A stretch of 61,686 nucleotides of DNA, filler included, from Dugesia japonica (Eukaryota), in NCBI GenBank assembly GCA_001938525.1. It is 6 parts of 6 records of this genome, joined end to end, with 100 filler letters (N's around TTAATTAATTAA, not from the genome) between each part and the next. Parts side by side here need not be neighbours in the genome. Positions count along the whole stretch, not along the records: positions 20,957 to 32,308 come from MQRL01602776.1; 5 more parts are not named here. The stretch is one strand, 5' to 3'. Shown here piece by piece: positions 1 through 61,686 of this stretch (positions within the stretch are counted from its first letter, which is position 1; each line of letters starts with the position of its first letter). Under the pieces are notes generated by a model. That model was given only the letters and a program-made list of their open reading frames with translations, ran no database searches and was not told the DNA's origin. The translations under genes were made by a program, and so were the position numbers.

Positions 1-1135
1 AAAAGTTGCTAACTTTTTGACCACTTCATAAACAGATTTTTATGATTTACATGACATACATGAAATAAATACTTGATGCTTTCTTAACTTTGCTGTTTTA
101 ATAAATCATTTATTACGTTAAAGATTCTTACAGGTTTTTCCTATAAACATGTTAAAAATATAATGAAATCGGGGAGGGTTGCTAATTTTTTTGACAACAC
201 TGTAATTATTTTTTAGAAGTACTTCAATGCTTAATAAATATTCATTAATTTGGTAGTCTTTTTGCAAACTAAATAGCTTCTTANAATTATTTCAATCCTT
301 TCATTATTAAAAATATATTTCTTCTTAATAGGAAGCCGAATATTTTTATGACCAACATTTAGTTGTGAAATAACCATTTTATTGTTTCCATTATTTTGTA
401 AGGATTATATAAAATTATATACTGTTGCATGATTCGAAATGCAAGCCATTTGTCCTTTTGAGAACATACAGAACAAAATTATAACAATTTTAGGTATTAA
501 CTTTAAACTTAAAATTTGAATTTTTCATAAAAGAACTATTAAACGCTAGACTAACATAGTATTTCCCAAGGTAATGTGCGAAATCGATTAGTAAAACGAA
601 GGAATATTTTACTAAGTGTTTAAATGTCGCAATCAAATCCAAGATCAAAATAGAATATTAAAATCCTATCAGGTTCATTATACTCAAATAATACTGCAAA
701 ACTGCCTTTATTAAAAGCGTTCTATTATACGGAAAATCGATAACGCATGTGTCTAAGGAGGAAGGAATTTCAGATCTCTTGAATAGCTGGAGCAAAATTA
801 AGGGTGAAAAAAGCACTTTTCTATAATTTTTTCTGCTATTTTTCTTATTTCAATACGGCCAACTTTTTCAGAAGGCAAATGTTCAATTGTATTATAAAAA
901 ACTAGAGGTTTGTTTTTTATCACTATAAGAGTGATTCATAGATTTTAAATATCTGGGAAATTTTTTAATTTCGTATATATTACATCAATGATATTAAAAT
1001 TTTTTTTGAAATATTTAAAGAATTGCTATATATTATAATTGGTAAAAGCATAAAATTATTTTAAGAAATTATTAAATTAATTTTGGTGATATTTCCATTT
1101 AATATTTATATCAAATATATTAAATATTTTAATGA

Positions 1136-1930
1136 TTGTCTCTTTCGATTGCCGTTGCCCAACTTAGAGCGGGTATTGATAAAAAGTTTGCTGCTTCAAG
1201 CTCATCTTCCTTCTTGACTTGTGTTCTGAATTGTTTAAAAACATCGACAAGCAAGTATATGTCCAATTTCGTGCATATCAGCATACATTACAAAAGATTG
1301 GTACAACTGTATTAAGTCCTTATTTGGTTTGCCTCTTATTCTTCTTTGATGTTGTTCTATTTTGGTAATAGCTGTTTTTGTCAATGAACAGTCTTAGAAA
1401 TCTGTTACCAACGTCTTTAGTGAAGCTGATGTGAGCTAATATGAGTCAGAAGATTTGATAGAGACTGCTTCTTGATGGTCAGATTTGATATCTGCTGAGA
1501 GTGTGATAAATATTTCGACAGTGTTATCAATAATATTGAGATTCCAAGTAGGGAACTTATTGATTGTATGTTTGAATATATGATTTAAGTCATTTCCTTT
1601 TAGGTTGTGAAAACGAACGGTAGGTTTGGACAAATTACATTAAACGCAGCTCCAATATATATTCCGGTAACATGACAATGATCCCTCACATATTTTTTCT
1701 GATGTTTTCTTGCATTAAACAATTTTTTTGCATTTTTAAAATTCCTTCATTATTGAGATGATAACGGTGACATTGAAACTTTTGCATTCTTATAATACGA
1801 TAAAACTTTGGTTTTACAATTGATTTTTATGCTCTTAAAATACTAACAATACCTTCTGATTCAGAAAATTGTTCATAATTCATATATACATTCAGTAGCA
1901 AAAGCAGAAAACTGGCCGACCCTGGTAGAT
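1136..1930 (-). pseudogene. Decayed Maverick/Polinton protein-primed DNA polymerase B fragment (endonuclease VII-like and exonuclease regions)
   Basis: Manual minus-strand translation gives VRDHCHVTGIYIGAA (~1645-1690), FHNLKGND (in ORF 1436..1633) and DIYLLVDVFKQFRT...NFLSIPALSWATAI (1148-1263). These match the Polinton pPolB motifs VRDHCHxTGxYRGAAH, FHNLxGYD and DVxLLADVFExFR...PGLSWDA in the right order. Frameshifts and deletions are present. Confidence 0.8.
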
Positions 1931-3127
1931 GAATATTTTTTGTGAACCAACAGTTATTCAAATTAAAGAAGAGATAAAAGTTTTTTAGAAATTTAGAAAT
2001 ACAACTGATTTATTGATTAAAATAGTTTATTAAGACATTTTTTAAGACATCTTTTGAATACTTTTCAATTTCCAATATTGTTTTCAAATTTTTGTAGCCG
2101 ACGATTTCCACTGTAATCATAGATTTGTTTGAAATAATATAGACTCCGTTATTTTCCTTTGAAATGATAAACTTGTAAACTTTATTTCCATTAATTCATT
2201 GATTTCTGTAAATAGTTCATTTAATGTTGATAGATTATTCAAACGTATGTCAGAAATACTATAAGCACCTCTCTCAAGTTTTACAGGATCTTAAATCAAA
2301 ACATATATAATAGTCAATAAAATTATAAAGCATACGTTACTGGTTTCTTGAAGAAAACAATTCCGTATTTGTAATAGCTCTGAGGTTTCTGCATTTTCTA
2401 TCAAGTGAAGACATATTTTTCTTTGTAACTGTAGTAATTTTCATTTTGAAATAATATATAATAACTGCAAAATTTAGCTGATATAGTATTTGATGCGTGT
2501 GCGTGTATATAATTAAGCAAGTGTAATTAATTGTAATTAATTGTAATTTAATTAATTGATATTTGTAATTAATTAATGTAACAAAGATGTTTCGATATGT
2601 TAAGATTACGTACTATTATTCCAGAACATTCTTATTAAATTTAAATATTTAAAATTATCCCGTTAATAAATTAAAATAGTTTAAATGCACTTTTTGCATG
2701 AAATGTAATCTTTTCAAATTTCAAAATTCTTAATTAAAAATATCTAAGAAAATCTATCCCAGGAAGTATTCCAATGTATCTCTGAAATTTGTATCGAGTG
2801 TACAGACTTTGACCGAACTTTAATCTAAATACACACTTTAATCCACTGTGAGTATTAAGTGCACTTATCGGCCAGATAACTGCGTAATCACTTTGTATGT
2901 ACTTGTTTGTTTTAGAATTATTTTTATTTAATTTATTTTGCATTTGTTTTAATGATTTTTAACGACGATATTCTTGATCAGCGCAAAATGACATGTGAGA
3001 CAATAAGTTTTTCAAAAAAAAAATAACCACGACAAAATTATCAATTGATTACCATAAAAAATTTTATGATTTAGACAAAAATTTAGTTTCGTCAATTTAA
3101 ACAAGAAAAACCATTACTATATGAAAA

Positions 3128-3272
3128 TGTTGCTATGGAAATGTTGTTCATGGTAATCGTTAAGTAATAGTTGCACAATAGTTTCTTCTGTGATAATTAC
3201 GCAATGGTTGCTATGACAGACGTTAACATGGCAACTACCACATTACAATTAGAAAATGGTTGTCATGGAGTT
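3128..3272. promoter_or_regulatory. Cluster of RFX X-box-like motifs, probably part of a repeat/subterminal region
   Basis: GTTGCTATGGAAA, GTTCATGGTAA, GTTGCTATGACA, GTTAACATGGCAAC and GTTGTCATGGAG occur within about 150 bp. Confidence 0.3.
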
Positions 3273-4033
3273 TTAATTTTAACAATTTGAAATTAAACTA
3301 TTTAAATATTCAATATTTCAACAATTTAACAGTTTTTTAAAATTTAAAGACAAATTTCAAATAGAAAACCTAATAAAAAATTTAAAATTATAATTCCAAA
3401 TTAATTAATAATTCATAATTAATTAAAATTGGATATATTTGTTCAATTAATTCTCGTTTTCAAAAAAATGTATCAAATTAAAAAAAATTTTAAACTCAAA
3501 TATTTTCAATAAAATATAATATTTAATATAGCAATAAAATTAATTTAAATTAAAAAAAAACAAATTATTTCTTACATCATTTACTGGACGTTTCATTCTC
3601 TGCAACTAATTAATTACTTAATTAATGAAAGATAAAATATTATCAACTTGATTTTGATTAAGAATTCACAAAAGATGATAAACAATTTGTCCTAAAAAAC
3701 ACAGATATTGTTAAGAAAAACACGTTAAGAACCAAACATTTCTCTTTAAAATATAGAACAGTTTAAATTTGACATTTTCCTAAAATTATTGTTTGCAAAC
3801 AATTTTTAAAACACCATTAAGAAGTTTATTGTTAAAATAAGCAAAGGAATTCAGGAAATCTTTACTATTCCTATTTTCGTAAAAGCTCAATATATATTGG
3901 CCCAAAATTAGTATTGCTATACTGAGTGAATGTATTAATTACAGTGAATGTATTTAAATTGGCGTGCATTAAAATAATATGAAATAAATTACTTAAGTTT
4001 TCATTGGTTGGCTAGTTGATCATGATCTTTTTA

Positions 4034-4446
4034 TAAGGTTGAGCAACCTTTTTCATAACGGGCCACATATAAGAAAAATATTAAAATATGAATACTAAAA
4101 TTAAATGATTAACACAAATTGTTATCTGTTTGAACATAATAACAAGCTTATAAAAACAACAAAACAAATTAATAAATTTTAATGAGAAGTTAGAGATTGT
4201 TTCATTCCAACCAATTGGTATATATATTTGCAGATATAGTTGACATGGCAACTGGCAACTTTTAATAAAAGGTATCTAAAGGAAATTAGTTCTCAATAGA
4301 TACAATTTGTATCGAAAATATAAAAATACTCCCTATCTTTATTATTTATACAAAATTTTAAAGTATGTACCATTTTTATTTGAACTTGGAAAATATTTTG
4401 ACTGGCCGCAAAAAATTTTTGCCGAGCCGCGCGTTGCTCATCCCTG
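4034..4446. mobile_element. Non-autonomous hAT-type element (MITE)
   Basis: Imperfect TIRs taaggttgagcaac / gttgctcatccctg with subterminal GGCCGC/GGGCCAC motifs. No clear 8-bp TSD. Confidence 0.5.
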
Positions 4447-5959
4447 GGCTAGGCGTTAAATAAAATAAAGTTGTTCGATGTGTAGTTGGGATTTAATTTG
4501 ACTCTAATAGAATTAAATAAGAAATTAAAAATACATGCTGGTTTGTTTTCTTTTACGCTAGTGCATTTTCCACGAAAATGTACTGAATGTGAAAAATAAT
4601 TAGTATTTTTCTTATTTTATCGAATGAAAATTCAAGTACAACAGATGATTGACATCATTTTGTAAAAATAAATAATTCAGTTAAACTCTGAAATAACGGT
4701 AAATAAATNACAAAAGGCAAAATACTATTTATAAATTAATATTTGAGGGAAATTCCACGTTTTTCATTGCGATAATTTATTTGTAACATATTAAATAAAA
4801 GCCGTAGTGAAATCAATACACCCGATAAAGTAAAAAGGAAAATTTACTCTGTCGTTACTATATTTTCTTAGATGATTAAAATCAAGTTCCGTAAATTGAA
4901 GAATTAAAAAAAGTCTGAGGAACAATTCTCAGAACGTTTCCAAACTCAAGTGAGTGCTCTAATACAAGATGGATAATGATTCTAAAAACAAAAGCCTAAT
5001 TCTTTTTCCCAAATTTATGTGCTCTCTTTATTTTGATCGGCAAATTTGGTCCATCTTATTACTTTTATTCTTTTTTATTTATATCGCATTAAATATAGAC
5101 TTTCTATCATATTAAAATAATTCACATTTCTGATTTTGAAATTTTATTTAAGTAAAAAAAACATTTTTAATATTTCTTTTCCATGTTATGTTTTGGAAAG
5201 TGGATTGATGTGACACTTAAGAAGATATAAACCAAATTGAACAAATAAAATTAAACGACAAATAAAATTTTAAAAAATACCTTTTTCAGATCTGATACCT
5301 GTAAAAAAAGAATTTAAAACTAATTATTTGAAAATTGTATTATAATTAGAGTTGAATAGTGTTCAATTTCAAGAGTTCCCATGGCGGTATTAAAGGAAAC
5401 ATTTTGGTCGAATGCAAGTTTTCATAATTGTATAAAGTTGGTAAATAATAGCGCACGGCAGTAGTACCTTATAATGCCACTCAGTATTTTGGATTTTTGT
5501 GCCTTAGTATTTCTACGAACAAATTACATAATCAGTGTGCCATCGATTTTTAGCACTGCGATCAATTACAATACCTTTGCTATTATATTTTGTGCCTAAT
5601 TAGACTTTTTTCTGTTTTTTAATTATTTTAGTTGTATTTTCGGTAGAGAAATGAAATATAATGTTCACACAATTTTCATATTAAATTATTTTTGTTTTTT
5701 CTATTGTTTTTTTCTCAGGTAGTCCTTTTATTTAGTGTGTTGTGAAGTTTTATTGTGTAATTTGAGTTTTCTAATATCTATTTTCACTTATACAATTTAG
5801 CTTTTGTTATTCATGTAGAATTTTTGGTTTAATTTTTTTGGTTTTTAATCGAGTCCATTGGATGAATTAAAATAAGTTAGTAGATTCAACCAAATTTAGA
5901 GCGTTGAAAGAGATTTTCATTGATATAGCTAATTTGGATGAATCAAAGTTAAAAAAGAA

Positions 5960-6240
5960 GTTTGTTTTAGTCATTATAGACCGATACTGCAAACTTGTCA
6001 GCCTGTCAGCCATGGCAAAAACATGACGAAAAATTTGTATTTGAATCAATAAAAGAGAATTAGATATATAGATTTGGCAAGCCAAAATCCATATTGATAG
6101 ATAGAGGCAAAATATTTGAAGGAAAATTGATGAAAGGAATGACTCAGAAATTTGGAATTACTCATGAATATTAATCTCATTACCAACATCAATCAAACGG
6201 GTTTGAAGAAAAACCGATCAGGATTCTACGTGATATGATA
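5960..6240 (+). pseudogene. Ty3/gypsy rve integrase remnant
   Basis: Plus-strand translation: VLVIIDRYCKLV...RFGKPKSILIDRGKIFEG...FGITHEY*SHYQHQSNGFEEK..RILRDMI, with stops and frameshifts. Confidence 0.75.
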
Positions 6241-6261
6241 TAAAATTATACCTAATTTGAC

Positions 6262-6822
6262 GGTGGCCGGAGAAAATAGTATCGGACAAAATGGTACGGA
6301 TGACATGGTATTTAGGAAATATGATTGTTTAATTTATTTTTAGGATTCTATATAATATCAGTATATATATGTTATTTTAAACAATATAATTTATAGTACT
6401 TTTTAAAGTTTAAATTAGGGTTGTATGATTTTGTAAACAAAATTGTCAAACTTTTATAGCATTGATTNNNNNNNNNNNNNNNNNNNNNNNNNNNNNNNNN
6501 NNNNNNNNNNNNNNNNNNNNNNNNNNNNNNNNNNNNNNNNNNNNNNNNNNNNNNNNNNNNNNNNNNNNNNNNAACTGACAGTGTTGTTAAAAGCATTATG
6601 CCAACCCTAAAGTGCATTGTTACTGTGAGGCAAGTTACCTATAACTCTAGAATATTGATTTATGGTATATTTTCAAATTTTAAATAACTTTATATTAAAT
6701 TATTACTGAGGATAGCCAGAAAAATGGTATCTACTTATTATGTTATATGTTGTAAACACCATTTTGTCATCATACCATTTTATCACCATAACATTTTGTC
6801 CGTACTTTTTTAATCTAGTACC
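6262..6822. mobile_element. Small non-autonomous DNA transposon with repeat-rich inverted ends
   Basis: Left-end repeats (ggacaaaatggtacggatgacatggta) are mirrored at the right end (accattttgtcatcataccatttt...cattttgtccgtac). Confidence 0.4.
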
Positions 6823-9800
6823 AATTTGAAATATGTAAATAAAATTAAAGGTTAATTAATTTTAAGTGCACATGTATCATGTAAATATACTAGAAATGTG
6901 CGTCATCTTATTGCGATTTGAATGAAACCTAATTTGATTTAGTTAGATAAAATTTAAAGTGTTTACAGAGTATGAGATGGTAAGGGTTCACTTAAAGATT
7001 GTGTTAACATGGTAGAATTTATCATTATACTATTTTGGTTTGAAAAATACCTAATTTGACATGTAAAGTTTTATATTAAAGGATTTTACTTGTTTTCAAT
7101 TGCTTACTAGAAGGTTTTGTCATCATGCTAGAAATTTCCATCATCCTATTTCTATTTGAACGATACCCAATGTTTCATATAAATTAAAGAGTTTACAGGG
7201 TTTAAAATGGTTCATTATAAGGTTAGGAAAAAATGTTAAAAATGTCCATCATCTCATTACGGTTTGAACGATACAAAATTTAATATTTTAATTAAAGGGT
7301 TTATATGGTTTGGAATAGTAGGGTGTAGTCCAGTCTAAACATACATCAGAGAAGCTGTTGCCGCCAGTCCGGGTAAATGTGTGCAGGTAAAAATAATATA
7401 GTCAAAGATTAATTAACCAACTGTCAAATTGAGCAATCCATTAGACAAAATGAGGAAATCATCAGTCCAAATTAGTAAACCAACAGTCAAAATATCCTAG
7501 CCAGTCAGAAATAGTAAACCATTAGTCAAAAGTAGTAACACACATCAAAAATGCTAAAACTCGAGCCAAAAAATGGTAAATTTCCAACCAAAAATGGTAA
7601 CATACCAATCAAAAACAATCAAAATGAGCCAACCACTTGATAAGCCAAAAATGGCAGGTCCCGGGAGGAGAGTGCTGGCCAATTGGTTTGGTACACTAGT
7701 ATTCTAATACTTATAAAAACTGTATAAAACAATGTATACTATTTTGTAACGGATGTTGTTATTTATCTAATTTGAATAAAACTACTGCAATAAAAATGAA
7801 AGAATATGCTCCAGAGGGTAAATTGATGATGATGCTTACTGTTTGTTATGCTCCTCGTTAGTTAATTTTGTAATAGTTTTGGTCATAATTTTATTAGTAA
7901 TTGTATGATGATTGATTGTAAGAACATATTATAACTACGCGCCCATGAGATTTCTTAACACATTTTAAACAAAAATAGATGTCATCGACTTGGCAAGAAG
8001 AAATATTTGTTACAGTAAAAGCAGTTTGGAGAAAATCGATCAGGCTAAATAATATGGGTATCAAAGTATACATGGGATGCAGAAGACGAAATTTCTAAAA
8101 ATTATTTTGAAGTTAGTCAAGTAGCAGACGTTTCATGGGATGAAGGTTGATGTACATGGTAGAACAGTTATCAAAAGTCTAACAGGGACAAAAGGTTCTT
8201 ATTGAAACAACTTAGATCAATGCGTTTTGATCATAAAACCAACCATAAAAATGTTATGTTAATTACTGAAAATTGTTGATATTCTAAAGTATTGATGATA
8301 AATTGGACAAATTAGTAGTATATGTGGTGAAATTTAGCGTTTAAATTTCATATATTTTTATTACATTGTAAACTTTGTGAGTTAAGATGTTTTTAAGTGG
8401 CTTATCGATACTACTGTACGGCAATGGTGTTAGTAATTAATGCTTCTGAACAGTGACACGACAGCCAGGAAACGCAGTCATGTTGCGTGAACTCACATAG
8501 GAGTTACAACAATGAGCTGGAAAGAGTTGGGGCACTACGTGTAACGCTACACTAATATTTTTATATATTATTGTATGAGTGATACTGTATGAAAGAATGG
8601 TATGATAGAATAATAATGATGTTTTAGAAGAGTTGTCATGAAGGCTAGAGAGAAACAAAGCAAGCATTATAAAGAGAAAAATCCAAATCAAAGGAATTCG
8701 AGGATGCAATCTAGCTATGTGTTGCGAATCATCGACTCTTCCAAAATCTAGGTTGGGAATACCAGGCTTAATTTTTTGTGTGATTGTAATAGTCCAGATT
8801 TCTCTAAGAAATAAACTTAAAAATGAGCTTCCTAGACGGAACCCAACCATATATAAAAAAAAGGATTTAATAATAATTTAATAACATATTTTTATAATAA
8901 TGGCTATTTTCTATCAGACCAACAATGCTTGACCAAATAAACGAATTGTTTTACTTTGAAATTAGTGAAAAGTAATAGGTTATGTTATCCTAGCTTACAT
9001 TTCTTGAAAATAATTTACTTTAAGTGATATTCTTTAACTTTTTAATTTGTAATTTTTATTTATTATTAATCAAAATTATTAATCGAATTTAATAAAAATC
9101 AATATTTTTAAATAAACTGATATTTTTATTAAATTTTCGTTTCGAACATAATTTTTTAAAATTTGTTTGAAAAAGACATATTTTTATGCTGTTTTGTTTT
9201 GTCTTGTAACTGAATAAATTTAGAAATGGAAAGTGTTGATTTTTTAATTGCATCGATGAGTACTCCAAACTCATCTACAATTTTGGCCTTTCAAAGGTCT
9301 ACCTATATATTTTTTAAGAATTGAATGGTAAGCCTTTAAAAGACAATTTAACTTTTAAATTTGTCTAAATTTTGACAAACATTATTCATTCAAATTGCTA
9401 GCGCAGATTTTTGAAATCATCAAATTTCATTGAATGGGCACCGTAGATTGGATGTCGCTGGGATATCAACTAGTAGGAATAGAAATCTACTAGCTGATTT
9501 TGAGTGTCCCATTGACGATCTAATGATGAAACTCTTAATAAGGCAGAGAATTCTAAGAGAATTTGAAAGGACTTAAATCCAAACATACTTAAACAACCGA
9601 GACATCAAATACGAAGTGGTGGACTCCTTTTTGTAATGGAAATGCGTAAGGTTATCACTAACCAAACACCAGCNAGGCTCAGTCGACACGGCTCACGCTG
9701 TAAGTACTAACTAGATCTAGAATGGCTTAGCTTACAAGATCGGGTGTACCCAACCTAGTTTGAGCGTATGTACATGTATTGTGTGTATTGTAGGCGGTTT

Positions 9801-12261
9801 AAGTAAAAAAACAAGATATAATCATTTCAACGTAGTTTCCATTTAAAAATAAAAATGGTATAATAATAATAATGATAATAATAATTTAAAATTTATAATA
9901 TAAATAATTTTGTTGAAATTTATACTTTTATCACAGAGAAATTAAATAAAAATAATTGTTCAGCACTTACATTGACAAAAACTGATTTCCTCTTGAAAAA
10001 TTAGTTATTATAATAATAAAACTAGAAACTAATTTACCGGCTCTATATTTCTGTTTTTCTGAAATTTGGTTAATTATTACAAAAGTAAAAAAAACTTTAA
10101 ACTTACTTTTTCAAAAGATGTTATTTTTATAGAAAGATTTAATAATAATAATAATAATAAATTAAAATTATAATAAATTATATAAAATCTATGATTTCAA
10201 TCAAACAGTGTTTGGATATATAAAGGTATACATTCATTAAACTAATGACATAAATCTTCAGGAATCATTAATGGTATAAATTTCTAAAATCTTCATTTTT
10301 AAGGATTTTAATAAAATAAGATCAGTCAAAAGTGAAAGTCTAATGAAAGGCAACATTTTTAACAAAAGTAGTATTATTGGCAGATTACTGTAAAATTCTT
10401 TATTAGAAATTATAAAGTCTAAAAGGCGTAACCAATTCAAAAATAAGTAGGTAAAATAGTTTCTTTTTTAAAAATTAATCAATGTTCAATAAATTTAAAG
10501 TTTAATGATATAATTAGTGACCAATGAAAATTAATTGGAATCAGATTCATGTAAATTATATTTCTATTTAAACGTTTATAACTAGACTAAATTGCGTAAA
10601 AGTTCATGAAGGAGACATAATCCAAATATTGAACCATCTATGAAAATAGAATAACATCGTTTTGATCTTTTCATTTAATATAATAAATTTTTATTATAAC
10701 AAAATTTGTTTTACGAAAATATTAAGTAAAATTGAGTTCACTATGCCAAAATATCTCAATGGAAAGATAAAATTAAATTAAAATAAATGAACTTCGATCA
10801 AAATGTTACTTTGTTTCATTTTATATCTTTTTTGGTAGTTATTCAAATAATGTTAATAACGAAGTTTTATGTTTTTTCAAAACTCTTCTTTGCGTCTTAC
10901 GTATAGTTGCATTACCATGTACAATACTTTTAATAATCTTAATGACATCTTCAATATTAAATGTTGTAAATGACTGTAGGATTTCCAATCTCACTGTAAA
11001 ATATGGAATACTTCGTTGTAACTTCGTTTGTATTACGCATGTTGATTGTTTATATTACATAGAAGTCATTAAAGATTTTCAAACATTACATTCTAAAGAA
11101 AGTTTACAAAAATTATATAGAGTGCTATCAATATTTTAGAATCTCGTGTAAATGATAAAAAAGTTTTTACAAAAATTAAATAGAAGTCAATAAAAGGTTA
11201 CAATATTAAATATAAAACTAAACTAAAAAGATAAAATTAAGAAAGATTATTTATTGATTATTGCATATCATTTAATAATTTTTATTTCCCATATCAGACT
11301 GTTAGGTCTCATAAATGTTTTGAGAACTAACTAGATAAAAGATTGATCATTCAAACTTATTTCTGTTAATTACCCGAACAGATTTATTTTAAAGAAATCA
11401 AGATCAAGAATACATTATGAGTATTGTGAGTAGGTTTTTCAGATGACCGATCTCAATATTGAAGAAATGTTATTTTCCTTTTAACATTTTTAAGAAAAAG
11501 GATTCGGGTGTGGATCAAGGCTAACCTTCAGTAATCAATTAAATGTTTTATTTAAAATAAATGTATTTTGAAATATTAGCTTGTTATTTCTTTGTTAGAT
11601 ATTTACTATAATTTTATGTTTTTATTGTTAATATAAATATTGCCAGGAACAATTAATATTAATGTAAATATTGCCAAGCGCGATTAATGTTAATATCATC
11701 CAGGAGAAACCTAGCTTAACAATCTAAAGGTTTTGATTAATTTAAATGAAAATAGACTTTTCTACCGATTTTACATAAAGAAACTCTAAAAAATAATTAA
11801 TATCACTTAATTTAAACCAAAATCTTTATTTTGACTTAACTTAAACAATATATCATTAATTAGATTTCATTGGAACAAAAATTCAATTTCTGTTGATTAC
11901 TTAATTATTATGTAATGATTGCGTAACGAATGTTATTATTAATTCATCAGCCCACGCAAATAAATTCCGATCAATTAAATCGCTGTAAACATGTGTGCAT
12001 GGGAGGGAGTTTGTGTTAGTGCGCCACTGTCAGCCTACTCAAATTATTTACAAAGAAAATCAGAAAGAAAAGTTTTAAAAGAAAACCGGTTTATGTAAAA
12101 AGTATTTAGAACTTGTTAGAAATTTTTAAAATATATTTTAAACAAGTAAAAATATTAAAATAAATACAAATAAAAATAGCTCACCAAAATATTTTTCTGA
12201 ATAATTTGCTAAAAATAAAATTTTACTATTAGTATAGAACACGAAAATGTGACAGTTTCAA

Positions 12262-12361
12262 NNNNNNNNNNNNNNNNNNNNNNNNNNNNNNNNNNNNNNN
12301 NNNNNTTAATTAATTAANNNNNNNNNNNNNNNNNNNNNNNNNNNNNNNNNNNNNNNNNNNN
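12262..12361. other. Artificial contig spacer N44-TTAATTAATTAA-N44
   Basis: Exactly 100 nt with a six-frame-stop linker; identical at five sites. Confidence 0.95.
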
Positions 12362-12629
12362 TGTGAATTTTTAAATACATATTTTTCTATCAGAACTTGG
12401 TTTTTAATGAATTCTTTAAACCTAAGAAATAATAATTCTAACAAAGTTTACAAGAATATTTGTTTTATTTATCGTTGTATTCAATAGATTTGCAAGGGCT
12501 GTTCCATTTTAATCCAAGGGAACTAAAAGAATAAACAATAATATGTAAAATGATATGAATACGAAAACCAATTTGGATAGTAGCAACACAAATAAAATAT
12601 CAAGACGAAAATTTAGATGAAATCAAATA

Positions 12630-13648
12630 AGTTCTATACTAGTTTCACTAGTTCATCCAAATAATACCGCTAGTAATTACATTGTTGNNNNNNNNNNNNN
12701 NNNNNNNATGGATGGTAGATGGGAAGTTGCCATGATGGATTTCACTTTTGCATATTCACTCATGTCGATTTATAGTCAATCTAAGATTGAATATGAATTA
12801 TTTATACTAATTCATAAGGAAATAATACTCATGTTAACAATAAAGAAAAAAGGTTCTTTTAACTGTTAATTCTCAAGAAAAATATAAAAATAACCGGGAA
12901 ATAGTTATAAAATTATCAAAAGAAAACGTTTTAATTTTTACTACTGATATTACATACCACAGTTTTACTATTTGAAAAGCAGGAAGCAATAAAGAGATTT
13001 TCACGTTTTAACGGTGAAAATGTAAGTTAAGAGAAAACATTAGTTTTTGATGCTAGTAAAAATTTTGGGGATAAAACATTTTTTTCTTGGCTTTCACTAC
13101 TTTAAAGATGACGATTCCATTGAAAAAATAGAAATTAAATATTATTATCCGATTGTAACTAAACATTCTTTTCAATTAGAATCTGAATTGTATATAAAAA
13201 ATTTAAATCAACTAAATGACTATTTTAANNNNNNNNNNNNNNNNNNNNNNNNNNNNNNNNNNTTAAAGCAAGATAAAATATTTCAATTTACATTAGCAAC
13301 TAAATTCGATAAAATCTTAACAAAAACATTAGGATTAAAAGAATCGCAATATAGTCAAATGCAATTAAATGATAAACAACTGCTTATAAAAGTAATAAGA
13401 AACCTAGAATATTAAAGTGTTATCATGAAATGTTCATCCATTGTGGTATTGTCGAACATATAATTGTTGAAGATGTTGAGGTAGTTCAAATTATTGTTGA
13501 TCATCCAATGTATTTACCTATTTCTTCATCATATATAAAAGATATAGAAATTGATATACGTGATGATAGTGGAAAACTAGTCAACTTTGTTGAAGATTCA
13601 AAAGCATATTTAACGTTACATTTTAGAAAAATTAATAATGAACCCTGA
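12630..13648 (+). pseudogene. Maverick minor capsid (penton) remnant
   Basis: N-terminal HPNNTASNYIV and MDGRWEVAMMDF. C-terminus (ORF 13430..13648) reads FIHCGIVEH...HPMYLPI...DIEIDIRDDSGKLVNF...LTLHFRK. Confidence 0.8.
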
Positions 13649-14032
13649 TATTGTATCATTTTATAATACTAGTCAAGCAGGTGGAGAATTACCTTACTTC
13701 ATTGGAAACAGTGTAGCTCTGGGTGATTACAAACAATAGGGAGATTTGCTTTGCCTATTTTTAGACGTATTGGTTCTTTTGGTATGCAAAAAGCTCAGGA
13801 TGTACTGGCTAATGATTGAAAAATACTTGGATTACCTAGTTGAGCTACCAGTATGATTCTAAAAGTAGCAGACATATTACCACAAAGTATAACAAATAAA
13901 ATGTCATCTGAAATAACTAATATGCTAACAAATGAATCTAAAATAGAACCAACTAATAAAAAACGTAAAATATCACATGCATCACGTATAAACAAACGAA
14001 TGAGAGGACATGGGACAATATTTGAAAAATGA
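13638..14032 (+). pseudogene. Maverick small core/membrane-active protein remnant
   Basis: MNPDIVSFYNTSQAGGELPYFIG../..SG*LQTIGRFALPIFRRIG with a basic C-terminus (KKRK..RINKRMRG). Located between penton and MCP; its stop overlaps the MCP start (ATGA). Confidence 0.6.
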
Positions 14033-14850
14033 TTTGCGGTAAAATTGAATTATGTATTTTTGATCGACCATCTTCTCAAGCTGTAATTGAAAATGGTAGT
14101 TTCGAAGATCTTTTCAATGAATTCAATTTCAGAATCACAAAGCAATGTAGAGTTTTTTATAAATGGATCTGAAACAGAATATTTGGATTTAAATGATGCT
14201 TTATTGTATATTAAAGTAAAGTTAGTTGATAAGAATGGTAAAGATTTGACTGATACGGATGATTTGGTTCCTACTAACTATATATTTCATAAACATTTTA
14301 AGGATGTAATTCTTTCGTTTAATAATTTTAAAATTGAAGGTAGAAATGGATCTTATCTTCACAAAGCATTGATTGAAATTATAACAAATTATAATGGTGA
14401 TAGTAAAAATATATGTCTTACATCAATGGGATATGGAGCAGAAGCAGATAGAAAAAGATCTATTGCAAAAATCAAAACAATTGGCTCTATGCGGTTCTTT
14501 GCAACTTGATTTCATGGATCAACCGAAATACTTTATTCTAAGTGTCAATGTCCATATTCGATTGAAACGAACAAGGGGTAATATTTGTTTGGAATCTGCG
14601 ACTAATCAAGCTAAATATGTATTACTAGGTGCAAAATTAATAATTAGAGGAGTATGAGTTGAAACCTCAGTACTAGTTGCCCATAAAATGGGTCTAAAAA
14701 AGCAAAAATGTTGTTTACCCAATAAGAACCAAAGAAAATTGAGATTGGATATAAGTTTGTCAAAGCTTTAACAACATCGTCATATGTTATAATTTATGGA
14801 GTATTTGAAAAAAAATTTAAATTAAAGAAAACTGAACAGTATTAGTGTAA
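14029..14850 (+). pseudogene. Maverick major capsid protein remnant with internal deletion
   Basis: MICGKIELCIFDRPSSQAVIE.., VEFFINGSETEYLDLNDALLYIKVKL, PTNYIFH..FKDV, SYLHKALIE, LQLDFMDQPK, and C-terminal LRLD...YVIIYGVFE. Frameshifted, with an abrupt junction near 14737. Confidence 0.85.
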
Positions 14851-14852
14851 AC

Positions 14853-15060
14853 AATGCTGTATTCTTGAAATAATTGTAGTAAAGTAAGAGATATTGTTTA
14901 ATTTATTGATTAATCTATTAATTCCTTGCAGATGAAACGTAGTGTATCAATGTTACATGGATCAGCATATTTTAGTAAAAAATATTATTGCCTTAATCGT
15001 CAATACTCATACATCAAATCTATTTGGAAAACACTAGATAGCCGTTTACAATAAAAGAAG
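14853..15060 (+). pseudogene. Adenain-like cysteine protease remnant (N-terminal part)
   Basis: LIVNTHTSNLFGKH*IAVY resembles the IVNTDxxxxxGxHWxAxY motif; directly downstream of the MCP. Confidence 0.6.
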
Positions 15061-15115
15061 CAACATTACATATGAAATCTTTATTTGTATGTATTTGTAT
15101 TATACAAAATATATG

Positions 15116-15190
15116 AGTAGATAGATAGTGGCACACGGGTGCAATTTGGCAATAAGTCAAAATTTGGGCACCATTATTTAAAAGCAGTTA
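15116..15190 (+). repeat. Candidate Maverick terminus AGTAGATAGATAGTGGCACACGGG (copy 1)
   Basis: About 75 bp is homologous to 16999-17075. The first 12 nt are the exact reverse complement of 16775-16786. Confidence 0.5.
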
Positions 15191-16998
15191 TCGAGCCCCC
15201 CTCCCCCCGGGAGGCTCATAAACACATTACGCTTAAACTGCGTTCTTTTAACCATGATATTTTAGTGATGATGATGGATTTTCAGAACATGATGAATACG
15301 ATGTATATATATATATAATAACTAAAGAAGATAAATATCATGTTCATGTAATCGATAGAGTAAAAGATAAGTTTATTTATTAACTTTAATTAATTAACTA
15401 ATTTGTTTCTAGAAATAGTTAAAGATATTTTGGAAGAACAATTTTATAATTTAGAGTCGATTCAGTATATTGGGCTCCTGAAATATATTGGTATCATATC
15501 AAAATGTAAACCGGAGTTGGCATAGAATAAACCATTAGAATCTATTTTGATGAACCAATCAGTTGCCCATATTCTTATACATGTTGTCAACTAACAAAAC
15601 TTAGAAAGATTGTAAAACAATTTATTAAATAAATCTTAGTTAAATAAATCTTGTTTTCATTGTGTTTGTACTATTAATTGTTTTATATAAAATAATAAGA
15701 CAACAGTAATAAAATACATCAGTAATAACTAAAAGACATGTTCAAATTAAATTATTTATTAACATCAAATCTATTCTATTTTTTTAATACTTTTAACTTT
15801 TCAAATCTCTTATATCCTAGCATTTCTGCTGTAATCATTGATTTACTCGAATTTTCATATGAGATCTCTTCCTTCAAGCTTATGAATGATGCATCTGTTA
15901 TTTCTAATAATTTGTTGATTCTCGAAAACAATTCATTCAGCGTTGATTGATCATCTAAGCTTATTTCAGTAATGAGTATACTATATGTACATTTCTGAAC
16001 TTTAACAGGTTTCTAAATCAAAATATTAATACGGTAATCAAAAATAATATTACCTGGAAAGTATAAATCATAGTCTTCTTGAAAAAGTTCATTTCATATT
16101 GGTAATAATTCTGTGGCTTACCACATTTGATCTCACAAGATGACAAATTATCTTTTGTAATGAATTTCATTTTTAAAAAAATGAAAATATTAATAAAAGA
16201 TTTGCTTTATATAGTAGTAAGTGTGTGTGTAATAAAACTTCATGTGTGTTTCAAATTGAAGCAGTAAAACAAGCAATTTATTAATTTAATTTTAATCAAA
16301 TTTAATTTATTTTACATTTGTATATTAATGTTAATATTGCCCGGAGAATATTTAATGTTAATATTGCCAGACGGGTGTATTTTATGTTAATCTTAATATT
16401 ACTTTTACTTAATTCAAACAAGACATCATTAATTTCTCTTAAATTAAAACCAAACTTTTGAATTCCATTTAATTTAAACGAAATCATGATATTCACTTAA
16501 TTTAAACAAAATAAATAATGTTACCTCATTTAAATAAAAAAATNATAAAAATCCATCAAATAAAAAAAATGTATTATGTTATCATTACACAATCATGACG
16601 TCATCAGTGTACAGAATAAATTTCGACCAATCAAATTGCAGTATTACTGTCACAATTACATAATCACACAGAAAATTTTTGACCTTTTAAATCACAGGAA
16701 AAATATGTGCAACCAACCAAATTTCTGCCACTAAAAAAAATGGGCTAGGAGTGCAGTTTTTGGCAGTGCTGAATTATCTATCTACTTTTGTAATATAGGG
16801 TTTATTTGCATAATAACCATGTAATATGAAGTAATAATGTACATGCATGCTCATGTTATGTAAAATGCATGTTCATGACATGTTCGCAAAATTAAATAAA
16901 TAATATGAAATAATAACAAGTTTAATAAATAGAGTACTGTGGTTTCTTAATATTATTAAAAATTAAAAAATGAACAAGTTTGGTTAATAAAACATATA

Positions 16999-17075
16999 AG
17001 TCGATAGATAGTGGCACACGGGCACAATTTTGGAATGAGCCAAAATTCGGGTACAATTATTTTTAAGCANTTAAA
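16999..17075 (+). repeat. Candidate Maverick terminus (copy 2)
   Basis: agtcgatagatagtggcacacggg...attatttttaagca, a diverged direct copy of 15116-15190. Confidence 0.5.
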
Positions 17076-17957
17076 TTTTTGATCGGATCAGTTTTTTTGA
17101 TCTGATTATTTTTTTTGATCCTGAAGGTGTGTGTGTGTGTGTGTATTTTTAAATTTTCTTTGTGTTTGGGTTGTTCAGGTGCTTTTCAAAAAGTAGGTTA
17201 ACTTGTGTGTGTGTAAAAGACTGAAAAAAACGAGGAGGAGTAGCTGGAGATCTTGGAGATAATTTTTTTGGATTTCAGTGATGATAAAAAAGTTTGTATC
17301 ATTTTTCAACAATTTATAAGAATTTCAGATAAAATTATTTGACTTCAAGTAAATTAGATATTATTATCTCGCACGTTTTGGAATCATTTGCATTAGATTC
17401 TTCACACTCTTGTTCTTACTTATTATTTTTCTAACTTAAAATAAAGAAACATACTNAGAATGAAGTGAAATCTGATTTGGATAAGAAATAATTGAAAAAG
17501 TATAACTTGTTTATCAATATTTTGTTCTTAATAATGAATTATAATGTAGTGGGGCAACTTAAAACAATTAATTTATTGGATGTATCTGGTTTAATGGTCT
17601 TATATTTAATTATAAAAACCTTTATTTTCACATTGAAACCAATATTGTCTTGTTAAATCCCATATTTTCACGATAAACCCATATATTATTTGTCTTCAGA
17701 CATATTTTTCCATTAAATCTATTTGTTTAATGTTGAATCTAATATTTCTAATGACGAGACCCGTATTTTCAATGTTAAACTCTTATTTTCTAACTATGTT
17801 ACTGATAATTTAGTATTTAAAAGAAAAATAAACCCATGAAAACCAAGGTGCATGCAGGGAACCAAGGCTTATTAACCAAGGAACAAGGAGCAAGCAAAAA
17901 GCAGAAGAACGATCAGATGATAAAAATATACTGAAATAGTCATTTTATTTTAAATAA

Positions 17958-18089
17958 AAAGAGTAATATTTAGAGATAAAAAACAATAAGACTGAGTGAC
18001 AGTGAGTAATAGTTGATATAGCATGCTATATCAACTTTTGCTCACTGTCACTTAGTCTTATTGTCTTTTATCTCGAAATGTTACTCTTT
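17958..18089. repeat. 132-bp near-perfect spacerless palindrome
   Basis: 66-bp arms symmetric about GCA|TGC (18021-18026), with scattered substitutions and no net indel. Confidence 0.9.
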
Positions 18090-19209
18090 AAATATTAAGA
18101 TCCAATAGAAATTAGAGAAAAAACCATAATCGCAAATAACGTATTTGTGGCTAAAATTCAGAATGACTCCACTAGGTATAACCATCATTGGTAGTCCGCG
18201 TTAGAAAGTTTTACAGTTTACTGGTCAGTGGTTTATTTCTTGTTGAGAACTATAGAGCACTGTTTTTCTAACGGTGATTCACGTTAGAAATTTTTTATAG
18301 TTTACTGTTCTACGATGCGTATTTGGTTAAGAAACACGGATTTAGATGAAATTTTTTTACCATTACCTATTGATTTCTCTTTTGTAATTTTAGTAATTTT
18401 ATAATATTTTAAATAAAAAACTCAATAATTTTTTATGTAATTAAATTTAGATTTGTTTTAATTTTGTTCACATTTTAATTAGTTTAAAATTATTGCTTTT
18501 TAATATTTCGATAATTTACNNNNNNNNNNNNNNNNNNNNNNNNNNNNNNNNNNNNNNNNNNNNATTTATTCTTATTTCACATTATCTAATTTTATTTTGT
18601 TATATTTATTGTTGTTTTACTAAAATAGAATACGGTTTATCAGTAAAATACAGAAATGAAATAACGTAACCGGTTATTATAAACAGTAAAACAAAATTTT
18701 ATATTTAAAATCATATTGTGCTGCACAAATAACAAATTGCGAATTGTATGCTAGCTAAAATGATTTTAGATTTTGTAATATAATTTTAGAATTTCATTTA
18801 AAAGTACAATTCCAAGTCATAGTTGATAAATTTGGTTTTGTAATTCTCTTTTTTTCGGTGATTTTATTGAAACTTATATATTGGTTTAATTAAACGATAA
18901 TTTCAATATTCAAGAAGTTTGTAAAATCACAAGAAATTATTTAAACAAAATTTATTGATTAAAACAATAGTTAAATTTTTTTTATGATAACAATAGATTA
19001 TTAATAAAACCAAATCTGTGTATAATGAGCACTGCATATCCTGAACATTTCATATAATGAACAAAATTTAAAAATTTTCAACAATCCTATGGAAAATTTA
19101 TCCATTTTCATTATATTGTTCGTACATTGTGAACAGTAAACACAGTTTTTAATAATTTCATAAAGCAATATATAATTTGTTTTAATTTTATAATTCGTTT
19201 AACTTCGTA

Positions 19210-19680
19210 TAATGAACAATTGAAAAGTAAGAACGAGGACGAATTTAACGTTTCAACAAAACAGAAAATATCAAGTTAAATAAGGAACAGATAAAAAATC
19301 AGAAAATTCTTGCTGTGAAGTATAGAATTTCTGTTGGTCTTGTCAATAAACTATTACATTATGATGGAAAAGCCCGTATTCTAGAAAGGTTGCAAAGAAA
19401 ACGTGATAATTACTTAAGAAAAACAAAGCAAATTGAACCTATTCTGTACCAATGGTTTCAGTATCAACGCTGCAAAAATATTACAATTAGTGATGAAATT
19501 TTAAAGTGTTGGATATATAAAAAAAGCTCAATGTAGAAGATTTCAAAGCGTCAAATGGCTGGCTTAGTTCGTTTTAAAGCAGAAATTATATCTATCAAAA
19601 CAAATTTGTGGAGAGGCAAAAACCATTTAGTCAGATGTCGTTACAAATTTTAAGGAAGAATTGAGTGAAAACTAATAAAA
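19210..19680 (+). pseudogene. pogo/Tigger transposase N-terminal remnant (CENP-B HTH)
   Basis: IEPILYQWFQYQRCKNITISDEILK, then after a frameshift FKASNGWL and ICGEAK. Confidence 0.8.
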
Positions 19681-20170
19681 TATTATACTTACTTGTTTGA
19701 CTCGTAATTTTGCGTGTTTCATTTGTATTTCCTTGCATTCATATATACATGAATATTTTATGTTGTGTTTTTATAATTAAGATAGCTGACCAATCAAAAT
19801 AGTTTGTTCACTAAAAGTTATATCATGAACACTCATTTTTTGTGGTCCTTATACACAGATTTAAATAAAAAATATGCGGTTTCATAATTTTAAGTAATAA
19901 TTAAAAGAAAACAAACATATCGATATGTAAATATAATTTTTCGTTTAAATATAAATTTTTCATGTTTCAAAATCATTTTCTCAGAAAAGTAAAAATTGTC
20001 TTTTATAAGCTATATAAATTTCTTTTCTTTTTGGTATATGTAAAAGTTTAAAATTAAATTAAGATAATTATGAAGAACAATAATAAAAACCTGATAGATA
20101 TTTCAAAAATGATTAATCAAAATACAACAAACCAATCAAACAATTTTGGTAGTAAGTATTGATTTTATAA

Positions 20171-20737
20171 TTGATTACTATATATAGAAAATATTATTTC
20201 TGTAACAAACTGAATTATCATATAAATTATCTAGTTCCGTTGAAACTATTTATAATAAATTCTCAGGAAAAAAATACAACTTCGGAATATATTTCAACTA
20301 TGAAAAATGAATACTACGAAGCAGATTGTTTAATTTTAAATTCCGAAATTACAAAATCAAATCAATTTATTTATTTTGGGATTATATTTATTATTTTAGG
20401 TATAATTCGGTTATTATTAAGCATTGCTTCCATGATAATTAGTAGCATGGGTTCTTTGGTCTGTATAATTTGCGGAATGTTATTAATCACTGCTGGTTTG
20501 ATGAATCTATTCTTTCATAAATTTTCTAATAAATCTTTTTTGATTTCTGATTTTATTTGCGAATGTCTTGCAATTATTTTGCAAGCTGTTTATATCCTTT
20601 TGTTAATTGTATTTTTAACTAAGCTTACTATTAAATTTCATACGTTAATTGCTTTTGAATTATTAACGGGGCTTCTATTAATTTTGATAGTGATTTATCA
20701 TTGTTACTTGTTAAGAAAATATCTTAAAAGGACGTAA
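20171..20737 (+). CDS. Four-TM membrane protein (CD20/MS4A-like topology), host gene; true start probably in an upstream exon
   Basis: Four hydrophobic segments. The track start is TTG. A phase-compatible model is ATG 20070-20151 with an intron GTAAGT..CTAG at 20152-20234. Confidence 0.55.
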   Translation: MITIYRKYYFCNKLNYHINYLVPLKLFIINSQEKNTTSEYISTMKNEYYEADCLILNSEITKSNQFIYFGIIFIILGIIRLLLSIASMIISSMGSLVCIICGMLLITAGLMNLFFHKFSNKSFLISDFICECLAIILQAVYILLLIVFLTKLTIKFHTLIAFELLTGLLLILIVIYHCYLLRKYLKRT

Positions 20738-20856
20738 TTTGATTCATTTATTAATAGAAATGTTATTAATATATACTAATTAGTTAATGTCTATAATAAA
20801 ATTATTTTTTGTTTTTTAGATTATTTTATTCTATTTAATGTAATTTTATATTTTAT

Positions 20857-20956
20857 NNNNNNNNNNNNNNNNNNNNNNNNNNNNNNNNNNNNNNNNNNNN
20901 TTAATTAATTAANNNNNNNNNNNNNNNNNNNNNNNNNNNNNNNNNNNNNNNNNNNN
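20857..20956. other. Artificial contig spacer N44-TTAATTAATTAA-N44
   Basis: Same 100-nt linker; it supplies the false stop of ORF 20905..21981. Confidence 0.95.
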
Positions 20957-21981
20957 ACTTTAAAATCATTCAATCTTTCAAATTTTGGTATATTTTTTAT
21001 TTCCATTGGCATAGTAATTCCTGTCCAATCTAACTTGTTAGTCTCTAGTTTAAATACTTTTTGATAATTAAAAACTGAATCTCCTAAAGAAGGATCAAGA
21101 TGAGCCATTATACAATATTTAAAGCAATTGAAATCATTATTTGGATTTTTAATATTTACAATTTCTGAAATATTATTCCATTCTGATGGTAAAGGAGAAT
21201 AATCTTGTCCAGCTAGCTGACCAACTAAAGANNNNNNNNTAGAAAGTTCAATTGTAAAAGAATTAAACTTTTCAAAAGACCAACCTGATCCTTGAGTCTC
21301 TGTTGTGAAAATATCTTTAGATAATTGATCCAACATGTTATCAATTACATCACTAACCTGATTGGACATTGTTATTTTCTCTGAATGAGTATGATAATCC
21401 TTTATCCAATTTTGATTAGTTGAACTACTTTCACCAACAAAGTCCTTTGTGTATGTAGTTGAACAAGTAATTGAAACTGCAACTTTCTGAAATTTATTCA
21501 AGAACAGATGAACCATTTCTTTCATTTCAGAAGAATAATCTTTTAAGAGATTAAAATTAATTCTATGATTAAATTGATAAATGTTTTCATTAGCTGGTTG
21601 ACTTTCATTTTTATAAATACTGAAATCTCTTTTCAATTTAATCATTGATTTTTGACATGTTTCAATTTCATAATCTCCAACTGGTGGACTATAATCTTTA
21701 AATAAATCTCTAAGATTATTAATTGTTCCAACTGGATTAGGAGTTTCAGCTAACTGAGCTACTTTTTCATTATGTTTACGTCCATTTATATGACTGTTGT
21801 AATTTACCAAGTTGTTAAAGTTAATATTACAAATATGACATCTTCTCCATACATTTCCTGCATTATTTAATTCAACTTTTCTTAAATGTGATCTACCTTT
21901 GAGATGAGTTTCAAAATGATAGAGACTTCTAAAATATTGATTACACAATTTACAATACTTTTCAATTTTAGTAGCACTCAT
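20957..21981 (-). CDS. Protein-primed DNA polymerase B, N-terminal part with two matrin/JAZ-type C2H2 zinc fingers; truncated at contig end
   Basis: CKLC..F..HFETHLKGRSH and CHIC..F..NSHINGRKH, followed by Polinton pPolB N-terminal motifs QGSGW, YSPLP, IVNIKN...CFKYCIMAHL and MPMEIKNIPKFERLN. The catalytic domains lie beyond the contig end. Confidence 0.8.
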
Positions 21982-22034
21982 TTCTTAAAGAAAAGATTTG
22001 GAGATACCGGGGGGGATAGAATTTAAAAAATAAT

Positions 22035-22745
22035 TCATTTTTTTATATTTCCTCCTAAAGGTTGACCAGTCCAGTTCACTGGAATCTGCCCCGCAAGTTG
22101 GTTCATTAATATTGGAAAAGTTTTGGCAAATTGATCTAGTTGTTCAACTAGTTGGTGTTGCAGATTGCCTTGCAGATTGTCATTATCCTTACTGCTAGCC
22201 AGATCTAGAGATTTTTTAACAAGTTGGGACTTGAGATTATTAATTATATCTTTTGAGGTTTTAATTTCTTCATTAGTTAATTCATCATCTTCCAAAGCTT
22301 TTACATGAAAGATGAATAATTTATTTTTAGTTTNNNNNAATAGTTTAATTTTCCAAGTATATTTAATTATCCTACTTCTTATTAAACTAATTCTTAAAGA
22401 TCCATGAGCAATAGAATAAATAATTGGTATTCCAGTTATTACTCCAGTTATTATTATTGGAATTGTAAAAGATAAAGTAGACATTAATATTATAGTTCCT
22501 GAAGCAATTCCTACTATAGTAGAAATTCCTACATCAGTAAATCTAACACCATTGTCAAATCTTGACCATCTTTTTAATAATTTGTTGTAATGATTTAGTT
22601 TATCATCAATCCATTCTAGATCACTTTCAAAATCTCTTATTCTAGTTCTATTTAATTTATTTTTTAAATCTTGAATAGTAAAATCTTGATTGTTTAAATC
22701 ATTATTTAAATCAACAGATAAATCTGGATAAAGTTGGTTAGTCAT
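22035..22745 (-). CDS. Maverick membrane protein with hydrophobic hairpin ('GasderminX'-like)
   Basis: N-terminal LYPDL, a coiled coil, a ~50-aa Gly/Ile-rich double hydrophobic segment, and KALEDDELTNEE resembling the KALxDxxIxxEEF motif of this family. Confidence 0.65.
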   Translation of the reverse strand: MTNQLYPDLSVDLNNDLNNQDFTIQDLKNKLNRTRIRDFESDLEWIDDKLNHYNKLLKRWSRFDNGVRFTDVGISTIVGIASGTIILMSTLSFTIPIIITGVITGIPIIYSIAHGSLRISLIRSRIIKYTWKIKLXXXTKNKLFIFHVKALEDDELTNEEIKTSKDIINNLKSQLVKKSLDLASSKDNDNLQGNLQHQLVEQLDQFAKTFPILMNQLAGQIPVNWTGQPLGGNIKK

Positions 22746-22752
22746 TTTTAAA

Positions 22753-23118
22753 TCAACTATTTTGAATTAACTCTAAAGAAAAATCTACATCTAAATTATT
22801 ATATATTTTTTTAGTTTCTTCTAAATCTGATAATATTTGAAGACTTTCAAAATGAAATTCTTTTTGTATGGTTAATGAAAATTTTTTAAAAATTCTTAAA
22901 TTATGACTTCCTACTCTTATAGGAGAATTAAATAAATTAAGTGAAGTTTTAAATCTTCCTACTTTTTCATTTGTTGGTATATTAGAAAATAAGTAAAATG
23001 GTGGTGAATTATTTAATGATATTAAAAATTTAATATTTTTAATTTCCTTTGTAGTATAACCAGTAATTATAAAATATAAAATTTCATAAGGTTCTCCCAT
23101 TTCAAAATAAAATACCAA
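22753..23118 (-). CDS. Hypothetical Maverick accessory protein (start uncertain)
   Basis: 121-aa ORF co-oriented and tiled between element genes; no recognisable motif. Confidence 0.45.
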   Translation of the reverse strand: MVFYFEMGEPYEILYFIITGYTTKEIKNIKFLISLNNSPPFYLFSNIPTNEKVGRFKTSLNLFNSPIRVGSHNLRIFKKFSLTIQKEFHFESLQILSDLEETKKIYNNLDVDFSLELIQNS

Positions 23119-23226
23119 ATTATTTGTGAAATAAAAATAATTAACTTTATTTATTTTTTCTAGTTTCCCTTTTCTATAAAATGAAATTTTATTTATTTTC
23201 TTGTCAGCTGAACCTTTAACTGTAGA

Positions 23227-23412
23227 TTATATACTTGGTAAATTATCTATTATTATACTTGTTGACAATTTGAATATAATACTTTCTGGAAGTATATTAT
23301 CATTAATTGAAAAATAATTATTAGTAATGTCAATTAACTCTTCCATCAGTTTTTTATTATAAATTTCTTTCTTTTGTTTTTGTATGTCTAATTTAATAAT
23401 TAATTCTTCCAT
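23227..23412 (-). CDS. Hypothetical small Maverick protein (may extend upstream)
   Basis: 61-aa co-oriented ORF within the element. Confidence 0.35.
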   Translation of the reverse strand: MEELIIKLDIQKQKKEIYNKKLMEELIDITNNYFSINDNILPESIIFKLSTSIIIDNLPSI

Positions 23413-23510
23413 GTATTTTAAATCATAATGATTAGTAATTTTTTTTATCTTATTTATTATTTCGGGTAAAGGATCATTTTTAGTTTGAACATAATATTCA
23501 AATTCATTTT

Positions 23511-23996
23511 TTAATTTATCAACTTGTTACATTTTTCTTCACTACATTTACTTGTTGAATCTTTAATTTGTTTTTCTAAATCTTCAAGTTTTTTCTCTTT
23601 ATTATTAAAAGCATCTCTATAAAAATTTTTAAGTTGAGTAAAATTTTCAAGTTGACTCAACATTTCACTTTTTANATTTATAAATTCTTTTTTACTTTCG
23701 CTTAAATGTAATTTATTACTTTCTAGTAAAGTATCTATAGTAACTTGTTGTTTAAGAATTTGTCCAGTAAACTTGTTACTAAGAATTTGTCCAAATTTTT
23801 GGATTTCTTTTTTAACCACGTTATTAACATAATCTCTATCATCATATTTTTTATTTTTAACTTCTTCTTCACGTTCATGTATTTTTAATTTGGTATTAAT
23901 TTTACTTTCTACTTTTTCATCAAAGTTTTCTATTAATTGATTCTCTAGTGTTTCTCCAAATCTATTCATTATTACATTTGAAAAACTATGAGTCAT
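23511..23996 (-). CDS. Hypothetical coiled-coil Maverick protein
   Basis: 161 aa, K/E-rich, ATG start directly downstream of the protease gene. Confidence 0.6.
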   Translation of the reverse strand: MTHSFSNVIMNRFGETLENQLIENFDEKVESKINTKLKIHEREEEVKNKKYDDRDYVNNVVKKEIQKFGQILSNKFTGQILKQQVTIDTLLESNKLHLSESKKEFINXKSEMLSQLENFTQLKNFYRDAFNNKEKKLEDLEKQIKDSTSKCSEEKCNKLIN

Positions 23997-24026
23997 TTCT
24001 TAATGGTAATTTTTAATGGTAATTTC

Positions 24027-24518
24027 TTAAAGCCATTCTTTAAAGGTATTTTTTAATTCATTAATTATTTCTTCAAATCGTCCATCCCAACTAGTTGATA
24101 AAGAACCTTCCTTATTATTCATTCTATAAATAAAATAAATACACAAGATTCCACAAATCTCAGTTTTCCAAGGTTGAACTTGAATCTTGTTGTATACAAC
24201 CTTATTTTTACCTTTAATAATAGAATCCAAAGGAGGTAAACCATAAGAATCAAAATAATATCCAGCCCAACTAGTTGGTTGCTGGCCTTTATTATCTGTT
24301 TGAACATAAGCAACCCAATGACTTCCTTTTTGATTAGAGTTTTGATAGTTTATTATCCAGTTTCCAACTAGTTGGAATGGATTAAATTCATCCTTCATCA
24401 CTATATAAACATTTAAATTTAAAAAATTAGCAATATTCATTAAATCAAAATTAGTTGTAGTTGATGTACCAAATGTTTTGAGAAAATCTAGAATTGTCCA
24501 ACTAGTTGACCAACTCAT
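24027..24518 (-). CDS. Adenain-like cysteine (maturation) protease
   Basis: IINYQNSNQKGSHWVAY (His), YYFDSYGLPP (Asp), QVQ....ICGILCIYFI (Gln/Cys). Confidence 0.93.
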   Translation of the reverse strand: MSWSTSWTILDFLKTFGTSTTTNFDLMNIANFLNLNVYIVMKDEFNPFQLVGNWIINYQNSNQKGSHWVAYVQTDNKGQQPTSWAGYYFDSYGLPPLDSIIKGKNKVVYNKIQVQPWKTEICGILCIYFIYRMNNKEGSLSTSWDGRFEEIINELKNTFKEWL

Positions 24519-24539
24519 TTTCTAACCAAGTTTATTGAC

Positions 24540-25301
24540 TTAATCAACTTGTCTCAANTGTAATAGGATATTAATCTTTTCTCCATCAAAATCTATTGTA
24601 TTAAAATTCTCGTCTACTATATTTAATTTTATTCTAGATATGAAATCTGTATTAATTTCTGAATAAATTGGATTAGCTGGTCTATCAGTTATCCTATATC
24701 CATAAGGAACTGTACCCATTGGTAAACTATGTAGTAAATTGTATTCTATATCATTTATATAATTACCTTGTACAATGTTGCAAATAATATTAATTGTATT
24801 TATATCAATAATATTAATTTTATTTTCAGAAATGAATTTAAAGTTTCCTGTACCATCATTAGATCCATTGATTAAATAACCATTTGGTAAAACATTAAAT
24901 CCTAAAATAGTATGAAAAAAAGAAGTATTATCAAATTCTAGCTTTAACTTTTCTTGAATGTTAATATCCTTGTTAATATCCTTGTTAATATCTTTTAAAT
25001 TCTTACTTTCAGGAATTAGAAAAGTTAATAATGCTCTACCTGATGATATATCAAAAGTTAAAAGTAAATTTTCTATTATCAACTTTTCTGCAATCTGTTT
25101 AATTTCATAAGCTCCAGGAGTTAGTGTTTTTTCTTTATCATTAATTTTAAATTTATTATTTTTATTATTAACATTTAAAATCATGTTGGATGTAGTAAAC
25201 CAAATTAAACCAATTTCCCAATCTCCTTCTAGTTTTAAACCATTTGATAAATTAGTTTTCAATTCATGTTCTTGACCAAATAATAAAAATTGATGAGACA
25301 T
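24540..25301 (-). CDS. Minor capsid protein (penton)
   Basis: LEGDWEIGL, PGAYEI, INIICNIVQGNY, PYGYRITDRPANPIY, IVDENFNTIDFDGE. First ATG is at 25301 (MSHQF); the track start at 25340 is TTG. Confidence 0.88.
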   Translation of the reverse strand: MSHQFLLFGQEHELKTNLSNGLKLEGDWEIGLIWFTTSNMILNVNNKNNKFKINDKEKTLTPGAYEIKQIAEKLIIENLLLTFDISSGRALLTFLIPESKNLKDINKDINKDINIQEKLKLEFDNTSFFHTILGFNVLPNGYLINGSNDGTGNFKFISENKINIIDINTINIICNIVQGNYINDIEYNLLHSLPMGTVPYGYRITDRPANPIYSEINTDFISRIKLNIVDENFNTIDFDGEKINILLXLRQVD

Positions 25302-25395
25302 AACCGAGCGAACGAAGTGAGTGAGGTTTCTATAAAGCAATTTATTATAGATTTTATTTTAACCTTGTTTCAAACTAGATGTAAAAAGCACTCGC

Positions 25396-26319
25396 TTATT
25401 CCAAGTATTTATCTTTTAACCTATTATACTTTTCACTAGTTATTAATCTATTGTCCAATAGTTTATTAATTATTTTATTAAAATCATTTTCAAGATTATC
25501 ATGTCCAGCTTTTATTGCACTAGTTATTTTAACAAACTTTTCCAACAACTTTATTGGATTTCCATTAGGATTTTCAATAGGATTTTCAATACCACTTCCA
25601 ATAGGTTTAATAGTATTAATTTCTTTATATTCAGGAGGATTTTTTAATTTTTTAAATTCTTCATCAAATATTCCATTTTTCTTACATGCTCTAATATATT
25701 TACTAGAAGATGGAGTAACAAAATTAAAGCTAGTTAAATAAATATTTTTAGCATTATCATCATTAGATCCATAACCAAACATTAACTTTAATACTTCTTG
25801 ATTAAAAGGTATTTCTTTCCCACTACCAGATTTATCATCTATAAAAAAATAATATTCTAATTCTCCGTTAACTAATCTTCGTTTTAAATAAATAAAATCT
25901 GAACCTATTTTAAAAGAATCAAAAGTTTTTTCCTGAGTAATTGGATCCTCATTATAAAAAATATAAGGAATCAAAGTAGGAGGTAAATCATATTTATTAC
26001 TAACTTCTAAATCTTCTTTTTTTATTGTTAATTTATCATCCTTTATATCTCCAGTAGGCTGTACTCCAGTAGGTTGACCAGCAGGTTGTTGAGGATTAAT
26101 TAAAGATTGTAATAAATTACCCTGAGGATTTAAGCCACTTGTTAAGCCACTTGTTAAGGCGCTTGTTAAACCACTTGTTAAGGCGCTTGTTAAACCAAGA
26201 TTAAGAGAAGGAAACTGAGATCTAAAATAAACTTGTTCTACTATTAATTTATTATATTTCTCTCTTCCACTAATTTGATCTTTTAAACTTTTTATTCTAT
26301 CATCAATCCAATCAGTCAT
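25396..26319 (-). CDS. Maverick protein of unknown function with low-complexity insert
   Basis: 307 aa. C-terminus IGSG...LLEKF....IKAGHDNLENDFNKIINKLL resembles a helical motif recurrent in Mavericks; LTSG/LTSA tandem repeats. Confidence 0.7.
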   Translation of the reverse strand: MTDWIDDRIKSLKDQISGREKYNKLIVEQVYFRSQFPSLNLGLTSALTSGLTSALTSGLTSGLNPQGNLLQSLINPQQPAGQPTGVQPTGDIKDDKLTIKKEDLEVSNKYDLPPTLIPYIFYNEDPITQEKTFDSFKIGSDFIYLKRRLVNGELEYYFFIDDKSGSGKEIPFNQEVLKLMFGYGSNDDNAKNIYLTSFNFVTPSSSKYIRACKKNGIFDEEFKKLKNPPEYKEINTIKPIGSGIENPIENPNGNPIKLLEKFVKITSAIKAGHDNLENDFNKIINKLLDNRLITSEKYNRLKDKYLE

Positions 26320-26357
26320 TTTGTTTAAAATATATTTAGTATTCCTTATCTAGATCC

Positions 26358-26963
26358 TTATCTAGATCCCTTCCATGGATTCAAATATAATCCCTTACCA
26401 CTTGGTATAATTTCTATTCCTTTTTTAAATTTCTTTTTATTAATTACTTTTAATGGTAAACCTTGACTTTTTAAATATTTATGAATAGCAGATCCTTGAT
26501 AAGGATTTAAATATATTCCAGTTCCAGTATACTGGGGTGGATCCGACTGTTGCTGCTGAGCAGCTGGCTGCTAGACAGCATGCTGCTGTTTTAATTGTCT
26601 TAATTGTTCTTCAAACAATTTATTCCTTTTCTGAACACCAATAGCTTCTCTTGAATTTGAAACTAATTTAGCTACACCTGCTGCTGCTCCCGCAACACCT
26701 CCTGCTACGCCTGTAACTGTTGCAATAGTAGGAGCAGCTGCACTTACAGCTGAACCTATTCCTGCCAAAATACCAGGTATTAAAGCCAATAAAGGAAATA
26801 CTCCACCTTGTGTCGTGCGAACTCCATCCTCATACTTTTGTTTTAATATTTCTTTAGTCTTTTTACCTATCCAATAATTTTTACCATTTATTTTTATTGA
26901 TTTGGATTTTTCACTATTTATTAAATCTATTAATTCTTTTTCAGTTGTGTTACTGTTAACCAT
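26358..26963 (-). CDS. Adenovirus pX-like core/membrane-active precursor, 201 codons with one in-frame TAG (26571-26573)
   Basis: QGGVFPLLALIPGILAGIG resembles the pX segment GGFLPALIPIIAAAIG. The frame stays open for 70 codons after the TAG, with GTGIYLNPY and GKGLYLNPW, to TAA at 26358-26360. Confidence 0.7.
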
Positions 26964-27074
26964 TTTATTTAACCGAGCGAAGCGAGGTTTCTATTTTTAT
27001 ATATAATAATTTAGTATTAACATAATTTAGATTCCAACTAGTTGGATAGATACCAAGGCCGCTTCGCGGCCAGG

Positions 27075-27963
27075 CTAAAACAAGGAATCCATCAAAACTT
27101 CTTGTTCCTTGTCTAGATAAAAATAATTATGTTTAGTTTTCCAATGGTGATTGGTTTCAAAGTCGTATTCTTCTTTATTATTAAAAATGTTACTAAATAA
27201 ATCATGATAGACATTATCTTTATCTCTTTTACCCAATTTAAAGAAAATAAAACAATTTCTATTATTTCTTATACTATTTTTATCCAAATCATAATATGTT
27301 TGAGATATATAAATTACATTGCAATTATTATGNNNNNNNNNNNNNNNNNNNNNNNNNNNNNNNNNNNNNNNNNNNNNNNNNNTTTTTATCCAAATCATAA
27401 TATGTTTGAGATATATAAATTACATTGCAATTATTATGTCTTCCTCTAGTAAAGTAGGATTTCTGTATTGATTGGTTTTTCTCATTTACTACATCATCAA
27501 AGATTATTAAATTCTTTTTATTTTTAGGTAACTTGTCACATGGTACAATATCACTTGATTTACTCGAAATTGAAATTGAAATCAACTCATCTGTCTGATT
27601 ACTGCTTAACTGGTTACTGCTGCCCAGCAAACTGCAATACCAAAAGATGATTTCTTGTGGATTTAAATCTTTGGGAATTCTATCTTGTACTTCATCTGAA
27701 AAAATATTCATTTAATCTTGTTTACTTAATCCTTGAGTAAATCCATGATATAATAATTGAATTTCAAATTGATTAATAGTAGTTGAAAATAAAATAAAAT
27801 TATTATAGTCTATAAAACTTGGTGTTAATAATATTTTTAATAACAAAACATTTTTACCACATCCAGATGAACCAATAATTAAACATCTGAATTGAGGAGG
27901 AAATATTTTATGTTGAAATTTACTTGCACTATTTTTCCATATAGGCAATATTCCACTTGCCAT
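27075..27963 (-). pseudogene. A32/FtsK-type packaging ATPase with one in-frame TAA and an assembly duplication
   Basis: Walker A IIGSSGCGKN (N in place of T/S), Walker B LIIFDD, RGRH...ISQTYY, SIRNN. In-frame TAA at 27712-27714. HNNCNVIYISQTYYDLDK is repeated on both sides of the gap at 27333-27382. Confidence 0.9.
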
Positions 27964-27967
27964 TTTA

Positions 27968-29347
27968 TTATAAATTAGTTGGACTTAACTCATTAGAATA
28001 AAATCTACCTAGTATTTCATCTCCTTCTTCATCTACAATTCCATAAGTTAATACTCCATCCCATGGTTGAGATGTGTTATTTTCTCTATAGATTTTGTAT
28101 ATTGTAAAAATACTTTTAGACCAATTTGTTGTATAACCTTTTTTAAATGTTCCTTTAAATCTAAAAATCCTAACTCTATCACCAATCTTTAATTTTTTGT
28201 TACCAAGATTCCATTTAACTGTTTTCTTATCTAGTTTAGTTAACTGTAATTCTGTAGGATTACTAGCATGTTCAGGAGTAATTCCAATTGAACTGTGAAT
28301 TGTATTATTATAATCATCAACTATAGAATTTAACAAATCTATATCCCATTTTTGATTACCCTGTTTAGTAAAAATTTTGTATAATCTTCTTTTAAATGTT
28401 CTAATTACTCGCTNTACAAAAACTGCTTTACCTTGAAGTTCTGTATTTAATGAAGTAGAATATAAATTAATATTATTATCATCACAAAACTCTTGAAAAA
28501 CTTTATTATAAAATTCTCTTCCATGATCTACCCATAAATTATTAGGAATACGATTACTTTTTTCTATTATATTTTCTAATCCTTCTTTTACTTCTTGTCC
28601 AGTTTTGTTTTCTAATACTTCTATAAATAAAAATCTAGTAAATAAATCAATCACTATTAATACAGGGGTCATGACTGTTCCAGTTGACTGTCTGTTTTTA
28701 GTTGAAGACTTAAACCCTTTGGGATTTCCTAAAAACATTAAATCAGCTGACCAAGTTTCATCTTTAAAGAATAATTTTACTTTGAGAAAGTGTTTATTTT
28801 TTTTGAAAGGTTTATGTAATTCATCAACTAGTTTATCAACAGCTCTAGTCTTTAGTCCAGCTCCCAATATTATCTTACCCTTCATAGCTAATTTAACTAT
28901 TCCTCTTTGAATCTTTTCAGTTATAGTTGGATTTTCTATATTATTTAAATCATGAATCATGTTTACATCAGCAATATGTCTATCTCTAACATCTTCACTA
29001 ATGTATGCTATATCATGTTTTAGAGCAGATTGATCAACTCTATTTACTGGTTCTTCCCCTGGTTTTGGTTGCATATAATTTGAATCATTAGGATCTTGTT
29101 CCAAACGAAGATCCAGTCTAGTTCCTGGTCCAGTGTAATTATGACCAAATAAATGCCTTTCACCTGGATACTTTTCTGTAGTAAAAGGTCTTAGTAAAGC
29201 ACTTGTTACTTTGGAAGATTGTAGATCTCCACCTTGTCTCGATTGGTCACCTCCGGCTCCCAGTTTTTTTAAACATCTTTTTTCATGTCTTAACATATTC
29301 GACTTGGTTAAATATCTATTACATCTTAAACACAATTCTTTAGTCAT
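27968..29347 (-). CDS. Zn finger / parvovirus-type PLA2 / rve integrase fusion protein
   Basis: CLRC..HEKRC finger; GHNYTGPGT and DQSALKHDIAY (PLA2); WSADL, IDLFTRF, LWVDHGREFYN, VXRVIRTFK, YNNTIHSSIGITP, IGDRVRI..FKKGYTTNWS (Maverick integrase). No chromodomain. Confidence 0.93.
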   Translation of the reverse strand: MTKELCLRCNRYLTKSNMLRHEKRCLKKLGAGGDQSRQGGDLQSSKVTSALLRPFTTEKYPGERHLFGHNYTGPGTRLDLRLEQDPNDSNYMQPKPGEEPVNRVDQSALKHDIAYISEDVRDRHIADVNMIHDLNNIENPTITEKIQRGIVKLAMKGKIILGAGLKTRAVDKLVDELHKPFKKNKHFLKVKLFFKDETWSADLMFLGNPKGFKSSTKNRQSTGTVMTPVLIVIDLFTRFLFIEVLENKTGQEVKEGLENIIEKSNRIPNNLWVDHGREFYNKVFQEFCDDNNINLYSTSLNTELQGKAVFVXRVIRTFKRRLYKIFTKQGNQKWDIDLLNSIVDDYNNTIHSSIGITPEHASNPTELQLTKLDKKTVKWNLGNKKLKIGDRVRIFRFKGTFKKGYTTNWSKSIFTIYKIYRENNTSQPWDGVLTYGIVDEEGDEILGRFYSNELSPTNL

Positions 29348-29369
29348 TTTTTTAATATTTAATTTTAAC

Positions 29370-30668
29370 TTACTTATTAGCTGGTGTTAACCCTGGTATT
29401 GTTGGTAATTTCATAGCTTTGAGATCTTGTCCTTTAATATTCTCTACAAACATTACTTTACCATTTGAAATTTTCAATTCTACATGCTTTTCTTGAAGTA
29501 TTAACCAATATAAATTACCACTTAATTCACTATCTTTGGTTATATGACATGTTAAATCTACATTATTTACAGTTAGTTTTTCCTCTTGAGCAGAGCAATC
29601 AAAACAGAATATTGGATAAAAACCTAACCAATCTTTAATACTTAGTTGAGGTTTTATTGCAAAAGCATTACACATTTCAACATACATTTGATATGGATAC
29701 ATTACTTGATTATTATTTACATCAAACTCCACTCTAGCATTTGGGTAATAAGTATTGTTTAGTTGTAATTGAATACTTTTTAGATAATAATTAAATGTCT
29801 TTTCTTCTTCTTTACCAGCTACATTTACCTTTTTAGTAACATTTTGTTTTATAGCAAATAAATTATTATTATTTTTATACGAATTATTATTATATTTAAA
29901 TCCTACTATAACAAATCTAGGTCTATATGGTAAATTACTCATTTTAATTGAAAAGCTAGTTCCTGTAGTTATTGAACAATTACCCATTTCTCTTTCCAAG
30001 AATGAAGATTGAATAGGTTTACCTTATGATAATCTTTCTAAATAACTAAATTCACTCTTGGGAGCTAAAGTCCATTCAGGAATAAGTAATTCAAGTGCAT
30101 CAATTTGAATTTCTACTTTATCATCTGTAGTTCCAAAGAATATTTTTTCATTCATTATCTCTCTATTNNNNNNNNNNNNNNNNNNNNNNNNNNNNNNNNN
30201 NNNNNNNNNNNNNNNNNNNNNNNNNNNNNNNNNNNNNNNNNNNNNNNNNNNNNNNNNNNNNNNNNNNNNNNNNNNNNNNNNNNNNNNNNNNNNNNNNNNN
30301 NNNNNNNNNNNNNNNNNNNNNNNNNNNNNNNTAGCTTTATCTACTAAAATTAAATTAATCATTGTAGAAGCTACATCTGGAAATGTTATTGACTCAATAT
30401 AAGTCAATCCTATTTTTAATCTCATTTGTGAGAATAAAGCTGGAAAGAAATCATTTTCCAATACAGTTGTTGGTTTTGGATTCTTGAAACTTATTCTAAA
30501 ATACATTTTTGCATTTCCTATATCCAAAGGATTAGTATTTTGTAGTGATTGAAATGAAACATCACCATTCTTGTTTAAATTAACTATCGATCCAGCTGTT
30601 GGAGAAATTTTCAACAAATCAGTTTTAGTTTGGTTGTGAATAAAGTCAATGTTAAAATCTAGATCCAT
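29370..30668 (-). pseudogene. Major capsid protein (double jelly-roll) with one in-frame TAA and an N gap
   Basis: ORFs 30024..30668 and 29370..29999 are in frame (LERLS*GKPIQSSFLEREM). Motifs: ALFSQMRLKIG, RPRFVIVGF, LQLNNTYYP, PIFCFDCSAQEE. Confidence 0.85.
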
Positions 30669-30680
30669 TTATTTAGAATT

Positions 30681-31007
30681 TCATTTTACCTTACCTAAAT
30701 ATGAATCCAAATCTTTACCAGTAATGTATTTAAAAGCCTTTTTCACCCATTTAATTATTTTAACTCTATTAAAGTAAATTATAGTTAACATTACAATTCC
30801 AATCAAGAAAAAAATAATAAACTTGTAAACTCTAATTTTTCCCTTTAAATCTACTATTGTTTTTTGATATTTTTTTTTATTTTCTTTTCTTAATAATTTT
30901 TCCATCTCCACACTTGTATTACTTGTTGTACTTGTTGTACTTGTATTACTTGTTATAGCTAAATCACTCAATATCTCCTCCTCCTTCTTTACAACTTCCT
31001 TTTCCAT
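30681..31007 (-). CDS. Small single-pass membrane protein of the Maverick
   Basis: 108 aa with S/T repeats, one TM (FIIFFLIGIVMLTIIYF) and a basic amphipathic tail; ends 12 nt before the MCP start. Confidence 0.65.
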   Translation of the reverse strand: MEKEVVKKEEEILSDLAITSNTSTTSTTSNTSVEMEKLLRKENKKKYQKTIVDLKGKIRVYKFIIFFLIGIVMLTIIYFNRVKIIKWVKKAFKYITGKDLDSYLGKVK

Positions 31008-32308
31008 TTCTTATAGACATAATTTAAGAAATATTGTTAAAGAACCTTGTTAAAGAAATCCTGATCATTTTTCAAACTATCTTTAATATATTTTTCATTT
31101 TTATCTTTAATTTTTTTAACTTGAGAAGTATAATATTTTTTTCTATTATCATCTTTTATTATATGCAATTCTATCATATTATTTAATTCTTCTTCATAAT
31201 TATAATTCACCCTTTTCTTAATTCACTAGAAGTTTTACTAGAAGTTGTACTAGAAGTTGTATTACTTCTTTCATATACTTCTTTATAAACTCTATAACTT
31301 AAATATAAATTTTTAAAGGTTTCTAAACTAATTGATTCCCCACTTTGTTCACTGTTTTTCTTTAATATTATTTTTAAATTTTCTTCTACGTCTAGCCTGT
31401 TTACAGAATCGTACTTCGTCGATTGTCAAATCTTCTAAAGACTCCGCTCGGAGTTCTTTTCTTTCTTGATCGGATTCTTCCATTGCACTTGAATCTTCAC
31501 TGCTGGATGTAATTTCGTCTGAATTGGTATCACTATCAATTTGTATTCGGCTTCCAGCTACACTTGTCATCCCCATATCATACTCATTATCTTTATCTTC
31601 TCTTCGTTTCTTAGGTGATGACGCATCATTCTCAATATTTAATTCTTAATCAAGGTCAATGCCACTGCACTTAGATCTTTTAGTATTGTTGTTTTGGTTT
31701 ACATTAGGTTTTGTTTGTTGGTCTGTAAGAGACTTAATTTTGTCCTTGGATTAATTGATTTCATTTTTATCTTTTTTCTTTAATGCTACTGGCCAGTAAA
31801 AAGCTGTAAGATGTAATTCCTCTCGTGGTGGTATTGAGGCGATGGGTTCTAGCGTATCCATTTTTGGTGTGAGGTTATGATCTTCCGTGGGTTTTATGGT
31901 GTCATCTTATAAGTTTGTTTTTTTAAGATGAATGAAGGCTTGTCGTATCCATTCAATTCTGTTGTTGGTAGTAGGCATTACTGTATGGTTCATTGACCAA
32001 ATCATATTTCGTATTTGGGGTTGAAATTGTACAGGTTTTAATATTGCTCCTATAACCGTATTCATCCGGTGTCTTGTGGTATTTGAATTTCTAACTAGAT
32101 TTTGATGCTATTTTCTTTTGACCAGATCTTTATAACCGATAATTTTATTTTATTATAATTTTATTTTATAAATCATAACCGATTATTATTTTTCATACAG
32201 CATTTGTCTAGCTTGTGTAATTATTGGATATGCGTCTTCCTTACCGATGAGTAGTTTTTCGTCATATCCCACTGTATCTGTATAATAATGTTTCACCCTT
32301 TCTCTATG

Positions 32309-32408
32309 NNNNNNNNNNNNNNNNNNNNNNNNNNNNNNNNNNNNNNNNNNNNTTAATTAATTAANNNNNNNNNNNNNNNNNNNNNNNNNNNNNNNNNNNN
32401 NNNNNNNN
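32309..32408. other. Artificial contig spacer N44-TTAATTAATTAA-N44
   Basis: Same 100-nt linker. Confidence 0.95.
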
Positions 32409-32431
32409 ATAATAATAATAATAATAATAAC

Positions 32432-32466
<35 letters not shown>

Positions 32467-32534
32467 TAATAGTAATAATAATTCAAATTAAATAAAAGCT
32501 TCGATCAAAATTTGTTTTTTTGGATTTTAAAAAT

Positions 32535-32569
32535 AATTCTATATTTCGACTTGGTTTTCGTCAGGAGTT
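32535..32569 (-). ncRNA. Minimal type I hammerhead ribozyme motif, degenerate copy (Penelope-type)
   Basis: Minus strand AACTC CTGACGA A AAC CAA GTC GAAA TA TA GAATT. Core is intact, with one mismatch each in stems I and II and palindromic ATAT at stem III. Confidence 0.55.
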
Positions 32570-35349
32570 GACTTACCTTTTTTAGGAAAGTAGTTCCCCT
32601 TTACTAAGAGTGAACAACATAGGTGTCGTATGTTGTGCACTTCTAGTTAAGGGAAACTACATATATTAAACCTTCGATATTAACATAGTCATTTTTAGAT
32701 TGAAGATCTCATTGCTGGACACCATAGATTGGATGTCGCAGTGAAATTAGTTACCAGGAATTCAAAATGACTAATACGTGAAATTTTATTTACATCTTGA
32801 ACAATTGGATTTAGAATCTGTTAGTTGATTTGGAGTATCTCCCTGACGATTTAATGGTTAAATTCTTCAAAGGAAGATTCTTCTAAGAGAAATATTAAGG
32901 TCTTAAATAAAAAAATACTTGGACACGCAAGAAATCAAACACGAAGTGGTGGACTCTTTTTTTCACTGGAAATTACGTCGACCATATTTGTTTAAAACAA
33001 AATTTTTCACACATATAAATAATATCGCCAATAACGATTCTTAAAATAAAATTATCTTAATATTTAGTGATTATAAATTAAGGAAAAAAATCTTAAATAG
33101 GAAATAAAGTTTTGGAATTTCAAATAAATTTTTTTAGAATTTTATTCCAAAATAATTTTAATAAAACATTTAGATCTTGAAATATATTCTTTCTAAATCA
33201 AAAATAATTTTTAATAATGGGATAATTTGTTAATTTATNNNNNNNNNNNNNNNNNNNNNNNNNNNNNNNNNNNNNNNNNNNNNNNNNNNNNNNNNNNNNN
33301 NNNNNNNNNNNNNNNNNNNNNNNNNNNNNNAAGAAAAATCTAGAAAAATATTATTTTATAAGAAAGATATTAAAATTAAATGAAATTTCAGGAATAAATT
33401 TTGGTAGATTTTCTTATGAAAATATAAATTGAAATGTTTACTTTCTAGATTTTAAGTTTGTTAATTTTAACTCATTTTAAATCAAACTTTTATAATATTT
33501 AATGTCAATTTGCAAATTATATTGGAGTATACAGAAAATCCTATCACACTCCTACTTTGATTAGTGAGGTTTCACTAAAGTGCAGTTGAAAATTTAACAA
33601 AAGTAATTTTCATAAAATTATGTGCATAATTCTAGTTTTTTTTAAAATTATAATAAAGTAATACATTTTAACATATTTATGTTAGGTCTACAAATAAATA
33701 ATCCAAATTTTTTATTGTGTTATATAACTAAATTGTTTTAATATTCCAATTTATAATCAGTTTTCAAATCAAATGTTTTACTGACATTCATTTTCCAAAG
33801 GAAACTTCAATCAGAAACTTCAAAATATTTCAACCCGGCAGTATCCTATATGGTAATAGATAAGGTGCATATTCAACACTGTATTTGGTATGAATTTCAG
33901 TTTCGGAAAAAACCAAATAAGAGCATGTGAATTTATCTGTTCCTTTTTCAGCAAATATGTAGTGTCGTATGATGCTTGCAAATTTTGGATTATTTATTTG
34001 CATATATAATATATAAATAGCAAGTCACAAAATAAACTCCCGATATTTATCAAATAAGTTATAAAAATTTAAATATTATATGGTTGTAATTTAGTTATTT
34101 GTATATTTACAAAATGATTTAAATCACAAAAGTCATTTTTAATTCAATCATATTGGATTAACTGAATCCTTGAATATTTATAAAAGTCTCGTTGAATCTG
34201 CTGGATTCTCGTCTGAACTTGTATGCTCAATATTGTCTAATCTACCATTCAACATAGCTTGTGTCTGACATTTTGTGTTTGTGGAGCATTGCATAGTTCA
34301 TATGTTGTACAAGATTCGTGATGATTTCACACGATCTTAGACTATCAAACTGTTAGATGATGGTCAATAGATAAGCTTCTCTAATAGCAAGGGAAAGATA
34401 CTTTGATGAACTCTAGACTGATGGATATTATAGTCTCGTTCTATTTATAAAGATTAATACTGATTAGTTACAAAATCCCAAAAATAAAGTTAGGCGAAGA
34501 TTCATTCTTGACTTGACCAAGGAGACATCTGAAACAATTAAAGATCCAGTTTATACAGCTACAAATACGACTAATATTCTTCATTAAAAGAAACTACAAA
34601 TATATCAATCAGATCTTTAGTATGTCCAAAAGGAAAAACATGTAAACTCCTTGTATCGGTGATTAAAGCAAGAATCTAATTAGTCGGAATCACCTAGTTG
34701 AAGTATACATGGAATACTTTGAATGCATAATCAATAAATAGTGAAATTATTGTATACTTTATTTTTTTAAATTTATTTAATTCACAATACAATTTTAAAA
34801 GTTTTCTTTTTGCTATTGTTGTAATATAAATTAAAAAATATTTAGAAATTATCCATGTTAATTTTTTTGTCTAAAGGCAGACAAATATAATCACATTAAG
34901 CGAGTTTGTTTGTTTATTTGTTGATTCATATTTTCATTAATGGATTTTAATCTTTTTTGAAAAAATAAAAACCTATTTTTGAAAAATTGCAAAAATAGAT
35001 TTTCAAATATTTTTTAAAGTGGTTTCTCTAAAAGAAATTATGAGAAAATTCATTTAATCTTAGATAGCATAAGTGTTTAAGACTTTATTTTTGTTTAATT
35101 TATTTTTGTTTATTTTATTTTATTTTATTTTTTAAATTTAGTATATATCTATTTAATATATTTTAAATATTTAGCTGTTATATTATTTACCGTGCAGATA
35201 TTTTTAGGCTAATTTCAGAAACAACATTAAATAAAATTTCTAAATACTTACCCCATCCCATAGAAAAGTAAATTTTAAAAAAAATTAAAAAATCCAGACA
35301 ATTTCTATTTTTCAAATATATACGAAATAAAATGTTAATGTTAATTATT

Positions 35350-35860
35350 TATGAGTAATATTGACTGCCGCTTCTCTTGAAGCAATAATCTGGTTAACGA
35401 ATCGAGATTTTGTCTCGAAGAGAGAAGTTATTGTTTCTTCCTTAATAGACAAAAGTCCGGCTTTTAAAGTTGCCCATAATAATCCAGGTCGTTACACATA
35501 AATTTTTGGCATTGCTTATTCAAGGAATGAAACAATCCAAGATCATTGATCATGCGATTGAGCGAGCTAGTTTATAACAATGACTCTTGGAGTTAAACTG
35601 GCACGTAGATTTTACCAACATGTGGACGAGCATTTAGATGAAAATGTTTCCGCACCAATATACTAATACAGGAATTTTCTTTCTGGGAATATTGTCATAT
35701 CTTTTGCGAGTGAATGAATGTAGCATGANCCATTTGTCATCAATGTCCGCACACGTGCCTCATATGTTACAGTGATGTTGTCAGCACAACGTCAATCTTT
35801 TATCCTTCTGATCATCTGTTATAAGTGGGCACATATTTTATGGACAAGTCTGAATTGTAT
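35350..35860 (-). pseudogene. Highly decayed IS630-Tc1-mariner transposase remnant
   Basis: Weak minus-strand traces (ITVTYEA, LDYY-G-L); many stops. Confidence 0.3.
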
Positions 35861-36439
35861 AAATTTTAATATTTAGTGGAAATAAATGAATTTTATATTT
35901 AATTTTATATTTAATAATTAATATATATAAATATTTTAACACTTCTCCTGACATTCGTAAATTTGTAGTTAATATTTACTTGTTTGTAGTTTTATATATG
36001 TGTGCTTATGTATGTGTGTAAGAAAACTTAAATTGGAATTGTGAATATTTTGTAAAATTAATTTCAATGTTTAAGAATTATAAAAAAAAATTTTAAATAT
36101 TTTAGAAATGATATTTATGTAAATACAAAATTAATTTTTTAAATAGGTTTTATTTTTAAAATGTATTGAATTTTAGTTCACAGAAATTTTCTTTACTTGA
36201 ATTTGATATTGCTTTGTTTTAAAATATTATGATTTGTTTGAATAAGCAAATTAATTTTTAAAAAATCTTTTTTATTTGGTATCAATTATGCAATTATATC
36301 GAAGTCTTTTAAATATTAATATTTAATTCAATTGTATTATTCTAATTTCCAAATTTATTTTAATTAATAATTAATTTGTAGTAAAATTTTTGAAATATTT
36401 TCCAATATTTTTAAAAACTTTTATTTTTAAATAATAAAT

Positions 36440-37695
36440 CAGGTTGTCCAAAGTCTGACTCCATTCAAATGTGGGCCGCGGTATCTTTTAGAGAAAATAT
36501 ATAAAATTAGAAATTACACAATACACAAAAAAAAACGATCACTTCCAAAATTAGACAAAAATTTTAAAACAATTTATTAAAAATAAATTTTAATATTTGG
36601 TTAGCATTCCGTCATTGTTAATAACAGGTTGTCATCGGCGTAGCACTCTTTCAACAAGGTTAATGAGAAAAATATTTTGGTAAGTTTTCCCACACAACTT
36701 CTAAAATTTGAAATAATTCATTTTCATTTTATGGATTTCTGTCTGCTACTTGTTTATTTAGAAAAATCCATACGTTTTCAATATGATGTAAATCTGGACT
36801 TTGAAATGGCCAGTCCAAAGTTTTAATATTTTTCCTCTTCAAATATTTCTGAATAATTTTTTATTTGTGTTTTGAATTATTGTCATGCTGAAAAATTTAA
36901 TTACCATCTTGGAACAATTTTTTTGCTGAAAGTATCATTTGTTTAATTAACATTTGAATTAATCAATCGTCTTTGTTGATTAATAATTGACAAAAACTGT
37001 GTTTCACTTGAAAATACGAATAATATCCTGCTTCATGTAATCTGTTAAGGATAGTTTATGCAGAAATATTTATATTTAGGTCCCTTTTGATTTGTTTCGC
37101 TTAAATGGCACGAGCATTTATTACCACAGACACAATATTTTGATCATCGCTATTGGTTGTTTTTCTTTTTTTTCCACTACGAACTTTGCGTACATAGTTT
37201 AAAGTTGACTTGTAATCTTGAAAAATTTAATGACTATCAATTGAGCTACCCAATTTTGTTTGCGATTTGTCTTACAGATAATCCGCAATCTGTTCGTTTT
37301 AAAAATTATTCAACTTTGTTGTTGATAAAATTTCATCTAACTGCACTAACTAAACTAGTTTAACGTACATTAGAAAATTAGAAAAATGATTACCTATTTA
37401 AATTATTTAATTTAATCAATTTAAGAATTAAATCAGATAAACAAACAGATTATTCATTAAACAGAAAATATAAAAACGAAACTTATATTTGGATAATGGG
37501 AAGAAATTAAATATAAGTGTCTATTCTTATTCATATTTGTTACTATTTTACTCTTTAAAACTTCACATCAATGGGCTTTTATAATAAGTTAAACATAAAT
37601 TTACACGTATACATTTTACGTCATGTCTGATGTAGAGTAAAATATTGAAAAATGTGAACTGCAGCCCGCGAACCCAAAAAGTTTTAATAACCCTG
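36440..37695. mobile_element. hAT-like ends enclosing a Tc1 remnant
   Basis: caggttgtccaaagt..tgggccgcg at the left and gcagcccgcg..aagttttaataaccctg at the right. Confidence 0.45.
36600..37370 (-). pseudogene. Tc1 (DD34E) transposase remnant
   Basis: FQHDNNSKH and DWPFQSPDLHHIENVW on the minus strand. Confidence 0.8.
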
Positions 37696-38842
37696 AAGTA
37701 AGCGATTAAGTATTATTTTGGATATGATATTGACGGTTTTTCAAATAAAGAAGAACCATAAGAAAAGTGGATAATTAATATATATTTATTTAATATTATT
37801 TAATAATTAAAATAAATTGAATTATCATGAGCAGTTTATCAATTGTAACGACGAATTACTAATAACGATTGAGTATTTATGAAGAGGAATTAGCCACACA
37901 ATTCCACAATAAAATAAAAAAAATTGCTCTTTGTTTATAAAAAAAATTCTCAAACTGAATTGAGTGAAACATAAAATAGAAAAAAGAAATCATAAATTAT
38001 TTATTTTATTTATATTTGAAATAGTAAAAAAATTAATAAAAAAATTGTTTCGACAATTTTCATTTTTCTTTGATAGTTATCATTTGTAGAAAAGAATTAG
38101 AATTTCTAAATGAAAATGAAAAAAAGTTTTGTTTATTTACTCTTTTCTATACAAATATTTATTCAATTAAAATTTGCTACTATATTTAGTAAAAAAGTGG
38201 TTTTTGTAGATTTTTGTTTAAAGTTTACTAAATTTAATTTACAATAGAGATTTACATCAGTTTTATCAATAATTTCTAATATCTCGTATTTATTTATAAT
38301 AATATATGTTATTAAAAAATTAATGAACTTTATAAATAATTTATTCTGAAAAATTATCATTGTAATAATTATATTTTTTTCTGTAAAAATTAATAACCGT
38401 CTAAATTTAGTCATTATTACTATCGACTTGATCATTATGTGTAATCCTTATGGAAATTTTCTATCTTGAAAATGTTTTATCAATTTCATTTTAGATTTGT
38501 TTTATTGAAAGTAAGAAAAAATAAAGTTCTTAAATGTAAAATATATATTAAGTTGTAATAAATGAAAACTAATAAAATTTAAGATGGTCACTAATAATTT
38601 GTATTAAAAATTGCTAAGTGACCCTTATTAAATTAGTTTATGTTCATACTAACCGAAGTCTCTAAGTGCGGATTATCGTATAATTTGTTCGTTAATTTAC
38701 AATTACTTCGTATTACACGAATTTCGTAGTAAGTGGAGGGCACTGTATATGGTTAAATTTACACATATTTTTTAAAAAATTCACAATTACTGATCTCCTA
38801 ACGAAAATGAAAAAGAAGCTTTGTTTCATAAATAAATCTTTT

Positions 38843-38851
38843 AATAATAAT

Positions 38852-38885
<34 letters not shown>

Positions 38886-39135
38886 NNNNNNNNNNNNNNN
38901 NNNNNNNNNNNNNNNNNNNNNNNNNNNNNNNNNNNNNNNNNNNNNNNNNNNNNNNNNNNNNNNNNNNNNNNNNNNNNNNNNNNNNNNNNNNNNNNNNNNN
39001 NNNNNNNNNNNNNNNNNNNNNNNNNNNNNNNNNNNNNNNNNNNNNNNNNNNNNNNNNNNNNNNNNNNNNNNNNNNNNATAATAATAATAATAATAATAAT
39101 AGTAATAATATTAGTAATAATAATAGTAGTAGTTG
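38843..39135. repeat. (AAT)n microsatellite spanning a gap; similar tracts at 32409-32481, 39754-39890, 40710-40888 and 61616-61686
   Basis: Directly visible. Confidence 0.95.
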
Positions 39136-39753
39136 TAATTGTCAGGATAAGTAAATGAATATTATTAAGTTTTTAATTTTAGAAATAAGAAATTATGAAT
39201 ATTAGAAAACTATATTTATTTAAAAATTAGGTTTTGTGTTGGAATTGCGAATTTATTTTAAAAAAAGAAACGTTTGAATATTTTCTGATCAGCGGGTGAA
39301 CTATTTGTTAGATTCGTGGGAAATAGTAAACGTAATGCTTGGCGACGTTGGAAAAAAAGTCATTGATAAGTTGCGTGGCAAAACTTTAGTGTGCGAAATT
39401 TAAATAACTTACAAATAAATAACTTTACAAATTCAATAACAAATCACAAACTGAATATCAATGTTAGTAGACGAAATCCGAATGTACAACTCACTAGTAT
39501 AAATTCCCAAAACCAAAGGTTTTTCTTTATACAATTACAATAATCGAAATAATAATATTGTACTTCTCAACGGTAATATATATATATATATATAAGTTTA
39601 ATAATATATTTTATAAATTATTGAACATTCTAATTTAATATTTCTTTTCTTACTTAGTTTTCGTGGTGGTTACCTATTATTCAAACAACCACTCCGAAAA
39701 GCGTTTATCATTTTAAACATTCTTCACTTTCACTCTACTTAACTTTTCCTCAC

Positions 39754-39805
<52 letters not shown>

Positions 39806-40709
39806 NNNNNNNNNNNNNNNNNNNNNNNNNNNNNNNNNNNNNNNNNNNNNNNNNNNNNNNNNNNNNNNNNATAATAATAATAATAATAACAATCAAAAAC
39901 TAAAAGCCTAGAAAGTCATGGAAATTATTTTAACAATATTGTAAATAAAACAATAATTTCAAAATAGAAAACTAAATAATTAATATAAATCTTTAGAAAA
40001 TAGTTTGGAAAGATATTAATCAAAAAATTATGAAAGTAAAGAAATTTATTTTTTTAAAACCACAAAAAGACTGAACATATAAATTTAAAATAATGTTGAA
40101 ATCAAGGAAAAAGTGAACAAAAAACGAAAGATAATCAAAAAATGTTAGAAATATCTAATGTATTTCATTTAAACAAAAATATCAGATTTGAGATATCATT
40201 CATTAATAAAATCCTAAAAAAAATAATATTATTTTAACTAAAAAACATTAATATGTAAATTATCTAATATTTTTTTTTCAAAAAGAAAATTTATTTTGAC
40301 TTATAGTAATTGATATTTGCCTTGACTTTGAGACTAATAATAACCGAAATATAAATGTGAATAATGAAACAACATTGATATTATATTTATTATTGACATT
40401 TAAAGATTCAAGTTTTATAATTGCAAATTTCATAAATCTAAATTCCTAATAATTAAAAAATATTTATTTTAAAATATTTAAATATTCATCAATTAAATAG
40501 AAGTATTAAAATTGTAAATTTATATTTTTTTTAAAAAATTATTTAAAGTAATTATTTTAATTTGTCTGATCCAATTATGAGCTCATTTTACAACTTATCT
40601 TGCCAAAACAATTTAATGGAAAATTGTTTTTATAAATTGAGGCTTTTCGAGTTTTAAAACAAATCTAAAATTTACATAAAATTTGTGAGTAGTATAACAA
40701 TTAATTATG

Positions 40710-40773
<64 letters not shown>

Positions 40774-40823
40774 NNNNNNNNNNNNNNNNNNNNNNNNNNN
40801 NNNNNNNNNNNNNNNNNNNNNNN

Positions 40824-40889
<66 letters not shown>

Positions 40890-40961
40890 TTACATTTTAA
40901 AAAAGTACATTCCAAAAATATTTATTAAATAATATATATAATTTACAGTTTATCAAACATT

Positions 40962-42158
40962 TTAACTATTTATACTTCGAACTCGAGCGATATATTGTGA
41001 TGAAACTTTGCCGACTTGTAGATGGTTTTTATTTCGATGATAACCTTTATGCTTCGCAGTTGAATACAAACANTTAAATATATATTTCACACAATATTTA
41101 AATTTTGTGGATATAAGCAAAGAACAAAATGGATTAATCGATGAATTGAGATAACACATAAATTGGGAAATCGGTGTTAAAGTTTCTACCATGAAATTAT
41201 CGTATTTACGATTATTAGTTTCAGCAATATTGATTTTCATGACCACATCATTGTAAATACAACGAATATGATGCGGTAACCAACAAATTAGAAAAATCAA
41301 ACAAAGCATTATCAGAATTACCGACAATTTCTTTCTGCGATTTGAATAATCTACACTTCTTACAGAATTCGTGATCTCTTTCGGTGTTTTCCAAAGTTTA
41401 GATATCAAAATAAAATGAAGAATCAACATAGAAAACAATGGAATTAAATATAAAACAAAGAATGATAGAAAGGTGTAAATCATTTTATATTTTTGATTAC
41501 CAAACCAAGTTTCTTTACATTGATTTGTGTTGTTTGACATATCCATATGAACTACTTCACTAGCCATTCCTAATGGTAAACTTAGAAAAACACTCAACAA
41601 CCATATCGATAAAAGCCAGATTTTGATTTTTGAATTTTTAAAAATCACTTTATATTTCATTGGGAACATGATAACGTAAAATCTTTCAAAGCTGATGCTC
41701 ATTAATGATAAAACACTTACATGAACAGTTGTTGACTGTAAACCAGATTGAAATTGGCAGAAAAACGGATTGAACTTATACACCAAATTCACTTGATTAT
41801 ATAAAGTCAATGGAGCTGTTATTATTAAAACAAGCATATCACTGATTGCCAAATTTAGTAAGAATATATTCGCAAAATTTCTCATAAACTGAAATAATAA
41901 TACACTGATAATTACCAGAAAATTCCCGATAATACCAACACAAATCGACAATGAAAATATCAATTGTAATACAATAGAAAATGAGTTTTTATTATTACCA
42001 AGAAATGAAACCAATTTATCTTTTATACATATCGAAAATGAGTCGGTACCCGGAGATAAGTTTTCTTCAACACACATATTAAACCATTTTGTTTCTGTAT
42101 CACTATAGTTTGTTACTAATTGTAATATATTACTGGATTTTGTTGAATGTTTAAACAT
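40962..42158 (-). CDS. Class A (rhodopsin-like) neuropeptide GPCR, intronless
   Basis: Seven TMs: GNFLVI, NLAISD, C..SISFERF (DRY position), W..S...P, YLIP, FLICWLP, NSSINPF. Resembles the orexin/allatotropin/CCK-type peptide receptors; subfamily not assignable. Confidence 0.92.
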   Translation of the reverse strand: MFKHSTKSSNILQLVTNYSDTETKWFNMCVEENLSPGTDSFSICIKDKLVSFLGNNKNSFSIVLQLIFSLSICVGIIGNFLVIISVLLFQFMRNFANIFLLNLAISDMLVLIITAPLTLYNQVNLVYKFNPFFCQFQSGLQSTTVHVSVLSLMSISFERFYVIMFPMKYKVIFKNSKIKIWLLSIWLLSVFLSLPLGMASEVVHMDMSNNTNQCKETWFGNQKYKMIYTFLSFFVLYLIPLFSMLILHFILISKLWKTPKEITNSVRSVDYSNRRKKLSVILIMLCLIFLICWLPHHIRCIYNDVVMKINIAETNNRKYDNFMVETLTPISQFMCYLNSSINPFCSLLISTKFKYCVKYIFXCLYSTAKHKGYHRNKNHLQVGKVSSQYIARVRSINS

Positions 42159-43235
42159 TGTTTTACTTATTTCATTTATACAAAAAAATATAAAGTTATA
42201 TTAGTTTTTTTTTTATTTTTAAAATATATTTATATATGTTTATGAACTGGGAATATTATTGGATAATGATGCATAGGGAGGATTTCAATTGGTATGTAAA
42301 ATGTCACAACTAATATTGGAATTTTGTTTTCCTAGATTAGATATATATTTTTTTTTAATTTGAATTTCTATGACATTTACCGTTGAAATTATAAACAAAT
42401 AAATTATATTTTGAATATAATTTGTTTAAATAAAGTAATTATTTTAATTGTATTTTATTTGAATTAACTTTTCGTGATAAAATTTATTTTATTTCTATTG
42501 TTGAAAATTTCACTAAAATAGAAAGATTAAATTTATACAAATAAAAATTTTCTTTGCATTATTTTAACAAGAGACTTTCTCAAAATAAATTATTTAAAAT
42601 AATTATCAATTGGAAAAAGAAAATTTGAAATTATAAAACTTATTTTTGCTGATTTTTTTTTGTACGATAAGCTTTTTTGAAAAGAATTATTGTCGTTTTA
42701 TTTGAAAATCCAGATTTACATAAATTTTTATTTATATGCTTTACAAAAGGACTTTCATTTTACAAGAATTTAAATTGAGAAATACAAAAATATTTCAATG
42801 AATATTTAAAAAATTGAAAAGATCATTTTGATAAAATTAATTTCTTTTGTTGTAAAATCATTTAATGTAAATATTTGCTTGATTTTAATTTTTAACTTCA
42901 TTTGTTAATAAAATAAAATAATTCTATAAAAAAATAAAGTATTATAATTAATTTGAAAACTTTATGTAAAATAATATTTTGCATAGTTTTTCAGACTATT
43001 TTCTAGACTAAACTGAATTAAACTCTAAAGATGAATAAAAAATAAAAAAGCCTTGCAAATTTATTTTTAAATTCAATTTCTTATGAAAAATAATGCAATT
43101 CCATTTAGGTTTTAATTTATATTTTGATAAATTTTAAATATTATATTTCGTTTTGTATATGTTTATATATTCATATATTTATATATTTATATATTTATAT
43201 ATTTATATATTTATATATTTATATATTTATATATT

Positions 43236-43335
43236 NNNNNNNNNNNNNNNNNNNNNNNNNNNNNNNNNNNNNNNNNNNNTTAATTAATTAANNNNNNNNN
43301 NNNNNNNNNNNNNNNNNNNNNNNNNNNNNNNNNNN
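43236..43335. other. Artificial contig spacer N44-TTAATTAATTAA-N44
   Basis: Same 100-nt linker. Confidence 0.95.
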
Positions 43336-46300
43336 TAATCAATACTGTACTTAAAAGTATTAATAATAGTAATAATAATTTGAATGATGTAAATGTGAAT
43401 TCTGAATGTACTATGAATGCTTGTGGAATGATGCAGAACATCAGTATTTCGAATAGTTCGAATACCCAAAAACGTTTCGGTGATGTTGATCTGTATAATA
43501 TGGTTGTGAGTTTATAGAATGAGGTGAATTCGTTGAAAATTAATTGAAATAATAATTATCATGATATTATTAATAATAATAATAATAATTTACTTTTTTA
43601 TAATAATAAAAATTCAGTTTTTAATAATAACTATAAAAATTATGTACAGAATTTTAATAAATCTTGTAAGAGTTATAGCAACATTAATAATGAAAATTTA
43701 AAATTTAACGAGAACTTCTCAAAAAATCAACAATATTTAAATAAATATAATCATGATTATAGTGATGTTAATAACAAAAAAATTAGGAAATAATGATCGA
43801 AACTTTAATAAATTTTAAAAAAATTGCAGGGATTTTTATAATAAAAATTTAAGCTTTAAAGAAAATCTGGAAAAAAATTACCGAAATGTTTATAAATTTA
43901 GTAAGTATAATTCTAATAAGAAAAATGACACAACTTTTCAAAAAAATCATAACAGTTTTAATGAAAGATTTTATAATATTATATATATTATAATATTATA
44001 CAAATTATCATTATATTATTTCAGTGCGCCACACCCAATCTAGTGAAAATGAAGCATTATTCGTCCAAAGTCCTTTAAGTAATTTATAGGTAGTATTTAA
44101 CGTCCTGCCAAATGATACCATGATCGACTTGATTTGATCAAATATGAAGACTTGGCGAGTTATCAATCTTTGATCCTTACTAACTCTTTACGCTTGATTT
44201 GTGTTTTTATTTTTGTATTTGTTGAAAGATTGTGTGACCCAGATTCTTTAAATGAGATTGATTTAGTGAGAAATCCCTAGAATGTAAACTACTGTCGTAT
44301 TTTTTGTGAGAACTGTAATTACGTTCTTGTGTTCGAGAATTTCTGATTTTATTTAATTCTTTTCTTATTTTTTTGTTTTCTGTGAATACAGTGTTCATAT
44401 TGAACATTAGGGATTTTATTAGCTTCTCGATGCCATTGTTAGTTGGATAATTTTGATCCTCAATTCCGTTCCTTTGATAACTATTTTTTGTTCTTGTGCT
44501 GAAGATTGTTTGGAATATTTCTTCGTTTATCTTGTCAGGCATTTCTCCCTTTCACTTTACAATATAATTCACATTTTCCTATGGATTTTTCTATATCATC
44601 TAGCTTTTTAAATATTTCCGGCATCAGTTGGTCTGTTATAGCCTCTGGGTTGACCGCTGCCACCATGTTAGAGAATAATGATCTTTCTAACATCTCTTAG
44701 AGNATAGATTAATAATAATAGTAGTTATTTACCGATAGATTAGTTAATAATAATTAAATTAGTATTAGTGTAATTAATAGTGTAATATTATATTTATTAA
44801 TTATTTAGTTTTATTACTAATAGTTAATAAGTATTTATTAATAATTATTAGGAACGTTAATAAAGTTTATTAAAATTTATCAAAAAAATAACACAACAAC
44901 AAACTTTACAAATATATATAGTAATATATAAAATGTTACAATAACAAAATAATATTCACAGAATAAATACTAACAAAATATTGTGTGCTAAGTGTTAACT
45001 TCAATAACCTTGATAGATAAATTCTAACTTTAATAATAGACCAACGATAATAATTTTATAATTACAATTATTGTGAGAATAACAATAGAAGACTATTGTC
45101 GAAAATTTGAACTTTTTTAGAAATAAATTTTGTTTTGATCGAAGCTTTATCTTATTTTAATGAAAACGATAATAATGTTTAATAATTACTTTTAAATTTT
45201 GCATACTATGGTAAGTTATTACTAATCATTTTCCGCATATTAAAACAATTCAGTTTCCTAATATTATTAGTAATCTCTCCTCACAATAATAATTTAAATT
45301 TTATTGATAATAAAGTTGTAATAATGATTATTTATAATTTATTTCAGAATATTTTCAATAACTTTATTTATGTTAATAAGTTTTAATTTAAATACTATTA
45401 ATATTAAAGATAACTTTCAATTTTTATTCTAATAATAATAAAATTCTCTTTTTAAATTAATTTATTAATTTGTTAATTAATCTTTTAATAATAATTTTGA
45501 TAATAATTATTTATACTGTTAAATACATTTTAATATTTAATAAATTTCATTACTTAAAGGTTTTAAAAACATTGATTATACTTATAATATATTTTATAAC
45601 ATTTCGATATCAATAATAATTTGATGATAACATTTAATTTACATATTGTATTTAAAAACTGTTAAATCTTAACTATTTTGCAAACCTGTGACTAGTATAC
45701 CCTCGGCAAGGAAAAGCTGACGGAGTAATAGTTTTTTACGGTAACAAGTAAATCGATGAACATAACTATTGCGTTGTACATGACTAGCTCTCTTTTATTT
45801 AATCAAAAGGTTAAGTTAAACATTGTCGCCACGGCGCGCACTTTGAAACTGAATTGGAACAGTAGGGAGCGCAAACTGCTGAAGATCCACATACTGTACT
45901 CAAATATAATATAGTTAAACTACGTATGCTAATCAATAAGTTAAATTGAACGATTCGGTTGAATGTTTAAGGTCCTTAATGGATATATTTCGTCAGTCTG
46001 TATATTTCGAAGAACTAATGTACTGGTATAGATTGAAAGCATAAACAGTTGTTAAAAACAGTGTGTAATCTATTTTATATATTTTCATGTTTTATCGTTT
46101 AAAATTCAATAAGTCTAACTATATTCATCCGGAGAGTATCACAAATTATAGGTTTTGCATCTAATTTAACAGAATTTAACAGTGAAAGATTAAAATTACA
46201 GAAATCGTTTTAAATAATAATTGCTTTACATCATGCAAAGTAATATGCTTGACTGACATATCATTGTAATTTGAAGAATACTTGTTTTGATATATAAATA

Positions 46301-46687
46301 TACTATAAAAATTAAAATATTGAATAGTTAAGCCTGTATTTGCTAGTAACGTAAACATTTTAGAAATGTCCGTAATCTTATTGTGTTTCAAACAATATTT
46401 AATTTGACATGATAAAATATAATTAAAAGGTTTAAAGGATTAAGATGATTATGAATAGTAAGGATACACTAGAACGTTATTTAAACAAGGTAGTAATGTC
46501 CATCATTTAATTGTGATTTAAAATATGCTTAATTGATATGTAAAAGTAAAACTTTAATGGCTTTCTTGGTTTATGAATGGTTTACCAGAAGGTTGTAAAA
46601 CACTTTAGTAACTCATTTGAATTTGAATGATACCTAATTTGTTATATAAAAGTAAAATTTAAAGGGTGTACAAGTTTTATAAAGGGT

Positions 46688-48110
46688 TTACAAGTCTGCA
46701 TATAGGATTGAAGTTTCTCTTTTTTGCAATGCTTCTGATAGATTAGATAGTTCGAATAGAACATCATACATCACGGTCAAATCTTGAACAAATTGTGTCG
46801 ATGATATTCTTTTATATAACTTATTGAACAGGTATTGGTAATTTTTAGTGCAGTTGTTGTCTTTACTCACAATTTCGAAATGATGACATAAAGATGATCA
46901 ATTTAGCCAAACTGCTGATACAGCTTTAAAGGAGCTAGCCATCCCTTGGAAGTTAAATATATGTCCATTACGTTTTATTTCTACACTGAGGGCGGCTGCA
47001 CATATTTCAATGTCCCTTTCATTTTTAGAGATTGACTATATAAGGAGTATAACTTGTTCATAAATATTTGAAAATAATTGACCCCGTTAACCTCAGAAAT
47101 AGCATTCTTTACAGACAACTCAATCCGGTGGTTTAGACAATTTCATGTGATTAGATTCGGATATTTATGTGTTGGTCTTGTTTCTACTTCAGATTTTCTT
47201 TCTAACATAATACTAGTTCCGTCGATTGTAAATGAAATTAAATGGTGTTTTAAATAATTATCATCAAAACCATTTTTTTCCAAACATTTTTAGAGACATT
47301 CTGTTATTGTGTTAGGTGTTTAATCCTGCAATTCAATTAAATCAAGAAACACAAAATGAGGATCTTTTATTTTATCTGTTTTGCATTTTAAATAAATAAT
47401 CAGTTCAGATATTTTACTAAAAGTGGTAGATTTATCTATGATAATAGATAAATTTCCTTGAATTTTTAATATTTGCTTACAAATTTTGGATTTCATTTGA
47501 ATTCCTATATGATTGATTATTTCTGTAACACTTAATCTAGATCGTAATCCGTGAGCTATAATAGATNNNNNNNNNNNNNNNNNNNNNNNNNNNNNNNNNN
47601 NNNNNNNNNNNNNNNNTGCAATTCAATTAAATCAAGAAACACAAAATGAGGATCTTTTATTTTATCTGTTTTGCATTTTAAATAAATAATCAGTTCAGAT
47701 ATTTTACTAAAAGTGGTAGATTTATCTATGATAATAGATAAATTTCCTTGAATTTTTAATATTTGCTTACAAATTTTGGATTTCATTTGAATTCCTATAT
47801 NNNNNNNNNNNNNNNNNNNNNNNNNNNNNNATCGTAATCCGTGAGCTATAATAGATCCATTCATTTCTTGAAGTTTTAATAAATCAAAATGATCAGAATA
47901 TGAGTGATCATGTTTAGCAATATAATACGGATTTCTAAAATTTCAGAAATCCTTTATCTTATTTACAATAACTTCGAGCCTTTGCTTGACTGCTTCTTTT
48001 AAGATTTTCTCAGCTGTTGTATGTGAAAAATCTTAACATTGTTGATATAATTTTTTCCGCAGAGAGGTTAGTTGTGAAGCTTTATCCTTTCCATAAGCTG
48101 ATATTTTAGG
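46688..48110 (-). pseudogene. hAT-family transposase remnant (KIAA1586/ZNF862-like)
   Basis: SIIIDKSTT...LIIYLKC..FLDLIEL, CLNHRIELSV, NKLYS, DVLFELSNLSEALQ. Sequence 47327-47565 is duplicated at 47617-47855 across N gaps (probably an assembly artefact). Confidence 0.75.
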
Positions 48111-49235
48111 GCGAGAGTTTGTGTTAAACATCAAAGCCAAACTGCTGCAGCTGATCATAATATTTATATTGAATAATCATCAATGATTGAAAATAAAAGC
48201 GTAGAAAATTAGATTGACTCGCATGGCATATGTCTTCGAAAACAACAGCAGTAGAAACTGGGTGAGTCAATAGAAATTTGACATTCATACATCTAAAGGA
48301 ACAGAATTAAATTGTATTAATGGTGAGACATTAAATAAATTTAAACATGAATTTAGAAGCAGAAAATCACATCGAGAAGAGAATGAATCGAGGGAATGAG
48401 CAAATGATCGATAATCCAGTCAAAGCCTAAACAAAAGTAAAGAAAATGTGAGGTGGGTTTATATTGTTCGGACAAGCAATGACAGGATTATTGGGAATAA
48501 TCTTTATAGTGCAAATAATCAAAATAATAATGACTCAATTGTTAGGGCCTGAGACAACAAGTAGATTAGATAAAGACCTATAATGTAGAGCTTATTTTAT
48601 CACAAATTAATCGCTTATTGAGCGTATCCGCCATACTAAACACTGTTGAGACGAGTGAGAGAATGTAGTATGGAGAAGATAGTAATGTATGACAACGGGT
48701 GTCAAGATGCAGAGTACTGTAAAAATGTATGTTTAATAGTAACTGTATTAATATGCAAAAAAACTTGTATTTTAAAAAAATCAAAAACATTAAAAGCATG
48801 GTAGATGTAGATCAGAAATTATGTTTATGTAATCAGTATGTAATCAGAATATTTAAAATTTGTATATAGAATGTCTGACAATTTGCAAAGATTGTGGAGC
48901 TGTGCTGTGGAGACAATAATGATGGAGAAGTCAAGTTTGGAAACGAAATCAGTTATCGAGTTACAACAGATTAATCAGACGATGAAGCATGATAACTTAT
49001 CGTATCTTGAAGAAATATTTAGTTATCAGAATAATATCTTAAGGAAAGTCGGAGTATTGACGACGCAACAAGTAAATAAAGATGATAAAGAAGTGTGGAA
49101 TGAATATTATTGGAATATCAGTGAGCGATGATTAGTAAATGTTCAGGTTTTCAACTAGGTATAGAAGCTAATCAAGAGGATAAAAGAGTTTGAGGAGACA
49201 GTGTTGTTAATATGCAAAGCAAAAACGGAGAAAAT

Positions 49236-49300
49236 GATGCAGTGTAGTGAGTGCGAGGTTAAAGCAGTTTCCGTATTGAGGTTACCGTGTGGGCACGTAG
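49236..49300 (+). pseudogene. Half of an IAP/MDM2-type RING finger at the end of a decayed ORF (48871 onward)
   Basis: MMQCSECEVKAVSVLRLPCGHVA. Confidence 0.5.
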
Positions 49301-49627
49301 CAGTATAACTCTACTATGATACCTTACATAGCTTTCTCTCATCTAAAATGCAATCTAGAAATGAAAAAAGGAAGATTCTTCTTGCCTCAGGAAAAAATGA
49401 TCCTCACCATCTAGATGTTTATTACTCTTCTGATATTGCTAAATGCAAATACTCTTCAAAAAATAAGAAAATCTGTGGCTCACTTTTCAAGAATGCTATG
49501 TATGAAGAANTAATTATTAATTAATAATTTCACCTAATAGAAATTGAGTTATATAAATATTAATATTGAAATGCTTGCATTTCNATATTAATTATATTAT
49601 GAAACTTGGTGTGTAGTAGTAAAATAA

Positions 49628-51950
49628 ATGATGTCTCAAAATATTATTAGTGAACTACAAAATGAATGGCCAATTGAAGTTATACCTAACATGGTGGCAG
49701 CGTTAAAAACCGATTCTATTACAGAGAGGTTATCGCCTAATGTGTTCTGCAGAAAAGATGATATTGAGAAATTCATCAAGCGGTGTGAATTGTATTTTGA
49801 AGCTAAAAACATCACTCTGATGAAACAACAAGAAAGATTAGTCTCGTGTTTGTTAGATGAAGATTTGTTGGAAGAATATGCAAAGCCGTTAAAATAAAGT
49901 TGAAGGTTTTCAGGCTCGTTCACGTATGGTGTTTGAGAAAGAAAAAGATTTTATCAAACATTTTCAAAATTTGATTAACTACAGACTTAGAAATGAAGAG
50001 ATTCAAGTTTATTTTAAAAATGTAAAAGATTTAGTAAAACGATCATTTACAAATAAAAATTTTACTGTAGACAAAATGGTAGCAAAGATGCTAGTATATT
50101 GTTCAGATAACAAAAAAATTGAAGAAGAAGTGACTTTGAGGAAACGAGAGAATATAGAAGAAATTAAAGAAACAATGATGTTAGTAGATTGAATAGAGAA
50201 AAACAGAGATCGAATTGATGCAGTTAGAAGTTACGCAAGAGTTACAAATCGAAATTATCAGAAACTAGTAAATCATACAATGAATAGACATGTGGAGCAA
50301 AGAAAGGAAAAACAAAATACCGAATGTTGGTTATGTCATAAGATTGGTCATACTAAAGCAAATTGTCCGACAAAAAAGTGGTCGAGTGTTGGAGTTGTCA
50401 TAAAACAGGACATATAAGTTGAGATTGTCCAAACAAAAAACCAAGAAAATGTTTTGGTAGTGGAATCATTAGTAATATTAGAAGGTTATGTCAAGAAGTG
50501 AGGTGTAAACGATGTGGTAATGGTGGACATAGAACAGAAGAGCGTTACACAAATTTGAAAGCGAAAAGAACAAGTGAGAAATTAATGACTTCAGAAAGAT
50601 TAAGAAATCGATATTATCGAGTACATGCGATTGAAGATGAAGATGTCAGTACAAACGATGGGTATGAAGAAGTATATGAAAGAGATTCCGAAAGGCAGTA
50701 CCCAAAATATAGGGCTCTATCAGTATAGGAATTAATTGGAATTATCCATTGTTAAATGAAGTTAGTAATTATTTTCAAGGGGTGGGAAAAATGGATTATA
50801 TAGGAAAAGTTACAGAAAAAGTATACTGGTTCTTAAAGAAGAAAGATTTTGCGGATGATAGAAAAGTAGAATGTGTTGGAACAGTTGAAGCAGAACAGAA
50901 AACAAATATTTCGTACCATAAAATATAAGGCATACCAACTGTTACGGTATCAATTCAAGAAAATAAAGTAGAATTTTTATTAGATACCGGGGCTAGAATT
51001 GACGTGATGAGTTTGAATTGTTTTAATAAATTACGAGAATTAAGTTTAGAAATGAGTGATGAAAAATTGCTTTTTGCAAATAATAGTACACTTGAAATTG
51101 TTGGGAAAGTTAGAACCGGAGTGATAATTGATGAAGTTTGCAAAGAGATTACTTTCTTAGTTGCTGAAAGAGTAACACTAGATCTTATATGAGGAATAAA
51201 TATGCAAAAGATTTTTGGATACCAGCTTATGCTAAAGGTTGATAGCAAACGGATGAAAAAGTCGAAAATTACATTTGCAATATTGAAGCGAAATTCGGAA
51301 GACAAATTAAAAATGGAAAGCGATTGACAAGAGCCTTAAATATTTTGAAGATTATAGAGGATCAACGGTTATTGAAAATAATTGAAAGTAAAGAAGATGC
51401 TTTTTGGCAGATAATTGGGATGTAGGACGCACACAACTGAAAAGACACAAAATAATCACAAATGGTGAACTAATCAATGTAAAACCGTATAGACAAACAA
51501 TAAACATAGAGCCTTAAATTGAAGAAGCTATCCAGAAATGCAACTTTTCATGGAATACCTCACTGTGTTTGGGGAAAGGAAAATAAGAACATAAGAATAT
51601 GTTTGAATGCAGTAACGAAAAGACAAGCATTTCCGATGACTTATGTTGATGAAATGCTGGACAAGTTAGATGAAGCCAAATATTTTAGTTCAATAGATTT
51701 AGGAAATGTATACTATCAGGTGGAGCTCGAAGAAGAATCTCAAGAAAAAACGGTGTTTTCAACAAATTATGAACAATATTGTTTTAATATAATATCATTT
51801 GGCATCGAAGAGGGACCAGGGACATTTCAAGAGATGATGACAAATGTGGTAGGCGGAATCAATGGAGCCATGGTTTTTTTTTGATAAAATTCTGATATTT
51901 ACGAACATTAAAGATCAAAACTATAAAGTAATTGAAAGAGTATTGAGTAA
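49628..51950 (+). mobile_element. Decayed Ty3/gypsy LTR retrotransposon: gag, protease, partial RT
   Basis: Gag knuckles CWLCHKIGHTKANC and CWSCHKTGH..DC; protease FLLDTGA; RT FPM..VDEMLDKL..AKYFSSIDL..YYQV..FGI...PGTFQ. Stops and frameshifts throughout. Confidence 0.92.
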
Positions 51951-52373
51951 TAAATTTATTTTTAGTGCTTGCACGGGGATTTTTATTTAACTCTAGCCTA
52001 AAAGGATTTTTTTTTCTATTTTTACTTGTGTACTGTTTGCTTGTTAAGTTTTTTTAAATCTTAATTATTTAAATCTTACTAAATTTACGTCAGCAATAAG
52101 CCTGTCTTTAGTACGTCTCTATATTTTATTATATTTAAATAAGTTCCTTCTACGTATATGAAAGATTTGAATAATATATTTGTAATTATATTGTCAGACA
52201 TTTTACATTAAATGTTTGTGAGCTGCTTTCTTTCAACATTTTCTATTTCAAATATTTTTTCCTCGATCAATCAATTTAAAAGAGAAGATTGAATATGGCA
52301 TCCAAAATTTATGTGATAACTCTATCATCCGGAAGTGTAAAACAAGTTTTGATCGAAGCTTTTTTTAATGATT

Positions 52374-52473
52374 NNNNNNNNNNNNNNNNNNNNNNNNNNN
52401 NNNNNNNNNNNNNNNNNTTAATTAATTAANNNNNNNNNNNNNNNNNNNNNNNNNNNNNNNNNNNNNNNNNNNN
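52374..52473. other. Artificial contig spacer N44-TTAATTAATTAA-N44
   Basis: Same 100-nt linker. Confidence 0.95.
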
Positions 52474-53587
52474 ACGTTGTGGCTCCACTATCGATCCCCA
52501 GAGGAAACAAGCACAAATACGGAGTCGACGATCGATCTGGATGCCGAATAGGCAGATTTTATTGTAAAAATAAATGTTATTGAGTGTTGGTTGGAGTGAT
52601 TTTTTTGTGTCATAGCACTACTTGTTTATTTGCATCCACTCAATTTATTTCTACTGAGCATGTTCGATTAGTACAGACCGGGTTCACAGGTTTTATGAGT
52701 AAGACGCGATACCGCAAAGTCGCGCTGAGCCCGTGGAAAGAAAGGGGCATGTCAAAGAGGTGACATAAATACTTGTGGTTTTTAGGTATGCCCCTAGACA
52801 GGTAAATGTGATAGAAATTATTGAATTTGAAGCTAAAATTTTAAAATGACAAATCCTAAAAACCCAACATAAATAAAAAACTAAAAAATTAAAATATATT
52901 AATTTATGAATAAGGATTTTAATTAGTTGGTCTGTTAACCTCATTAATCTTAATAAATACTATATTTAAAAACATTAAAAACATCTTTGGTATGTATTTT
53001 ATAGTGCAAAAAAGTATGATTAAATTTATTTACTTATTTACATAAGATTAATCAGCTTATATTCTGCTAAACTTATAATTAGCACAATGTGTGAACTAAT
53101 ACAGCAACTCTGCATCCAGATAATTAGTGTTTTCAAATTCAAATTAAGAGCCTTTTATGACTATAATAAAATGAAAATAAATTGAAACGTGTTAATCAGT
53201 TAAAACAAACTTATTAAAACTAAAAAAAATGTTTAAATATAAAAATTTAAAATAAAAATATTTTTTTTTATTGAAAAAATTTTAAGCTCTAATTTTACAA
53301 TACGTCAATTCAGGTCGAGGATCTAATAAAACGATGAATAATTCACACTAAGAATTTCCCATATTTTTACGGTGTCCATTATATTAAAACAATTAATTTT
53401 TTTGATTTTTAAAATTTAATTCATTGAAATTTAATTTTTAATAGAATAAAAATATAACTTTGACAAATATAATTGAAAGAATTTTTTTTTGATTTTTAAT
53501 GATATTAAATTTATTTCAGTTATTATTCAAACCATTTTTAAATTAAAATTATTTTTAAAAATACAAATTAAAAATTTTTAATAATAC

Positions 53588-53727
53588 CTCTTGCATATTA
53601 CTAACAACTTCTGAAAAACTCCAATTGATCTTCGTAAGTAGTAAATCAATAAAAGTCGTAGCAACAGAATTGTTTTCTTTCAATAAATTTTTCAAATGAT
53701 TTTGAAATACTTTTGAAGGATTTGGCT
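53588..53727 (-). CDS. RNF123: Internal exon of an RNF123/KPC1-like E3 ubiquitin ligase
   Basis: PNPSKVFQNHLKNLL...ATTFIDLLLTKINWSFSEVVSNMQE resembles my recollection of RNF123 PCPS..LQ.H...[22 protein letters not shown]. Polypyrimidine-CAG acceptor and GAG|GTATTA donor. Other exons not identified. Confidence 0.7.
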
Positions 53728-54169
53728 CTGAAGAAAAGGAAAATATTATCAAATGAAAATATGTATTAAGTATAAAATAAACATATAGGATATCTCATTT
53801 TATATAAGAAAATTCAATAACTTCAAAATTTATTAATTAAATTATTTAGATCTCTTTTAAAATATAAAAAAACTCGTAAAACCCGATTGAATTTCTTTTA
53901 AAAATTATATACAGAAACAATGAGTAGTTTATATTTAACAATATATTGAAAACAAACAATCTCTCTGATAATCACAACTGGGATACTTTATTGAATGAAG
54001 TTCCTCTGAAAACAATATTTTGAAATTAAAATTGTTTATGACTCGATTTATACCATGTTTTGCTCATTTCAACATTTTGTTTTGTAAAATTTTTAAAAAA
54101 AATACAAACATTACAAAATATTTATTGATAAATATAAGGTAATTTCGCACCATAGTTATATCATGCAAC

Positions 54170-54480
54170 ATGTATCTAAAATATCCTAAGCAATTTGAAG
54201 AAGTTACTATGTTGATTTCTTCTAGTATTAATTCTGATAGTAACCCTGTTTCTCTAATTCTTAATCTAGACTTCATTCCAAGTTTTATTTTTGAAAATGT
54301 ATTTATAATTGGACTTATCATATACGAATAATGGAACAAAACCTTAAATTTATATCCAAGCTCAACAGTAATTCATTGATTCTCTTTTCGCTTGGGTATC
54401 TTTTCATTGTCTACCAGATTACCCACCGACAGAATACAATTCAATTTCATTCTCAACCTTTTCATTATTCTTTAACAATT
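54170..54480 (-). pseudogene. IS630/Tc1 DDE transposase C-terminal remnant
   Basis: YSYMISPIINTFSKIK resembles YSPxLNPIExxFSKxK; VDN upstream. Confidence 0.45.
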
Positions 54481-54568
54481 ACAATTATTGCGATAATAAT
54501 TATTGATCGTTTTTNNNNNNNNNNNNNNNNNNNNNNNNNNNNNNNNNNTTTTTTTTGTTTTTGATAAT

Positions 54569-54603
54569 AATTCTAATTTTCGACCTTGTCTTCGTCAGGA
54601 ATT
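54569..54603 (-). ncRNA. Minimal type I hammerhead ribozyme motif (Penelope-type)
   Basis: Minus strand AATTC CTGACGA A GAC AAG GTC GAAA AT TA GAATT: stem I AATTC/GAATT, CUGANGA and GAAA cores, stem II GAC/GTC, palindromic AATT stem III, UA cleavage site. Confidence 0.7.
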
Positions 54604-55177
54604 GACTCTCAACCCATCTTGTTTCGCATACTGAAACCATTTGTATATTTAGCATGTCTTTTAGTATAATATTACTTGAAATTATTACTTGAACGTTCGA
54701 ACTCTTTATTAAAGTTAGATTAAAAACATGATTATAGTAAATTTTTGTTTCAAACATTAACGGATAATCGAGATTTTACTGTATATTTTCAAAAACAACT
54801 GCGAATCATGAAAATTTTTTAATTAATTCTATTTAAAATTTTATAAAAGATAATAAAGATAACTAAATGGATTGTTGGCAAAAGTAATAATTTTCTGAAA
54901 ATTTGATAATTATTTTACATTTTAATATCGCACAATAGAAATAAAAAATTTAATTTTAAAATGGGATTAGGGTTTATTTGAATGATTTTTTCATCCAGAA
55001 ATTTCATTAAAAATCATCCAATAACATTTAAATATTTTTAACGATGTTTGGATTCTGTTGAAAATGCTTATTCACTAAAAATGTTAATGTAACTTATGTA
55101 ATTTCTTTTTTCTACTTATTTATATTATAAATAATTATTAAAATTGAGGGTTATGTAATTAATAATTGTCTACGATA

Positions 55178-55548
55178 TGTTAATGTAATGTGTTATGTGT
55201 ATGTAATGTAATGTAATATGTATGTAATGTAATGTGTATGCAATGTAATGTGTATGTAATGTGTATGTAATGTAATGTGTATGTAATGTAATGTGTATGT
55301 AATGTAATGTGTATGTAATGTAATGTGNNNNNNNNNNNNNNNNNNNNNNNNNNNNNNNNNNNNNNNNNNNNNNNNNNNNNNNNNNNNNNNNNNNNNNNNN
55401 NNNNNNNNNNNNNNNNNNNNNNNNNNNNNNNNNNNNNNNNNNNNNNNNNNNNNNNNNNNNNNNNNNNNNGTAATGTGTATGTAATGTAATGTGTATGTAA
55501 TGTAATGTGTATGTAATGTAATGTGTATGTAATGTAATGTGTAATGTA
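55178..55548. repeat. 16-bp minisatellite (TGTAATGTAATGTGTA)n
   Basis: Directly visible, with an internal gap. Confidence 0.9.
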
Positions 55549-56411
55549 AAATGTTAATGTAACTTATGTAATTTCTTTTTTCTACTTATTTTACCTATAT
55601 TATAAATAATTATTAAAATTGAGTATTATGTAATTAATAATTGTCTACGAGATCAAATATGTAGTATGATGCATCATAGATCGGTGTTTGTTTTCTCATT
55701 TAGATATGTTTATTATTAATCAAATCTTATTCAAAAACGTAAAAATAATACTGGTGTACCAAACTAAGCTTGATCAACATGAGTCTTGAATAAATTTCGT
55801 TCAGAGATAATATTCATTGCTTTGGCAGAGTAAAAATAATATTATAGAAAATTATGAAAAACCATTGAAATTTTGCTTTTAATTTTTCTAATTTCAACCA
55901 TGGAGAAATACAATTTTATTATTACTTGGATTTAGTAATGAAGAAGAAAATAATTTCAACATCATCAAAATATATTTTCTTCAAAGTCTTGCTAAAAGCC
56001 AAAAATCCGAGAAATTGTTAAAAGAACATCAATCGAGAAAATAACTTTGAAATTTATATTTAGATTTATCAAATTTATTATACAATTTTACAGTGAATAT
56101 TCACTTCTGAATGCTAGATTAAATATAGAAACTTTCATATTAGAGTATATAAAAAAAGATTATTTGAATAGCCAAATATTTTGAGATTTCAGTTTTGATT
56201 TCTTTTGAAACTTTGAAAATAACTTAATTGAAAGTAATATTTTAAGTAATATTTTAAGTAATTTTCAAAAAAATAAGATAAAACTTCGAATAAGTACTAA
56301 AGTAAAAAATTAATAAAATTATTAAAAGTTTTAAATATAAAAAGTTAATTCGAAATGAATGAAAGTTGAATATAAAGAATATATTTAAAATTGATAAAAT
56401 TAATTTAAAGC

Positions 56412-57658
56412 AATAGATCATTCAGAAAGGAATGGCATAATTCGGAACCAAATTTTAAACTGTTTTAACTAAGTCCATTACAAAAGTTTTTTTGAAAAGA
56501 AGCACCATTGGAATTTAGGCATTTTTGCCAACATGATAAAAGTTTATTGATTCCCATTTCAAGAAAATATGGATTTCTCGAGTCAATGAAATCTTTGAAT
56601 GCTGTCTCGATATCGCATTGATTTTTAAACACTGTATCCATTAAGAACTAATCAAGATGCTTAAAAAATTAAATCTGTGGGAGCCAGGCCTGGTTTGGAC
56701 GATTGCTGAGCAAGAGTTGCATATGCTAACTTATATAGTTTTTGTACGACCACTCGTGAAACATAGAGACGTGCGATGTCGTGAAGAAGTATTGGACCCT
56801 TTCCATTGGCTAAAGTCAGTGGTTCTTACACCAAATCTTTGTGAAATTCATCCAGCTGTTCACAGTAGAATGTCGCAGTGATTGTTTCACAGAATTGGAT
56901 CTAAGACAAGTCAATAACTCTCGTATTTGACCACCATAAAGTAACCTCAGACTTCTTCGGACGGAGCTTAATTTTTTGGGAATTCATCAACTGATAACCA
57001 TTGTGCAGTTATCATAAACAATCCACTTCTCGTCAAAAGTGATGATACGACCCAAGAATGAATCAGTGGAATATCTTCTGAGATGAAGATCTAGCTACCT
57101 CCGGTCTTCTTTGTATGTTGATTTCCGTAAGGTCCTGCGACACCCATTTTCCAGTTTCATGACTTTGCCGATAAACTTCAGATGTTCGAAAGTAATTGAC
57201 TCCGATACATGGATCTTTGCTGCTATCTCTGATACACATTGCCTTGAGCCTTCATGGACTATTTGTTTTAAAACATCGTCATCCATAGCAGAAAGTCATA
57301 CTGTTCTTTCTATATTTTTCCATTTACTTTATCTTACTCATTTCCACTTCTAGAACAATCTCTGCATGGTACACTGAACTGCAATACCGTCTCCTCAAGT
57401 TTTGTTTACATTTTCAGTTGTCTCTGTTTCAATGTAACCGAGTTTAAATTCATGAAGTATAATGGTAGGAAAAACAACTCTGTCCATATTAACTAGTTCA
57501 TCCACTGAGAACTAAAAAGTAATGATTTAGATGATAAAGCTTTGCAATATATAGAAAACATAGTAGTTATATTAACTTTAAAAATTGATTGGAAAAAGAT
57601 ATTCTTAAAATTTTGGACTGTTGAAAAATCCACCATTACTTTCCTAATGACCTAATAA
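56412..57658 (-). mobile_element. Full-length decayed mariner (DD34D) element
   Basis: About 1.25 kb. RIITFDEKWIVYDN, GPILLHDIARL, FKHLD motifs. Imperfect TIRs tagatcattcagaaaggaatgg / ccattactttcctaatgacctaata. Confidence 0.85.
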
Positions 57659-58039
57659 TAAAATGAATTTAAAAAATCGAAATTAATAAAATTAATTTTA
57701 AAGTATTATTTTTAATTTTTATTAAAAGTTTTTTTTACAATTAAAATTGAGTCTCAAATCTTTATCTTTTATTTCTTAATAAATATTGACTTATATTTAA
57801 ATGAGCATTAAAAAATACTAATTGAGCATTATGAAAAATTAAATAATTAACACACAATATTCTTTAATTTTTCAAGACATAAATAAATATTTAAATGTAT
57901 TTATAATTAATTACTAGTCTAAAATGAGCATTAAAAACATACTAATTGAGAAATTTATTAAAAAAAATAATATTAACAATAAATTTAATAGTATTGTTTT
58001 AATTTTATTTTTTTAATATTACAAATTAATTAAGCTACA

Positions 58040-58597
58040 AATCGTGTAATAACGGCTGAATATACTTTACGAGAACGAATGTCATTATTAAGATTCAGTG
58101 TTGTTGTTGCGTCAATTGTAAATAAATGGTCATAAGAAAGACAAGTACCATCAATTCTGAATTATATAAAATGTGACAGTTATACTTATTCTATGTCAAA
58201 GAAAGAAGTGATTTCGAATGTAAATGATACCGATGAATATAAGAAATATTATTTACCAGCTGATGATAAAATTAAATTGACCGATAAAGAAGTAAAACGG
58301 TATGAAATCTGTCGAATCAATAATCGACATTCAAATTTGAAACATTGAAATGAACTATATTCGGCATATGGCGTGTTATTTTGCCAAACAATATTGAACT
58401 TTGGAAAAAGGTACATGTACATGTCCATTATTTCTCAAAACATATACATGTGCAAACATGTTATTAGACTTTTAATTCGTTTTAAATATTGTAAACCTCC
58501 AGTGGAGGCCAAAAATAATGAAATAGGCGCAAAAAGAAAAAGAGGAAGGCCAACTATGTCTAAAAAAGCTTTTTTTCATTCAATAACTTCTTTATAA
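58040..58597 (+). pseudogene. MULE-type transposase C-terminal remnant (SWIM finger + AT-hook)
   Basis: CTCP.../..MCKHVI followed by KRKRGRP. Confidence 0.65.
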
Positions 58598-58809
58598 CAA
58601 TATACTATAATTGAGTTAACAATAGTTCTTTATATTGGTTTATAATTGCTTTACAAATATTACGAGTGTATTTGAGACAATCTAAAATGCCAATTGTTTT
58701 ATTATTCGTTAATCAAAAGAGATTGATAACTGAAATTGATGAATTTAATAATGCCTAAGACGAAATTTAAATGTTATAAATAAAAGAATAAATTCATTTA
58801 AAATAAAAG

Positions 58810-59836
58810 CTTCGAGGCAATTTGTAGACGCGATGATAATTTAATAACTGCAGATACTGCATTAAAATTTATGTTGAAAAAACTGAAACAAAATTCGAAT
58901 ATCAGTCGCGAATTTTTTTCAGCTTTAATTCTTTGGATTAAAGAGAGGAGAACTCAATTAAGCAGTTTAGCTCAATATCTTCACAGCGGCAAAAATGATT
59001 CAATGAAAATGGCTGACGTTTTTGTATCATCCACAAATACTAAAAACAAAAAATTATGTTGGAGTTTCTTCAGCGATGGAATGCAACTGATTTAACAACC
59101 GGAGTTATTAATGAAGCTGATGCCTCCGATGATATTACATGAATATCAAGCGATGGGGACATAATTTGTAACGAGAAGACTATAAGTGAGGAATTAAACC
59201 AAGCCGCGGAAAAAGGTTTTATTTTACCTAGAAAACTCCCCAACACGATTTGAAAATACATTATCAAAACTACAAGAATAAATATCGTTATTTGAAAGTG
59301 GTGGTACAAGAGGGGATAATCTGCAAAGAATTTATGATTTTTTAATAACGATTAAGACTACAAGTATAAAGTCCGAACAAGCGTTTTCAGCTGCTGGTTT
59401 GATATGCTCAAAAATTCGAAGCAGAATAAATGATGAAACGATTGATATATTATGCTTTTTAAGATCGTATTTTCAAAAAATAAATAATTGATTCTTTAAT
59501 AAATGTGTAATTAATCTTAAATAAATAGTAATTTAATTAAAACATTTTTTAATTTTAATATAAATTTTGAGCACAATGTATGAATGCAAATGTTCTTTTT
59601 TAAATGAAATATTTTTTATTATGTAATTATTTGTTTTATAATTTAAAATAACGTAATGAATTATTTATTTTTAAATAACATACACCAAGAAATATTAATT
59701 TTGTTGATAAAAAACCAATAACATGATTTTTGTTCCGCTTTCCATTGATTTAAAAAAAAATTAAAATCCTGGGATTATAAAATCTTTGATCCCGAAATCC
59801 CGGGATTGTAAAACTGGTCCGGGATTGCAATCTCTA
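58810..59836 (+). mobile_element. hAT transposase C-terminal remnant with right end
   Basis: TIKTTSIKSEQAFSAAGLICSKIRSRINDETIDILCFLRSYF (hATC domain); subterminal ATCCCGGGAT repeats ending in gggattgcaatctcta. Confidence 0.8.
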
Positions 59837-60579
59837 ATTGTATGTAAAGTTTGTAAATATTTCTATTTTTTTAATTAGACTTCAAATTAAAGACTTAAAT
59901 ATTTTTTATAATACATTTTTATTTACATATTTTTCAGAATTACTCAGCGTAAGATTCAAAATATTTAAAATAAGTGCTAAAACAAAATAACAAAATGTTA
60001 AAATACAATTAAAATAATGTACTATTTTTCATTATATAATGTTCAAATTTTTAAATTTTAATGCTGCTCATTTTAGATTAAAGTATTTTTATATTAGTTT
60101 TTATCCATAAATAGTTCATGGTTTCAAAAACTATTAAATTTATCGGTTGGCGCCTTAAACTAACCTAAGTTCAAAAAATAATTTCATAAAAAATTTGTTT
60201 GAAGTGCTTATTATTAAAAATTTATTAATCTATTATGCAAGCAGATTTATACGAGATTGTATTTAAGAAAATTAAAATATAAAAATAAAGGGTTTTAAAT
60301 CTTTGATTTAATTCTAAAATACTATGCATTGACACACACTAACACCTGAAAAGAAAAAAATTCAAGAGTAGCTAATACCACACAAAAAGTGTAAACCACT
60401 GTTAAATTACATAACCGATCAAATAAATATCTATCTACAAAGTTTGTAAATATAAAAAAATGTTCAATTAAACTTTAATGACAATTCTTAGATTTTCAAT
60501 AATAGTATCTTTAACCTGGTATTCTGTTAATAGAGTCATAATGACATTGAATAATCATTTAGTGAATTACATTGTATAG

Positions 60580-61598
60580 CAGTGGTTCTTAACCTTTTTA
60601 GAGATCAGTATCTTTTGAATATAAAATAAGTTCTCGTACAACTATTTACGGTTTTTATATATAAAACTTAATTTATTCAAAACATATACATGAAAATGCA
60701 CAAAAATTACACTATTATATGTTTAAAAATACTTCGTTGTTTTTTTGGGCTTACAAATTATTACAGAAAATTTATTAAAGACTGCAAAACACTCGAGGAT
60801 ATTAGAGAGTTTATATGGAAACAATAAAAATTAATTAATTTTGTCAAATCAATGTAAACAAAGTTTTGAAGCTTTAAAACGAGAATTAATGAAGGCTCCT
60901 ATACTTATTTATCCAAAGATTTTATACTAGATACAGATGCTTTGAATTAGGCAATTTTCTAACTTCTCCGTCTTTGCGAACTGTTTGACTTGTGTCTCGC
61001 TCATCTAATAATTCTAATTTAACCATTGAAAGCCAAATAATATTCAGAATTTTCTCCAATCAGTAATTTGAATTGTCAAGTTATTGAAGATTTCTAGTTA
61101 TCTAAGCAAATACAATAGCGAATATATAAAATTATCGCATTAAGAACAAAAGTTAGTGTTATGATTGACCCAAAAAGCCACTAAATAGGAAAGTACCATA
61201 TACAAACATGCATATGGATATGGCAACCAAAATGATGTTTAAAAAAGAAAACATTTACATATAGACTTTCTCATTTTTACATTAGTATATAAATACTAAA
61301 ATAGACATTGACTGCTTCTTAAACTACTAAAATTATTAATATTAAGTAATTTTGTTTTCTTAGTAGGCGGTGTTCAGATAAATCTGAAACGGTATTCGAC
61401 ACGATTCCGGTCACGATTTCAGATCCGGATCCATGAATTATTTTAGGCACGTCGAATAACTCACTGGACAGAAGTGACTTAATCGTATTCAATACTCCTC
61501 TAATTATTTTAAATTTCTATCCATTTACAAATATTTACGAATGATGATTTTTATCAAATATTTAGAAATTTTCTCTCCCCATAGGTTAAGAACCCCTA
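60580..61598. mobile_element. hAT-type non-autonomous element containing a gypsy RT-RNaseH fragment (~60730-60945, +)
   Basis: TIRs cagtggttcttaacct / aggttaagaaccccta. Internal FLGLTNYYRKFIKD..CKQSFEALKREL..APILIYP..FILDTDA. Confidence 0.6.
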
Positions 61599-61625
61599 TT
61601 TAACTTTTTCTGGGCAATAATAATA

Positions 61626-61686
<61 letters not shown>

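Follow-up and report, generated by a model that had tools for sequence, protein, structure and literature searches.

A partial, damaged Maverick-Polinton copy with a PLA2-integrase fusion from a likely dugesiid planarian genome

The element on scaffold MQRL01602776.1 is a partial and damaged copy of a Maverick-Polinton (adintovirus). We consider it probable that it is a damaged, partly assembled group-2 (Alpha-adintovirus-type, PLA2-bearing) member of a highly repeated family whose host genome is likely dugesiid, and that it is likely carried there as a silent chromosomal passenger and not as a replicating virus. A single broken Polinton copy is ordinary, such elements being known across animals and reported as expanded in Dugesia. 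Its interest lies in the evidence for a full capsid module in at least one highly repeated Maverick family of planarians, an annotation absent from the relevant parts of the planarian Maverick literature.

The window, the whole stretch of 61,686 nucleotides analysed here, consists of six scaffolds with artificial linkers between them (five, identical, of 100 bp each). The element occupies almost all of its 11.35-kb scaffold, and its left edge at 20957 is the scaffold end, followed by a linker (Table 1). All of its genes lie on the minus strand, and ORF and domain analysis confirmed the gene order, single orientation and short gaps described in an earlier note on this DNA, with intergenic gaps of 4–126 bp and coding sequence making up 9,510 of 10,054 bases. 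The note's assignment to an adintovirus/Polinton-type endogenous element with a full morphogenetic gene set is likewise supported. Its description as near-complete has to be given up: about three-quarters of pPolB is cut off at the scaffold end, a search for TIRs in the window found none, and about 10.4 kb is present against an expected 15–17 kb, the TIR-bounded relatives L002 and L082 measuring 15.6 and 16.9 kb. One end of the element is absent from the assembly and the other seems truncated. On another scaffold of the window, a GPCR shares 79% identity with GCR328 of S. mediterranea, its sole match at E ≤ 1e-30; by this sequence on a different scaffold, the host of the element is likely a dugesiid planarian.

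Table 1. Features of the element and its surroundings, in window coordinates
Feature	Position	Strand	Basis or remark
Artificial linker	20857..20956	.	N44-TTAATTAATTAA-N44; sequence beyond is not genuine flank
pPolB N-terminus, 341 aa	20957..21981	-	two C2H2 fingers first (zf-met E 1e-11)
Helical-hairpin protein, 236 aa	22035..22745	-	conserved accessory gene; hydrophobic tip aa 69-115
Orphan, probably one gene split by in-frame stop	22753..23412	-	stop 23227-23229; same frame on both sides
Charged coiled-coil-like orphan, 161 aa	23511..23996	-	ORF call
Adenain-like (C5/Ulp1 clan) maturation protease	24027..24518	-	open frame; homologs in 24/81 loci
Likely penton (minor capsid protein), candidate	24540..25301	-	conserved ~250-aa gene; homologs in 15/81 loci
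307-aa protein with internal 12-bp repeat	25396..26319	-	weak relatives in two loci, E 0.003 and 0.016
pX-like core protein	26358..26963	-	in-frame stop 26571-26573; GG-x-FPLL hydrophobic stretch, then GxG-x-YLxP motifs
A32/FtsK-like packaging ATPase	27075..27963	-	Pox_A32 PF04665 E 2.5e-8; homologs in 38/81 loci
ZnF-PLA2-rve integrase fusion, 459 aa	27968..29347	-	Pfam domains; no chromodomain; GG/GxG motifs either side of PLA2
Double-jelly-roll major capsid protein (MCP)	29370..30668	-	PF21738 E 9e-10; fold match
Single-pass membrane orphan (TM gene), 108 aa	30681..31007	-	hydrophobic aa 56-85
Two overlapping ORF remnants, different frames	31040..31425	-	upstream of TM gene
Tail of different composition	31389..32308	.	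CpG o/e ~0.9; decayed ORFs; moderately repeated; lower depth

The polymerase fragment compares with about 1,300 aa in relatives, its catalytic part lying past the scaffold end. Residues 148–338 match the 1,293-aa polymerase of L001 at 26% (E 7e-15), and homologs of the N-terminus occur in 10 of the 81 related loci. The fingers are likely followed by a terminal-protein domain and then the start of a vOTU domain. The closest polymerase relatives, represented by two complete ones that were scanned, carry Endonuclease VII, and neither matched PF03175 at E ≤ 0.01.

We file the element by sequence as a group-2, or Alpha-type, Maverick-Polinton, the polymerase class resting on N-terminal similarity. 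The Alpha adintoviruses with the Mayetiola-class module (PMC8502044), which are group-2 Maverick-Polintons of the class Polintoviricetes (bioRxiv 10.64898/2026.06.19.733378), share with it the DJR hexon, FtsK/A32 ATPase, adenain and rve integrase, as well as a penton (here a likely one), an OTU-type pPolB N-terminus (here likely), a parvovirus-like PLA2, a pX-like segment and an animal host. PLA2 is common among group 2 (2026 preprint) and marks Mayetiola-class modules (PMC8502044), whereas the Group 1 or Beta elements (Terrapene-class: GasderminX, Cupiennin) are without it, so that the element does not fit that group. In Alpha adintoviruses PLA2 is joined to pX (PLA2X), whereas here its partner is the integrase and a separate gene encodes the pX-like protein, which makes a literal PLA2X assignment less likely and leaves the module class unaffected. 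The element further differs in the missing integrase chromodomain, the C2H2 fingers before pPolB and the placement of all genes on one strand. Spodoptera frugiperda Mavericks 1 and 2 (PMC5803895) share the PLA2 gene, integrase, A32 ATPase and protease and have an Endonuclease VII-type pPolB like that of the element's closest polymerase relatives, but their PLA2 is a separate ORF and their integrase bears a chromodomain. The metagenomic loci L002 (15.6 kb) and L001/L082 (16.9 kb) have the same core genes, including the hairpin gene, with PLA2 directly upstream of the integrase, but their genes lie on both strands in another order and their MCPs are 17–19% identical. Mavirus shares a DJR capsid, rve integrase and clan-CE protease, as described in the relevant sections of PMC6048507; this is analogy rather than membership, as mavirus is a giant-virus-dependent protist virophage whose capsid is distantly related (8% identity in the fold comparison).

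The planarian Polintons of S. mediterranea (PMC8532177) and Dugesia (bioRxiv 10.64898/2025.12.11.693146) come from the same host group and are abundant, silenced repeats; in the relevant parts of both sources they are handled as transposon classes, with no annotation of gene content or capsid, and are compared here by description. The portion of the Starrett et al. supplement that was searched (PMC8502044) contains no flatworm names. An undescribed lineage, as the earlier note suggested, is possible only for the sequence itself (the MCP search gave seven matches, the best at 43%, and the best integrase match is 48%) and for the PLA2-integrase architecture, but planarian Polintons as such, the Dugesia Maverick expansion and the membrane-active accessory genes of adintoviruses are already in print.

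The structure prediction proposed for the MCP yielded a double-jelly-roll fold (pLDDT 73.7) that matches the MCPs of PBCV-1, iridovirus, Sputnik and mavirus at Z 16–19.7, the PBCV-1 capsid most closely (E 3.6e-9; Z 19.7, rmsd 3.1, 298 aligned). The gene carries an in-frame stop at 30024–30026, past which homology runs on, and is partly hidden by a 164-nt N gap (30168–30331). The ATPase is damaged in the same manner, with homology persisting beyond a stop at 27712–27714; it also contains a 50-nt assembly gap (27333–27382) with a falsely duplicated flank, and its Walker A differs from that of relatives at one position. The protease reaches E 0.03 against Pfam Peptidase_C5, under the curated cut-off, and we take its His/Asp/Gln/Cys motifs to be catalytic. 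The gene that we presume from position and motif to encode the penton is 25% identical to a gene of L001 (E 4e-15) and had no match in Pfam.

In the fusion gene, one ORF contains PLA2 (PF08398, E 4e-8) and rve (PF00665, E 7e-10, the latter above the Pfam cut-off); the third catalytic codon of the integrase is unreadable owing to an ambiguous base at 28414. The catalytic H/D/Y of PLA2 are invariant in 37 of 37 aligned sequences. Among the 120 integrase matches listed, 50 carry PLA2, and the fusion is present in 34 of the 40 members of the element's integrase clade (clade support 0.915); judged by sequence, it marks a widespread clade. Across the 81 loci, PLA2 and integrase are fused in 28, adjacent in 24, farther apart in one and without a PLA2 match in 28. 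In both TIR-bounded relatives they are separate, overlapping ORFs, so the fusion is unnecessary for the lifestyle. Among aligned relatives, 28 of 36 have a GG/GxG motif at one PLA2 flank and 30 of 37 have one at the other, against 0.4–0.6% of background windows, although the aligned rows are top integrase matches and such kin share motifs by descent.

The flanking motifs suggest a protease-processed virion polyprotein. The relevant sections of the mavirus study report that its protease cleaves GG|X and GX|G and that its integrase is present in virions (PMC6048507). Whether the ZnF-PLA2-integrase protein would be such a virion-packaged polyprotein, cut by the adenain-like protease at these motifs, we regard as evenly balanced; the GG/GxG stretches could instead be flexible linkers. 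Cleavage there would let one gene supply a lipase for endosome escape as well as the integrase, and the fusion with its protease-type motifs offers a testable model for how a Polinton integrase enters particles and is carried to a new nucleus. As far as this family is understood, an undamaged copy would be a linear DNA replicated by a protein-primed polymerase, would integrate via its rve integrase, and could be packaged by the ATPase into MCP/penton capsids.

The hairpin protein has 1,122 relatives at E ≤ 0.001, with a hydrophobic span of at least 35 aa in 132 of the 150 listed. It is predicted to be all-helical (pLDDT 85.6), and its best fold matches are iridovirus proteins (E 5.6e-5); those to SLATT-annotated viral proteins are weak (E 0.13–0.5), the SLATT_1 profile is matched by one of 136 family members (E 0.002), and no gasdermin chain occurs among the fold matches listed. 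Published Alpha adintovirus maps include a SLATT label, and the hairpin gene is possibly the one so labelled. What we presume to be the pX-like protein is hydrophobic over aa 52–98 and aligns with a gene of L004 (E 1e-8) straight through its stop; the Adeno_PX profile of Pfam did not match it. The 307-aa protein had no match in the Atlas. No significant match was obtained for the 161-aa orphan to a Pfam family or among the 81 loci, and the 108-aa membrane orphan had no relative in those loci and no Pfam match at cut-off. The three orphans counted previously are probably two, as the stop at 23227–23229 divides one gene. A rich membrane-active toolkit was an overstatement: an activity can be assigned in PLA2 only, the rest being hydrophobic segments, and three classes of membrane-active accessory protein are standard in adintoviruses (Starrett et al., PMC8502044).

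The copy appears fairly young, as had been proposed. The single in-frame stops noted in MCP, ATPase and pX-like genes are all present, and with the fourth, in the orphan, they correspond to about 0.7% decay (95% range 0.2–1.9%). Freedom from frameshifts holds for the visible hallmark-gene sequence, but the N gaps hide 164 nt of MCP and 50 nt of ATPase, and the remnants at 31040–31425 look like a frameshifted gene. The MCP stop is absent from all overlapping contigs (25 in DNA run X1, 27 in X2), so this lesion is either private to the copy or an assembly error; at the orphan stop, one contig differs in each run.

Contigs matching the element at ≥88% number 10,766 of 10.0 million in X1 and 10,625 of 10.2 million in X2, and these roughly 10,700 per run make it one copy of a large family. 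Exact-match pieces have a depth of 4–6, but summed contig depth does not equal copy number, as free forms or sibling families may contribute. It is unlikely, in our estimate, that the family still produces infectious particles in planarians, with this copy an inactive insertion left recently by an active virus. The low decay, the 1,250 and 1,163 contigs at least 99% alike in the two runs, the complete morphogenetic module with conserved PLA2 catalytic residues and the privacy of the MCP stop would suit such a virus, as would Spodoptera adintovirus DNA co-purifying with particles, cited as unpublished work (PMC8502044). Against it, about half of the related contigs are 90–95% alike, unlike a clonal infection, and the RNA-seq check suggested earlier found transcripts nearly absent: 79 of 13.6 million and 92 of 11.6 million records matched (68 and 92 of these partially) in about a quarter of each of two oligo-dT runs, out of seven raw RNA runs. 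A large, transcriptionally quiet chromosomal family fits these data at least as well as the virion entry/egress lifestyle first put forward. Such a family likely spread inside the genome in bursts and is likely restrained by PIWI/piRNA silencing, as reported for Schmidtea Polintons in the relevant part of PMC8532177.

A purely intracellular self-synthesising transposon, with capsid module and PLA2 as ancestral baggage and the fusion as neutral, unprocessed read-through, seems to us rather unlikely. It would accord with the massive amplification within the genome and the published Dugesia expansion, with an open integrase frame beside broken capsid and ATPase genes, and with the coexistence of fused and split PLA2/integrase forms. 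Yet HDxxY is retained in 49 of the 50 fused relatives listed and the flanking motifs persist across relatives at 35–56% identity, while the depth summed over capsid and ATPase matches that over the integrase, which indicates that the module is kept family-wide.

The assembly may be partly mosaic. That the scaffold is altogether contamination, or many copies collapsed into a mosaic with no real planarian locus, is very unlikely, even though the element fills nearly all of the scaffold, N gaps interrupt it in several places, a flank is falsely duplicated, its CpG content is unlike that of the other window scaffolds and none of the contigs listed spans it. Near-exact pieces (199–393 bp with 0–1 differences) recur in both DNA runs, 22–38% of the element's words are present in seven runs under the same species label from three studies (2014–2025), one of which runs may be the window's source, and nonsense mutations in essential genes ill suit a free virus.

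The copy is strongly depleted in CpG (o/e 0.23), with an excess of CpA, and this deficit may record a host jump. Horizontal entry from a CpG-methylating host would explain both features in a group from which 5mC is reported to be missing. The fuller version of this idea, which we hold to be distinctly doubtful, is that an unnamed, widespread group-2 clade with a processed ZnF|PLA2|integrase polyprotein entered dugesiids horizontally as a virion from such a host and then multiplied into hundreds of copies, a part of which may still produce particles. Animal Polinton virions have not been observed so far (2026 preprint); were this reading true, planarians, a tractable host, would provide a laboratory system for asking whether animal Polintons form them. 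The CpG-poor composition stops between 31300 and 31390 without a TIR, CpG numbering zero over 30589–31388 and 11 in 31389–31622. No Pfam domains were found in the tail beyond, which is likely flanking or inserted DNA.

The element, which lies on one 11,352-bp scaffold of the window, is a real but incomplete copy of a group-2/Alpha-type Maverick-Polinton and belongs to an amplified family in planarians. Its interest lies in a fusion-and-processing hypothesis, a CpG anomaly and a tractable host. The earlier note had read it as a near-complete, unidirectional adintovirus-like insertion, a reading that is correct in outline and wrong on completeness. The ORFs all lie on the minus strand and follow the order given in that note: TM orphan, MCP, ZnF-PLA2-integrase, ATPase, pX-like, 307-aa protein, penton, protease, orphans, hairpin protein and ZnF-pPolB. 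Of 10,054 bases, 9,510 are coding, and intergenic gaps are 4-126 bp. Pfam recognized the MCP (PF21738, E 9e-10), PLA2 (E 4e-8) and rve (E 7e-10) within a single ORF, the A32 ATPase (E 2.5e-8) and two C2H2 fingers in ZnF-pPolB; the protease gave a weak match only (E 0.03). Structure prediction of the MCP, a check suggested in the earlier note, was run with X placed at the stop and the gap, and yielded a model (pLDDT 73.7) whose fold matches double-jelly-roll capsids, including that of PBCV-1 (E 3.6e-9; Z 19.7, rmsd 3.1, 298 aligned). Searching PDB sequences for the MCP profile gave 0 matches, and an Atlas search with the 307-aa protein returned nothing. In many related contigs about 45 bases of the protease gene are absent or replaced, which points to an insertion or variable loop in the element's copy.

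Features of the window, with positions along the whole stretch
Feature	Position	Strand	Remarks
Identical 100-bp linkers (five)	starts 12262, 20857, 32309, 43236, 52374		N44-TTAATTAATTAA-N44
Second Maverick remnant	12362-14760	+	badly decayed
Imperfect palindrome	17949-18098		150 bp
Short ORF remnant	19249-19536	+	presumably DNA-transposon-like
Multi-pass membrane ORF	20300-20737	+	145 aa; outside the element
Apparent inverted repeats	20802-20956 / 32309-32463		rejected as TIRs
Element scaffold (MQRL01602776.1)	20957-32308	-	Maverick-Polinton copy
Accessory region	22852-23609
Insertion or variable loop, protease gene	24260-24308
Accessory region	30811-31189
End of CpG-poor composition	between 31300 and 31390		inside decayed ORF
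Single-exon rhodopsin-family GPCR	40962-42200	-	7tm_1 E 6e-47
Short ORF remnant	47320-47942	-	presumably DNA-transposon-like
Decayed LTR-retrotransposon-like remnant	about 48800-52000	+	reverse transcriptase fragment 51510-51884, RVT_1 E 1.6e-10
Short ORF remnant	58802-59095	+	presumably DNA-transposon-like

The claim of near-completeness fails. Only 341 aa of pPolB are present before the scaffold ends; they align to residues 151-342 of the 1,293-aa Pol in the related locus L001. A TIR search across the window found none. Judged by two relatives bounded by TIRs, which are 15.6 and 16.9 kb long, roughly 60-65% of the element would be present. Upstream, the CpG-poor composition stops inside a decayed ORF, which suggests that the element was truncated or received an insertion there and does not end naturally at this point. 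In-frame stops do interrupt the MCP, ATPase and pX-like genes as described, but they number four, the fourth lying in one orphan. N gaps conceal parts of the MCP and ATPase, the ATPase gap having a falsely duplicated flank, and the integrase carries an ambiguous base in the codon for a catalytic position that hardly varies in the alignment. Because MCP and ATPase are interrupted, capsid formation and DNA packaging are beyond this copy on its own. Taken as real, the four stops among 3,089 sense codons correspond to about 0.7% substitution under a uniform model (95% range 0.2-1.9%), so it was fair to call the copy young.

The most distinctive gene is the PLA2-integrase fusion. It has 200 matches (best 48%); PLA2 and integrase occur together in 50 of the 120 matches listed, and HDxxY is present in 49 of those 50. 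In a midpoint-rooted tree built from the 95 integrase sequences that have 200 or more aligned residues, the element falls within a clade of 40 (support 0.915), where 34 of the other members are fused. Across the 81 related loci, the two are fused in 28, PLA2 is an adjacent ORF in 24 and lies further off in 1, and 28, often short, have no PLA2 match. Two viral contigs, L002 (1-15597) and L082 (1-16929), are apparently complete group-2-type Polintons bounded by TIRs of 123 bp and about 1.1 kb, respectively; in both, PLA2 and integrase are overlapping neighbouring ORFs. No description of the fusion was found in the literature covered; Repbase, Starrett's sequence file and Table S1, bioRxiv supplements, Kapitonov and Jurka 2006 and most subscription papers lie outside that coverage and may contain one.

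GG or GxG brackets the PLA2 domain: among aligned relatives, 28 of 36 have such a motif at one flank and 30 of 37 at the other, against a background of 0.4-0.6% of integrase-core windows. This bracketing is a new observation; the pX-like and 307-aa proteins contain motifs of a similar kind. In the Polinton family, protein-primed replication, rve integration and a jelly-roll virion module are established (PMC8502044; PMC4028283; 10.1101/2024.03.18.585575). The mavirus protease cuts GG|X and GX|G, and mavirus virions contain integrase (PMC6048507), while a packaging and entry role has been proposed for Polinton lipases (PMC4642659). Taken together with the bracketing, these precedents suggest that the ZnF, PLA2 and integrase segments would form a polyprotein packaged in the virion and matured by the element's own protease. 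We put the chances of this at about even. Against it, the motif counts are inflated by shared ancestry, GG/GxG may be mere linkers, and split PLA2/integrase forms exist.

Adintoviruses, Mavericks and Polintons have been described as the same group, with PLA2 common in group 2 (10.64898/2026.06.19.733378). PLA2 is a mark of Mayetiola-class modules, and membrane-active accessory proteins have already been described in three classes (PMC8502044). Endonuclease VII is shared by the element's closest Pol relatives and PLA2-bearing Spodoptera Mavericks (PMC5803895). A clear Maverick expansion is reported in Dugesia genomes (10.64898/2025.12.11.693146); capsid-annotated planarian Polintons were not found in the literature covered, which leaves Repbase, bioRxiv supplements and most subscription papers aside. 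The accessible parts of three further papers added nothing decisive to the comparison (PMC3671162, PMC6431247, PMC12455919).

The same core genes recur across related loci in differing orders. While 74 of the 81 loci are too short for whole-order comparison, the seven distinct loci of 10 kb or more include no match to the whole gene order, and all seven use both strands, none being unidirectional. Partial matches include MCP followed by PLA2-integrase (L018) and pX-protease-hairpin (L004). The MCP has 7 matches (best 43%), and an MCP scan of viral contigs gave nothing beyond a contig already among the relatives; no relatives of the TM orphan were found in the 81 loci. The 236-aa hairpin protein is one of a family with 1,122 representatives and is predicted to be all-helical, with fold matches to unnamed iridovirus proteins and weak SLATT signals; an Atlas search with its N-terminal part gave sub-threshold unnamed matches only (0.80-0.81). 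A wide fold search returned generic helical bundles only (best Z 9.5), which gives no ground for a gasdermin, colicin or BAR identity.

The element is strongly CpG-depleted (38 observed vs 166 expected, o/e 0.23); the ratio is 0.80 to 1.08 in the tail, in the GPCR and in each of the remaining five scaffolds. When codon usage and protein sequence are kept constant, codon-junction CpG stands at 9 vs 33.6 expected (z -4.7), the strongest deviation of the 16 dinucleotides; CpA is in excess (z +3.7) but TpG is not (z +0.9). Of the 63 related loci over 2 kb, only L045, L063 and L066 come as low, with a ratio at or below 0.4, and two of these are also very AT-rich. 5mC is reported as undetectable in S. 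mediterranea (PMC3824064). One explanation for the depletion is a past in a methylating host; another is a mutational or selective bias specific to the element.

Element sequence is partly present in 15 of 24 listed runs. In seven runs, which come from three studies (2014-2025) and carry one species label, 22-38% of its words are found, and one of these runs may be the window's source. The run index names no RNA run with element sequence, which counts neither for nor against transcription, and shares below 0.1, organism B's among them, were set aside. Contigs or reads from four of the 24 runs were aligned to the scaffold. In DNA run X1, 10,766 of 10.0 M contigs match, with identities of at least 99% in 1,250, 95-99% in 2,882, 90-95% in 5,305 and below 90% in 1,329; the 10,625 matching contigs of DNA run X2 show the same profile. 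Exact-match pieces have depths of 4-6 vs a summed depth in the thousands over core genes, which is not a copy number. Such a pattern is consistent with a family that has a great many divergent copies. Depth is far lower over the two accessory regions, which are therefore subfamily-specific, and all aligned contigs differ from the element at the MCP stop, so that lesion is either unique to this copy or an artefact of assembly. No sign of transcription was seen in about a quarter of each of two oligo-dT runs, out of 7 RNA runs on offer, where 79 and 92 reads align, 68 and all 92 of them only partially and often at low complexity. piRNA-mediated silencing has been demonstrated for S. mediterranea Polintons (PMC8532177), and the element's silence is likely of this kind.

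The window is six scaffolds of 8.5-12.3 kb concatenated by identical N-linkers, not a contiguous locus, and thus contains false repeats and false neighbours; the apparent inverted repeats flanking the element are linker artefacts. The second Maverick remnant contains integrase-like, penton-like, small-gene and hexon-like pieces with frameshifts, in an order that we take to resemble a Beta/group-1 module. It has a CpG o/e of 0.71, matches the MCP profile only weakly (probability 18%) and shows no tblastn similarity to the main element. The GPCR is 79% identical to S. mediterranea GCR328, its sole match at E<=1e-30, which suggests that the host is a dugesiid planarian, probably of a species other than S. 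mediterranea. The 145-aa membrane ORF, on the scaffold adjoining the element in the window, has no Pfam match. The short ORF remnants are presumably CENP-B/Tigger-like and hAT-like by motif. The palindrome, with 75-nt arms that are 87% complementary and no spacer, is possibly a MITE.

Follow-up and report, generated by a model that had tools for sequence, protein, structure and literature searches.

A PLA2-integrase fusion in a decayed Maverick-type element of Dugesia japonica as a candidate protease-processed virion precursor, with differing junctions in its relatives

The closest described counterparts of the locus analysed here are found among the adintoviruses. In the accessible part of supplementary file 2 of Buck et al. 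2024 (PMC11071296), two elements, Adinto15303 and Adinto6405, carry the label 'PLA2-Integrase'; like the fusion presented below, they join phospholipase A2 (PLA2) in frame to an rve integrase, without a chromodomain and with a G-x-G border, and the protein of our own locus appears in the same file as uAdinto11140_Integrase. In two elements of that collection, PLA2 ends just past G-L-G and the integrase is annotated from a methionine beyond the first catalytic Asp, so that a shifted junction was left unjoined there. The paper predicts -1 frameshifts for penton and for hexon-adenain, and its file contains PLA2X-Adenain isoforms; a joined PLA2-integrase frameshift product is absent from its accessible parts, and the accessible main text has no match to 'PLA2'.

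A PLA2 of this parvovirus type, with its catalytic and calcium residues conserved and a role in entry proposed for it, occurs in PLA2X of Alpha adintoviruses (Starrett 2021, PMC8502044) and in 'CAP' of Spodoptera Mavericks (PMC5803895), as far as the accessible text of both goes. PLA2X is presented by Starrett 2021 as PLA2 plus pX (the word 'fused' occurs 0 times in the accessible text), with a C-terminal pX-like domain in the same open reading frame (ORF), whereas our locus has PLA2 joined to the integrase and a pX-like gene of its own. The C-terminal chromodomain of the adintovirus integrase (Starrett 2021; Buck 2024) is absent from the fusion. Mavirus possesses a related rve integrase, encoded by a gene separate from the lipase; according to a review (PMC6723459), this integrase is packaged in the particle. 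The mavirus lipase is described in the accessible part of PMC3671162 as an alpha/beta hydrolase, not a PLA2.

Two more distant systems offer models. In retroviral Gag-Pol, a -1 frameshift or readthrough fixes the ratio and directs the enzyme into the core (PMC3542737); the fusion, putatively a virion precursor too, resembles it in having an rve integrase as its C-terminal part. Unlike Gag-Pol, the fusion belongs to a DNA virus-like element, is accompanied by a cysteine protease, and has PLA2 as the carrier instead of Gag; the putative frameshift junctions of its relatives lack a strong 3' structure, and it is not a member of that system. The adenovirus protease, whose substrates include pVI, pVII, mu/pX, and pTP, cleaves core and cement precursors, and its consensus is (M/I/L)XGX↓G or (M/I/L)XGG↓X (arrow, cut; accessible part of PMC4246237); the second candidate site of our fusion fits this consensus, but position P4 is mostly Lys in its relatives. 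No published test of Maverick protease specificity was found in our literature search.

The bare fusion is not new, being common and already labelled in a supplement. A description of PLA2-integrase processing or recoding was not found in the literature searched, outside which lay Repbase, most subscription papers, and some supplements, and the fusion itself is not described in the accessible parts of PMC5803895, 10.64898/2026.06.19.733378, PMC10301787, 10.64898/2026.10.13.758929, PMC3671162, and PMC12721341. The pattern of candidate processing sites and the three apparent ways of joining PLA2 to integrase reported here were likewise not found in print; they bear on how a Maverick integrase enters a new cell and on which substrates a Maverick protease cuts.

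The fusion gene and the element that carries it

The window, i.e., the whole 61,686-nucleotide stretch of Dugesia japonica DNA that was analysed, contains 100-base spacers (N44-TTAATTAATTAA-N44) at 12262, 20857, 32309, 43236, and 52374; it is therefore a set of joined contigs, and neighbours across the spacers are unlinked. The contig with the fusion comprises positions 20957-32308 and carries, all on one strand, the following genes besides the fusion (L and P numbers denote fetched loci and fetched proteins, respectively):

29370..30668, minus strand: major capsid gene (PF21738, E 8e-7, above cut-off), disrupted (in-frame stop, N gap)
27075..27984, minus strand: A32-type packaging ATPase, in pieces (Pox_A32, E 2e-4 and 4e-3, below cut-off; BLAST support)
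26358..26963, minus strand: pX-like gene with several G-x-G motifs (labelled by eye against PLA2X tails), in-frame stop at 26571-26573
24540..25301, minus strand: penton-like minor capsid gene (BLAST match to L001 and L002 ORFs labelled by eye)
24027..24518, minus strand: adenain-type cysteine protease, open frame (Peptidase_C5, E 0.03, below cut-off; BLAST match; His, Asp, and Gln/Cys motifs)
20957..21981, minus strand: N-terminal part of pPolB with zinc fingers, truncated at the contig end (BLAST match to PolB ORFs of L001 and L002)

By its gene content, the element is a decayed copy of the Maverick/adintovirus type. Of the Maverick/Polinton hallmarks, the rve integrase, the double jelly-roll capsid, the A32 ATPase, and the adenain protease are present, the capsid and ATPase genes in broken form, and the N-terminal part of protein-primed PolB alone precedes the contig end. 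No terminal inverted repeats or target-site duplication were found on contig 20957-32308, which ends at spacers, and the pX-like gene had no BLAST match to pX references at 1e-4. The decay is evident from the in-frame stops or gaps that break the capsid, ATPase, and pX genes, and, with these genes broken, the copy probably does not work as a virus. The pPolB N-terminus (20957-21981) contains two C2H2/matrin-type zinc fingers whose pattern resembles the leader of the fusion's close relatives, and sharing of a zinc-finger module between the two is possible. Elsewhere in the window, a hairpin-like, spacerless inverted repeat with 75-nt arms (87% complementary) lies at 17949-18098, and an intronless rhodopsin-family GPCR gene (7tm_1, E 6e-47) lies at 40962-42158 on a separate contig and points to an animal host.

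The fusion and its parts are as follows:

27968..29347, minus strand: zinc finger-PLA2-rve integrase fusion ORF (Pfam, homologues, integrase fold match; no chromodomain)
29273..29332, minus strand: C2HC-type zinc-finger leader, aa 6-25 (sequence; AlphaFold2 model)
29252..29263, minus strand: first LGAG, aa 29-32, not conserved and rejected as a functional site
29225..29236, minus strand: candidate cut GG↓D, aa 39-41, before PLA2 (alignment; pLDDT below 50 at aa 30-45)
28859..29227, minus strand: parvovirus-type PLA2 domain, aa 41-163 (PF08398; model pLDDT 89)
28856..28870, minus strand: candidate cut ILGA↓G, aa 160-164, at the PLA2/integrase border (alignment; pLDDT below 50 at aa 163-166)
27968..28858, minus strand: rve integrase part, aa 164-459 (Pfam, alignment, fold; D202, D274, third catalytic position unread)

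A reading made beforehand from the sequence alone (the sequence-only reading) had described one continuous 459-aa frame holding a C2HC finger, a PLA2, and an rve integrase without a chromodomain, and in these respects it was borne out. Translation of the window gave a single open frame of 459 aa, in which Pfam placed Phospholip_A2_4 (PF08398) at aa 65-152 (E 4e-8) and rve (PF00665) at aa 197-295 (E 7e-10), both above cut-off; no Chromo match was found in the 459 aa, and the ATPase gene follows directly behind. The finger claimed at aa 6-25 has all of C6, C9, H21, and C25, and AlphaFold2 modelled aa 3-29 as two strands and one helix; aa 1-40 had no Pfam match. PLA2 had been placed at about aa 65-130, where its motifs indeed lie, namely, the YxGxG calcium loop (YTGPG, aa 71-75), HDxxY (HD at aa 111-112, Y115), and the second Asp (D127), but its extent had been underestimated, since the module reaches about aa 163. 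The ambiguous base reported at the catalytic Glu codon was also found: the N at 28414 yields X at aa 312, leaving the third catalytic position of the integrase unread in the window, and this base lies outside the contig matches listed.

Fold comparisons agree with the integrase assignment, the model matching foamy-virus and other retroviral integrases in a structure search; a sequence search of solved structures gave foamy-virus integrase as the sole match (E 0.03). For the PLA2 domain, the top two Foldseek rows were bacterial PLA2s with weak scores (E 0.6 and 1.2), and the comparison with rice PLA2 (Z 6.7, rmsd 3.6, 90 aligned) was tied with unrelated rows.

The N gaps and broken genes on this contig could suggest that the fusion is itself an assembly error or a single mutation. 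A contig from run X3 nevertheless spans the PLA2-integrase junction exactly, being identical over 28772-28898 with 0 differences and 0 gaps, and PLA2 and rve occur together in 46 of 120 listed homologues (200 in all), which answers the call of the sequence-only reading for confirmation of the junction in other sequences. In a quick integrase tree, the window protein moreover falls inside a clade (support 100) that comprises 20 in-frame fusions (67 rows; short integrases, the duplicates L091 and L098, L065, and 13 of the 21 separate-gene loci were left out). An artefact or one-off event is thereby ruled out, with at most a trace of probability left to it. Loss of the chromodomain in the window copy alone is ruled out as well: the whole clade is without it, no chromodomain motif being found in its 17 full proteins. 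Two sequencing runs contain thousands of related contigs, most of them 85-95% alike. Two RNA runs labelled with the same species yielded 34 and 4 reads, not one of them 95% or more alike, a result that is neutral on expression.

Distribution, conservation, and candidate cut sites

A search anchored on PLA2 revealed many more fusions, including DUF5679-PLA2-rve clusters of 300 and 365 members. Among all fetched proteins there were 160 fusions, forming 70 clusters at 70% identity, and both domains were present in 30 of the best 150 representatives at 50% (2 of the 30 being doubtful). The sequence-only reading had held that it would fail if the fusion proved widespread and already described; widespread it is, and its description amounts, in the accessible sources, to a label in one supplement. 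In the 52-row alignment, whose rows were selected as fusions, H111, D112, Y115, and D127 of PLA2 are invariant (52/52), 51 rows keep D202 and D274 of the integrase, and 50 of 51 relatives have Glu as the third catalytic residue; with the catalytic residues of both domains kept, PLA2 and integrase both look conserved as enzymes in this family. The leader is a variable module in the relatives, being a C2H2 finger, a DUF5679 ribbon, or absent, and a CxxC motif occurs in it in 21 of 70 clusters.

The window protein has LGAG at aa 29-32 and again at aa 161-164, and QGG at aa 38-40, and LGAG on both sides of PLA2 had been proposed as a pair of adenain-like sites. Both copies are present, and the second stood up to comparison: the adenovirus consensus is matched at aa 160-164, where ILGA↓G conforms to (M/I/L)XGX↓G (accessible part of PMC4246237), and is not matched at aa 29-33 or aa 37-41. 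The first copy did not, its G30, A31, and G32 each occurring in 1 of 52 alignment rows and thus being private to the window copy. A symmetric LGAG pair is therefore ruled out as the sites, and the symmetry is chance.

Conservation is seen at two glycine sites. Before PLA2, the GG↓D column has G39 in 32 and G40 in 23 of the 39 rows with a residue there, and D41 in 44 of 49; with Arg at P4, this site of the window lies outside the adenovirus consensus. At the PLA2-integrase border, G162 is present in 52/52 rows and G164 in 38/52, and phi-G-x-G occurs in 55 of 70 clusters. Both candidate sites have low pLDDT in the AlphaFold2 model, as in flexible linkers. The leader is at most 6 residues long in 28 of 70 clusters, some from truncated records, so that these proteins begin about where the first cut would fall, and 31 of the other 42 clusters have a Gly motif at that place.

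Whether these glycines mark cuts at all has to be weighed against a fusion that works uncut, in which they would terminate the final helix of PLA2 and act as a hinge, with PLA2 staying attached to the integrase, e.g., as a membrane tether. G-x-G also closes the PLA2 domain of ordinary PLA2X proteins and may therefore belong to the domain itself; P4 lies outside the adenovirus consensus in most relatives (Lys in 23/52 rows), so this consensus is not family-wide; and several relatives have a linker of only 6 residues. Against an uncut fusion, however, linker length in the fusion alignment ranges from 6 to 76 residues, and the stand-alone PLA2 genes stop inside the motif: all 21 loci have the stop at this column, 17 of them at G-x, the predicted cut. 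These stand-alone genes form one clade (3-12 clusters), and TGA, which accounts for 15 of the 21 stops, is a single change away from a Gly codon. The motif also occurs apart from PLA2: G-x-G-phi is enriched in pX-like proteins, which have no PLA2 (59 occurrences vs 10 expected), and in a small core-like ORF (8 vs 1.3 expected), with no excess over expectation in PolB, ATPase, capsid, penton, or protease, all of these counts resting on reference gene labels assigned by eye. Finally, in P0246, P0273, and P0234, an adenain-like protease (matches below cut-off) is joined in frame to an rve-chromodomain integrase by a G-x-G-phi linker, an arrangement with 0 matches as 'Adenain-Integrase' in the accessible protein file of Buck 2024. 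We consider an uncut fusion unlikely.

Junction states in relatives

In 36 of 101 fetched loci, an integrase is found at most 250 bases behind PLA2. These junctions comprise 14 in the -1 frame, 6 in +1, 12 open in frame, 3 with in-frame UGA-CUA, and 1 with TAG. The deciding loci were found by PLA2 patterns, with the best 80 of 404 used in the metagenome scan, so the sample is biased toward the query and not toward any junction state; the counts are given without a p-value because kin are not independent.

Out-of-frame junctions coincide with A tracts. A tract of at least 7 A within 45 bases of the motif occurs in 14/14 of the -1 loci, 5/6 of the +1 loci, and 0/13 of those open in frame (window included), and in 19 of the 20 shifted loci (the exception is L001) an A6-8 tract just past the motif, before the PLA2 stop, offers entry into the integrase frame, which is open from there on. 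No AUG precedes the first catalytic Asp in 17 of these 20. On the quick tree, the -1 state needs at least 4 changes.

An alternative account of these loci takes the shifts for homopolymer slips, in dead copies or assemblies, and holds that the in-frame fusion alone was ever functional. Several observations favour it: 6 of 20 shifted loci are +1 and not -1, with L100 (+1) a close sister of L094 (-1); L001 keeps its frame across the tract, at which P0164 is different, so tract length can vary between near-identical records; and poly-Lys linkers, which produce A tracts, are found in large in-frame families as well. Nor was a consistent 3' stimulatory structure found at the -1 junctions (mean z -0.22 over 14 loci, 70-nt windows, pseudoknot-free folding). 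Against this account stands the lineage pattern: at 85% clustering, 12 of 13 lineages with a tract of at least 7 A are out of frame at it and 0 of 8 open in-frame lineages have one, and in the same coding regions, 19.1 kb in all, such tracts occur 4 times, in frame. Six sister pairs sharing the -1 state, with PLA2 dS of 0.18-0.79, have dN/dS of 0.03-0.35 over both domains, which argues against dead copies, and 12 of the 14 '-1' integrases have no other break. Slips also leave the UGA-CUA junctions of three loci unexplained. Given the tract variation between L001 and P0164 and possible decay in L094/L100, the lesion account keeps an appreciable minority probability, and the +1 cases may be decayed -1 cases, as in this pair.

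As to how a -1 change might occur, a strict X_XXY_YYZ heptamer in the zero frame is present in 8 of 13 '-1' loci (L001 left out), and the remaining 5 show either a tract in a different phase or a heptamer that departs from the canonical form. With several tract phases, 8/13 strict heptamers, and no 3' structure, polymerase slippage and ribosomal frameshifting are indistinguishable here.

The UGA-CUA junctions lie in L053 (2480-2520), L076, and L099 (1465-1500), where PLA2 is joined to a different integrase type; the three loci represent 2 lineages at 85% and 1 at 80%. By the criterion for type II readthrough, UGA followed by CUA or CGG plus a 3' stem-loop, they match the pattern and are candidates for readthrough, a stem-loop being predicted behind UGA-CUA in each (z -1.95 in L053, -2.72 in L076, and -2.08 in L099).

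A candidate virion precursor

Our preferred reading, to which we assign a probability of about 0.6, is that the fusion is a protease-processed virion precursor and that its integrase is dosed in some lineages in the manner of Gag-Pol. The architecture, its distribution, the conserved catalytic and glycine residues, and the junction states of the relatives are observed; that the protein is packaged and cleaved, that PLA2 acts at entry, and that recoding takes place is inferred, as follows. The fusion would be packaged in the particle as a precursor, with the leader in a putative DNA- or capsid-binding role, and the element's adenain-type protease would cut at the predicted sites GG↓D and G-x↓G, releasing PLA2 and integrase inside the particle. 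The freed PLA2 would then breach the endosome, on the model of parvovirus VP1 and PLA2X (accessible part of PMC8502044), and the integrase would enter the new cell with the genome, as stated for mavirus in a review (PMC6723459). In the window's clade, a plain fusion would be made constitutively, with PLA2 and integrase at 1:1; sister lineages would make mostly PLA2 and a minority of PLA2-integrase, through a frame change on an A7-8 tract or through UGA-CUA readthrough, and such recoding would lower the integrase dose as in Gag-Pol (PMC3542737).

A virion polyprotein processed by the element's protease, coupling membrane penetration to integrase delivery, had already been suggested by the sequence-only reading. 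Its architecture and precursor idea stand and are strengthened by the invariant border Gly, the predicted disorder at both sites, and the motif in pX-like and protease-integrase proteins; the LGAG symmetry on which it also drew is lost. If the sites are cut, moreover, PLA2 and integrase would be co-packaged but not physically coupled at entry.

The fusion might instead merely save a promoter, the parts of one mRNA's product being separated in the producing cell and the integrase acting there, transposon-like and unpackaged. The host's many related copies and the own start codon of many Maverick integrases would suit such an arrangement. Each identified N-terminal partner (PLA2, protease) is, however, a predicted virion protein, and the adenain-type protease acts in the particle in adenovirus (accessible part of PMC4246237); we regard unpackaged action as quite improbable.

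In a tentative extension of the precursor reading, which we hold to be possible but somewhat less probable than its converse, many animal Mavericks would deliver their integrase as retroviruses do, i.e., as the C-terminal part of a virion precursor with a PLA2 or protease carrier, cut at G-x↓G, its dose being set by three interchangeable devices (plain fusion, A-tract frame change, and UGA readthrough). If this is true, annotations of such elements that begin the integrase at its first Met would be wrong and truncated. A conserved precursor with a defined glycine site offers predictions for the protease that peptides can test and for particle proteomics, and the junctions are short recoding candidates in an animal DNA element that can be tested with reporters. 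For annotation, records of 'PLA2 plus short integrase' and apparent frameshift lesions at the junction may be intact genes.

Minor observations concern individual records of the search set. Many of the Lottia gigantea gene models P0064-P0149 contain the same PLA2, in some followed by the first integrase residues and then by unrelated sequence, and these are likely mis-spliced models of the same fusion family. The L101 contig, assigned to a bacterial metagenome-assembled genome, contains a near-complete Maverick and probably represents contamination at the binning step. Viral contigs of ~3.2-3.5 kb (L005, L007-L012, and L014-L020) contain a related PLA2-like stretch without an integrase or a G-x-G end, and P0327 carries a DUF5679 zinc ribbon directly on an integrase, without PLA2.
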